Position numbers and translations under genes: made by a program. The notes under the pieces are model-generated. The model made no database searches. It was not told where the DNA came from and saw nothing but the letters and a program-made list of their open reading frames with translations. DNA of 64,000 nt, taken from the NCBI GenBank assembly GCA_051362555.1, contig CM120645.1:5890001-5954000 (forward strand). Reading direction: 5' to 3'. Position 1 is the first letter of the stretch. Every line of letters starts with the position of its first letter. Shown here one piece after another: positions 1 through 64,000 of this stretch. The DNA is from Lingula anatina. Taxonomy: Eukaryota > Animalia > Brachiopoda.

Positions 1-111
1 TTGTTGGTAATACTAGTATATTGATTCTAACATTGGCAGTGATAAAAATTGTACTTAAAATGTGACACTGACATAAAATTTCCACTACTTATTTTTATAC
101 AGTTTGCCGAA

Positions 112-1980
112 ATGGCTGTGGAAATGCAACCAGTTGGCATAATAAGTGCTACATCAGCATCAGTCACAGTGCCAGCACACTTTGTGGACCAGGTACCTCT
201 TTTTAATTTAGTCTCATATTCATCAAAGAATTATAACTTTTTTAAATTAATTCATAGTTTTAATCAGTGCACGACAAATAGGGATTTTTTTCCCTAACAA
301 ATAAAGGATGTTTATCCTTTTATTTAAGTTAGTGGGAATTTCTGTGCTTGATAACTTTACATGTGTTGTATTTTTCTGTATATTTTATTCTTTTCATGCC
401 ACAGGTGTCTACACTAGATGTAAATCAACTAGCAGCCCAGGAACTGGCTCAGCTTGCCTCGACACCTATTGGCAATAATGTAAACCAGGTGGCCAGCCAG
501 GTGCAGGTGGCAAGTGAAGTTACCTCTGAACAGGTAAACTTTCAAGGGGTTTACCTGTATGTTTAAGAGAAAATTCTTGTATTGCCTGTATATATTGACT
601 CTCCTGTAACAGTTGAACACTTATAACCCCATCTACTTTTTTCTTTACTTTGAAATACATTTATTTTTTCAAAACAATTTTGAGCATATTTAGAGATATA
701 CCACAATCTCTAAATATGTAACCTATGCATACAATTAATGTACCTAATTTTATAGCTAAAATATTACTTTACAGATATATTGATAACACTGTCCTCTTGG
801 AAAATAAATGACATCTGTTGTTTTCCATTTTAAGCCACCTCCACAGCCGTCCCAGTCCGGAGGGTATCCCATCTATCTCTATCGCTTATCGGAACATGCA
901 GCAACGCTACTGAAGAGCCTAGACAACATGCGCAATGATCCAGACTCATGCGATGCCAAAATCACGTGCAGAGATGGTCCACCTATGTTTTCACACCAGT
1001 ATCTCCTGATTGCCTGCAGTCCGTATTTCAAACGGCGTTTTCGATCTGGTGGTGAAATCAACATAGATCTTCCAAGTCAACCAGTGAAGCGTATCTTAGA
1101 TTTCATATACACCGGTGAGATTAGTATCAAGTCTGAGGACGTGTTTCCCCTCCTTAAAGCTGCTGAGACATTGATGATTCAGAGCCTAATGGATATCTGT
1201 GTGGACTACATGAAAACTCACAACATTGGTCTTAAGCCTTCAGCAGATGGAGTGACACCTAATCTTGAAGAAGGTTGGAATTTAGACTTGTGCAAAGACG
1301 AGGGGAGTTCTGATAAGCCATTGACATTGAGACAGCAGGAGTCGGCTGAGGCAGAGGAGTACAGTGACGAAGAATATGAATATGATGCGGTCAGTGGTAA
1401 GAGGAAAAGACGAAGGTCAAGTAACCCATACCCATGGGCATGCCCACACTGTAAATTCCGCACACTTTCAAAGAAACGCCTGGAAGAACATGTTGCAAAC
1501 CATTCAGCAGACTTTGCATACAAATGCGCTCTTTGTACTTTCACAGCTAAAAGCAATCAGAGTTTAGTGAAACACATCAGCAGTGGGCACACCACTGAGG
1601 AGTTGAAAAATCTCCCCCAAAATGCTGACTACAGTTGGATGTACCCTCCAGAGCAGCTAGATACCTCGAAAAAGGCTTCAATAAAGGCCAAGTCCACCAA
1701 GGCCCTGTTGGCCATGAACTCTGGAGTGGAGGAGGAGGAGCAGTTCGTTATCAGGATAGAGGCAGCACCCCCTGCTCCTGTCGAATCTCTCGACCACCCA
1801 CAGCAGCAACAACAGGAGGGGGAGGGGGAAAACCAGGACCAGGAGACACTGAAACAGGCGCACATGCTGATGTCAGCAGGGCAGGGGGAGGGGGACAATG
1901 GACATGTTTTACTGGCCACAGAGAACTGTGACTCTGGAGCAAATGGGAATACGAGTCTAGAGGCCGTATCAGAAGGGTGA
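112..1980 (+). CDS. BTB/POZ + two C2H2 zinc-finger transcription factor (ZBTB-like), ~451 aa; exons 112-192, 405-533, 835-1980
   Basis: The ORF contains a classic BTB motif (EHAATLLKSLDNMR..CDAKI..SHQYLLIACSPYF..ILDFIYTGEI..LLKAAETLMIQSL), a basic NLS (KRKRRR) and two C2H2 fingers (CPHC..H..H; CALC..H...H). Two upstream phase-0 exons join in frame at GT-AG sites. An acceptor at 101-102 implies a further upstream exon outside the window. Confidence 0.9.
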
Positions 1981-2611
1981 TATTGGATTTGAATAGGAGA
2001 ATACGTAGAGGTCTATTGAAAGTATAGTGAGTGGGAAGCTTAACCTGATGTCAAAAAGGACATTAGGCAGTGGAGTATAAGATGGAGAAGACTGTGACAT
2101 TATGAGAAGGATTAAAAAGAGGAACTTATACAAGGGCAGCACAGGTCAGGAAGGGTTACATGTTGATAGTGGTGACCAGTGGGCTTTGTTGTGTCTCGCA
2201 ACTGAGTTGCATGACAAATCATTTTTCCTTTTTTTTTCCTGACAAATCAAGCACATTTAAGTGGCAGCTGTCAAAAAGGTAACATTGGCCTACAGAATGA
2301 GGGTGCCATGGGGGATGGTCGATACTTGGACGATAGTGTGTCAGAAAATATCAACTTTTTGGCACTTGGATGACACTGCATCGGAAAGTTGACAGAGGGG
2401 AGGCCCTTTGACATTTGGAAGATACTATGTCATAATGTGAGTTGAGGGGTGACACTATGTGAAAGGTTGACAGAGTAGCCATATGTCAACATGTGACAAG
2501 TTACAGTGAGTTGACATTGTATCAAGGTGACATAGGCTTTGTATTTGACAGTTGGGGTAAGAAAAAAAGAACACACTGTCAGAACGTGGCAGTGATAGAA
2601 GTAGAGATGAG

Positions 2612-2614
2612 TGT

Positions 2615-2645
<31 letters not shown>

Positions 2646-2648
2646 GGG
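2612..2648. repeat. (GT)n microsatellite running into a poly-G tract
   Basis: Read directly from the sequence. Confidence 0.9.
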
Positions 2649-4469
2649 ACAATACTGACTCACTGATAAGAACTGTCCAAGCTGAAATTAACACGGGTGT
2701 TGCAGTTAGTAAGCCCTTTATATTAAAGAGGCACAGTTAGTTGGATTAGCAGAAATTATAACATAATAATGGAGAAACAGTTCCACCATATAGTGTTCAA
2801 TAAGTCTTAAAGGTTATTGAGCACTGTCATTTAAAGGATAACTTCATGGTGCCTTATGTCAAGTTGATAAGGATTTGGTTCAGAATTGTCATTCTTTTTT
2901 GATGCTAGCATTATAGTATAATATTTTGAAAATTAATAAATGTCATCTTAGAATCGCATAGAAAATTATAAGGGTTTTTCCATTTGTATTTGTTTTTGTT
3001 GCTTAGTTCTCTGTTGATTTATTGACTTTTTTTATATAATATTGAAAACAAATGCAGTGTACACAACTCAATGAGCACCTGATGATTAGATAGTATAGTG
3101 GTGTTGTATAAGAGACAGCATATTATGCAGTAAAGTAAAGGGCAGTTAAGGTTTGTCAACAGATAGCCACACATCTCTTGAATATGTCTCGTTTAAAACA
3201 TTTAACTAGTATAAAACTGTAAACTTCACTTTTTCAGATGGGGGGGGGGGGGGAGAAAAAAGGTACAATCGATCAAACCAAAATTAATCAAACCTTTGTA
3301 CCATTTTTAGTTCAATGCCTCATTTCCAGTCAGAAATATAAGAGAAAGAATATTTGCAGATCTTTAGAGGATTAATCATCCATACATAAGTACAGTGTTT
3401 CTTTCTTTTTTTTTTATAATAGCTAGTGGCATGAAAAGAAAAAAAGGTATCCAGTACAGCTAGTTGAAGGGGCTTCACGTCAGACCTTTTGTATTTTCTT
3501 TATGAGTACTTACTCCCCAGAAAATGGCTTTTGCAAATTGTATTTACCATTTCAAAAATGTGTATATATGAGTTATCATAGAGATAAGAAAATGCTGTAG
3601 ATAATTGTTAAAGGCAGATGAAGATACAACTTTTAATTTACAGTTAATGTGAACAGTGATTTTGGTCACTGATGTAAACATGTTAATGACATAATTTTTT
3701 CTAATGAAACGCAATAAAGAACTGTAAAAGACTAATAATTGTATTGTTGTAATAGAAAATGCAGATTGCTTACAGAGGGCAACAGATGGGAATGGATTTT
3801 GATTGCACTGTACGAAATAAAAAATCTGATGAAGAAATGTTAAGATGGGACTTTTTAAATGGATTTTTAAGTTGAGGTTGACATAACACAAGGGAAAAGC
3901 ATAGAATATATTTCAGTTTATTTATTAAATTGTTTAATTAACTGGCTTTATCTAGGATTTCACTAGCTTGACTCCTTTGTTAATACGAAAGATTGATTTT
4001 TATCAAATTCAAAATATCTTACACCTAAATGAGCATAATTTGCCATGATTATCCATGAAACTTTGTCTTCTTTTTGCAAACTTGTATTCAATATTTTGAA
4101 ACTTGAACACAAGGGTCAGTAAAATAAAATAAGAATACTGACCAAATACTCAAGATAGATTTTATTATCACAGATCAATGAAGCACATTATTTCAGCATT
4201 AAATGCCTTGGTTATCTAAAAAAATGTCTATTTAAAGTGAATGAGATCATTAACAGTAGTATCAATTAATAAAAAAAGGAACTTAATGAGATTCTGGTCA
4301 CATTTTCTGCACCATTGTTATGCATTAATATCAAGATCAAAGTTCAATACAAAATATTTTCATGTCATATATTTTTTTTCTTCAAATCATAAATGGCACA
4401 GTTCTGCATTTCTGAATATATATCACTAAATTAGTTAAAGGTTCCACTGTCACTAGAGCAATCAGTTTT

Positions 4470-7400
4470 TTAAAACTTAACAAGCTGTGCCTTCTCCTGC
4501 ATGTGATCATCCTCACCAGCCTCATTTGATGAGAAAAGTAGGCAGTAACCATAAACACAAACTGCCTTCAAGGTTTGAAACACAAACAAGTCCTCTAGCA
4601 GTGCCACTCCTACCAGAGCAGCCCAGTTGTACACAGCGCTATCACTCAGCTCTCCGCCATACGCAATGGTGAGAAATACTGCCAAAGCCATGGAGGCACC
4701 CAGCAAAATGACTGCTGGATAGATCAAAAAGTGGGGCAACTTTCCGCTATCGTGTTTTCTGTTGACCATCATCTCCAGTGACTTCAGCTCAGTGTATGGC
4801 ACCTCATCTGATGGTTCTGGAACAGATTGTGGGGAAATGAATAAATGAATTCGGAAAGTATGTGAAAGTTTTACTTCAAATTGAAGCAGGCTAATATTAC
4901 CTCCCATACGACCATAATCACTGCTATGATTATAATGAGTAAGGGCAAGGAAGGTTATATTGAAACCAATGTTCTAAATATCTTCAAATTGTAAACTGTT
5001 TGGATACATATTCAAAAATGTATTATTTTTTATATGTTCATTCTTTTTAAAATTTAACTTTTTAAATTAACTGAACTGACGGACATGACACCAAACTGGA
5101 CAATTACCTTCCCAAATATTAACAGCTACAGTTTGTGGTGCAGTGGTGCAGTGCAGTGGCGTTCCTTCTTTAGCTGAATGTTTCAAAACATTATATAAAC
5201 TAGAATAAATTACTTGAAGTTTGGAAGTCTGGCAAAACAAATCTTTGCAAAATTAATTAAAAAATATAAAGATATTAAAAACTTCTGTATCAGACATTTG
5301 CACAAAATATGAAAATCTTGAAACTGCTTTGAAATGTTCACAAAATGCCAACTAGTTGTTGGTGCTACAATATGTTTTGCCACCTGACAATTACCTTTCT
5401 CTACATCCACTGCCACATCATGCTCAGATGTCTGCTTTGGTAGCTCAGCATTGTATTTTGTCTGGTTGATGTCTGAAATAAGGTTATTCTAAAATTGTAT
5501 AAAACAAATAAAGGAAAATGTGAGAACTTTTTTGTTTGAGCGTTACTACTCTATTCTTGAACATAAATAAAGCAGCAGAAAATCAAAATAAAAAAATGTT
5601 ACATCTGTTTTACACACATAAAAAAAGGATTAAAAATACATCCTCAGATAGACATTTCTACAGCATAATATAAAGGTAAACTTTTACATAAGTATATAAT
5701 TACCCGGGTGGAGAAAACTTGGGTTAAAGTGAGCAATGAGACTGTAAAAAGGTGAAACATCTGCATTTCTGTAGCTGGAAGTCTTCCCATCATGGGATTT
5801 TGGGTGATCTGCCTGCATCTTCTTTTGCATCTTTGAGTTTAGCCTAGGGTTGTTAGGAGGAGGAGCATAAGTGAAGAACTCAGAAGCAATGCAGTTGTTA
5901 TTCTCCCTAGAGACTTCTGGCATCTGGAGTATGATGCTGCTAATGGACAGTGCACTGGAGCTAGGAGTGCTGTTGTAGCTGGGTGTTTTCTGAAATGATA
6001 CATACCACAATATAGCCCATAAGTATACAGCACATAATGTCTTTTTATGTTCTTAGTATATGTGTTTATAAGCCAAAACAAATATCACTTTGTAATAAGT
6101 GATACAAGTGTGTGTTTTTAATCATAAGAAGGCAATGCACGTATGCCTCAAAGGCAATCCATGATATATACCTGTACAGGCACATACATGCATGCACAAA
6201 CAAAAATTAGAAAGAAATAATTAATACCCCTTTCCTGCTGTCCACATATCCCATGGCAACCATATCTTCCTTGACAACCAAATTTTCCTTGGCAACCATT
6301 TCTTCAATCTGTGCCATAGCCTGGTGTTCAACAGTTGCACGTGCCAAATCATAGCCCTTCTCAAAGTCATAAGCCACCTGTTTCATCATGGTCTCCACAC
6401 TTCCATGCACAACTTGTTGGAACCCATCACTGATTGTGCAACTGAAAAAATAAAGAAAGTGATTGATCTTTCTTCATTTTAACCAAGAAATGTTGTAATT
6501 AGTATTATTGGTAGAATAACACTCTGGCTACAATGAATAACTCCATTAATTAACACACTCAAAGCATGTATGTGTCACTTTATAAAAGCAAAATAATATG
6601 AAAGCATTTCAACAGTAAAACACAAAATAAGACAGATTTATGATGAAAACAGGTTTTTCAGTAGTCTTTAATCGAGTGCAGTCTAATACAAGTTGTCAGA
6701 ATCAGACATCACTATGAGCAAGACCTGTGATCAACTCCCAAAGCTGAACATTTTTATGAAATCAGGAGTCTTCAAAAAAAAAAAAAAAAAAGAAAAAAAG
6801 GCTCCTTACATGTCATCATACTGGGGCTCATCTTCCAGGCTCTGCAGCACAGTGGTGTCACCAGTGTCTTCTCTGTCATAGCACCTGATATTGTACATTG
6901 CTACATCATATATGCCATTCACAAGGAATGTTCCTATATTGACAAGGAGGCTGGAGAGGAAGATGCCTCTATCAAGCTGAATGACACCAACAGCACTGAG
7001 AAGGGTACTGGTAAGCAGCATGTTTGCAAACATGTAGTTCAAGGTGCTGTTAAACCACAGAAGGACAGGGGCCAACTTCAAGCTGGAACAGCGTGTCCAT
7101 CCATGACAGGACCACATGTACAGAAGGCAAGTTTGCAGTCCAAACCTGAAAAATATTAAATTTATATAAAATATCGAAGTAAAGAAGTACATACATGAAA
7201 ATTAAATACTACATGTACATTCCATGTTTAAGGAAAACTGTATACTGCATTAAGAAATCAGAATACATGTCATAATTATTATTATTTTTTATATTCTATG
7301 TGTTGATAACTTGCAAAAACAGTCATTTCAAAGTACATTATATGCTTATTTATTAATTGTGAGAAAGTCTCCAACTTTACCTGGAGTTCTTACATGACTC

Positions 7401-8628
7401 CAAAGTGGTGTATCCCACTGTGAGGCATCCATTGCTGCTGAAGTGAGATTCACAGCCAGATACTGTATCATATACTGTTATGTCCAGCATATTCCTTCAA
7501 TGAAAGAAAAATATATATTACAATTTTTTTTTTTTTTTTTTTTGCTCAAGTTTCTTTATTTACAACAAATATTTAACAATTGGTATTTGGAATAAATTGC
7601 TGCTTTTAAATATCTGTACTGAGATGCTAGCTTACACTTTTTCCATTCTGAATATATTAATATATCTAGATAACTTAACTCCATGAATATAGCTTTAACT
7701 AGGCACCCAAGGCATTCATAACACAAATCATATTTCAGAACATTGACAGAAATAATCTTCATAATTTGCTTAACTTTTTTTTTATAAATGTAGTACTATG
7801 ATGTAGTGATGTTTGTGATGTTGCAGTTTGTTCTTTAAATTACCATTGAGCTCCTGGTCTTCCACTGATGTTCACCACAACATTCTTCAGTTTTCCCAGA
7901 GACTCTAAGTTTAAAATAATAACAAAAAAGCATTTAGTATAATGTTAGCATGTTGTTTAGGAATAAAACAGGCATCAAATATGATAAAGTTGTAGTTTAA
8001 TTGTAAAAGTAAATTTAGTTTAACAAAACAAGACTAACAGCGCCTTGTTTTACAAACCTAAAAGGATTCTTGCACCAACACTCTCAAAATATGCTTTACT
8101 TTATAATAAATAAGCAACATGCATGGAGCTCTGTAAACATAATACTATATGTAATAATAATAATAGATCTATGTAATAAAGCTTCTAATAGAGATAAACA
8201 GTTAACTGTGACATGATGTTCTAGTAAAGACTGTACATGAAGAATTGATTGCAGTAAGTAAATGGTAATTAACTGCTAATAATATTGTTGAATCAATATT
8301 TGCAGGCAATGAAATCTATATGTGCTCCAAAAGTATTCAAGATGTTTACCTTTGGTATACAAAAGGAACCAGTTCTTCTGTCCTACCCCAAGGAAATTGT
8401 GCTTTTTCCCATGTTCATTCAGATTGTATTCAGGAGATACCCCCTGGTCTCCTTTCAACTGCAATCTGACTTTGGGCGTCTTTCCCGCTATTTAAAACAA
8501 CATACGCATTTCTATAGTTAGGAATAAATACAGTTAAGCAACGACTTCAATAATAATATACAAAGGCAAGACTTGTCATTGGCCTATATCTCTTTTTCTA
8601 TTTTTGTCTTTTTTTTATTATTGTTATC

Positions 8629-8675
<47 letters not shown>

Positions 8676-9601
8676 CTGAAGACAGTTAAACATTTTTATT
8701 TCACAAAATAATAACTAGTTTAAGCTTTTCAACAAGAATCAGAATCAATAACCTAGAAGATCTAAAATAGCATCACTCTTACCTCTTTTCAGACTATTTT
8801 GAACTGCTACCATGTATCTATAGTGATGTTCACCAGAATATTTGGGAACAACAATGATACCACTCTGCTTTCTCTGAAATGATAATGACCATTATACTTG
8901 TAAGGCAAAAGAAAAGAAAATAAAGGAAATGAAAAGTATGTCAAAATAAAACAATGGTGTTATGAAGTTGATTACAGTTGAAACAAAACAATTTTTAGTT
9001 CTTTGCCACAGTTGCTTATTTTATATTTTAAAAAAGTTAGTCTATTACAGAAATCCCTGAGAGAAAGCTATACTTTCATATGCATGCAGGCCAAACTTAT
9101 AGTTTTGTTTTAGTACCTTCTTCCACTTCAGCCATATAATAAAGCTCATGGTGACAAACATGAGTCCAGCAAAAGCATATATAAAGGCGTAAGTAAGTCT
9201 GTTGTTTTTCACAAACTTAGGAGGCATTTTCAAGGTATTAGCTAGCAAAGAAACAAAAGGATGGAGCTTAGAAAATGGAAAACAAGGAAGCAAATCAAGG
9301 GCAAGGAGAATTAATAAAAAGCGTGGTTATTTTAAATATATAGACTATTAAAAATAGTGAAAGTAGGGTATAATAAAAATGAGGCTCAGACTAAACAAAA
9401 CACAAAAAGTGGGTTTTTGACTATCAAAATACATGAAATAGTGACAAACCAAATAAAAAAATCACATTTTTTGCCAAAATGAATGGTAAAAAAACATAAA
9501 AGATGTAAAAGAGTTAAATATAATTTGATGATATTCTTACCTCCATGGAGAGGTTGCATGAGTAGCAACATCAACAGAACTTTGACCTTCAAGTTCTTCA
9601 T
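4470..9601 (-). CDS. Mini polycystin-1 (PKD1/REJ family)-like membrane protein, copy 1, 638 aa; exons 9601-9541, 9241-9117, 8873-8783, 8487-8350, 7904-7844, 7494-7381, 7145-6810, 6441-6228, 5989-5704, 5472-5395, 5173-5108, 4816-4470
   Basis: Twelve GT-AG exons join in one open frame (1917 nt). Signal-like MKNLKVKVLLMLLLMQPLHG; TM1 (NNRLTYAFIYAFAGLMFVTMSFIIWLKWKK); PLAT-like YRYMVAVQNSLKRAGKTPKVRLQLKGDQGVS..NWFLLYTKESLGKLKNVVV..GAQWNMLDITVYDTVSG; TM2-3 exon; long hydrophilic loop; TM4-5 (LPHFLIYPAVILLG..FLTIAYG..NWAALVGVALLEDLFVFQTLKAV). This matches the order of elements in the PKD1-family TM1-PLAT-TM2-5 region. Confidence 0.8.
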
Positions 9602-9749
9602 AACGGCAAAATTCTTTTTATATGTTCTCCCTGTATCAAATAATACGAAGCCGTGTATGACAAACACGTAAATTAAAACAGAAGTCGCGATTCAGCGAAT
9701 ACACGAGAAATTATCGATATCTCAAAAACTTTGGACGGAGTTGACTTAA

Positions 9750-9816
9750 ACTTCCGCCCAAATCTCACAAATGTCTGTTGCTAATTGACGTCACAGACAC
9801 AATCAGCTCACGTGAC
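9750..9816. promoter_or_regulatory. Putative promoter motif cluster upstream of the PKD1-like gene: GC-box-like TTCCGCCC, perfect CRE TGACGTCA (9786-9793), E-box TCACGTGA (9808-9815)
   Basis: The motifs are read directly and lie in a locally CpG-richer patch ~150-215 bp upstream of the ATG. The CRE is conserved in all four copies (also 24125, 33726, 44844). Function is inferred only. Confidence 0.45.
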
Positions 9817-10291
9817 CATTGTGCTGGGATGTGCGGTTGTGACATTTATACAGCCAACAAATTGAAAAAAAAAAGACTCACTAGCCAAATATTGGGGCTT
9901 TAATAAATTACTTTAAAGAGGATAACTGTAGTCTATGTTATTTTTCGCATTTTGAATTTTATGCATGTACTAGTAGAGCTACTAAAAGAAAAAACACAGC
10001 AAGGCTGGCTACACTAAAGCAGCTAGTAGTAGCATACGGGGCATTCAACAGCTCCGCACTTGGGTCATATATTATGGGTAGGCTAAGCCAACTCAGATTC
10101 CTTTGTCTGAAATATAAAGCCGTTTATATTTCAGACAATGAACTTTATAAATCTAAATTGTTGAAAAATAAATATGAGTAAGTGAAATAGAAAATAGAAA
10201 GTTTTGAACCGTTTATTCACAGAGCATTTTTTTTTTTTTTTTTTTTTTTTTTTGGTCACTCACGGTATGACTTAAGGCTTTTGTATTGCAG

Positions 10292-10488
10292 TGAGGGGAG
10301 GTGAATACTGCTGCCCATATTTAACGTCATCTGGGAATTACACCAGAACGTTCTACTGTCCAGATTACTGCTGCTGTACATCTACCGATAGATATTGCTG
10401 CAATTCAATTAGCAGGAGACACTACTGGAGTTACTCTGACAGTGCGCTGTGTCCTTCCCCGACAGAAGGTATTTGCATTTGTCTCTGA
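10292..10488 (+). pseudogene. Orphan Shisa-like Cys-rich exon (exon 2 of the gene-B type); its promoter and signal-peptide exon are deleted
   Basis: VRGGEYCCPYLTSSGNYTRTFYCPDYCCCTSTDRYCC. About 2.3 kb present in units 2 and 3, including exon 1, is missing at ~10140. It also carries a G-to-C substitution (CCC). Confidence 0.75.
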
Positions 10489-11548
10489 ATTTCAAAAGTT
10501 CAAGTGGTTACATTACATGCACATCTATAGGCTGATACTACAGGTATTAATAAAATTTTAATAAGTGGTATGGTTCCCGTATGCAGTGCATGGGACTGGG
10601 TCAAACTGTTTAAAATATTTAAAATATAGAGGACATAGCAGACATTAGAGGGGGGGGGGGGGGGGGGGGGGGCACAATCTACCAAACCAAACCTATGTAT
10701 AATTTTTTAGTTCAATGCCACATGTCCAGTCAGAAATATAAAGAAAAAGAATATTTGCAGATCTTTAGAGGATTTCTATAGTTTGTTATTTTTTGTATTT
10801 GTTTCATTTTTATGGAACGCCATTCACGCAAAAAATGCAGAAGTCGATTCAACAATCTATCGGCACTATTTAACAACCAAAACCTACTTTAACTATCTAA
10901 ACTTAATTCTACTAAATTAGTTTTGGTCATTTTAATCATTCGTCAAAATCTAACAATCAATAAACGATTCAAAAGTCAATTACCGCAACTCAACAATCAG
11001 TCACCGCAACTCAACAATCAGTTATCGCAACTCAACAATCAGTTACAGCAACTCAACAATCAGTTACTGCAAACGGTCATTCGCGGACTTAACACCAGAT
11101 GGCGCGCGCGCACCGTCAGCGATCTGAAACGTCCTTGACCTTTTCCATCGTTTTAACAGTAGCACAGGCTTCAAACAACTGCGCATGTGCGAAAAGTGCG
11201 CTGTTTGAAATAAACAAGTTGGTGAAATTGACAAAGACCGTCTGGTTGATTTTATTTCATTACCTCTCTGGTGTCTTTTTGAAAATTTATATTAGAAATG
11301 TTCTATTGATTTTATGTTGTAAAAAGTAAATCCGTCGGAATTCCTTAGAAAAACATTTATTTTACCTTCATTTTAAGGGGATTCCCATTGTATTTATAGT
11401 GTTATATGTGGCCCCAATGGGGATTTTCACACCTCCCCTACTCTTGATTAATAAAATTCTTCACCTGGAGGATTGTAAATTACATTGCAAAATACATTGA
11501 AAATCGTAGGAAGGTTAACTGCAGATAATGCTGCGAGGATATTCTTAA

Positions 11549-12219
11549 CAGTGGGGGAACTCGGCCAATATAAATTTTTTAACTTCGTTTTACGATTTTG
11601 GAGCGCCTGTTCTAATTTTTGAAAGCGAGGCAATGGAACCAAACAATGCGATACAATTTGTAATCTCGTAAAAATTGCTATTTTTATATAAAGGTTATAG
11701 CATGGAGTACATCGAAATGCGACTTGTTTATTATTATGATCTTAAATAATAATTAATATAAAACAAACGATATAATACGTTCTTAACGTTAGCCTATTTA
11801 ATAGCTTAATTGATTTTTTTTTCGTATTTGGAGATTAAAAACACAAAAGTTGTCTGGTTTCATATCGAGGCACTGCGTTTCGTTCGTGTGCTTTTAACAG
11901 TATTAAAATACGTGGTGCCTCGATTTGAAACCATTCAGCTTAAATTGTGTTTTTAATCTCCAAATACTTAAAAAAATCAATAAAGCTATTCGACAAGAAC
12001 CTATTATATCGTATCTTTTATATTAATTATTATTATTACATATCACAATAATAAACGAGTCGCCTTATGATACGCCCGGCTATAACCTCTATTAAAAAAT
12101 ATCAATTTTTATGAGATTCGTATCGTTTGGTTCCATTGCCTCGCTTTCAAAAATTAGAACAGGCGCTCCAAAATCGTAAGACGAAGTTAAAATTTTTATA
12201 TTGGCCGAGTTCGCCACCG
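11549..12219. mobile_element. Palindromic MITE (CAGTGG..CCACCG ends, hAT-like termini) at the centre of the foldback element
   Basis: The whole ~670 bp is an imperfect inverted repeat; the same pseudo-ORF MVPLPRFQKLEQ appears on both strands. No clear TSD. Confidence 0.7.
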
Positions 12220-12220
12220 A

Positions 12221-14045
12221 CTAGAATGCCTATACGTCCCCGCATCCGATACTCCCGCGCTTCTTTACATCACCGCACCAATACTCCCCCGCACCGATAC
12301 TCCCCCGCTTCTTTACATCCCCGCATCGATACCCCCCCCCCCCCCCCCCCCCCCCCCCCGATACTCCCGCGTACCAATACTCCGCAAAAACACTACTCCC
12401 CAAAGCAAAGATTCCCTGGGCTTTGTAGACACAAATCGTGCTTCAAAACCCTTTCTATTATGCTATTTTTTTCAAAGTCGCACAACCCTCTTGGGACACA
12501 TAATTGACACATTTTATTCGAAATATATTGGGGAAAATAAAGGGCGTTACTCGAAGTCGATCTCAGACTTTGCGTGCAGCTTAACAGTCCGTAGGCCTAC
12601 AGCTATGCCTTGTAAATTTGAGAAATGTTTGTGCAAAATTAATATTGTTCTCCTACTGTAGTTACCGTATTTATATTATACGCCCTTTTATTTATTTACT
12701 TAAGGCAAAGTTAGTTTTAATCTAAGATGACGCAGCTATGTCTTTTCCTCAGGCAACGATGATTTTGTTTAATTATTAAATAATAAAAAAGCAGTGCTAA
12801 AGCGCTTCGTTTTCTGTTATCTTCCTCCAACCTTCTTTTCTGCTCTTAAACTTCTTTCCCTTGTCTTTTGGAGGCATATTAGAATCTGAATTGAGCAAAA
12901 TTCAAAATTTTTGAAAATTGTTGGACAACGAAATTGTAGAGACACGAGCATGCGTCGTGAGCACACCTTTTATTCTCGCAGTCCCGCCGTGTTTTCGACT
13001 TACGTCATAGATGTGAGGGCGTGCGCCGTACTCAACACGCAAAGGGCACTTTCTCTTTGATTGCTTGCGACGTGCATCTTGGACCACGCAAGTCTCACTT
13101 GCAAACTCCTCGCAAACTCCTTGCGAAGGGAGCAAGTTACGCTTGCGGCCTCGCTGTTTAAAGATTATTTAAACAGCGAGGCCGCAAGCGTAACTTGAGA
13201 TTATTTGTAGAATAAAGCGTAACAAAGATTATTTGTAGAATCTATTGGAAATGTTTAGTATCCTCCGTACGTGCTTACATACGTGCGAACTCGAAATTTC
13301 GCATAAAGGACTTGCGTGGCACGTGAGATTCTCCGCAAAATTTGGACTCAAACGGGTCGTAAGAGCCCGTGCGGCCGGTTGTGACCGAGACTAATGTGTT
13401 GTCGCCCAAGATTTTTTAGGAACTTTGCGGCTTCTTTTGTATAATACCGATGCTCAATTGTAAGCAATTAAGATTTGTAGGCCTATGCACTGCGCAATAG
13501 CATAAAAACAACATCACCAAGGATCTCCCTGTGGCCATTTTTTTTCACTTATCTCACCAATATCCAAAGCGTTTTTCCATTTGAAAAAAGTATTTCTTAT
13601 ACAATGTAGGCCGTGCTTCCGAGTCGTTGACCAATTTTTCAAATCTATATGTGAAAAAAATCGATGCAAGGTGACAGACTCTCCCATGATAGACAGTCCG
13701 GTTCCCATCAATTTGCATATAGGTAATTCAGCCCCGCCCTAGATTTTGACCCACTTACGTCGATTGACCCTAACCTGTAGCCTATAATTAAATGGATGGA
13801 TGACTCTCCGTTACCCAGACCCTCAGTTTCGTGGAAATTGCATAGGGGGAGTAATAATGCGGGGAGTATCGTTGCGGGGGAGTAACGGTGCGCGTATAGG
13901 CCTAACGGCAATTCTAGAGGGGATTTATCGATGCGGGGATCTATCGGTGTGAGGTCGTATCGACGTGCATAATGCAAAAATTTACTAAGGAGAAGTATCG
14001 GTGCGGGGGAGTATTAGTACGGGGGAGTATCGGCATGACCCCCTA
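12221..14045. mobile_element. Degenerate non-autonomous element with inverted arrays of (CCGATACTCCCCGCA)-like motifs at both ends
   Basis: GATACTCCC repeats at 12240-12400 are mirrored by GGGGAGTATC repeats at 13840-14035. No transposase ORF; boundaries approximate. Confidence 0.55.
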
Positions 14046-14191
14046 GAATATCCTCACAGCATTATCTGCAATTTTTAATGTATTTTGCAATATAATTTTC
14101 ATTCCTCCCGATGGATAATTTTATTAATCAAGAGTGGGGGAGGGGTGGAAAATCCCCTTGGTGCCACATATAACACTATAAATGCGAAAGG

Positions 14192-16512
14192 AACTAGAGG
14201 ATCAGAGAGGCGATACCGCCTCCGAATATTGTACCACCAGCTGGAGCAAGCGCATTCATATAGACCCCCACATACACATAATAAGGGACACAGCCACCAG
14301 TTTTGTGCTTGACAAGCTGTAAAAATGCAATCAACAAGAATTTTTAAACTTTTGCAAAAAATATATATGGTACAATCAAATTTAAGTTCTTCGTAAGATA
14401 GGTCAAGGGTCAATTTCAAGGTCACAGTAAATTGCCAGTATATGACTTCCTATTCAAGTTCAAGAGTAACTATGGACCTATCTCTGCCAGTTTTGGAGAT
14501 AAAAGGGAAGCAAAATTTGCAAAGTTCAGTTCATGGTGAAAAGTAGGTCAAAGGTCAATTTTAAGGTCACATTTAGATTGCCAGTATATGACTTCCTATT
14601 CAACTTCAATAGTAACTATGGACCTATCTCTGCCAGTTTTGGAGATAAAAGAAAAGCAAAATTTGCAAAATTCAGTTCATGGTGTAAAGTAGGTCAAAGG
14701 TCAATTTTAAGGTCACATTTAGATTGCCAGTATATGACTTCCTATTCAAGTTCAATAGTAACTATGGACCTATCTCTGCCAGTTTTGGAGATAAAAGGGA
14801 AGAAAAATTTGCAAAGTTCAGTTCATGGTGAAAAGTAGGTCAAAGGTCAATTTTAAGGTCACATATAGATTGCCAGTATATGACTTCCTATTCAAGTTCA
14901 ATAGTAACTACGGACCTATCTCTGCCAGTTTTGGAGATAAAAGGAAAGCAAAATTTGCAAAGTTCAATTCGTGGTGAAAAGTAGGTCAAAGGTCAATTTC
15001 AAGATCACATTTAGATTGCCAGTATATGACTTTCTATTCAAGTTCAATAGTAACTACGGACCTATCTCTGCCAGTTTTGGAGATAAAAGAAAAGCAAAAT
15101 TTGCAAAATTCAGTTCATGGTGTAAAGTAGGTCAAAGGTCAATTTTAAGGTCACATTTAGATTGCCAGTATATGACTTCCTATTCAAGTTCATTAGTAAC
15201 TATGGACCTATCTCTGCCAGTTTTGGACATAAAAGGGAATAAAAATTTGCAAAGTTCAGTTCATGTTGAAAAGTAGGTCAAAGGTAAATTTTAAGATCAC
15301 ATTTTGATTGCCAGTGTATGACTTCCTATTCAAGTTCAATAGTAACTATGGACCTATCTCTGCCAGTTTTGGAGATAAAAGGGAAGCAAAATTTGCAAAG
15401 TTCAGTTCATGGTGAAAAGTAGGTCAAAGGTCAATTTCAAGGTCACAGTAAGATTGCCAGTATATGACTTCCTATTCAACTTCAATAGTAACTATGGACC
15501 TATCTCTGCCAGTTTTGGAGATATAAGGGACTAAATGTTATAATTTTGGGGTTACCATAATGTGCCTTAAATTTCGTACAGAAAAAATTAATTAAAATAA
15601 AGAAAATGTCATTTTGGTCAAAATTCTTGAAATAGGAGGTGCTCTGAAGTTTCAGAAGTTCAAATTTGATGAAATAATGTCATTTTTGAACACAAGTTGT
15701 CTGCTTTGCCAAGCCTTATGTTTTATTTTTCCAGAGTTCAAAATTTATTATCCATTACCGTACTGCACAATTTGCTTTTACCACCAATATGTACTTTTTG
15801 ATACAGCATAACTCAGAAACCGTATGGAATACTAAAAAACCGAGACCACCTCCAGTGTTGGGCTTTACATGCTCTACAAAATGCAAAAAAGAATGGGTCT
15901 CTAGCATTAACGGTTCCCGAATTAGAGACAGTTTTCAGTTTCGGTATCTTATGGCCGCTACTCCCGTGAAAATGCACCGATTGACCCCAAATTCATGGAG
16001 ATGAAAGATGACCTGAAGGGTAACACTTTCCAATAATATTATTGGTTAAGTCTGTGTAGTGTCTGAATAACAGGGCAAAAAAATTTTTTTTCGTAAAAAA
16101 TTTCATTTTTTTGAAAATTTTGGCCCATTTGACCTTGAAGTAAAGGTCAAAGGTCAAATCCAAGGGTATATTTGAAATCTACACATATGACTTTTGGAAA
16201 GCTGTCTATAGAAATTTTTCCCATAACTCCTTCCGTAGGGTAGATAATTAGCATTTAATTTTGCCATTTTTAGACAAGGGTGCATTGTAATGAGTGCCAC
16301 ACCCAGACCCCAATACCGACAAAGCCCAAATTTTACGTGGAACAAGTTGAGATTATAGGTGACCTAAATCCATGAGATGGGTATGGGGGCCCTTACCGTC
16401 TAGGAGGAGAAGCGGTAACGGTAGCCGTCCGGCGGAGCCGGCGGAGCCGGCGGAACGATCCGGACGGGACCGAAACCATGTGTACCGCCAGCGCTAACGC
16501 TGGTGGTACAAT
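14192..16512. mobile_element. Helentron-associated non-autonomous element (HINE/pearl/DINE-1-like) carrying a central satellite
   Basis: 14-bp subterminal inverted repeats ATTGTACCACCAGC (14228-14241) and GCTGGTGGTACAAT (16499-16512); terminal hairpin TGTACCGCCAGCG-ctaa-CGCTGGTGGTACA; short CGGCGGAGC repeats before the end; central tandem array; inserted at an AA/TT site with no TSD. Confidence 0.7.
14399..15530. repeat. 146-bp tandem satellite, ~7.7 copies
   Basis: An AGGTCAAAGGTCA landmark recurs every 146 bp (14545, 14691, 14837, 14983, 15129, 15275, 15421). Duplicate ORFs are offset by 438 = 3x146. Confidence 0.95.
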
Positions 16513-16600
16513 TACCCTATTTGTGAAGAGAAAATAAATGTATTTGTTTATTTCAAACAGCGTACTTTTCGAGCATGCGCAGTAGTTTGAGACCTGTGCT

Positions 16601-16755
16601 ATTCCGCATATTATTCGAGTAGGAACTACATGTGGTTCATTGCCATATCTAATTTCAGTATGATGTGATTGAACGCAATCCTACTATTATATACTTAACT
16701 ATATCATGACAATACGAACACGATGAACCACATGTACTCCCATAATATGCGGAAT
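16601..16755. mobile_element. Small MITE inserted in the right arm of the foldback element
   Basis: TIR ATTCCGCATATTAT / ATAATATGCGGAAT; absent from the corresponding left arm (~11150). Confidence 0.7.
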
Positions 16756-18461
16756 TGAAAACATGGAAAAGGTCAAGGACGTTTCAGATCGCTGACGGTG
16801 CGCGCGCGCCATCTGGTGTTAAGTCCGCGAATGACCGTTTGCGACAACTGATTGTTGAGTTACGGCAACTGATTGTTGAGTTGACGTCTGCATTTTTTGC
16901 GTGAATGGCGCACCATGCATTCGCGCCATTCACGCAAAAAATGCATTGTTGAGTTGCGGTAACTGACTTTTGAATCGTTTATTGACTGTTAGATTTTGAC
17001 GAATGATTAAAATGACCACAACTTATTTAGTAGAATTAAGTTTAGATAGTTAAAGTAGGTTTTGGTTAGATAGTGCCGGTAGATTGTTGATTTGACGTCT
17101 GTATTTTTTGCGTGAATGGCGCACCATGCTTTCACGCCATTCACGCAAAAATACATTGATACATTGTTGAGTTGCGGTGACTGATTGTTGAGTTGCGGTG
17201 ACTGATTGTTGAGTTGCGGTGACTGATTGTTGAGTTGCAGTAACTGACTTTTGAATCGTTATTATTGATTGTTAGATTTTGATGAATGATTAAAATGACC
17301 ACAACTAATTTAGTAGAATTAAGTTTAGATAGTTAAAGTAGGTTTTGGCTGTTAAATAGTGCCGATAGATTGTTGAGTTGACGTCTGCATTTTTTGCGTG
17401 AATGGCGCTCCATACATTTTAATCATCCATTCATTAGTACATTGTTTCTTTTTTTCTTAATAATAGCTAGTGACATGAAAAGAAAAAAAAGGTATCCAGT
17501 GTGGTTAGTTGAAGGGGCTTCACGTCAGACCTTTTGTATTTTCTTTATGAGTACTTACTCCCCAGAAAATGGCTTTTGTAAATTATATTTACCATTTCAA
17601 AAATATGTATATATGAGTTATCATAGAGAAAAGAAAATGCTGTAGATAATTGTTAAAGGCAGATGAAGATACAACTTTTAATTTCCAGTTAATGTGAACA
17701 GTGATCTTGTCACTGATGTAAACATGTTAATGACATAATTTTTTCTAATGAAACGCAAAAAAGAACTGTAAAAGACTGATAATTGTATTGTTGTAATAAA
17801 AAATGCAGATCACTTACAGAAGGCAACAGATGGGAATGGATTTTGAGTTCACTGTATGAAATAAAAGATCTGATGAAGAAATGTTAAGATAGGACTTTTT
17901 AAATGAAATTTGAGGTTGACATAACATAATAAGGGAAAAGCATAGGATATATTTCAGTCTATTCATTAAATTGTTTAATTAACTGGCTTTATCTAGGATT
18001 TCACTGGCTTGACTCCTTTTTAATACGAAAGATTGGTTTTTATCAAATTCAAAATATCTCGAACCTAAATGAGCATAATTTGCCTTGATTATCCATGAAA
18101 TATTGTCTTCTTTTTGCAAACTTATATTCTATACTTTCAAACTTGAACACAAGGGTCAGTAAAAGAAAAAGAATATTCACAAAATACTCAAGGTAGATTT
18201 AATTATCACAGATCAATAAAGTACATTATTTCAGCATTGAATGCCTTAGTTATCTAAAAAATGTCTGTTTAAAAGTGAATGAGATCATGAACAGCTGTAT
18301 CTATTAATAAAAAAGGAACTTCATGAGATTCTGGTCACATTTTCTGCACCGTTGCTATGCATTAAATATTAAGGACAAAGTTCAAAACAGTTCTTGCACT
18401 ATTTCTGAAATTATATCACTAATATGTCAAAGGTTCCACTGCCACTAGAGCACTGAGTTTT

Positions 18462-21400
18462 TTAAAACTTAACAAACTGTGTTTTCTCCTGCCTGTGAGC
18501 ATCCTCACCAGCCTCATTTGATGAGAAAAGTAGGCAGTAACCATAAACACAAACTGCCTTCAAGGTTTGAAACACAAACAAGTCCTCTAGCAGTGCCACT
18601 CCTACCAGAGCAGCCCAGTTGTACACAGCGCTATCACTCAGCTCTCCGCCATACGCAATGGTGAGAAATACTGCCAAAGCCATGGAGACGCCCAGCAAAA
18701 TGACTGCTGGATAGATCAAAATGTGGGGCAACTTTCCGCTATCGTGTTTTCTGTTGACCATCATCTCCAGTGACTTCAGCTCAGTGTATGGCACCTCATC
18801 TGATGGTTCTGGAACAGATTGTGGGGAAATGAATAAATGAATTCGGAAAGTATGTGAAAGTTTTACTTCAAATTGAAGCAGGCTAATATTACCTCCCATA
18901 TGACCATAATCACTGCTATGATTATAATGAGTAAGGGCAAGGAAGGTTATATTGAAACCAATGTTCTAAATATATTCAAAATGTAAACTGTTTGGATACA
19001 TATTCAAAAATGTATTATTTTTTATATGTTCATTCTTTTTAAAATTTAACTTTTTAAATTAACTGAACTGACGGACATTACACCAAACTGGACAATTACC
19101 TTCCCAAATATTAACAGCTACAGTTTGTGGTGCAGTGGTGCAGTGCAGTGGCGTTCCTTCTTTAGCTGAATGTTTTAAAACATTATATAAACTAGAATAA
19201 ATTACTTGCAGTTTGGAAGTCTGGCAAAACAAATCTTTGCAAAATTAATTAAAAAATATAAAGATATTAAAAACTTCTGTATCAGACATTTGCACAAAAT
19301 ATGAAAATCTTGAAACTGCTTTGAAATGTTCACAAAATGCCAACTAGTTGTTGGTGCTACAATATGTTTTGCCACCTGACAATTACCTTTCTCTACATCC
19401 ACTGCCACATCATGCTCAGATGTCTGCTTTGGTAGCTCAGCATTGTATTTTGTCTGGTTGATGTCTGAAATAAGGTTATTCTAAAATTGTATAAAACAAA
19501 TAAAGGAAAATGTGAGAACTTTTTTGTTTGAGCGTTACTACTCTATACTTGAACATAAATAAAGCAGCAGAAAATGAAAATAAAAAAATGTTACATCTGT
19601 TTTACACACATAAAAAAAGGATTAAAAATACATCAACATCATCAGATAGACATTTCTACAGCATAATATAAAGGTAAACTTTTACATAAGTATATAATTA
19701 CCTGGGTGGAGAAAACTTGGGTTAAAGTGAGCAATGAGACTGTAAAAAGGTGAAACATCTGCATTTCTGTAGCTGAAAGTCTTCCCATCATGGGATTTTG
19801 GGTGATCTGCCTGCATCTTCTTTTGCATCTTTGAGTTTAGCCTAGGGTTGTTAGGAGGAGCATAAGTGAAGAACTCAGAAGCAATGCAGTTGTTATTCTC
19901 CCTAGAGACTTCTGGCATCTGGAGTATGATGCTGCTAATGGACAGTGCACTGGAACTGGGAGTGCTGTTGTAGCTGAGTGTTTTCTAAAATTTTGAAAAT
20001 CATCCAATAATCGATTCTGCTTACTGGTAAATTCAGTCAAAATAAACCAAAGACAGAAACATTTATTCTGACAGTGACTTGATGTTGCGTGATAATATCA
20101 CAATATTAATATAATGTCTTTTTATGTTCTTAGTTTATGTGCATGTGCTAATAAATCAAACCATGCAAATATCATAATGTCAAACGTTACAGAAATGATA
20201 CAAGTGTCTGTTTTTAATTACAAGAAGGCAATACATGTATGTCTCAAAGGCAATCCATGATATCTGTACAGGCACATACATGCATGCACAAACAAAAATT
20301 AGAAAGAAATAATTAATACCCCTTTCCTGCTGTCCATATCTCCCTCGGCAACCATATCTTCCTTGACAACCAAATTTTCATTGGCAACCATTTCTTCAAT
20401 CTGTGCCATAGCCTGGTGTTCAACAGTTGCACGTGCCAAATCATAGCCCTTCTCAAAGTCATAAGCCACCTGTTTCATCATGGTCTCCACACTTCCATGC
20501 ACAACTTGTTGGAACCCATCACTGATTGTGCAACTGAAAAAATAAAGAAAGTGATTGATCTTTCTTCATTTTAACCAAGAAATATTGTAAAGAATGAGTA
20601 TTATTGGTAGAATAACACTCTGGCTACAATGAATAACTCCATTAATTAACACACTCAAAGCATGTATGTGTCACTTTATAAAAGCAAAATAATATGAAAG
20701 CATTTCAACAGTAAAACACAAAATAAGACAGATTTATGATGAAAACAGGTTTTTAGTAGTCTTTAATGGGGTGGAGTCTAATACAAGTTGTCAGAATCAG
20801 ACATCACTATGAGCAACACATGTGATCAACTCCCAAAGCTGAACACAAATTTAACTTTATTCCAACATATTTATGAAATCAGGAGTCTTAAAAAAAAAGA
20901 CTCCTTACATGTCATCATACTGGGGCTCATCTTCCAGGCTCTGCAGCACAGTGGTGTCACCAGTGTCCTCTCTGTCATAGCACCTGATATTGTACATTGC
21001 TACATCATATATGCCATTCACAAGGAATGTTCCTATATTGACAAGGAGGCTGGAGAGGAAGATGCCTCTATCAAGCTGAATGACACCAACAGCACTGAGA
21101 AGGGTACTGGTAAGCAGCATGTTTGCAAACATGTAGTTCAAGGTGCTGTTAAACCACAGAAGGACAGGGGCCAACTTCAAGCTGGAACAGCGTGTCCATC
21201 CATGACAGGACCACATATACAGAAGGCAAGTTTGCAGCCTAAACCTGAAAAATATTAAATTTATATAAAATATCGAAGTACAGACATTGTACATGAAAAT
21301 TAAATACTACATGTACATTCCATGTTTAAGGAAAACTGTATACTGCATAAAGAAATCAGAATACATGTCATAATTATTATTATTTTTTATATTCTATGTG

Positions 21401-22987
21401 TTGATAACTTGCAAAAACAGTCATTTCAAAGAACATTACTAGTATATGCTTATTTATTAATTGTGAGAAAGTCTCCAACTTTACCTGGAGTTCTTACATG
21501 ACTCCAAAGTGGTGTATCCCACTGTGAGGCATCCATTGCTGCTGAAGTGAGATTCACAGCCAGATACTGTATCATATACTGTTATGTCCAGCATATTCCT
21601 TCAATGAAATAGAAATATATATTACAATTTTTTTTTTTTTTTGCCCAAGTTTCTTTAATAACCACAAATATTGAACAATTGGTATTTGGAATAAATTGCT
21701 GCTTCTAAATATCTGTACTGAGATGCTAGCTTACACTTTTTTCCATTCTGTATTACAGTATATATTAATATATCTAGATAACTCCATGAATATAGCTTTA
21801 ACTACAGAGGCACCCAAGGCATTCATAACACAAATCATATTTCAGAACACTGACAGAAATAATCTTCATGATTTGCATAACTTTTTTTATAAATGTAGTA
21901 CTATGATGTAGTGATGTTTGTGATGTTGCAGTTTGTTCTTTAAATTACCATTGAGCTCCTGGTCTTCCACTGATGTTTACCACAACATTCTTCAGTTTTC
22001 CCAGGGACTCTGAGTTTAAAATAATAATAACAAAAAACATTTAGTATAATGTTAGCATGTTGTTTGAGAATAAAACAGGCATCAAATATGATAAAGTTGT
22101 AGTTTAAGGGTGCATTCCCAGAGATTTAGATCGATCCAGAGATTTAGATTTAGATCAACCTAACTCCCTGGGGGTTCATGCTAAATTGCAGTCAGCCGAG
22201 TGCACACCATAGTTAATTACAATCTTACAGCTTTTAGTAGGCGTGACAGATGCTTAAGCCGGCTAAGCTGACAGTAATCTAGTGAGACTCCCCACAGGGA
22301 TAGATCGATCTAAAATCTATGGAAATGGGGTCTAATTGTAAAAGTAAATTCAGTTTAACAAAACAAGACCAACAGCACCTTGTTTTACAAACCTAAAAGG
22401 ATTCTTGCACTAACACTCTCAAAATATGCTTTTCTTTATAATAAATAAGCAACATGCATGGAGTTCTGTAAACATAATACTAATAATAACTATAATATAT
22501 GTAATAATAATAATAATGTTAGATCTATGTAATAAAGCTTCTAATAGAGATAAACAGTAAACTGTGACAAGGTGTTCTAGTAAAGACTGTACATGCTGAA
22601 TTGATTGCAGTAAGTAAATGGTAATTAACTGCTAATAATATTGTTGAATCAATATTTGCAGGCAATGAAATCTACATGTGCTCCAAAAATATTCAAGATG
22701 TTTACCTTTGGTATACAAAAGGAACCAGTTCTTCTGTCCTACCCCAAGGAAATTGTGCTTTTTCCCATGTTCATTCAGATTGTATTCAGGAGATACCCCC
22801 TGGTCTCCTTTCAACTGTAATCTGACTTTGGGCGTCTTTCCTGCTATTTAAAACAACATACACATTTCTGTAGTTAGGAATAAATACAGTTAAGCAACGA
22901 CTTCGATAATAATATACAAAGGCAAGACTTGTCATTGGCCTATATCTCTTTTTCTATTTTTGTTATTTTGTTTTTATTATTGTTATC

Positions 22988-23019
<32 letters not shown>

Positions 23020-23940
23020 CTGAAGACACTTAAACACTTTTATTTCACAAAATAATAACTAGTTTAAGCTTTTCAACAAGAATCAGAATCAATAACCTAG
23101 AAGATCTTAGCATCACTCTTACCTCTTTTCAGCCCATTTTGAACTGCTACCATGTATCTATAGTGATGTTCACCAGAATATTTGGGAACAACAACGATAC
23201 CACTCTGCTTTCTCTGAAATGATAATGACCATTATAATTATAAGGCAAAAGAAAAGAAAGTAAAGGAAATGAAAAGTATGTCAAAATAAAACAATGATGT
23301 TATGAAGTTGATTACAGTTGAAACAAAATAATTTTCAGTTCTTTGCCACAGTTGCTTATTTTATATTTTAAAAAAGTTTATCTATTACAGAAATTCCTAA
23401 GAGAAAGCTACACTTTCACATGCATGCAGGCCAAACTTAAAGTTTTGTTTTAGTACCTTCTTCCACTTCAGCCATATAATAAAGCTCATGGTGACAAACA
23501 TGAGTCCAACAAAAGCATATATAAAGGCGTAAGTAAGTCTGTTGTTTTTCACAAACTTAGGAGGCATTTTCAAGGTATTAGCTAGCAAAGAAACGAAAGG
23601 ATGGAGCTTAGAAAATGGAAAACAAGGAAGCAAATCAAGGGCAAGGAGAATTAATAAAAAGCGTGGTTATTTTAAATATAAAGACTATTAAAAATAGTGA
23701 AAGTAGGGTCTAATAAAAATGAGGCTCAAACTAAACAAAACACAAAGAGTGGGTTGTTGATTATTAAAATACATGAAATAGTGACAAACCAAATAAAAAA
23801 ATTACAATTTTGCTAAAATGAATGGTGAAAAAACATAAAAGATGCAAAAGAGTTCAATATAATTTGATGATATTCTTACCTCCATGGAGAGGTTGCAGGA
23901 GTAGCAACATCAACAGAACTTTGACCTTCAAGTTCTTCAT
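18462..23940 (-). CDS. Mini polycystin-1-like gene, copy 2 (12 coding exons, apparently intact)
   Basis: All 12 exons and splice sites of copy 1 are recognisable. Only substitutions and an in-frame 3-nt deletion (APPP to APP) were seen. Confidence 0.78.
22108..22332. mobile_element. PIF/Harbinger (Tourist)-like MITE in intron 4 of copy 2, TSD TAA
   Basis: Absent from the other three copies (empty site GTAGTTTAATTGTAAAAG). TAA flanks both sides; imperfect inverted ends. Related sequences occur at ~52130 and ~57168. Confidence 0.8.
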
Positions 23941-25089
23941 AACGGCAAAATTCTTTTTATATGTTCTCCCTGTATCAAATAATATGAAGCCGTGTATAAC
24001 AAACACGTAAATGAAAACAGAAGTCGCGATTCAGCGAATCAAAGAGAAATTATCGATATCTCAAAAACTTTGGACGGAGTTGACTTTAACTTCCGCCCAA
24101 ATCTCACAAATGTCTGTTGCTAATTGACGTCACAGACACAATCAACTCACGTGACCATTGTGCTGGGATGTGCGGTTGTGACATTTATACAGCCAACAAA
24201 TCGAAAAAAAAAAGGCTCGCTAGCCAAATATTGGGGCTTTAATAAATTACTTTAAAGAGGATACCTGTGGTCTATGTTATTTTTCGCATTTTGAATTTTA
24301 TGCATGTACTGGTAGAGCTACTAAAAGAAAAAACACAGCAAGGCTGGCTTCACTAAAGCAGCTAGTAATAGCATACGGGGCATTCAACAGCTCCGCATTT
24401 GTTTCATATATTATGGGTAGGCTAAGCCAACTTAGATTCCTTTGTCTGAAATATAAACAGCTTTATATTTCAGACAAAGAAATCTAAGTTGTGTAGTCCC
24501 CCCTTCCCCCCCTCCCCCCCCCCCCCCCCCCCCCCCACCTCCACAACATGAACATATTGCTTTGAGTGAACTGCTCATCTTTGCACGAAAAGAGACAAAA
24601 AATGACAAGACTCGCCGCCTAGCTCCTACTGTAGTAGAGCTACCTTCCTCGGCCCAGGGCTACTTGAATTCGCTTTGGGAGCTCCCCCCCTTCATTATTA
24701 AAGCTGGTTTCAATCATTTTTTTATTTTATAATTGAGGGAAAATATCTGAGAAATTTCACCGAATATAACCATTATATTTAAAACACTTTTAGGTCAGTA
24801 AATGGCCTAATAGAATGCAGGTAGTAACGTTATTTCTGTAACGTATGACCTCATATGAAAATGTATATACAAATGATCCAATGGGGAGATTAAAAAAACA
24901 GGATGTATTTAATACCGGAGTGCATAACAGACCTTGGGTTTTTGAAGGTCCTTTCTAAATACCGATCAACAGTCAACAGACTTGGTCTACGTACGTGCGC
25001 CAGCCCATCACTGGAAAGCATCAAAAGCAAAACACTGAACTCTACTAGAAGACGCCTCTGGATTATTGCCTGATCTCGATATCTACAAC

Positions 25090-27079
25090 ATGACTGTCCA
25101 AAGAAGTGTCAAATTGTTACTTGTGATTACACTGGTTGGAATTATTCAAATAGGTTGGTAATATTGGTTTATATCAGATGGATGGAACATGTATCAAGTA
25201 TTCTTTTTAAATAATTCTTCCCATCATCCACTGTGATTTAACTAAATTACACAAGCCTTTAGACTACTATCTGTAATTAGCATTGCATGAAGATTTTTAC
25301 TCAAACGCACCTGTAACATCAATGAGGCGACAATAATTATAGCAATGTACGGTGTACCATGAAAATCTGACTCACCTAAATGTGTATCCCCAGTCAGATT
25401 TTTATCAAAAAAGTCAAACTTTCATAATGAATATGTGACTCCCCCCGTGAAATTTTGACTCACCCCCCCCCCCCCATAAACATTATAAATCTTATTTTAT
25501 TTGAGCATATGACTTTTCTCTTGTAGTATGCATAATGGAGGATACTTTGACACTTTTGTTAGTCTGCCAGTGAAAATTTTCATGAGAAAATAAGAAAATT
25601 AAAAATGTGTATTTTACCACCCAATGACTCCCCAATTAAAAAGCTATTTATTTGATATTTGTTTATCATTTCAACATCTTTCCTTTTAGTATAATTTATG
25701 AAGAATATATTGAAAATATTTGAAAGTTTGATGGTAAAATACTGCTCTTGGTCTTTTTCCTTTATAACACACGCTGTTTTCTCCATCTGCTATTATTCTT
25801 CCTACATTCCTGTCCTTTTATCATATTAACATATTGGTACATACTAACGTCTAACCACAAATAATTTGGGAATTTTAAGAAACTTTTATAAACTTTTGTA
25901 AACGTCTTAATTATACCCGAGCTGCTCCAGAAGACGTGTCGGACATATACGTTTAAGCTGATTCAAATGACTGCACTTTGAGAGAATTCCCCGCAGGTTT
26001 GGACCGATCCACTTAGCACGATGGGTCCACCTGAATGCGGTCTTGTGTATTTTGGCTTCGTCAGTGCCAAACTGTTTTTTTTTTTTTTTCAAATATGCCG
26101 AACGGTTTTGTATGTTAATTAAGCAGGTTCCTTTCGAAAATCAGCATGATCTACATGTAATTAAATTTATTTATTTATCTTCTTATTAATCTAACTATTT
26201 ATTTATATTTGAATAATGTATGTTGTTGCAAAATTTTTGCTGTTCAATGTCTGTATATTGTCTGTATGTCTGTATGTCTGTATGTCAGTTTTTGCTGTGT
26301 AGTTAATTTTCTTTGCTAAACATTGTGTGTGGATTCTTCAAACATTCCTGTTTTGCTTTTACCAAATCAGTGCTTTGCTTGACTGTCCCTTTTTTAGAGA
26401 GATTCATGCTTCCTCTATACTTGGAAAGGTACAATAGAACGCATCATACCATATCAATTATCACATAACTGAGTAAATTTCCATGATGTGATTGGTCGAG
26501 GACCATCCAGCCTTGTTAAAATTACTGGCAATTTAATATGACACGATATCCTTTATTATTACCACGGCCAGTAAACAGTATGTAAGTTACGTCAACATCT
26601 TTTGGGTGTTTCATTGCCAATCCATTCTTACCGCTACAGTCTCATTCACTTAACGCTACTTCATTGTGCAATCTTTCCATACAAATTAATAAGGTCACAT
26701 GTGTATGACACATCTTTCAACGCCAGCATAACGGGAGAATAAATTAGAATGTAATATGAATTGCTAAGTTGTTGAAAAATAAATACGAGTAAGTGAAATA
26801 GAAAATAGAAAGTTTTGAACCGTTTATTCACAGAGCATATTTTTTGTCACTCACGGTATGACTTAAGGCTTTTATATTGCAGTGAGGGGAGGTGAATACT
26901 GCTGCCCATATTTAACGTCATCTGGGAACTACACCAGAACGTTCTACTGTTCAGATTACTGCTGCGGTACATCTACCAATAGATATTGCTGCAATTCAAT
27001 TAGCAGGAGACACTACTGGAGTTACTCTGACAGTGCGCTGTGTCCTTCCCCGACAGAAGGTATTTGCATTTGTCTCTGA
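25090..27079 (+). pseudogene. 3'-truncated Shisa-like gene (signal exon 25090-25153 + one Cys-rich exon from 26883); pseudogene or 86-aa secreted form
   Basis: MTVQRSVKLLLVITLVGIIQI + VRGGEYCCPYLTSSGNY.., close to exons 1-2 of the gene at 58245. The downstream exons are replaced by the next duplication unit. Confidence 0.7.
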
Positions 27080-28441
27080 ATTTCCAAAGTTCAAGTGGTT
27101 ACATTACATGCACATCTATAGGCTGATACTACAGGTATTAATAAAATTTTAATAAGTGGTATGGTTACCGTATGCAATGCATGGGACTGGGTCAAACTGT
27201 TTAAAATATTTAAAATATAGAGGACATAGCAGACATTAGAGGGGGGGGGGGGGAGGGGGGGCACAATCTACCAAACCAAACATATGTATAATTTTTTAGT
27301 TCAATGCCACATGTCCAGTCAGAAATATAAAGAAAAAGAATATTTGCAGATCTTTAGAGGATTTCTATAGTTTGTTATTTTTTGTATTTGTTTCATTTTA
27401 ATCATCCATACATTAGTACATTGTTTCTTTTTTTCTTAATAATAGCTAGTGACATGAAAAGAAAAAAAAAGGTATCCAGTGTGGCTAGTTGAAGGGGCTT
27501 CACGTCAGACCTTTTGTATTTTCTTTATGAGTACTTACTCCCCAGAAAATGGCTTTTGTAAATTATATTTACCATTTCAAAAATATGTATATATGAGTTA
27601 TCATAGAGAAAAGAAAATGCTGTAGATAATTGTTAAAGGCAGATGAAGATACAACTTTTAATTTCCAGTAAATGTGAACAGTGATCTTGTCACTGATGTA
27701 AACATGTTAATGACATAATTTTTTCTAATGAAACGCAAAAAAGAACTGTAAAAGACTGATAATTGTATTGTTGTAATAAAAAATGCAGATCACTTACAGA
27801 AGGCAACAGATGGGAATGGAATTTGAGTTCACTGTATGAAATAAAAGATCTGATGAAGAAATGTTAAGATAGGACTTTTTAAATGAAATTTTGAGGTTGA
27901 CATAACATAATAAGGGAAAAGCATAGAATATATTTCAGTCTATTCATTAAATTGTTTAATTAACTGGCTTTATCTAGGATTTCACTGGCTTGACTCCTTT
28001 TTAATACGAAAGATTGGTTTTTATCAAATTCAAAATATCTCGAACCTAAATGAGCATAATTTGCCATGATTATCCATGAAATATTGTCTTCTTTTTGCAA
28101 ACTTATATTCTATACTTTCAAACTTGAACACAAGGGTCAGTAAAAGAAAAAGAATATTCACAAATACTCAAGGTAGATTTAATAATCACAGATCAATAAA
28201 GTACATTATTTCAGCATTGAATGCCTTAGTTATCTAAAAAATGTCTGTTTAAAAGTGAATGAGATCATGAACAGCTGTATCTATTAATAAAAAAGGAACT
28301 TCGTGAGATTCTGGTCACATTTTCTGCACCATTGCTATGCATTAAATATTAAGGACAAAGTTCAAAACAGTTCTTGCACTATTTCTGAAATTATATCACT
28401 AATATGTCAAAGGTTCCACTGCCACTAGAGCACTGAGTTTT

Positions 28442-31400
28442 TTAAAACTTAACAAGCTCTGTTTTCTCCTGCCTGTGAGCATCCTCACCAGCCTCATTTG
28501 ATGAGAAAAGTAGGCAGTAACCATAAACACAAACTGCCTTCAAGGTTTGAAACACAAACAAGTCCTCTAGCAGTGCCACTCCTACCAGAGCAGCCCAGTT
28601 GTACACAGTGCTATCACTCAGCTCTCCGCCATACGCAATGGTGAGAAATACTGCCAAAGCCATGGAGACGCCCAGCAAAATGACTGCTGGATAGATCAAA
28701 ATGTGGGGCAACTTTCCGCTATCGTGTTTTCTGTTGACCATCATCTCCAGTGACTTCAGCTCAGTGTATGGCAGCTCATCTGACGGTTCTGGAACAGATT
28801 GTGGGGAAATGAATAAATGAATTCGGAAAGTATGTGAAAGTTTTACTTCAAATTGAAGCAGGCTAATATTACCTCCCATACGACCATAATCACTGCTATG
28901 ATTATAATGAGTAAGGGCAAGGAAGGTTATATTGAAACCAATGTTCTAAATATCTTCAAAATGTAAACTGTTTGGATACATATTCAAAAATGTATTATTT
29001 TTTATATGTTCATTCTTTTTAAAATTTAACTTTTTAAATTAACTGAACTGACGGACATGACACCAAACTGGACAATTACCTTCCCAAATATTAACAGCTA
29101 CAGTTTGTGGTGCAGTGGTGCAGTGCAGTGGCGTTCCTTCTTTAGCTGAATGTTTCAAAACATTATATAAACTAGAATAAATTACTTGAAGTTTGGAAGT
29201 CTGGCAAAACAAATCTTTGCAAAATTAATTAAAAAATATAAAGATATTAAAAACTTGAAACTGCTTTGAAATGTTCACAAAATGCCAACTAGTTGTTGGT
29301 GCTACAATATGTTTTGCCACCTGACAATTACCTTTCTCTACATCCACTGCCACATCATGCTCAGATGTCTGCTTTGGTAGCTCAGCATTGTATTTTGTCT
29401 GGTTGATGTCTGAAATAAGGTTATTCTAAAATTGTATAAAACAAATAAAGGAAAATGTGAGAACTTTTTTGTTTGAGCGTTACTACTCTATTCTTGAACA
29501 TAAATAAAGCAGCAGAAAATCAAATTAAAAAATGTTACATCTGTTTTACACACATAAAAAAAGGATTAAAAATACATCATCAGATAGACATTTCTACAGC
29601 ATAAAGGTAAACTTTTACATAAGTATATAATTACCTGGGTGGAGAAAACTTGGGTTAAAGTGAGCAATGAGACTGTAAAAAGGAGAAACATCTGCATTTC
29701 TGTAGCTGGAAGTCTTCCCATCATGGGATTTTGGGTGATCTGCCTGCATCTTCTTTTGCATCTTTGAGTTTAGCCTAGGGTTCTTAGGAGGAGCATAAGT
29801 GAAGAACTCAGAAGCAATGCAGTTGTTATTCTCCCTAGAGACTTCTGGCATCTGGAGTATGATGCTGCTAATGGACAGTGCACTGGAGCTGGGAGTGCTG
29901 TTGTAGCTGAGTGTTTTCTAAAATTTTGAAAATCATCCAATAATCGATTCTGCTGACTGGTAAATTCAGTCAAAATAAACCAAAGACAGAAACATTTACT
30001 CTGACAGTGACTTGATGTTGCGCTATAATACCACAATATTAATATAATGTCTTTTTATGTTCTTAGTATATGTGCATGTGCTTATCAAACCAAATATCAT
30101 AATGTCAAATGTTACAGAAATGATACAAGTGTCTGTTTTTAATTACAAGAAGGCAATACAAGTATATGTCTCAAAGGCAATCCACGATATCTGTACAGGC
30201 ACATACATGCATGCACAAACAAAAATTAGAAAGAAATAATTAATACCCCTTTCCTGCTGTCCATATCTCCCTCGGCAACCATATCTTCCTTGACAACCAA
30301 ATTTTCATTGGCAACCATTTCTTCAATCTGTGCCATAGCCTGGTGTTCAACAGTTGCACGTGCCAAATCATAGCCCTTCTCAAAGTCATAAGCCACCTGT
30401 TTCATCATGGTCTCCACACTTCCATGCACAACTTGTTGGAACCCATCACTGATTGTGCAACTGAAAAAATAAAGAAAGTGATTGATCTTTCTTCATTTTA
30501 ACCAAGAAATATTGTAAAGAATGAGTATTATTGGTAGAATAACACTCTGGCTACAATGAATAACTCCATTAATTAACACACTCAAAGCATGTATGTGTCA
30601 CTTTATAAAAGCAAAATAATATGAAAGCATTTCAACAGTAAAACACAAAATAAGACAGATTTATGATGAAAACAGGTTTTTAGTAGTCTTTAATGGGGTG
30701 GAGTCTAATACAAGTTGTCAGAATCAGACATCACTATGAGCAACACATGTGATCAACTCCCAAAGCTGAACACAAATTTAACTTTATTCCAACATATTTA
30801 TGAAATCAGGAGTCTTAAAAAAAAAGGCTCCTTACATGTCATCATACTGGGGCTCATCTTCCAGGCTCTGCAGCACAGTGGTGTCACCAGTGTCCTCTCT
30901 GTCATAGCACCTGATATTGTACATTGCTACATCATATATGCCATTCACAAGGAATGTTCCTATATTGACAAGGAGGCTGGAGAGGAAGATGCCTCTATCA
31001 AGCTGAATGACACCAACAGCACTGAGAAGGGTACTGGTAAGCAGCATGTTTGCAAACATGTAGTTCAAGGTGCTGTTAAACCACAGAAGGACAGGGGCCA
31101 ACTTCAAGCTGGAACAGCGTGTCCATCCATGACAGGACCACATATACAGAAGGCAAGTTTGCAGTCCAAACCTGAAAAATATTAAATTTATATAAAATAT
31201 CGAAGTACAGAAGTACATACATGAAAATTAAATACTACATGTACATTCCATGTTTAAGGAAACTTGTATACTGCATTAAGAAATCAGAATACATGTCATT
31301 ATTATTATTATTTTTTATATTCTATGTGTTGATAACTTGCAAAAACAGTCATTTCAAAGTACATTATATGCTTATTTATTAATTGTGAGAAAGTCTCCAA

Positions 31401-33534
31401 CTTTACCTGGAGTTCTTACATGACTCCAAAGTGGTGTATCCCACTGTGAGGCATCCATTGCTGCTGAAGTGAGATTCACAGCCAGATACTGTATCATATA
31501 CTGTTATGTCCAGCATATTCCTTCAATGAAAGAAAATTGCTGCTTTTAAATATCTGTACTGAGATGCTAGCTTACACTTTTTCCATTCTGAATATATTAA
31601 TATATCTAGATAACTTAACTCCATGAATATAGCTTTAACTAGGCACCCAAGGCATTCATAACACAAATCATATTTCAGAACATTGACAGAAATAATCTTC
31701 ATAATTTGCTTAACTTTTTTTTATAAATGTAGTACTATGATGTAGTGATGTTTGTGATGTTGCAGTTTGTTCTTTAAATTACCATTGAGCTCCTGGTCTT
31801 CCACTGATGTTCACCACAACATTCTTCAGTTTTCCCAGAGACTCTAAGTTTAAAATAATAACAAAAAAACATTTAGTATAATGTTAGCATGTTGTTTAGG
31901 AATAAAACAGGCATCAAATATGATAAAGTTGTAGTTTAATTGTAAAAGTAAATTTAGTTTAACAAAACAAGACCAACAGCGCCTTGTTTTACAAACCTAA
32001 AAGGATTCTTGCACCAACACTCTCAAAATATGCTTTACTTTATAATAAATAAGCAACATGCATGGAGCTCTGTAAACATAATACTATATGTAATAATAAT
32101 AATAATAATAATAGATCTATGTAATAAAGCTTCTAATAGAGATAAACAGTTAACTGTGACATGATGTTCTAGTAAAGAATGTACATGCTGAATTGATTGC
32201 AGTAAGTAAATGGTACTTAACTGCTAATAATATTGTTGAATCAATATTTGCAGGCAATGAAATCTATATGTGCTCCAAAAGTATTCAAGATGTTTACCTT
32301 TGGTATACAAAAGGAACCAGTTCTTCTGTCCTACCCCAAGGAAATTGTGCTTTTTCCCATGTTCATTCAGATTGTATTCAGGAGATACCCCCTGGTCTCC
32401 TTTCAACTGTAATCTGACTTTGGGCATCTTTCCTGCTATTTAAAACAACATACGCATTTCTATAGTTAGGAATAAATACAGTTAAGCAACGACTTCAATA
32501 ATAATATACAAAGGCAAGACTTGTCATTGGCCTATATCTCTTTTTCTATTTTTGTCATTTTTTCTATTATTGTTATCATCATTATCATTATCATTATTAT
32601 CATTATTATTATTATTATCTGAAGACACTTGTTTATCTGAAGAAACTAGTTTAAGCTTTTCAACAAGAATCAGAATCAATAACCTAGAAGATCTAAAATA
32701 ACATCACTCTTACCTCTTTTCAGCCCATTTTGAACTGCTACCATGTATCTATAGTGATGTTCACCAGAATATTTGGGAACAACAATGATACCACTCTGCT
32801 TTCTCTGAAATGATAATGACCATTATAATCATAAGGCAAAAGAAAATGAAATAAAGGAAATGAAAAGTATGTCAAAATAAAACAATGATGTTATGAAGTT
32901 GATAACAGTTGAAACAAAATAATTTTCAGTTCTTTGCCACAGTTGCTTATTTTATATTTTAAAAAAGTTAGTCTATTACAGAAATTCCTGAGAGAAAGCT
33001 ATACTTTCATATGCATGCAGGCCAAACTTATAGTTTTGTTTTAGTACCTTCTTCCACTTCAGCCATATAATAAAGCTCATGGTGACAAACATGAGTCCAG
33101 CAAAAGCATATATAAAGGCGTAAGTAAGTCTGTTGTTTTTCACAAACTTAGGAGGCATTTTCAAGGTATTAGCTAGCAAAGAAACGAAAGGATGGAGCTT
33201 AGAAAATGGAAAACAAGGAAGCAAATCAAGGGCAAGGAGAATTAATAAAAAGCGTGGTTATTTTTAATAAATAAGACTATTAAAAATAGTGAAAGTAGGG
33301 TCTAATAAAAATGAGGCTCAAACTAAACAAAACACAAAAAGTGGGATTTTGACTATCAAAATACATGAAATAGTGACAAACCAAATAAAAAAATCACAAT
33401 TTTTGCTAAAATGAATGGTAAAAAAAAAACAAAAGATGCAAAAGAGTTAAATATAATTTGATGATATTCTTACCTCCATGGAGAGGTTGCAGGAGTAGCA
33501 ACATCAACAGAACTTTGACCTTCAAGTTCCTCAT
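28442..33534 (-). CDS. Mini polycystin-1-like gene, copy 3 (apparently intact)
   Basis: All exons are present in frame. Copy-specific deletions are confined to introns (~29250, ~31535, ~32630). Confidence 0.78.
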
Positions 33535-33947
33535 AACGGCAAATTTCTTTTTATATGTTCTCCCTGTATCAAATAATACGAAGCCGTGTATGACAAACAC
33601 GTAAATTAAAACAGAAGTCGCGATTCAGCGAATAAACGAGAAATTATCGATATCTCAAAAACTTTGGACGGAGTTGACTTAAACTTCCGCCCAACATGCA
33701 AATCTCACAAATGTCTGTTGCTAATTGACGTCACAGACACAATCAACTCACGTGACCAATGTGCTGGGATGTGCGGTTGTGACATTTATACAGCTTTGAA
33801 TCGAAAAAAAAAGGCTCACTAGCCAAATATTGGGGCTTTAATAAATTATTTTAAAGAGGATAACTGTGGTCTATGTTATTTTTCGCATTTTGAATTTTAT
33901 GCATGTACTGGTAGTGCTACTAAAAGAAAAAACACAGCAAGGCTGGC

Positions 33948-35503
33948 ATGTATACAACTGAATAACTATCTAGCTCAAAACAGTCTATATGGCAAGTTTC
34001 AATCAGCTTATAGAGAAGGACATAGCACAGAAACAGCTCTCCTAAGGGTTCATAATGACATCATGCTTTCTTTAGACAAACAAAAAGATGTTATTTTAGT
34101 CCTTTTAGATCTGTCTGCTGCATTCGACACCATTGACCACAACATACTTCTGCACAGACTACAGTACCGATTTGGAGTAAAAGATTTAGCACTTAATTGG
34201 TTAACCTCATATCTAAAAGATCGAACACAAAAGGTGTCAATTGAGTCGTTGCTATCAGAGCCCACTATTTTAGAGTATGGTGTCCCTCAGGGGTCTGTGC
34301 TAGGTCCATTGCTCTTTTCATTGTATATGCTACCAGTAGAAGACATTATAGTTAAACATGGTCTCAACACTGTCATTTTTGCTGATGACACTCAAATTTA
34401 TGTCACAAGTGAAAGTAATCGCTCCATGGCTATCACCTCAATAGAAACTTGTCTAGTTGAGATCCGAAATTGGATGAAAACAAACATGCTAGCACTAAAT
34501 GATGGAAAAACAACTAATATGGTTTACATCAAGGTCTAAGCCAGACAGGGGAAATGCAATGAAATCTGATATTTGTATCGGTGGTGTCAACATCAATCCA
34601 TCTAGCTATGTGAAAGATTTAGGTGTCCCCTTTGATCAGTATGCAACTATGGATAGACGGATCTCTGAAATTTGCAAATCGGCATCATACTCACTTTGGC
34701 GAATTAGTAAGATACGTGACTTACTGGACAAAACTTCAACTGAAAAACTAGTCCATGCTTTCATTACTTCTAAGCTTGATTATTGCAACAGTCTCTTATA
34801 TGGTTTAGGCAAAAATCATCTGAACAAACTTCAATTAATTCAAAATTCTGCAGCTAGGCTGGTAACTAAAATGGGATGGAACAGCCGAGAGCATATAATA
34901 CCTGTTTTGATGGAACTTCACTGGCTTCCAGTAAGAGAGAGAATTTTATTTAAAATTTTATGTGTCATTTTTAAAGCAGTCACTGAGAATAAACCACTTT
35001 ATATCTCAGAACTTATGAAGCAACATCAGCATGGAAGAGTTACCAGGTCTTCAACTTTTAGTCATTTACTTTTAGAACACAGTGTCTTAGAGAAAAAAGC
35101 TGGTAAATTTTACGGTGAAAGGGCATTTATGATATATGCACCCAAAGTTTGGAACACCTTACCCTCTGAAATACGAGCAGCAGGTGACATTGATACTTTT
35201 AAAAAGCTTTTGAAAACTCATATTTTTAGAATAGCCTATCAGTAAATATCATATAGTTCATTTTAGTTTTTAATAAGGTGTACTGTAATTTTATGATTAA
35301 TTTTAAATGTTGTCACTTTAGGTTCTTATCATTTTAGAATATGAATAATTGGTTCTTTAAATTAGTTCTTAGTCCTTTAAAATTGTAATGTGTTCTTATA
35401 TTAGTATTGTGTTATTTAGCTCTTTTAAGTGAATGTTGTAAGGCGCATTGAGATTTTTAATGGAATGCGCCATAGAAAAATAAATTATTATTATTATTAT
35501 TAT
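33948..35503 (+). mobile_element. 5'-truncated L2/CR1-group LINE (RT and C-terminal region; frameshift near 34510)
   Basis: LLDLSAAFDTIDH, GVPQGSVLGPLLF, FADDTQIY, AFITSKLDYCNSLL, LHWLPVRERI; 3' stem-loop, AATAAA and (TTA)n tail. The empty site GGCTGGC|TACACTAAAGC is seen at ~10003. Confidence 0.93.
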
Positions 35504-36205
35504 TACACTAAAGCAGTAGCAGTAGTTATTAAACAGCTCCGCACTTGGGTCATATTTTATGGGTAGGCTAAGCCAACTTAGATTCCTTTGTCTGAAATAT
35601 AAAGCTGTTTATATTTCAGACAAAGAAATCTAAGTTGTGTAGCCTCCCCCCCCCCCTCCACAACATGAACATATTGCTTTGAGTGAACTGCTCATCTTTG
35701 CACGAAAAGAGACAAAAAATGACAAGACTCGTAGCCTCCTACTGTAGTAGACCTACCTTCCTCGGCCTAGGGCTACTTGAATTCGCTTTGGGAGCTTCCC
35801 CCTTCATTATTGAAGCTGGTTTCAATCATTTTTTTATTTTATAAGTGAGGGAAAATATCTGAGAAATTTCACCGAATATGGCCATTATATTTAAAACACT
35901 TTCAGGTCAGTAAATGGCCTAATGGAATGCAGGTAGTAACGTTATTTCTGTTACGTATGACCTCATATGAAAATGTATATACAAATGGTCCAATGGGGAG
36001 ATTAAAAATACAGGATGTTATTAATACCGGAGTGCATAACAGACCTTGGGTTTTTGAAGGTCCTTTCTAAACCCCGATCTGTACACAGTCAACAGGCTTG
36101 GTCTACGTACGTGCGTCAGCCCATCACTGGAAAGTATCAAAAGCAAAATACTGAACTCTACTAGAAGACGCTTCTGGATTATTGCCTGATCTCGATATCT
36201 ACAAC

Positions 36206-38151
36206 ATGGCTGTCCAAAGAAGTGTCAAATTGATACTTGTGATTACACTGATTGGAATTATTCAAATAGGTTGGTAATATTGGTTTATATCAGATGGATG
36301 GAACATGTATCAAGTATTCTTTTTAAATAATTCTTCCGATCATCCACTATGATTTAACAAAATTACACATGCCTTTATACTACTATCTGTTATTAGCATT
36401 GCATGAAGATATGTACTCAACAGCGCCTGTAACATCAATGAGGCGACAATAATTATAGCAAAAATCATGAAAATTTACTGCCGGTGTACCATGAAAATCT
36501 GACTCGCCTAAATGTGAATCCCCAGTCAGATTTTTATTAAAAAAGTCAAACTTTCATGATGAAAATGTGACTCCCCCCGTAAAATTTTGACTCCCCCCCT
36601 CCCATAAACTTTATAAATCTTATTTTATTTGAGCGTATGACTTTTATCTTGTAGTATGCATAATGGAGGATACATTGACACTTTTTGTTATTCTGCCGGT
36701 GAAAATTTTCATGAGAAAATAAAATTAAAAATGTGTATTTTACCACCCAATGACTCCCCGATGAAAAAGCTATTTATTTGATATTTGTTTATCATTTCAA
36801 CATCTTTCCTTTTAGTATACTTTATGAAGAATATATTTGAAATTTTTGAAAATTTGATGGTAAAATACTGCTCTTGGTCTTTTTCCTTTATAACACACGT
36901 TGTTTTCTCCATCTGCTATTATCCTTCCTACATTCCTGTCCTTTTATTCATATTAACATATTGGTACATACTAACCGCAAATAATTTGAAAAATTTTAAG
37001 AAACTTTTATAAACTTTTATAACTTTGTCTTAATAATACCCTAGCTGCTCCAGAAGGCGTGTCAGACATGTACGTTTAAGCTCATTCGAAACTGCACTTT
37101 GGGAGAATTCCCTGCAGGGTTGGACGATGGGTCCACCTGAATGCGGTCTTGTGTATTTTGGCGTCGACAGTGCCAAACAGCTTTTTTTTTTTCAAATATG
37201 CCCAACGGTTTTGTATGTTAATTAAGCAGGTTCCTTTCGAAAATCAGCATGATCTAATTAGATTTATTTATCTTTTTATTCATCTATTTATTTATTTATA
37301 TTTGAAAATGTTGTTGCAATATTTTTGCTGTTTAATGTCTGTATATTTTCAGTTTTTGCTGTGTAGTTAATTTTCTTTGCTATTGTGTGTGGATTCTTCA
37401 AAATTAATGTTTTGCTTTTACCAAATCAGTGCTTTGCTTGACTGTCCCTTTTTTAGAGAGATTCATACTTCCTCTATTCTTGGAAAGGCAGAATAGAATG
37501 CATCATAATGACCAATTATCAAGTCACAGAGTAGGCCTATTTGTCTGATGTGACTGGTCGAGGACCATCCAGCCCTGTTAAAATTACTTGCAATTTAATA
37601 TGACACGACATCCTTTATTATTATCACGGTCAGTCATCAGTATGTAAATATATTTTGGGTGTTTCATTGCCAATCCATTCTTACTGCTACAGTCTTATTC
37701 ACTTCACGGTACTACATTGTGCAATCTTTCCATACAAATTAATAAGGTCACATGTGTATGAAACATCTTTTAACGCCAGCATAACGGGAGAATAAATTAG
37801 ATTGTAATATGAATTGCTAAATTGTTGAAAAATAAATATGAGTAAGTGAAATAGAAAATAGAAAGTTTTGAACCGTTTATTCACAGAGCATTTTATTATT
37901 ATTATTTTTTTTTTTTTGTCCCTCACGGTATGACTTAAGGCTTTTATATTGCAGTGAGGGGAGGTGAATACTGCTGCCCATATTTAACGTCATCTGGGAA
38001 CTACACCAGAACGTTCTACTGTTCAGATTACTGCTGTGGTACATCTACCAATAGATATTGCTGCAATTCAATTAGCATGAGATACTACTGGAGTTACTCT
38101 GACAGTGCGCTGTGTCCTTCCCCGACAGAAGGTATTTGTATTTGTCTCTGA
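36206..38151 (+). pseudogene. 3'-truncated Shisa-like gene (signal exon 36206-36269 + one Cys-rich exon from 37955)
   Basis: MAVQRSVKLILVITLIGIIQI + VRGGEYCC..; same structure as 25090-27079. Confidence 0.7.
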
Positions 38152-39506
38152 ATTTCCAAAGTTCATGTGGTTACATTACATGCACATCTATAGGCTGGTA
38201 CTACAGGTATTAATAAATATTTAATAAGTGATATGGTTCCCGTATGCAATGCATGGGACTGGGTCAAACTGTTTAAAATATTTAAAATATAGCGGACATA
38301 GCAGACATTAGAGGGGGGGGTGGGGGGTGGGGGGGGGGGGCACAATCTACCAAACCAAACCTATGTATAATTTATAATTGAGTCAGAAATATAAAGAAAA
38401 AGAATATTTGCAGATCTTTAGAGGATTTCTATAGTTTGTTATTTTTTGTATTTGTTTCATTTTAATCATCCATACATTAGTACATTGTTTCTTTTTTTCT
38501 TAATAATAGCTAGTGACATGAAAAGAAAAAAAGGTATCCAGTGTGGCTAGTTGAAGGGGCTTCACGTCAGACCTTTTGTATTTTCTTTATGAGTACTTAC
38601 TCCCCAGAAAATGGCTTTTGTAAATTATATTTACCATTTCAAAAATATGTATATATGAGTTATCATAGAGAAAAGAAAATGCTGTAGATAATTGTTAAAG
38701 GCAGATGAAGATACAACTTTTAATTTCCAGTTAATGTGAACAGTGATCTTGTCACTGATGTAAACATGTTAATGACATAATTTTTTCTAATGAAACGCAA
38801 AAAAGAACTGTAAAAGACTGATAATTGTATTGTTGTAATAAAAAATGCAGTTCACTTACAGAGGGCAACAGATGGGAATGGATTTTGAGTTCACTGTATG
38901 AAATAAAAGATCTGATGAAGAAATGTTAAGATAGGACTTTTTAAATGAAATTTTGAGGTTGACATAACATAATAAGGGAAAAGCATAGAATATATTTCAG
39001 TCTATTCATTAAATTGTTTAATTAACTGGCTTTATCTAGGATTTCACTAGCTTGACTCCTTTTTTAATATGAAAGATTGGTTTTTATCAAATTCAAAATA
39101 TCTCGAACCTAAATGAGCATAATTTGCCATGATTATCCATGAAATATTGTCTTCTTTTTGCAAACTTATATTCTATACTTTCAAACTTGAACACAAGGGT
39201 CAGTAAAAGAAAAAGAATATTCACAAAATACTCAAGGTAGATTTAATTATCACAGATCAATAAAGTACATTATTTCAGCATTGAATGCCTTAGTTATCTA
39301 AAAAATGTCTGTTTAAAAGTGAATGAGATCATGAACAGCTGTATCTATTAATAAAAAAAGGAACTTCATGAGATTCTGGTCACATTTTCTGCACCATTGC
39401 TATGCATTAAATATTAAGGACAAAGTTCAAAACAGTTCTTGCACTATTTCTGAAATTATATCACTAATATGTCAAAGGTTCCACTGCCACTAGAGCACTG
39501 AGTTTT

Positions 39507-42500
39507 TTAAAACTTAACAAGCTGTGTTTTCTCCTGCCTGTGAGCATCCTCACCAGCCTCATTTGATGAGAAAAGTAGGCAGTAACCATAAACACAAACT
39601 GCCTTCAAGGTTTGAAACACAAACAAGTCCTCTAGCAGTGCCACTCCTACCAGAGCAGCCCAGTTGTACACAGCGCTATCACTCAGCTCTCCGCCATACG
39701 CAATGGTGAGAAATACTGCCAAAGCCATGGAGACGCCTAGCAAAATGACTGCTGGATAGATCAGAATGTGGGGCAACTTTCCGCTATCGTGTTTTCTGTT
39801 GACCATCATCTCCAGTGACTTCAGCTCAGTGTATGGCACCTCATCTGATGGTTCTGGAACAGATTGTGGGGAAATGAATGAATGAATTCGGAAAGTATGT
39901 GAAAGTTTTACTTCAAATTGAAGCAGGCTAATATTACCTCCCATAAGACCATAATCACTGCTATAATTATAATGAGTAAGGGCAAGGAAGGTTATATTGA
40001 AACCAATGTTCTAAATATCTTCAAAATGTAAACTGTTTGGATACATATTCAAAAATGTATTATTTTTTTATATGTTCATTCTTTTTAAAATTTAACTTTT
40101 TAAATTAACTGAACTGACGGACATGACACCAAACTGGACAATTACCTTCCCAAATATTAACTGCTACTGTAACAGTATCTGGTGCAGTGGCATTCTGTAG
40201 CGTTCCTTCTTTAGCTGAATGTTTCAAAACATTATATAAACTAGAATGAATGACTTGAAGTTTGGAAGTCTGGCCAAACGAATCTTTGTAAAATTAATTA
40301 AAAAAAATAAAGATATTAAAAACTTCTGTATCAGACATTTGTAAAATATATGAAAATCTTGAAACTGCTTTGAAATGTTCACAAAATGCCAACTAGTTGT
40401 TGGTGCTACAATATGTTTTTCCACCTGATAATTACGTACCTTTCTCTACATCCACTGCCACATCATGCTCAGATGTCTGCTTTGGTAGCTCATCATTGTA
40501 TTTTGTCTGGTTGATGTCTGAAATAAGGTTATTCTAAAATTGTATAAAACAAATAAAGGAAAATGTGAGAACCTTTTTGTTCGAGCATTATTACTCTATT
40601 CTTGAACATAAATTAAGAACCAGAAAATCAAAATAAAAAAATGTTACATCTATTTTACACTATAAAAAAGGATTAAAAATACATCCTCAGATAGACATTT
40701 CTACAGCATAATACATATGCAACTTTTGTATATGTATATAATTACCTGGGTGGAGAAAACTTGGGTTAAAGTGAGCAATGAGACTGTAAAAAGATGAAAC
40801 ATCTGCATTTCTGTAGCTGGAGGTCTTTCCATCATGGGATTTTGGGTGCTCTGCTTGCATCCCCATTTGCATCTTTGAGTTTAGCCTAGGGTTGTTAGGA
40901 GGAGGAGCATATGTGAAGAACTCAGAAGCAATGCAGTTGTTATTCTCCCTAGAGACTTCTGGCATCTGGAGTATGATGCTGCTAATGGACAGTGCACTGG
41001 AGCTGGGAGTGCTGTTGTAGCTGGGTGTTTTCTGAAATGATACATACCACAATATAGCCCATAAGTATACAGCACATAATGTCTTTTTATGTTCTTAGTA
41101 TATCTGTTTATAAGCCAAAACAAATATCACTTTGTAATAAGTGATACAAGTGTGTGTTTTTAATCATAAGAAGGCAATGCACGTATGCCTCAAAGGCAGT
41201 CCATGATATATATCTGTACAGGCACATACATACATGCATGCACAAACAAAAATTAGAAAGAAATAATTAATACCCCTTTCCTGCTGTCCACATATCCCAT
41301 GGCAACCATTTCTTCCTTGACAACCAAATTGTCCTTGGCAACCATTTCTTCAATCTGTGCCATAGCCTGGTGTTCAACAGTTGCACGTGCCAAATCATAG
41401 CCCTTCTCAAAGTCATAAGCCACCTGTTTCATCATGGTCTCCACACTTCCATGCACAACTTGTTGAAACCCATCACTGATTGTGCAACTGAAAAAATAAA
41501 GAAAGTGATTGGTCTTTCTTCATTTTAACCAAGAAATATTGTAAAGAATGTGTATTATTGGAAGAATAACACTCTGGCTACAATGAATAACTCCATTAAT
41601 TACCGTAACACACTCAAAGCATATATTTGTCACTTAATAAAAGCAAAATAATTATAATATGAAACCATTTCAACAGTAAAACACAAAATTAAACAGATTT
41701 ATGATGAAAACAGGTTTTTAGTAGTCTTTAACGTGGTGCAGTCTAATACAAGTTGTCAAAATCAGACATCACTATGAGCAAGACATGTGATCAACTCCCA
41801 AAGCTGAACACAAATTTAACTTTATTCCAACATATTTATGAAATGAGGAGTCTTAAAAAAAAAGAGAAAAAAAAGGCTCCTTACATGTCATCATACTGAG
41901 GCTCATCTTCCAGGCTCTGCAGCACAGTGGTGTCACCAGTGTCTTCTCTGTCATAGCACCTGATATTGTACATTGCTACATCATATATGCCATTCACAAG
42001 GAATGTTCCTATATTGACAAGGAGGCTGGAGAGGAAGATGCCTCTATCAAGCTGAATGACACCAACAGCACTGAGAAGGGTACTGGTAAGCAGCATGTTT
42101 GCAAACATGTAGTTCAAGGTGCTGTTAAACCACAGAAGGACAGGGGCCAGCTTCAAGCTGGAACAGCGTGTCCATCCATGACAGGACCACATAAACAGAA
42201 GGCAAGTTTGCAGTCCAAACCTGAAAAATATTAAATTTATATAAAATATCGAAGTACAGAAGTACATACATGAAAATTAAATACTACATGTACATTCCAT
42301 GTTTAAGGAAAACTGTATACTGCATTAAGAAATCAGAATTCAATACATGTCATAATTATTATTATCTTTTATATTCTATGTGTTGATAACTTGCAAAAAC
42401 AGTCATTTCAAAGTACATTATATGCTTATTTATTCATTGTGAGAAAGTCTCCAACTTTACCTGGAGTTCTTACATGACTCCAAAGTGGTGTTTCCCACTG

Positions 42501-43712
42501 TGAGGCATCCATTGCTGCTGAAGTGAGATTCACAGCCAGATACTGTATCATATACTGTTATGTCCAGCATATTCCTTCAATGAAAGAAAAATATATAATA
42601 CAATTTTTTTCTTTTTTGCTCAAGTTTCTTTATTAACCACAAATATTTAACAATTGGTATTTGGAATAAATTGCCGCTTCTAAATATCTGTACTGAGATG
42701 CTAGCTTACACTTTTTCCATTCTGTATATATTAATATATCTAGATAACTCCATGAATATAGCTTTAACTACAGAGGCACCCAAGGCATTCATAACACAAT
42801 TCATATTTCAGAACATTGACAGAAATAATCTTCATGATTTGCATAACTTTTTTTATAAATGTAGTACTATGATGTAGTGATGTTTGTGATGTTGCAGTTT
42901 GTTCTTTAAATTACCATTGAGCTCCTGGTCTTCCACTGATGTTCACCACAACATTCTTCAGTTTTCCCAGAGACTCTGAGTTAAAAATAATAATAAAAAA
43001 AAAAAAAATTTAATGTTAGCATGTTGTTTGAGAATAAAACAGGCATCAAATATGATAAAGTTGTAGTTTAATTGTAAAAGTAAATTTAGTTTAACAAAAC
43101 AAGACCAACAGCATCTTGTTTTACAAACCTAAAAGGATTCTTGCACTAACACTCTCAAAATATGCTTAACTTTATAATAAATAGGCAACATGCAAGGAGT
43201 TCTGTAAACATAATACTATATGTAATAATAATGTTAGATTTATGTAATAAAGCTTCTAATAGAGATAAAGAGTAAACTGTGACTAGACGTGATGTTCTGG
43301 TGAAGACTGTACACGCTGAATTGATTGCAATAAGTAAACGGTAATTAACTGCTAATAATATTGTTGAATCAATATTTGAAGCCAATGAAATTTATATGTG
43401 CTCCGAAAATATTCAAGATGTTTACCTTTGGTATACAAAAGGAACCAGTTCTTCTGTCCTACCCCAAGGAAATTGTGCTTTTTCCCATGTTCATTCAGAT
43501 TGTATTCAGGAGATACCCCCTGGTCTCCTTTCAACTGCAATCTGACTTTGGGTGTCTTTCCTGCTATTTAAAACAACATACGCATTTCTATAGTTAGGAA
43601 AAAATACAGTTAAGCAACAACTTCAATAATAATATACAAAGGCAAGGCTCGTCATTGGCCTATATCTCTTTTTTTATTTTTGTCATTATTTTTATTATTG
43701 TTATAATTATTA

Positions 43713-43746
<34 letters not shown>

Positions 43747-44659
43747 CTGAAGACACTTAAACACTTTTATTTCACAAAATAACTAGTTTGAGCTTTTCAA
43801 CAAGAATCAGAATCAATAACCTAGAAGATCTTAGCATCACTCTTACCTCTTTTCAGCCCATTTTGAACTGCTACCATATATCTATAGTGATGTTCACCAG
43901 AATATTTGGGAACAACAATGATACCACTCTGCTTTCTCTGAAATGATAATGACCATTATAATTATAAGGCAAAAGAAAATAAAATAAAGGGAATGAAAAG
44001 TATGTCAAAATAAAACAATGATGTTATGAAATTGATAACAGTGGAAACAAAATAATTTCAGTTCTTTGCCACAGTTGCTTATTTTATATTTTAAAAAAAA
44101 TTAGTCTATCACAGAAATTCCTAAGAGAAAGCTATACTTTCATATGCATGCAGGCCAAAATTAAAGTTTTGTTTTAGTACCTTCTTCCACTTGAGCCATA
44201 TAATAAAGCTCATGGTGACAAACATGAGTCCAACAAAAGCATATATAAAGGCGTAAGTAAGTCTGTTGTTTATCACAAACTTTGGAGGCATTTTCCAGGT
44301 ATAAGCTAGCAAAGAAATGAAAGGATGGAACTTAGAAAATGGAAAGCAAGGAAGCAAATCAAGGGCAAAAAGAATTATTAAAAAGCGTGGTTATTTTAAA
44401 TATATAGACTATTGAAAATAGTGAAAGTAGGGTCTAATAAAAATGAGGCTGAAACAAAACACAAAAAGTGGGTTGTTGACTATCAAAATACATGAAATAG
44501 TGACAACCCAAATAAAAAATTACAATTTTTGCTAAAATGAATGGTGAAAAAACATAAAAGATGCAAAAGAGTTAAATATAATTTGATGCTATTCTTACCT
44601 CCATGGAGAGGTTGCATGAGTAGCAACATCAACAGAACTTTGATCTTCAAGTTCTTCAT
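39507..44659 (-). CDS. Mini polycystin-1-like gene, copy 4 (apparently intact; divergent exon 11 and stalk)
   Basis: Twelve exons in frame. Exon 11 reads AKEGTLQNATAPDTVTVAVNIWE (3 nt longer); the stalk reads AYTWKMPPKFVINNR. Confidence 0.78.
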
Positions 44660-45945
44660 AACGGCAGAATTCTTTTTATATGTTCTCCCTGTATCAAATA
44701 ATATGAAGCCGTGTAGGACAAACACGTAAATTAAAACAGAAGTCTCGATTCAACGAATAAACGAGAAATTATCGATATCTCAAAAACTTTGGACGGAGTT
44801 AACTTTGACTTCCGCCCAAATCTCACAAATGTCTGTTGCTAATTGACGTCACAGACACAATCAACTCATGTGACCATTGTGCTGAGATGTGCGGTTGTGA
44901 CATAAATACAGCTTTGAATCGAAAAAAGGCTCACTAGCCAAATATTGGGGCTTTAATAAATTATTTTAAAGGGGATAACTGTAGTCTATTTTATTTTCCG
45001 CATTTGTTTGGATTTTATGCAAAAAAATCTTGAAATTTTACTGCTGGAATTCAGTGTTTTGAAGTCTGAATCTGTCCAAAAAGGAATACATTGGTCATCT
45101 GCACCGTTACTGTTCTTGGTCTCTTTTTTCCTTTATAGCACTCGTTGTTTTTTCCACCTCATATATTATCTTTCTCACATTCCTGTCCTTTTATTCGTTT
45201 AACCATATTGTTAGATATTAACTGCAAATGGAAAATTTTCAGAAAATTTTATAAACTCACAGTTGAAATGAACGTCTATCTTAACTATGCCCTAGCTGAT
45301 CCAGAAGGCGTGTCAGACATTTAAACTGATTCCACTGATTACGCTTAGAAAGAATCCCCCGCAGGGTTGGACTGATCCAGTTAGTGCGATGGGTCTTTCT
45401 GAATGCGATCTTATGCATTTTGGAGACGTCTGACCCATTAGTGCCAAACTGTATTTTTTGTTTATTGCAAATATGCTGAATGGCTTTGTATGTTTTAACA
45501 TATTAAAAGAAAGCAAGCTCCTTTCGCAAATCAGCATGATCTAATTGAATTTATTTATTTATCTATTTATTCATTTCTTTATTTATTTTTGAAAACGTTG
45601 TAATAGTTGTGATGTTTGATGTCTGTATATTTTCAAGTTTTGCCGTGTAGTACATTTTTTTGTTTGTTATTGTGTGTGGATTCTTCAAATATTCCTGTTT
45701 TGTTTTACCTGAATTAGTGTTTTGCTTGGCTACCTCTATTTTTTTAAAAAGACTCATGCCTCCTCTATTCTTGGAAAGGCACAATAGAACGCATCATACC
45801 ATATCAATTATCACGCCACTGTGTTCATATTTCTGCATTTCTCGTTTTGGAATTGTACCCTTTTTGTGGAATAGCCCCACTACGACACCTAGAAGCCACC
45901 GTACTTTTGGATAAAAAAAGAACTGCAGGTTTCGCTGTCAACAAC

Positions 45946-48900
45946 ATGGCTGTCCAAGTTAAGGTCATGTTGTCTTGTTTGTTTACGTTGCTGGCAATCA
46001 TACACATAGGTACGTAAAAAATGGGTTCTATATACAATATAAGCCTACAATGTAGGTCCATCTATTTCAGCGATTATAATTAATTGTGGAATGCCCCATG
46101 TTACACTGATATACACGGAGAGCACAAACGTGAAATGACCCTTAACATTAAAACTCACATCTCTACAAATATATGTTGATACAGTAGGCCTACTTAACAG
46201 ATATCGATTTCGTAGTTGAGAGTATAATAGCCAGTGTGTCAGGAATGGTAGTCCGCTAGGAACCGTAGTCGGTTCCCCATTACTATGTAGGGGAGACCGG
46301 GGTAAGTTGGCCCCTATCAAGTCTCTTTAATAAAGTTACTTTAAGATGCTAAATTATTTCATTTGGACTCACTGCCGACGCTTTCTTAGCACTATTGGAT
46401 ACGGTCACTTTACAAAATGATGTGATCAATTCTTTTACCCCATAGTTATTTTGTCATAAATTGATGGGGGGGGGGGGGGGGGGGGGGGGGACTTACCTCG
46501 GGGTCCAACTAACCCCGGTCTCCCCTACAGGTGACATTCGGCCCATATACTTACCCTACTCCGACTTACCCTGGACTTCCATTCCTAGGACTACCTGTCG
46601 CACTGGTCAAAAACACCTCTTACCACTTCTCACTTTTATTTTTTCAACGGTGTTATCAATTAACCGCGTTCACTGTTATGCTAATATATATATATATAGT
46701 TATACGTGCCCGTGGTAAAAATGGGAAACTGATCAGGCAAGCAACCCCCGAGTTACATGTACAGTGTATGTGGAATGGGGTTTGCCGTGAAACGTTCCCC
46801 TGGGGCTAGGAGGAAAGGATCGACACAGATGGGAGGGGAAGGGGTTTCTACACGTAGGTTAAATTCCAGATCTCCAATATGAAATTACATATTGCTAGTG
46901 TAACTAATTAAATTAAATAACGACCTAGCTTGCATTTAAAAAAATAGTAGGGGCCTACACTGGATTGTTCAAGAACAATATATGTTGAAGGTGACTCAAA
47001 TTTCATCAAATGGAGTCGGCCACTTCTGTGTTCACTTCGAGTATGTTTGTAAAATGAATAGGTTTAGGAAACAACAAATACAATCTATACAATGGTTGAG
47101 TGCGAGTAGGTGAGTGTCAGATGTCAATCCCTCTTTTGCGACCTAGATACAGATACAGAAAAGGCATGCCATCAATAACTAAAACGACACGAAAGTTGAA
47201 ATGATAATCCGATCAGTTACATTTTTAATCTTGACTTGTATTTAAGATAATCGTTTTTACTTATTTATTCCGTGGAGAGTAACATTGCTACGCATATTAC
47301 TCGTCATCTGGTAGTTGCGTGTGCCTGTTCAAACGTGCCACAGAAATACGGAGTGACCACAACCATTTGTTTTATCTCTACAGTTTGTCCTTATATTTCT
47401 GTACGTATATAGTGAGTACAAAATACATCCGTGCGTCGGGTGACAAATATAATAATGTAATACTTGATAATAGGCCCTACTATGTGTTTGCTTGGGCTCA
47501 ATAAATTTGCTAAGAGTCCTACGTGTTTAGAACTTGTTAAAACAACCGTACTACTTAGCGGGCTAGCAATTCTGTACAAATTTCGAACGAATGGAGCTGT
47601 AAAGATTTATTGGTTTTATCACTTTTAAGTAAGAAGGATAGCCTAACATGAAAAAGTCAAGGGTGTTGAATTGAGTTTCATATGGGGTTGCTTCCTGGCA
47701 TGGTGTCCATACTAAAAAATCGTTAAAAAACATTATCCTGCGCATATACAAGTAGTTAATACAATATACAATAATTAAGAGTAGATAAAATGATGATTTA
47801 ATGCCTCTGTGTTTCCTTGTTTTAACGAATCGTGCTACTGGCGCATGTAACGGTTATAAAACAGTATAACATTGGAAGCACAGTGCCGCCGGAAAGTCAC
47901 CTTACCAAAAGGCCGAATGGACTCCCAACCCTGCCCCGTATGGTCGAACAATATGATAATTACAGGGTAGGAGAATCGGCAAGTAATCGTTATCGGACAT
48001 CCAAATTAGTCGGTTCAACGAACACGCTCTGCTCCTTCTTAAGTTTTCTATTACAGCTGATGCAAAGAGATTGCTATCGACACAAGCAAACAATACCGGG
48101 TTATGTTGTATCAACTGCAACAGAAGAATAGAGTAAAGGCAGATCGAATATGAGAACAAAACTGAAGAACAAATCAGGCTTAGTTTTAAAACACGTATAA
48201 CAATTTTATTTGACGTTCACTTGATTATAATAAGTCACGATCAACACAAGCGTAGTTAAAATGAACAATTTTAAATAGCTAATACATCAAATAAATAACA
48301 ATGTCTCAATATTTTTATTACATACGGTGCTTGTTCAGTAGCCTGACGCACGACCTTCTCTCTCAATCACTGCTGGAATCACCTTCTTTAGGTGATTAAT
48401 GTATTTATTACATTTTTCTGCGCCAATATTTTCCCATGCCTCTCTAATGCCTGTTGCGACACTTTATGGCCTTCATTTTCTATTTGGGCGGTGATGTTTT
48501 TAATTTACGCCCCTTGTTCTCGCAGGCCGATGATACGCACACGTACGTAATCGCTAAGAGGCATCTTGGAATAGTGCTGATTTGGAAAATTTGAGTGTCG
48601 ATTTATACCGTTCACTTGGCAGGTGACATGATGGGACAGAAATCAGTGATATGTTTCCTTGATTTAATGAAACGTGCTACTGGTACATGTTACAGATATA
48701 AAACAGTAAAACATTGGAAGTAATAATTTGATCATGTTCTTTTTTAACTTGACGCCTACTTTAGACCATCGTTTTTCCTTTTCCAGTGAAGGGGAGCGAA
48801 TATTGCTGTGAATATTACACGTCATCTGGCACTTACAGAAGCTCTTTCTTCTGTTCCCAATACTGCTGCGGGACATCTACCAGTAAATACTGCTGTTCAT

Positions 48901-51758
48901 CGTACTCAAGCAGATACTACCCGAGTTATTCCTATATATCGTTATGCCCGCCCGCCACTCCACCCACCACAACAACAGGTTCGTTTGTAATAATAATAAT
49001 CGATGTATATTTTCATTTGGTCAGTGTATATACTGATGAATTTTTGCTGCTATATCGAAGTTAATTGCAACGGTGTGGTGTGACCATTTGAGTTCTGACC
49101 TTTTTCATGAGTTTTGACCTTTGTATTTACAGTCCGTACAGTAGGTAGTTTAGGAGAATATTGCTGCGAATACTTCACGTCAAATGGCACTTACAAACCG
49201 TTGTTCCACTGTTCTCAATATTGCTGCGGGACATCTACCAGTAAATACTGCTGTTCCTCGAACTCAAGCAGATATGATGTGAGTTATACCTATAGCTGGT
49301 TATGCCCACCCGCCACTCCACCCACCACAACAACAGGTTCGTTTGTAATAATAATCGATTTAATTTTTCATTTGGTTAGTGTACATACTAGCTGGTACAT
49401 GTTAGCTACAATCGACGTGAATTGAAACGGTGTTGTGTGACCATTTGAGTTCTGACCTTGACCTTTTTAACGAGTTTTGACCTTTGTATTTACAGTCAGT
49501 ACAGTAGGTTCAGGAGAATATTGCTGCGAATACTACACGTCAAATGGCACTTACAAACCGTCGTTCCACTGTTCTCAGTATTGCTGCGGGACATCTACCA
49601 GTAAATACTGCTGTTCCTCGAACTCGAGCAGATATGATGTGAGTTATTCCAATAGCTGGTTGTGTTCGCCCACCTCTCCACCCACCACAACAAAAGGTTT
49701 GTTTGTAATAATAATAATCGATGCATATTTTCATTTGGTCAGTGTATATACTGATGAATTTTTGCTGCTATATCGACGTTAATTGCAACGGTGTGGTGTG
49801 ACCATTTGAGTTCTGACCTTGACCTTTTTCATGAGTTTTGACCTTTGTATTTACAGTCAGTACAGTAGGTTCAGGAGAATATTGCTGCGAATACTACACG
49901 TCAAATGGCACTTACAAACCGTCGTTCCACTGTTCTCAATATTGCTGCGGGACATCTACCAGTAAATACTGCTGTTCCTCGAACTCGAGCAGATATGATG
50001 TGAGTTATTCCAATAGCGGGTTGTGCTCGCCTGCCTCTCCACCCACCACAACAACAGGTTTGTTTGTTTGTATAATGGATTTAATTTTTCATTTGGTTTG
50101 TGTATATACTGATGCATTGTAACTACTATATCGACGTTAATTGAAACAGTGTGGTGTGAACATTTGGGTTCTGACCCTGACCTTTTTCACGAGTTTTGAC
50201 CTTTGTATTTACAGTCAGTACAGTAAATTTAGGAGAATATTGCTGCGCATATTACACGTCAAATGGCACTTACAAACCGTCGTTCCACTGTTCCCAATAC
50301 TGCTGCGGGACATCTACCAGTAAATACTGCTGTTCCTCGTGCTATGGCAGATACTACCCGAGTTATTCCTATCTTCCCTTGTGCCCCACCCCCTCAAACA
50401 ACTGGAGCAGCTGGACTCCGAGTGTTGCACCAGACACCACGTGCGTATACATATTTTCTTTCAAATAGGAAGGAGCTGCTCTCTTCCTCTTTTTTTCCCC
50501 TCTCTCTCTTTCTGTAAGGTGTGTGTGTGTGTGTCGTAACTTTTTATTTCACTTTCACAAAGGCTTTCAGTGTGTAATAGTAGTATCAGAATAAATGTAT
50601 TTTACGGTCTTTGCATTTTGTTTGTTTTGCATAATGAAGAAGCCGTGCACCTCATAATTTGAGCTGCTGATTCAGACTGATATAATTTCTTTATAGTACT
50701 GGTGCTATAGTTGGCTCTGTAGTCGGTTTCATCGCCTTGTGTATCAACATAGGAGTTGTCGTCTGCTTCGCAACCGGATGTGGACAAAGGAAAGGAACAG
50801 GTTAGTTAAAGAAACACTCGTGTGGTCATTGAGGGGGGGGGGTCTTAAAATACATAGAGAAAGATGACGGAAAGTAGAGGGTTGCTATACGTGCTAAACA
50901 TATTGTCCTAGTAAAGGATCGAGATTGAGTTCTAGAATCATCATTAGGCTGCAAAATTCAACAAACTCTGTATCGATCAGACTAGCTGCTATGTCATGGA
51001 ATGCTGAAATGAGACGCACTGTTTTGCCATTTGCGGGGGCGGATCCAAAGATATTTTCTGAAAGTCTTCCAAATTATATTTGTTGATCCATCCTCTATCG
51101 TATTTTTGACCGTCTTCCGACAGAAAAATTAGATACCCGTCACTGTAAACTTGAAAATCTGACCGTCTTCCGAAAGAACCACAAGACGGCCTCAATCCGC
51201 CCCTGATTTTGTACAGTTTGTGTTTTACGGTGTAAAGAGCAACAGAGAGAAAAGAATTGCAAACAAGACACAATTACATCTTGAACTACTACATGTAGGC
51301 CCCACAGTTTCGTATTCATGGCCATAATGTTCCGATGTGTTTCCTGCAAATTGTGAGTATGTATATTTATTATAAGCTAAAAAGAATGTCAATTGCTGTT
51401 AACTACAGTGGGCCCAGAAACACAGCCACCGTATACAGGATACGGGCCAGAGATTCCCCCACAACAGCCGCCAAACACGGGGCTTGGGACAGGAATTCCC
51501 CCACAACAGCCGCCAAACACAGGGTTTGGGCCAGGAATTCCCCCACAACAGCCGCCAAACACAGGTTTTGGGCCAGGAATTCCACCACCACAGCCGCAAA
51601 ACACAGGGTTTGGGCCAGGAATTCCACCTGCCAATAACGCATTTGGGCCAGGATCGCCACCAAATGCAGAGGCACCACCACTGGATGCCGCCGGTAATGA
51701 TGCACCCCCTCAGCCATACCCAGGCACAGACGATACTTACACCCCACTCCAACATTAA
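45946..51758 (+). CDS. Multi-domain Shisa-like type-I membrane protein A, ~513 aa; exons 45946-46009, 48787-48978, 49133-49336, 49496-49696, 49857-50057, 50215-50440, 50697-50800, 51409-51758
   Basis: Signal peptide MAVQVKVMLSCLFTLLAIIHI; five EYCC-x14-C-x3-CCGTSTSKYCC-x16-CP domains resembling the Shisa/STMC6 Cys-rich domain; TM GAIVGSVVGFIALCINIGVVVCFA with juxtamembrane Cys and basic residues; Pro-rich tail. All splice phases are compatible. Confidence 0.85.
46286..46529. mobile_element. MITE in intron 1 of gene A, nested in an older small element (~46235-46610)
   Basis: TIR TGTAGGGGAGACCGGGGTAAGTTGG / CCAACTAACCCCGGTCTCCCCTACA. The flanks resemble the reverse complement of 51799-51976. 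Confidence 0.75.
48787..50440 (+). repeat. ~360-bp exon+intron tandem repeat (5 units) encoding the Cys-rich domains
   Basis: Homologous ORF starts at 49114, 49477, 49838, 50196 (spacing 363/361/358); the introns are also homologous. Confidence 0.92.
51440..51635 (+). repeat. 42-bp coding minisatellite (GPGIPPQQPPNTGF)x~4.5 in the cytoplasmic tail of gene A
   Basis: Read directly; period 14 aa. Confidence 0.9.
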
Positions 51759-51798
51759 TTCATCTGGCGCGGGTAGACTTCATTGACTATATAGTGTG

Positions 51799-51976
51799 CC
51801 GGTGTGACAGGAATGGCAGTCCTAGGAATGGGAGTATGGGGTCTCATGTGTTTGGTAGGCCTACAGGTTAGGGTTAGTCGAAATATTGGGGTTAGTTTAT
51901 GGGCTGAATGTCACCTGTACAAAGTAATGGTGAACGGACTATGGATCCTAGCGGACTGCCATTCTTGTCACACCAG
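51799..51976. mobile_element. Small MITE just after the stop codon of gene A
   Basis: Inverted ends CCGGTGTGACAGGAATGGCAGTCC / GGACTGCCATTCTTGTCACACCAG; relatives at ~46240 and ~55225. Confidence 0.65.
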
Positions 51977-52129
51977 TTCTCATTTATCGCTGAGATGCAT
52001 TCGGTCTCACCTTCGTGCCCTGTATGACCAATTCTCTACTTTGTTGAAGCAAGTTCCTTTTAATTTGTGTTTTAAATTAAATTAATGCGAAATGATTTAT
52101 ATCTTACTCTGAATGTGCATCCAGAGTTA

Positions 52130-52332
52130 GGGACCGTTCCCATAACCCTATTTCACTAGCAGGATCGATCTATCTCCGAGGGGATTCTCGCTAAATTGCA
52201 TTCATTTTAAACGTGCTCGAAAGTTAATTAACCTCATAGCAGCTTCAGTGGGCGTGCAATTTAGTGAGAATACCCCACGGAGTTAGATCGTTCCTGCTAG
52301 ATCGATATCATAGGGTTATGGGAACCGAGTGT
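52130..52332. mobile_element. Palindromic MITE related to 22108-22332
   Basis: GTTCCCATAACCCTA / TAGGGTTATGGGAAC ends; inner inverted CTAAATTGCA / TGCAATTTAG. Confidence 0.7.
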
Positions 52333-52883
52333 TATATTCTAGAACAGCGTCTGGTGATGGCAGCTTTGTGTAAAAAGAACAAATTGTCGTTAAACACTTG
52401 TGTAGTCAAGAAAGTAATGAGACTTTTATCTTTATATTTATGTATCTTTTCCTATATCTTAAACTGAGTACTAGGCCAGTTTTTAAATTAACTGGAGATA
52501 AATTTCTTCGTAAAAGTGTCAATTGAGCAAATATATTGGTGAACAAGATGTGAGTAGTTATTGTGTCTGTTGTTAAGCTTAAGATACTGCCTACCACTTA
52601 ATTCTTAAGTTTTGTCTTATCAAAAGGTAGATTCATAAATATTAAGGCAGGTCTTTAAAATCTACGAAGAAAACTGCTGTGACATTTTTGAACTTTAAAT
52701 CAAGTGATTTTAAATTAAGGTTTTCCAGTTTATATAATGTATACAGTTACCAAATTATGTAAGTTTTTTCATCATTTAAGTGATGAGGATCCCAATTACA
52801 AAAATAGCATGTTTCATTAAACTTTTAGTTAAAATTATGAATATTTCTATGCCATTCTTTACATTCAAGTCATATTTTTGTTA

Positions 52884-52885
<2 letters not shown>

Positions 52886-52920
<35 letters not shown>
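52886..52920. repeat. (GT)n microsatellite
   Basis: Read directly from the sequence. Confidence 0.95.
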
Positions 52921-52921
<1 letters not shown>

Positions 52922-53372
52922 TTTAAGAACCACATCAATGTCTGGCAGATCCTCTTTTAGTTAGTTAAAGATGTTATATTTTTTGAAAATCCTATATATT
53001 AAAATATTTTTTAATATTAATCTTTATATATAACTTGCGAACGGTGAAAGAGAATATCTACACCCAAGAAGTTGTAAAGTTACAACTTCTTGCTACACCT
53101 TAACTTACAAGCAACGTATTGTTACCATAAATAGTACAAAAAATTTACTTTGAACGCTTAGCTGTTATGAATAGTAGTTAAGTTGTTATACGGGTTATGA
53201 GTAATGGAAATTTCAACTTAAATGAAACATGAGATAATCAAAATGAGATACCATGCAGTACTTACAAAGATAGTTATCATACAGAATTCTATGAAATGCT
53301 TTAGGTCAGGGTTTTCAGTGCATATCATCGAGTTAAGTCCCCATATTTCACTATTCAAGAATTGTCATACAA

Positions 53373-54971
53373 CATTGGTCAAAAAGGTTGTCCCATCCCC
53401 ATTTCCATGTTCTTTTATTTACAAATGATAATCTCATAGCTGTAAATTGTTAGAAATAGTGTTTTTTATTACAGATACCGTGTCGAACATGATTAATGGT
53501 TAAAAAAATACAAAATAGTGGTGAAAATATACACATTTTATACCATTTAGTAAAATTTATAAAAGGTACCCCCTCAAAGCCACTGTTTCACTGTGACTTC
53601 TACAGATGTAAAGAAATATCTATTAAATTGAAAAGACGCCATCAAATGTCACCAAATTCACACAAAATTAGCATTAGGGTGTGCTCGTTACAGATCACGT
53701 GCCTAACAGACGGCGCGACAAGCCTTCAACACGGGTAACAATTCTGTTTTGTGGGATATTGTCCCATTTTTCTTGAACAAGTTGGAGGAGTTGGTCAAGG
53801 TTATTTGGGAATTGGTTCTTCTCTGCAATGCACATTCCAATTAATGCCACAGGTGCTCAGTAGGATTAATATCAGGGCTCAAGGACGGTTGCCCCATCCT
53901 CAGAGCCCTGTGTTTCTGCAACAAATTGCTTTCCAGACGACAGCTGTGAGCAAGTGCGTTGTCACAATGAAGCCAGTAGCATCCCTGAAGTCTCCTCTTG
54001 CAAATGGAGTGAGATTTCTGTTGAGAATGTTACATTACAATGCCCCTGTTACGTTTTGTTCCAAAAGGAACAATGTACAAATACCATGGGCTTGGACTGT
54101 TCTCCAAATGCGGACTGATCTAACACCTCAGGCGATATTAACCTACACACACCCTTCCAAGAGGCTTTTTTAACATGTCTATGGACTCTCATTTGACCAT
54201 CGATGGGATACAATAAATACTTTGATTATGATTCAAAATCGACTTCCTTCCAGCGATGGATGGTCAAGTTCAGGTGCCTGTGGGATCACTGAACGTAGCA
54301 TTCTCAGCTGATATTTCATTCAATCTTCAAGGCTACATCGTGACTGCACACTTGCTCACACCTCTCGCCCAGGCAAGTGTTTTTAGAAGAAACACAATGC
54401 TTTAAGGATGGAACCACCATCTTTGAGCCCTGATATTAAACTTAACTAATCAACTGTGACATGAATTGGAGGGTGCAATGCAAATGAGAACCAACCCCAT
54501 AAAAGCCTGGACCAACTCCTCCAACTTGTTTAAGAAGAATTGGACAATCTCCCACAAAACAGAATTGTTACCTGTGTTGAAGGCTTGTCGCGCCGTCTAC
54601 ATGAGATAATTGCAGTACGCGGTAGACGCACACGCTGTTAGGCACGTGACCTTTAACAAGCACACCCTTATGCTAATTGTGTGTGAATTCGGTGACATTT
54701 GATGGCGTCTTTTCAATTTAATAGACATTTCTTTACATCTGTAGAAGTCACAGTGAAACAGTGGCTTTGAGGGGGTACCTCTTAAAAATTTTACTAAATG
54801 GTATAAAATGTGTATATTTTTACCACTATTTTGTATTTTTTTAACCATTAATCACGTTCGACACGGTATCTGTAATAAAAAGCACTATTTCGAACAATTT
54901 ACAGCTGTGAGGTGATAATTTGTAAATAAAAGTACATGGAAATGGGGGTGGGACAACCTTTTTGACCAATG
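53373..54971. mobile_element. Tc1/mariner-derived foldback element with decayed transposase 3' ends on both arms
   Basis: ~600-bp inverted arms begin CATTGGTCAAAAAGGTTGTCCCA. The minus strand shows DNALAH and SPDINPTEHLW (Tc1 DNAPxH / SPDLNPIEHLW motifs); the plus strand at ~54420 shows SLSPDIK. Multiple stops and frameshifts. Confidence 0.82.
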
Positions 54972-57167
54972 TATATAAACAGGGTAAACACGTATTTTAT
55001 TCAGTATTTTAAGTACGTGGCGCGTGGTGTGACTAAGAAAGAGGTAGATTTTAAATTAAAAGAAATTAAAAGAAACAGGATTATCATGGGTATATAAGAA
55101 CGAGCAAATTACATTGAATGCACATTAATTGCGAATAGTACGTGGCGCGCGGTGTGACATATCAGAATGGGTAACAATAGGGAGAAGACTGTGATATGGA
55201 AACAAAGAGGTGGTCTCTACTGCCGTTGTGACAGGAATGGAATTCCTAGGAATGGAAGTCCCATATGATTACTACAGGTTAGGGTTATTCTGAGTATTGG
55301 AGTTTGTACATGGAACGAACGTCACCCGTACAAAGTAATTGGGAACGAACTACGGCTTCTAGTGTTTTCTGGAAAGTTACCATTGGTGACGGCAACTAAA
55401 TGCACACTGGTACTAGTAGGGGTGGGCAAATGAAACCTTTTTCTGGAAATTTCATTTCAAACAAGTGGATTCTGTAGCCATTTTCGCTGCTGAATACAAA
55501 TCTAATAAGTTTTTTGTTTCAGATTACATCTGATTTTGCGATTTTTCAAAATGGCCACCAAACTCCCCATCAAACCACAGATTTCTCATATAAATCTTTA
55601 AATATCAGTTCAAATATGGCTTGTTATATGTCTAACCACATGATTTTATGATATTTGAGAGCAAAATAGATAAATTACTTTTTTGGGTCATTTCATTTTG
55701 GGTAAAAGAGGAATTTTTTGGTCATTTTAAGGTAAAAAGTCACCCCTTTTGTGTACAAAAATACGGAAGTTTATGCAACAGTGACTTTTAAATTGGGGAA
55801 AACAATAATACAACAAATATGGTCAATATTATTCAAGGTTTACATGAAACTGTGCAGTCTTGCCATATAGACTAGTCATAATGTTAGTTACATACAGGAA
55901 TATTTTTAGTAGTACACTCAGTAGTAGAGCATTTATGACATTGTTACCCTTTATTATCATCCAGATACCGAAAATGAGTTTTTTCCTGCATCTAATTATT
56001 CAATAATATATCTATATTTGTGGAAAATATGAAATACCGGCGTTTATATTTTTTCGTTGCAATGTATAAGCATAGGCAACTCAGCTGTAACCGTCATGTA
56101 ACACATTTCTTTTTCTGAGGTGAGATAGCAATCGGTATGGGGCGTAACTTCATCCCTAAACAAGATTTTATCACGAAAATTAGCAAAGTGGACCGCAAGA
56201 GCATGAGCTACAATCCCGTGCCAGCATTTTGGTTATGGAGTTATGAGCTTGTAATTAATATAATACTATATTTATTTCAATTCCATATAGATATGTTCAG
56301 TAGACTTTACAATTATGTGCATTACATACATATAACAGATAGACACCTTGGCATTACATTCTGTATAAACGATCTCGCCTCGCAAATTACAGATTTTCAT
56401 TAAAAAAAGGTATTGTTTTGCTTTATCAACGATAAAATCTAAACTAAGACTTTTAAGAAAAATTGGGCGGAATGAGCTAGAATGTCGTCGGAATGAAAAT
56501 TCCTTGTTTACTCCTGGATATTCGAAGTGCGTTCTAAAAATTCAAAGCACATTCCAAATGTATGGGCCCATTCTTGCGTCCCGTTCGATTGTTTTGCTCA
56601 TGTTCAAAACTTTCGAAGTGCATTCCAAGTGGAGAAATAACGAATGGCATTCGAAGTGTATTCTAACTGCACTATGAGTCGTATTCTTAATACTCTTGCG
56701 GCACTCCTAATGTGTTCCAACTACATTCGAGCTGCATTTGAGATTTTTAATTAATTTTATTAATTTAATTATTAATTTAATTATTAATTTTATTTTATTA
56801 AAATACACCCAAAATGTGCATGTATTATTCCAGGCAGGTTCGAAGCACATTCTGAGTATTCCAACGGTATTCTTACAAGAATTAAGGTCAATTTGAAATT
56901 TCCCACTGAATGTGGCGCAAATTTTGAAAATTCTTCATTCCGGCTCATTCTGCTTGATTACTGCTGATTCCGAATAAGTGTGACGGGGGCTTTACAGTGC
57001 CTTCTGGTCTCAGTGTATTTCTTAATGATGCTTTCATGGTGGTGGTGAGATACTCTTAAACTACGCAACTGAAACTAAGTCTTATTCTAATGTCAAGAGG
57101 TTAGAGGTTGTGAGAGGTTGATGCCACCTGACGAAGTTTTACCTGTTCTGAAGAAAAGGAAAATTAG

Positions 57168-57357
57168 ACTTGGTTCCCATACCTTTATCAATCCATCTGG
57201 ATCGGTCTAACTCCCTGGGGGTCTCACTAAATTGCTATCAACTAAGCCGTCTTAAATGTCTGTCACGCTTACCCTTAAAGTTAATTGCAATTAAGCGAGA
57301 ATCTCCTTGGAGATAGTTCGATCCAAAGTTAGTACGATAGCTTCTGGGAACGGTCTC
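57168..57357. mobile_element. Degenerate MITE of the 22108/52130 family, abutting the start of the gene-B upstream homology block
   Basis: Shares CTAACTCCCTGGGGG..CTAAATTGC; GTTCCCA / TGGGAAC inverted ends. Confidence 0.6.
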
Positions 57358-58244
57358 TTATACAGCCAAATCGAAAAAAGGTAATAAAGAACATTCACCT
57401 CGAAATCTCACTGCACAGTCAAATTGGGGCTTTAATAAATTTATGTAAGGATAACTGTGTTTTTTTTGGTTTTCTTTCGCATTTGTTTGACTTTTATGCA
57501 TGTACCGGTGTATCTATTAAAATTAAAAAAAGAACACAGCAAGGCTGGATACAGTAAAGTAGTAGTAGTAGTATACGGGGCATTCAACAGCTCAGCACTT
57601 GGGCCACATATTACGGGTAGGCTTTATATTTCAGACAAAGAAATCTAAGTTGTGTAGCCCCCCCCCCCCACACACACACACATGAACATATTGCTTTGAG
57701 TGATCATAAACTGCTCGTCTTTGCACGAAAAGAGTCAAAATGACACGACTCGCCGCCTCCTACTATAGTAGACCTACCTTCCTCAGCCTAGGCCTTATTT
57801 CGGCTAGGGAGCTTCCTCTCTTCATTATCAAAGCTCTCTCTCTCTCTCTCTCTTTTTTTTTTTTTTTTGTAAGTGAGGGAAAATATCTGACAAATTTCAC
57901 CGAATATAGCCATTATATTTAAAACACTTTAAATGCCCTACTAGAATGCAGGTAGTAACGTTATTTCTGTTACGTATGACCTCATATAAAAATGTATATA
58001 CAAATGGTCCAATGGGGGAGGATAAAAGAACAGGATGTATTTAATACCGGGGGGCATAACAGACCTTGGGTTTTTTGAAGGTCCTTTCTAAACCCCGATC
58101 TGCACACAGTCAACAGGCTTGGTCTACGTACGTGCGCCAGCCCAACACTGGAAAGCATCAAAAGCAAAACACTGCAGTGTTGGGTTTTACGGAACTTTAC
58201 TAGAAGACGCTTCTGGATTATTTCCTGATCTCGATATCGACAAC

Positions 58245-61200
58245 ATGACTGTCCAAAGAAGTGCCAAATTGATACTTGTGATTACACTGATTGGAATTAT
58301 TCAAATAGGTAGGTAATACTGGCCCGTAGCCAGGGGGGATAAGGGGGGTTCGAGAGAACCGCCCCTTTTGCTGGGAAAAGGTCCACTCTCGGTAAAATTT
58401 GATCTAGGTACATGAAGTTTTTATGGGAAAAGGTCCACTTTTTCAGAAAAAGAACCCCCCTTTTGAAATTGCTTGCTACGGACCTGTAATATTGGATGGT
58501 GGATGGAACATGTATCAAGTATTCTTTTTAAATAATTCTACCGATCATCCACTAAGCCTTTAGACTACTATCTGTAATTAGCATTGCATGAAGATTTTTA
58601 CTCAACAGCGCCTGTAACATCAATGAGGCGACAATAATTATAGCAAAAATCATGAAAATTAACTGCCGGTATACCATGAAAATCGGACTCGCCTAAATGT
58701 GACTCCCTAGTCAGATGTTCATTAAAAAGTCAAACTTTCATAATAAAAATGAAATTTTGACTCCCGCCCCCACAGAACTTTATAAATCTTATTTCATTTG
58801 AGCATATGCCTTTTATCTTGAAGTATGCATAATGGAGGATACATTGGCACTTTTGTTAGTCTGCAGGTGTAAATTTTCATGAGAAAATAAGAAAATAAAA
58901 AATGTGTATTTCATCCAGTTACCAGCACTGACTCCCCATTAAAAAAGCTATTTATTTGTTATTTGGTGATCATTTCAACATCTTTCCTTTTAGTATACTT
59001 AATGAATAATAAATTGTAGATATTTGAAAGTGTGATGATAAATTCTGAACTTGCAATTGGTCTTTTTCCTTTATAACACACGTTGTTTTCTCCATCTGAT
59101 ATTATTCTTCCTACTTTCCTGTCCTTTTATTCATATTAACATATTGGTACATACTAACTGTAAATAATTTGGAAATTTTTAAGAAACTTTAATAAACTTT
59201 TATAAACGTCTTAATTGTACCCTAGCTGCTCCAGAAGGCGTATCAGACATTTAAGCTGATTAAAATGACTACACTTAGAGAGAATCCCCTCAGGGTTGGA
59301 ATGACCCAGTTAGTACGATGGGTCCACCTGAATGCGGTCTTGTGCATTTTGGCGTCGTCAGTGCCAAATTGTTTTTTTTTTTTTTTCAAATATGCTGAAG
59401 GTTCTGAATGTTAATAATGCAGGTTCCTTTCAGCATGATCTAATTAAAAATCAGCATGATCTAATTAAATTTATTTATCTTAACATTCATCTATATATTT
59501 ATATTTGAAAATGTTAATTGTTGCAATATTTTTGCTGTTTGATATCTGTATATTTTCAGCTTTTGCTATGTAGTTCATTTTCTTTGCCATTGTATGTGGA
59601 TTCTTCAAACATTCCTGTTTTGCTTTTTCCAAATTAGTGTTTTGCTTGACTGCCCCCCTTTTTTTAGAGAGATTCATGCTTCCTCTATTCTTGGAAAGGT
59701 ACAATAGAACGCATCATACCATATCAATTATCACATAACTGAGTAAATTTCCATGATGTGATTGGTCGAGGACCATCCAGCCTTGTTAAAATTACTGGCA
59801 ATTTAATATGACTTGATATCCTTTATTATTACCACGGCCAGTAAACAGTATGTAAGTTACGTCAACATCTTTTGGGTGTTTCATTGCCAATCCATTCTTA
59901 CCGCTACAGTCTCATTCACTTAACGCTACTTCATTGTGCAATCTTTCCATACAAATTAATAAGGTCACATGTGTATGACACATCTTTCAACGCCAGCAAA
60001 ATGGGAGAATAAATCAAAATATAATATGTATTCAAATTCTTGTTTTTTCTTTTTATCAAGAGCTTGTAAAATATGTGGGTATTACCTCCAATATTTCTGT
60101 GACTGTCAGTCACCATCATCAGGGAGTAAATGACTAGGGTCATTTCACATATTTTACAAGCTCTTGATAAAAAGAAAAACAAGAATTTGAATATATACAT
60201 ACAGAGCTAATGAAACTGTTCTCTCATAATATGTATTGCTAAATTGTTGAAAAATAAATACGGGTAAATGAAATAAAAATGAGAAAGTTTTGAACCATTT
60301 ATCCACAGAACACTTTTTTTGTCCCTCACGGTATGACTTTAAGGTTTTATATTGCAGTAAGGGGAGGTGAATACTGCTGCCCATATTTAACGTCATCTGG
60401 GAACTACACCAGAACGTTCTACTGTTCAGATTACTGCTGCGGTACATCTACCGATAGATATTGCTGCAATTCAATCAGCATGAGATACTCCTGGAGTTAC
60501 TCTGACAGTGCGCTGTGTCCTTCCACGACAAAAGGTAAATTTGTATTTGTCTCTAAATTCCCTAAGTTCGTGTGGTTACATTACATGCACATCTACCTGT
60601 ATGTCCAAATCACTTAAGATCGGATTTCATTTAGGAATAAAGCAGTTTTTTTATCAAAGATAACGGTGGTGATTAATAGTCAAATCACGTTTTATGCTGA
60701 ATATTGTTATCAATTTTGACATTTCTTCCGATGTAACAAATAGCAAATTATTCTTCTTTCCGATTCACCATTTTAAAGCTCGTTCCGCACTTCAATCTTG
60801 ATTTAATTTAATTTTGATTTAACGCGCATCAGTTTTAATGTAAAATTACGAGAGTAATCGAAATTATATTGCAATATTGAAAATTATAGAATTAATGGAA
60901 AAATTTTGTCTCTGTCAAAACGATGATTTCTTACTTCGATGATTCAACATGCAAATAAACATTTAAACATATAACACAAATATCAGTATAATAATAGACC
61001 TCGAGAATAAAATGTCCTTTGTAGGACAGGTTTAAATTTTCATTTGTATTTCAACTTCAGGAAATGTGGTTTTTGGTGTCATATAATAACTTTCTCTTTT
61101 CATCCCCATACAAACGGTACTTACACATACGGTTAAGAGGGCTGTTACATATTTTTTGCTGTTCTTGTTGTTTTGAAATTGATACTATGGGAGGAGCACA

Positions 61201-64000
61201 AAGGTTGAAATATACATAATATAAATAATAAAATATTAAATGTACCAAGTGGCATTTCAAAAATGGAGTTAGAAACACTAGGTACATGAATCAGGAACTT
61301 CATTTCAAAGTCCTAAATCACTTCTGAATTCCAGGGGAATATTGCTGCGCATATTACACGTCATACGGCACTTACAAACCATCGTTCTACTGTTCCCAGT
61401 ACTGCTGCGGGACGTCTACCAGGAAATACTGCTGTTCCTTTTCTTTTCTTCGACATTTCCCGAGTTTTTCTTCCAACTCGTCATGCCCCGTCGCCACCAC
61501 TACCACCACCACAACAACAGGTTTGTTTACATATATATGTTAACAAATGTAACTATGGATTATGTAACATTTCATCTCGCAATCGTGTAATCTATCGAAG
61601 TTTAAAATAAGCAGTGTGATCGTACTACCATACAGGTGTATACCTCTTTGAATGTGACTCTATGACATCTAAGCTCGACCTTTACCATGACCTTTGATCT
61701 TTGCATTTACAATAGGTACAGGGGAATATTGCTGCCCATATTACACGTCATACGGCACTTACAAACCATCGTTCTACTGTTCCCAGTACTGCTGCGGGAC
61801 GTCTACCTTAAAATACTGCTGTTCCTTTTCTGTTCTTCGACATTTTCCGAGTTTTTCTTCCAACTCGTCATGCCCCGCCGCCACCATTACCACCACCACC
61901 ACCACAGGTTTGTAGGTATAGCCAATATATAACAAATGTATCTGTGGGCGATTTAATATTTCATTTCGCCGTTGTGTAATGTTCGATAGAAGCTACCATA
62001 CATCGTTGAATGTGACTCTATGACATCATAACTTGACCTTTACCATGACCTTTGATCTTTGCATTTACAATAGGTACGGGGGAATATTGCTGCCCATATT
62101 ACACGTCATATGGCACTTACAAACCATCGTTCTATTGTTCCCAGTACTGCTGCGGGACGTCTACCAGTAAATACTGCTGTGACTCGTACTTAAACAGATA
62201 CTACCCGAGTTATTCCTATAAATGGTTATGCCCGCTCGCCACTCCACCCACCACAACAACAGGTTCGTTTGTAATTATAATCGATTTAATTTTTCATTTG
62301 GTCAGTGTATATACTGGTACATGTTAGCTACAATCGACGTTAATTGAAACTGTGCGATGTGACCATTTAAGTTCTGACCTTGACCTTATTCTTGACCTTT
62401 GGCTTTTTAGGTTCAGGAGAATATTGCTGCGCATATTACACGTCCTATGGCAGTTACAGTAGATCTTTCCACTGTTCCAAGTACTGCTGTGGGACATCTA
62501 CGATTAAATACTGCTGTTCCTCGTACTCAAGCAGATATTACAAGAGTTATTCCTATCTTTCCTTGTGCCCCACCCCCTCAAACAACTGGAGCAGCTGGAC
62601 ATCGAGAACTTCTTCAGGCACCATAAATGTGTACGTACGTTTTTTCTTTCAAATAGTCTAGAGCTGATCTCTGTGAGTGTGAATCATAGCCCATTCGTTA
62701 ACATGTTCTTTTTTACTCGACAGAGTTTTAACGTGATTTAGTGCTTGTTTTCGTTATTTCTAAATCAGCTAGCTACAATTTCATATTGGTTATCATCGCA
62801 GTGGCGTATTTAGGAGGGGTGTCAGGGGGGCACTGTACCCCCCTTCGGTTTCTGGAAAAAATCACACCAATATTCCCTCTTGATATTATAATTTTGAAGA
62901 GCTGAATCATAGTTCTAAACTGCACCAAATGGCACTGTTTGCCCTCTAAAACACCGAACCCCACACCACAGAGAAAAGGGTCGGCTTCGCATCCAAGGCC
63001 TGTCATTCTTTAAAAACTGGACCACCCCCCTTCAGATAGTCCTAGAATCGCACCTGTATCTTATATTTTTTTCTTTCAGAGTCGGTGCCATAGTAGGCTC
63101 TGTAGTCGGTTTCATTGCCCTGTGTGTCATCATAGGAGTCGTCATCTGCTGCGCAACAGGATGTTGTAGACAAAGAAGAGGGACAGGTGAGTTGTACGAA
63201 TGCATTTGTTATATTACTGGCTGATACTGGTAGATTACTGGAATCTGGGAGCCTGCCTGGCAAGCATAATATACAGGGTTCGATATTGTTGAAGACACTG
63301 TTAGCAAGTCCTAAAGCAGCGTTCAATTTACTATTAGTTTGTTAGTTTTGACATACAAGCATTCATTTTTGAGATAAGATATGCATAAATTAAGTATTAT
63401 AAAACGAAAAACGAAAAAGAGCAAATAAAATGTTCAATAGCTTGGTAGTTGAATCATAAATGAAAATTATCAAACACAAGCCGAAATATTTTCATACCGT
63501 TAGCGTTTGTGTTTGATAATTTTCATTTACGAAAAACGAAAAATTATGCAATATTTTACAAAGACAAGGTAGCCACAAATCAAATGAATTGCGAACTGTA
63601 ATATCGCTCATATGCCTTGTCCATATTTGGCAGAACATAGGCCTATATACCTTCGTAATTTCTGCAGTGCCATCAAATCACATACATCTATTGTATGCAA
63701 AGATACAGATATGACAAAAAAAATACGAAACACTGTTAACGTCATTTAAAAATGTAAATTTATTTACAGTAAATAACCCCCCTGGCAGTGCTGCAGTCGT
63801 GTATACCACATCAGCCGCAGTGCAAAGTGCCCCAGTCGTGGTCACACGACCGCCACCACAAAATCCTGGGTATGGACCAGAGACACCTCAACTGAACGGC
63901 GCTGCAGTTCCTGGCTTTCGATCACCAAATGTAGGGTTGAAAACTGGACTGAGCGTTTTGAAAGCAGGGTTAGGATTAGTTTCCGATTCAGGATTGGAGG
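58245..64000 (+). CDS. Multi-domain Shisa-like type-I membrane protein B (runs off the window); exons 58245-58308, 60358-60534, 61335-61520, 61716-61907, 62074-62262, 62411-62630, 63080-63186, 63770->64000
   Basis: Signal MTVQRSAKLILVITLIGIIQI; five 8-Cys domains with Thr-rich linkers; TM VGAIVGSVVGFIALCVIIGVVICCATGCCRQRRGT; Pro-containing tail (VNNPPG..RPPPQNPGYGPE) open to the window end. Phases are compatible. Confidence 0.85.
58319..58486. mobile_element. MITE inserted just after the exon-1 donor of gene B
   Basis: CTGGCCCGTAGC / GCTACGGACCTG ends with TAATA on both sides; absent at the paralogous sites (~25160, ~36275). Confidence 0.75.
60033..60225. other. ~200-bp palindromic insertion in gene B intron 1 flanked by a 12-bp direct repeat ATAATATGTATT
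   Basis: ~50-bp inverted arms (60027-60077 and 60146-60195); direct repeat at 60021-60032 and 60226-60237; absent at ~26755 and ~37810. Confidence 0.7.
62799..63056. mobile_element. MITE-like element in the gene B intron before the TM exon
   Basis: CAGTGGCGTATTTAGGA / TCCTAGAATCGCACCTG imperfect inverted ends with G-rich and C-rich subtermini. Confidence 0.55.

What the first reader, a model, noticed from the sequence alone, without database searches (positions are those of the whole stretch)
4470..9601. Stand-alone 'mini polycystin-1': signal peptide + TM1-PLAT-TM2-5, with no ectodomain and no channel domain
Seen: 12 exons splice into a 638-aa frame that starts with a signal-like peptide, reaches TM1 after ~15 residues, has a PLAT-like domain and four more hydrophobic segments, and stops ~20 aa after TM5. 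The unrelated BTB-ZF gene ends 2.5 kb away, and in copies 2-4 the next duplication unit follows, so no channel exons are visible. Known: PKD1/PKD1L/REJ proteins have a large REJ+GAIN/GPS ectodomain and 11 TMs, made of a TM1-PLAT-TM2-5 N-terminal membrane domain plus an S1-S6 TRP-like fold. Inference: this gene encodes only that N-terminal membrane domain as a free-standing protein, an architecture I do not recognise as described. It could modulate PKD2-type channels or signal by itself.
Basis: partly seen in the sequence, partly recalled or inferred. Interest (0 to 1): 0.85.

Follow-up and report, generated by a model that had tools for sequence, protein, structure and literature searches.

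The report
Mini polycystin-1 lacking ectodomain and channel
Four intact tandem copies of a gene, very likely from the brachiopod Lingula, encode only the five-helix, PLAT-bearing middle module of polycystin-1-like proteins, with neither the giant outer domain nor the ion-channel half, and this module likely acts on its own as a lipid-anchored membrane scaffold, which would let one study a part of the kidney-disease protein whose separate job is unclear.

Summary
Observation confirmed. Twelve GT-AG exons (minus strand, 9601-4470) give a 638-aa open frame: predicted signal peptide, 16-aa stub, TM1, PLAT, TM2-3, ~260-aa loop, TM4-5, short tail. Four tandem copies are all open (pN/pS 0.38). A profile of canonical PKD1-like TM1-5 modules hits it at both ends; the folded TM2-5 part ranks human polycystin-1 first of 48,161 chains (Z 8.9, modest). 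No GAIN, REJ or channel exon was found, and each of copies 1-3 has another copy 4.5-8.9 kb upstream. It belongs to a Lingula family of 14 uncharacterised RefSeq models, including ~30%-identical paralogues that also stop just after TM5, so the truncation is old. The family is weakly expressed and spliced; most junction reads come from paralogues outside the window. Caveats: transcript ends are not pinned, and two RefSeq models skip exon 2 (TM1). Channel-less forms that keep a GPS are already in print (fish partial pkd1l3); the doubly truncated form was not found in nine literature searches. Likely a lipid-anchored scaffold, not a channel subunit. New variant of a known kind; interest 0.55.

The parts
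9541..9601 (-). Copy 1 exon 1 (coding part): start codon and predicted signal peptide, aa 1-20
   Evidence: same start Met in RefSeq P0004 and P0048, 90% identical to P0048; RNA depth stops at the donor
9602..9790 (-). Likely 5' leader; holds the in-frame AG at 9632-9631 and an in-frame stop at 9694-9692
   Evidence: low read depth (1-1.7) over 9585-9790 in X1 and 9649-9776 in X3; start of transcription not pinned
9786..9814 (.). Promoter-like motifs (CRE-like 8-mer at 9786, E-box at 9809) in the ~360 bp upstream block shared by all four copies
   Evidence: the motif names are recalled, function untested; the E-box is altered in copy 4
9117..9241 (-). Exon 2: 16-aa outer stub plus TM1 (aa 21-62); the variable exon of the family
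   Evidence: 39% identical to paralogue P0048 against 90-97% for exons 1, 3 and 4; read depth in X1 ends at both borders; skipped in RefSeq P0001 and P0032
8783..8873 (-). Exon 3: basic juxtamembrane stretch and start of PLAT (aa 63-92)
   Evidence: junction 8487/8783 in 8 reads from 3 of 4 runs
8350..8487 (-). Exon 4: PLAT (aa 93-138)
7844..7904 (-). Exon 5: PLAT (aa 139-158)
7381..7494 (-). Exon 6: end of PLAT (aa 159-196)
6810..7145 (-). Exon 7: shortened post-PLAT linker, TM2, TM3 (aa 197-308)
6228..6441 (-). Exon 8: predicted long helix of the cytosolic TM3-TM4 loop (aa 309-380)
5704..5989 (-). Exon 9: low-confidence, likely disordered loop (aa 381-475); a paralogue has an in-frame 34-aa deletion here
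5395..5472 (-). Exon 10: loop (aa 476-501)
5108..5173 (-). Exon 11: loop (aa 502-523)
   Evidence: junction 4816/5108 in 4 reads of X1
4470..4816 (-). Exon 12: TM4, TM5, ~20-aa tail and stop (aa 524-638)
   Evidence: 31.7 bits against a best of 4.4 in 500 shuffles; same stop in RefSeq P0001, P0002, P0032
4161..4469 (-). Likely 3' UTR with an AATAAA 304 nt after the stop (not kept in copies 2-4, which have ATTAAA variants)
   Evidence: depth in bin 4204-4670 and none in 3737-4203 in 4 of 4 runs
18462..23940 (-). Copy 2, 12 exons, 637 aa, open
28442..33534 (-). Copy 3, 12 exons, 637 aa, open
39507..44659 (-). Copy 4, 12 exons, 639 aa, open; the most diverged copy

Best explanation
The gene encodes the TM1-PLAT-TM2-5 module of a PKD1-like protein alone, and this predicted five-pass membrane protein likely works as a lipid-anchored scaffold rather than as a channel subunit or a self-cleaving receptor. 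Steps: (1) shown: the 12-exon frame, its homology to PKD1-like TM1-5, and the lack of any detectable GAIN, REJ or channel sequence in the window; (2) predicted: the signal peptide and the basic stretch after TM1 set the N-terminus outside and PLAT inside, as in PC1, leaving only a 16-residue stub and two short loops outside; (3) inferred from PC1, whose PLAT binds phosphatidylserine, PI4P and beta-arrestin and steers trafficking: the PLAT domain reads anionic lipids of the inner leaflet and places the protein in a particular membrane patch; (4) inferred: the TM2-5 bundle holds a long, mostly disordered cytosolic loop (260 aa here, over 1000 aa in distant paralogues) that gathers cytosolic partners there; (5) inferred: paralogues differ most in the stub-plus-TM1 exon and in loop length, which would vary the membrane partner or location. 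Origin (inferred): an old loss of the channel half in the Lingula line, replacement and then loss of the ectodomain, then recent tandem duplication. Confidence in the architecture is about 0.85; the number below is for the mechanism.
For: Frame open in 4 of 4 copies; 31.5 synonymous against 44.5 non-synonymous changes on 406 and 1502 sites, ratio 0.38, binomial p 5.5e-5; PLAT 0.11-0.28 and TM2-3 0-0.28; exon indels keep the frame while introns carry 30-46 gaps per pair. Profile from 6 canonical PKD1-like modules, none from Lingula: 53 bits over aa 42-185 and 26.7 bits over aa 542-631. Single-sequence search with paralogue P0006 ranks human PC1 first in the PDB, in two stretches (E 1.5e-5). Model of P0001: PLAT fold (Z 15) and PC1 8z6b_A aligned over model 21-549 to residues 3117-3610 (Z 9.4, 238 aligned, rmsd 15.1); the TM2-5 model ranks 8z6b_A first of 48,161 chains (Z 8.9, rmsd 4.2, 137 aligned, residues 3250-3610). 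Distant paralogues P0005, P0006 and P0015 (about 30% identity) also end about 10 residues after TM5, and none of 9 Lingula models scanned has GPS, REJ or channel Pfam hits. Upstream of copies 1-3 the next copy's stop lies 8.9, 4.5 and 6.0 kb away. Stranded, spliced reads fall on exons. PLAT function in PC1: PMC9672506 and 10.1101/2025.05.21.655326 (passages). The channel half suffices for channel function without TM1-5 (PMC8357825); G-protein signalling needs stalk, TOP and C-tail (PMC9171645).
Against: No binding, localisation or partner was tested. This PLAT is degenerate: below the Pfam cut-off, with the conserved W-H-D-N-x-G and N-x-W-L motifs of canonical members altered, and without the Arg-x-Ser site that by my count matches the PKA site S3164 of PC1 (numbering recalled), so the beta-arrestin switch of PC1 is probably not kept. 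The profile does not cover aa 186-541 (TM2-3 are placed by alignment through paralogues). Both folds used alignments rich in canonical PKD1-like rows, so the PC1 match is not independent; pTM 0.44 and 0.39; Foldseek found nothing for the TM part and Z 8.9 is under the bar of about 13 given for helical bundles. Expression is very low, absent over the gene in X7 and X5, and 8 of 8 reads at the exon 3-4 junction come with a base at 8454 that none of the four copies has. TM4-5 plus tail and the N-terminal 62 aa show no clear constraint on their own (few changes). RefSeq P0001, P0032, P0005 and P0009 lack TM1.
Confidence: 0.5

Rival explanations
1. Auxiliary or split subunit: the TM1-5 module docks in trans on a PKD2 or PKD1-like TRP fold, as TM1-5 sits beside it in PC1, and tunes channel traffic or gating.
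For: The TM2-5 bundle keeps the PC1-like arrangement and is constrained; PC1 is cut naturally into a P100 product (title only, in the reference list of PMC9672506; that P100 is the last six helices is recalled).
Against: The TRP fold and C-tail are absent; the PKD1L3 channel half forms a working channel with PKD2L1 without TM1-5 (PMC8357825). No channel-only partner gene lies in the window; the rest of the genome could not be searched.
Confidence: 0.17
2. Recognition receptor: a fast-evolving, tissue-restricted family (gamete, self/non-self or immune recognition) in which the variable stub and TM1 read a partner and the loop signals.
For: Exon 2 is 39% identical between paralogues whose flanking exons are 90-97% identical; 14 RefSeq models and a tandem array; expression differs between samples; long paralogues P0006 and P0011 carry a ~320-aa Ser/Thr/Pro-rich ectodomain; sea-urchin REJ relatives act on sperm (PMC1934368).
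Against: A 16-residue stub is a small binding surface; the four copies in the window are nearly the same in exon 2; only one divergent exon 2 was seen; the tissues of the runs are unknown.
Confidence: 0.13
3. The main product skips exon 2 and starts at the ATG at the end of exon 1, giving a four-pass protein with a cytosolic N-terminal PLAT and no signal peptide or TM1.
For: Joining exon 1 to exon 3 gives exactly the N-terminus of RefSeq P0001 and P0032; P0005 and P0009 also lack TM1.
Against: The first ATG would then open a 34-codon frame that overlaps the second start; exon 2 is intact with both splice sites in 4 of 4 copies, read depth in X1 ends at its borders, and P0048, P0006 and P0011 have signal peptide plus TM1. 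No exon 1-3 junction was listed, but junctions under 3 reads are not listed.
Confidence: 0.1
4. The model is a fragment of a longer canonical PKD1-like transcript whose ectodomain or channel exons lie outside the window or are too diverged to detect.
For: In-frame acceptor at 9631 and a donor-like GTGAG after TM5 at about 4516, each in 4 of 4 copies; same-strand reads further upstream (9841-10160); the GAIN profile found only 5 of 23 held-out 40-aa pieces and the channel profile 16 of 28.
Against: Copies 1-3 have another copy upstream and copies 2-4 have one downstream; copy 1 faces an opposite-strand BTB-ZF gene; independent RefSeq models start and stop at the same places, and distant paralogues stop after TM5; reads cover both sides of 9631.
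Confidence: 0.06
5. Decaying remnants of a broken PKD1-like gene, amplified by chance with neighbouring repeats.
For: Very low expression; repeats and insertions in the array; fish partial pkd1l3 was read as a gene being lost (PMC5318412).
Against: pN/pS 0.38 (p 5.5e-5), no frameshift or stop in 4 of 4 copies, and the same end point in paralogues only 30% identical.
Confidence: 0.04

Closest known systems
Polycystin-1 / PKD1-like (TRPP1) N-terminal membrane domain, TM1-TM5 with PLAT (human PC1, PDB 6A70, 8Z6B)
   Same: Order and spacing of TM1, PLAT, TM2-3, long loop, TM4-5; sequence motifs around TM4-5; predicted fold.
   Different: No REJ, PKD repeats, GAIN/GPS or stalk; no S1-S6, TOP domain, pore, G-protein motif or coiled coil; shortened post-PLAT linker; degenerate PLAT.
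Channel-less 'partial pkd1l3' of zebrafish (1083 aa), gar, pufferfish and stickleback (PMC5318412), and similar amphibian proteins found here (P0047 Pelobates 1123 aa, P0036 Pleurodeles 701 aa)
   Same: No channel domain; the amphibian proteins end about 35 aa after TM5.
   Different: They keep a GPS/GAIN domain and often a C-type lectin; they group with vertebrate PKD1L2/L3-like rows, apart from the Lingula rows, so the loss is likely independent.
Sea-urchin SpREJ1, 2, 8, 9, 10 (PMC1934368)
   Same: PKD1-family members that lack the channel half.
   Different: The opposite cut: they keep REJ (and mostly GPS) and have 0-2 membrane helices; this gene keeps five helices and no REJ.
Uncharacterised Lingula anatina RefSeq proteins (LOC106177301, LOC106174266, LOC106155029, LOC106155800, LOC106163543, LOC106172920 and 8 more)
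   Same: Same family; 9 models close to the window's gene and 5 at about 30% identity.
   Different: All are named 'uncharacterized'; no single model holds the full 638-aa form; the distant group has a Ser/Thr/Pro-rich ectodomain and a loop of over 1000 aa.

Membership tests
PKD1-like (TRPP1) proteins | PLAT domain directly after the first membrane helix | tested here: met
   Pfam PLAT E 4.5e-4 (just under cut-off); fold Z 15.4, rmsd 1.9, 115 residues; profile covers TM1 into PLAT
PKD1-like (TRPP1) proteins | TM2-TM5 bundle homologous to the PC1 N-terminal membrane domain | tested here: met
   TM4-5 31.7 bits against 4.4 best of 500 shuffles; TM2-3 by alignment through paralogues; 8z6b_A first of 48,161, Z 8.9 (modest and alignment-dependent)
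PKD1-like (TRPP1) proteins | GAIN domain with GPS site before TM1 | tested here: not met
   Only 16 residues lie between the predicted signal peptide and TM1; no GAIN hit in 2816 window frames (profile power 5 of 23); stub does not score above shuffles on a stalk profile
PKD1-like (TRPP1) proteins | REJ module | tested here: not met
   No room in the frame; no REJ-profile hit under E 0.8 in the window; no REJ Pfam hit in 9 of 9 Lingula models scanned
PKD1-like (TRPP1) proteins | S1-S6 TRP fold with TOP domain (11 TM in all) | tested here: not met
   Stop about 20 aa after TM5 in 4 of 4 copies and in 3 RefSeq models read; best channel-profile E in the window 0.12-0.13, control 16 of 28
PKD1-like (TRPP1) proteins | C-tail with G-protein motif or coiled coil; assembly with PKD2-type subunits | not testable with these tools
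   The C-tail that follows S6 is absent by sequence; binding to PKD2 was not tested and no Lingula PKD2 sequence was in hand
Channel-less partial pkd1l3 of fishes and amphibians | GPS plus PLAT, no channel domain | tested here: not met
   Channel absent in both, but GPS absent here; separate place in the tree
Secreted-pathway five-pass membrane protein | Cleaved signal peptide and N-out topology | tested here: inconclusive
   Judged from sequence and hydropathy only; SignalP and DeepTMHMM not available

The most novel reading that the evidence does not exclude
The TM1-PLAT-TM2-5 module is an autonomous receptor fold that has been freed from the polycystin channel more than once (brachiopods; fishes and amphibians). 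In Lingula it has become a multigene recognition family in which a swappable stub-plus-TM1 exon sets specificity and the cytosolic loop signals with no channel, GPS or G-protein tail.
Probability: 0.15. Interest if true: 0.82.

Novelty: new variant of a known kind. Interest (0 to 1): 0.55.

Why it matters
In the papers read here, PC1 functions map to its ectodomain, stalk, TOP/pore and C-tail, and the channel half works without TM1-5; apart from PLAT-driven trafficking no job for the TM1-5 bundle was seen. A natural, selected, 638-aa protein made of that module alone is a small handle for asking what it does: fold, lipid binding, oligomer state and partners. It also argues that the channel-less 'partial pkd1l3' genes of fishes, read as genes being lost, may be working genes. 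Limits: found only in Lingula so far, low expression, no functional data.

Tried and rejected
No whole genome is held, so other copies, canonical Lingula PKD1-like genes and a channel-only partner could not be searched. No RNA holder was listed by the index; nine raw-read runs came by species label, seven of which were laid (X1-X7; X8 and X9 were not). X5 gave 0 reads on 8241-10160, no test. Pfam on 10 single exon pieces gave no PLAT or PKD hit; phmmer of P0001 against the PDB gave nothing under E 1. The profile of alignment A2 hits PC1 at 1e-53 but holds canonical rows, so it is circular and is not counted. Foldseek of the TM2-5 model: no match under E 0.001; Foldseek and its second look on the full model listed PLAT proteins only, not PC1. 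Idea that the 16-aa stub is an exposed PC1-like stalk: rejected, 32-297 of 500 shuffles scored as high for 5 of 5 stubs. Search for the same build outside Lingula: 28 representatives, 5 hits with A2, all Lingula, 63 short proteins with a scallop module: by profile coordinates none showed signal peptide + TM1-PLAT-TM2-5 + stop; most run into S1 or look like single-exon pieces (21 of the 63 were read in full). The nearest, P0050 (Tegillarca, 611 aa), starts in the stalk with no signal peptide and may be a split model; not checked. These searches are word-limited, so absence is weak. ESM Atlas gave PKD1L2/L3-named PLAT clusters (0.92, 513 aa) whose sequences cannot be read and a lead under 0.9 for P0048. 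Earlier findings: nothing in 3 look-ups. No complex prediction was run, since no binding is claimed.


Full report
1. Observation. Reading the minus strand I placed 12 exons between 9601 and 4470; all 11 introns are GT-AG and the joined frame is 638 aa with no internal stop. A self-comparison of the window shows four tandem copies at 90-97% DNA identity; mapping each exon gives open frames of 638, 637, 637 and 639 aa with every splice site kept. Hydrophobic segments lie at aa 40-58, 234-252, 257-275, 554-572 and 600-618. The first 20 residues look like a signal peptide by eye (basic start, short hydrophobic core); no predictor was available. Sixteen residues separate it from TM1, and a basic stretch follows TM1, as expected if PLAT is cytosolic.

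2. Source and independent models. No genome is held. Exon 12 finds 3 proteins among 482 candidates, all 'uncharacterized' RefSeq proteins of Lingula anatina, the best 93% identical; the window is therefore very likely from this brachiopod. P0001 and P0032 match exons 3-12 and the same stop; P0048 matches exons 1-4 with the same start Met; P0004 has exon 1 joined to exon 5. In all, 14 Lingula models belong to the family: 9 close and 5 distant; some may be haplotype duplicates.

3. Homology to PKD1. P0001 hits Pfam PLAT at E 4.5e-4, 21.3 bits, under the cut-off of 23. A profile built from the TM1-5 region of 6 canonical, non-Lingula PKD1-like proteins matches copy 1 at aa 42-185 (53 bits) and 542-631 (26.7 bits); exon 12 alone scores 31.7 bits against a best of 4.4 in 500 shuffles. 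The profile does not cover TM2-3; these align co-linearly through the distant paralogues. Paralogues P0006 and P0011, searched alone, rank human PC1 first in the PDB (E 1.5e-5 in two stretches, and 9e-6). An AlphaFold2 model of P0001 (54 rows, pLDDT 60.6, pTM 0.44) has a confident PLAT sandwich (Z 15.4 to 5-lipoxygenase) and four helices; PC1 chain 8z6b_A aligns over model 21-549 to residues 3117-3610 (Z 9.4, rmsd 15.1). A model of the TM2-5 part (pTM 0.39) ranks 8z6b_A first of 48,161 chains (Z 8.9, rmsd 4.2, 137 residues, 3250-3610; next 7.7); Foldseek found nothing for it. The Z is modest for a helical bundle and the alignments held canonical rows, so the fold match backs up, but does not add independently to, the sequence evidence.

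4. Are the ends real? Profiles for GAIN, REJ and the channel half find nothing under E 0.1 in 2816 six-frame pieces of the window, while the TM1-5 profile finds exons 3, 4 and 12. Controls with held-out 40-aa pieces recovered 16 of 28 for the channel and 5 of 23 for GAIN, so the GAIN negative is weak alone. Layout is stronger: upstream of copies 1-3 the next copy's stop is 8.9, 4.5 and 6.0 kb away, and those gaps hold a Shisa-like exon, a LINE fragment and an inverted-repeat element; the 19 kb above copy 4 hold two opposite-strand Shisa-like genes; copy 1 faces the BTB-ZF gene, whose reads reach about 3736. The best evidence is depth in time: P0005 (1341 aa), P0006 (1764 aa) and P0015, about 30% identical to P0001, also end about 10 residues after TM5, and P0006 and P0011 have a signal-like start and a ~320-aa Ser/Thr/Pro-rich ectodomain with no GPS or REJ hit. 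In a tree of 35 PLAT-TM3 stretches the 6 Lingula rows form one side of a branch (100/100) with a long-branch warning; the root was not tested. Two open doors remain: the in-frame AG at 9632-9631 and a donor-like site at about 4516, each in 4 of 4 copies.

5. RNA. Seven of nine listed runs were laid, about 6-25% of each. At 90% likeness X1 has depth 0.05-1.5 in 11 of 12 bins over 4204-9807, all in the orientation of a minus-strand RNA; X4 has 3 bins, X6 2, X7 none although it covers the BTB gene; 4 of 4 runs are empty at 3737-4203. The exon 11-12 junction appears in 4 reads. Two other joints match the deletion and the different exon 10 region of paralogue P0002. At finer scale (27 reads in all from X1, X2, X3; none from X5) depth lies on exons 1-4 and is zero in 11 intron bins (two short repeats were skipped); the exon 3-4 junction is in 8 reads from 3 runs, but these come with a base at 8454 found in 0 of 4 window copies, so they are from a paralogue or another allele. 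In X1 the bin means at the borders of exons 1 and 2 (0.62, 0.67, 0.69) equal what 1-2 reads stopping at the splice sites would give; this is my inference from means, not a listed junction. Depth runs on from exon 1 across 9631 to about 9790 in X1 and over 9649-9776 in X3, which fits an unspliced leader with an in-frame stop at 9694. Against a clean picture: same-strand reads at 9841-10160, four with loose ends that by eye resemble the upstream sequence of copy 2, and about 130 bases in the opposite orientation at 9073-9200. So the family is transcribed and spliced at a low level; the ends rest on a handful of reads.

6. Exon 2. It is 39% identical to the same exon of P0048, whose exons 1, 3 and 4 are 90-97% identical. 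RefSeq P0001 and P0032 skip it: exon 1 joined to exon 3 gives exactly their N-terminus from a second ATG, while the first ATG would then give 34 codons. A TM1-less form may therefore exist; its share is unknown.

7. Selection. Among the four copies, 31.5 synonymous and 44.5 non-synonymous changes on 406 and 1502 sites give a ratio of 0.38 (binomial p 5.5e-5); PLAT 0.11-0.28, TM2-3 0-0.28, loop 0.26-0.60, TM4-5 plus tail 0.15-1.07 on few changes. Exons differ at 0.9-2.7% and introns at 2.3-5.0%; exon indels keep the frame. Gene conversion between copies was not modelled.

8. Mechanism. What PC1 uses for channel function (S1-S6; the PKD1L3 half works with PKD2L1 alone, PMC8357825, passages) and for G-protein signalling (stalk, TOP, pore loop, C-tail, PMC9171645, passages) is missing, and the stub does not score as a stalk. 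What remains is PLAT, which in PC1 binds phosphatidylserine, PI4P and beta-arrestin and controls trafficking (PMC9672506 and 10.1101/2025.05.21.655326, passages), a constrained helix bundle, and a long loop that is mostly low-confidence in both models with one long helix. I therefore commit to a lipid-anchored scaffold (0.5), all functional steps inferred. The PLAT is degenerate and lacks the site that by my count matches S3164 (numbering recalled). Rivals: auxiliary subunit in trans (0.17), recognition receptor (0.13), TM1-less main product (0.10), fragment of a longer gene (0.06), decay (0.04).

9. What is known. Fishes have a channel-less 'partial pkd1l3' with lectin, GPS and PLAT (PMC5318412, passages); frog and newt proteins of that build appeared here and group apart from Lingula. 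Sea-urchin SpREJ1, 2, 8, 9 and 10 keep the ectodomain and lose most helices (PMC1934368, parts 1-2 of 4). Abalone and planarian surveys describe PKD1-like proteins with the channel part (PMC12980990, PMC11448475, passages). Nine searches of the held library (listings and abstract starts only, except the papers named) showed no description of a form lacking both ends or of this Lingula family; subscription journals are mostly not held, and the supplements of PMC5318412 and PMC12980990, which list pkd/TRPP sequences, were not read and could bear on this. Outside Lingula no protein with signal peptide + TM1-PLAT-TM2-5 + stop was seen among 28, 5 and 63 hits; these searches are limited.

10. Verdict. 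Real gene family, intact and under purifying selection; works like the PC1 N-terminal membrane domain at most, and fails the GPS, REJ and channel tests for a canonical PKD1-like protein. New variant of a known kind. Interest 0.55: a specialist would find the double truncation odd and useful, but half of it has precedent, its range so far is one genus, and function is untested.

Noticed in passing
window 48781-51786 (+) and 60352-64000 (+): Two Shisa-like genes with five tandem Cys-rich exons each (Pfam Shisa_N E 1e-9 to 1e-11 on 3 of these exons tested), a membrane-helix exon (about 50700-50800; 63080-63190) and, for the first, a Pro-rich exon at 51381-51758. Several Shisa_N repeats in one gene may be unusual (recalled, not checked).
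   Followed up: partly
window 10291-10467, about 26882-27058, about 37954-38130 (+): One Shisa_N exon rides in the duplication unit upstream of copies 1-3, head to head with the mini-PKD1 gene; the surrounding 24.2-27.1 kb block matches 57.4-60.6 kb. Run X7 has reads there with a loose end at 10290.
   Followed up: partly
window 10811-17414: 6.6-kb element with terminal inverted repeats of about 250-350 bp and a 6-bp target duplication, inserted between copies 1 and 2; holds a 146-bp tandem array at 14377-15530; no long ORF of a transposase type seen.
   Followed up: partly
window 33823-35245 (+): LINE reverse-transcriptase fragment in two frames (RVT_1 E 1.8e-27) inserted about 410 bp upstream of the copy 3 start codon.
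   Followed up: partly
window 1-3736 (+): Expressed, spliced BTB + C2H2 zinc-finger gene (joints 189/402 and 531/833; large exon 833-1980) whose 3' region converges on copy 1.
   Followed up: partly
proteins P0025, P0045, P0047, P0036, P0018: Amphibians appear to have a channel-less GAIN-TM1-PLAT-TM2-5 gene (frog 1123 aa, newt 701 aa, both ending about 35 aa after TM5); Pelobates cultripes models P0025/P0045 carry two GPS-TM1-PLAT modules in a row, perhaps that gene fused in annotation to a full PKD1L3. This suggests the fish 'partial pkd1l3' is a conserved gene rather than one being lost.
   Followed up: partly
window 5873-6230 and 5130-5711: Reads with an in-frame 102-nt deletion in exon 9 and a different, shorter exon 10 region match paralogue P0002, so loop length varies among expressed paralogues.
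   Followed up: yes
window 53372-54972: Inverted repeat of about 600 bp at 83% identity, probably another mobile element.
   Followed up: no
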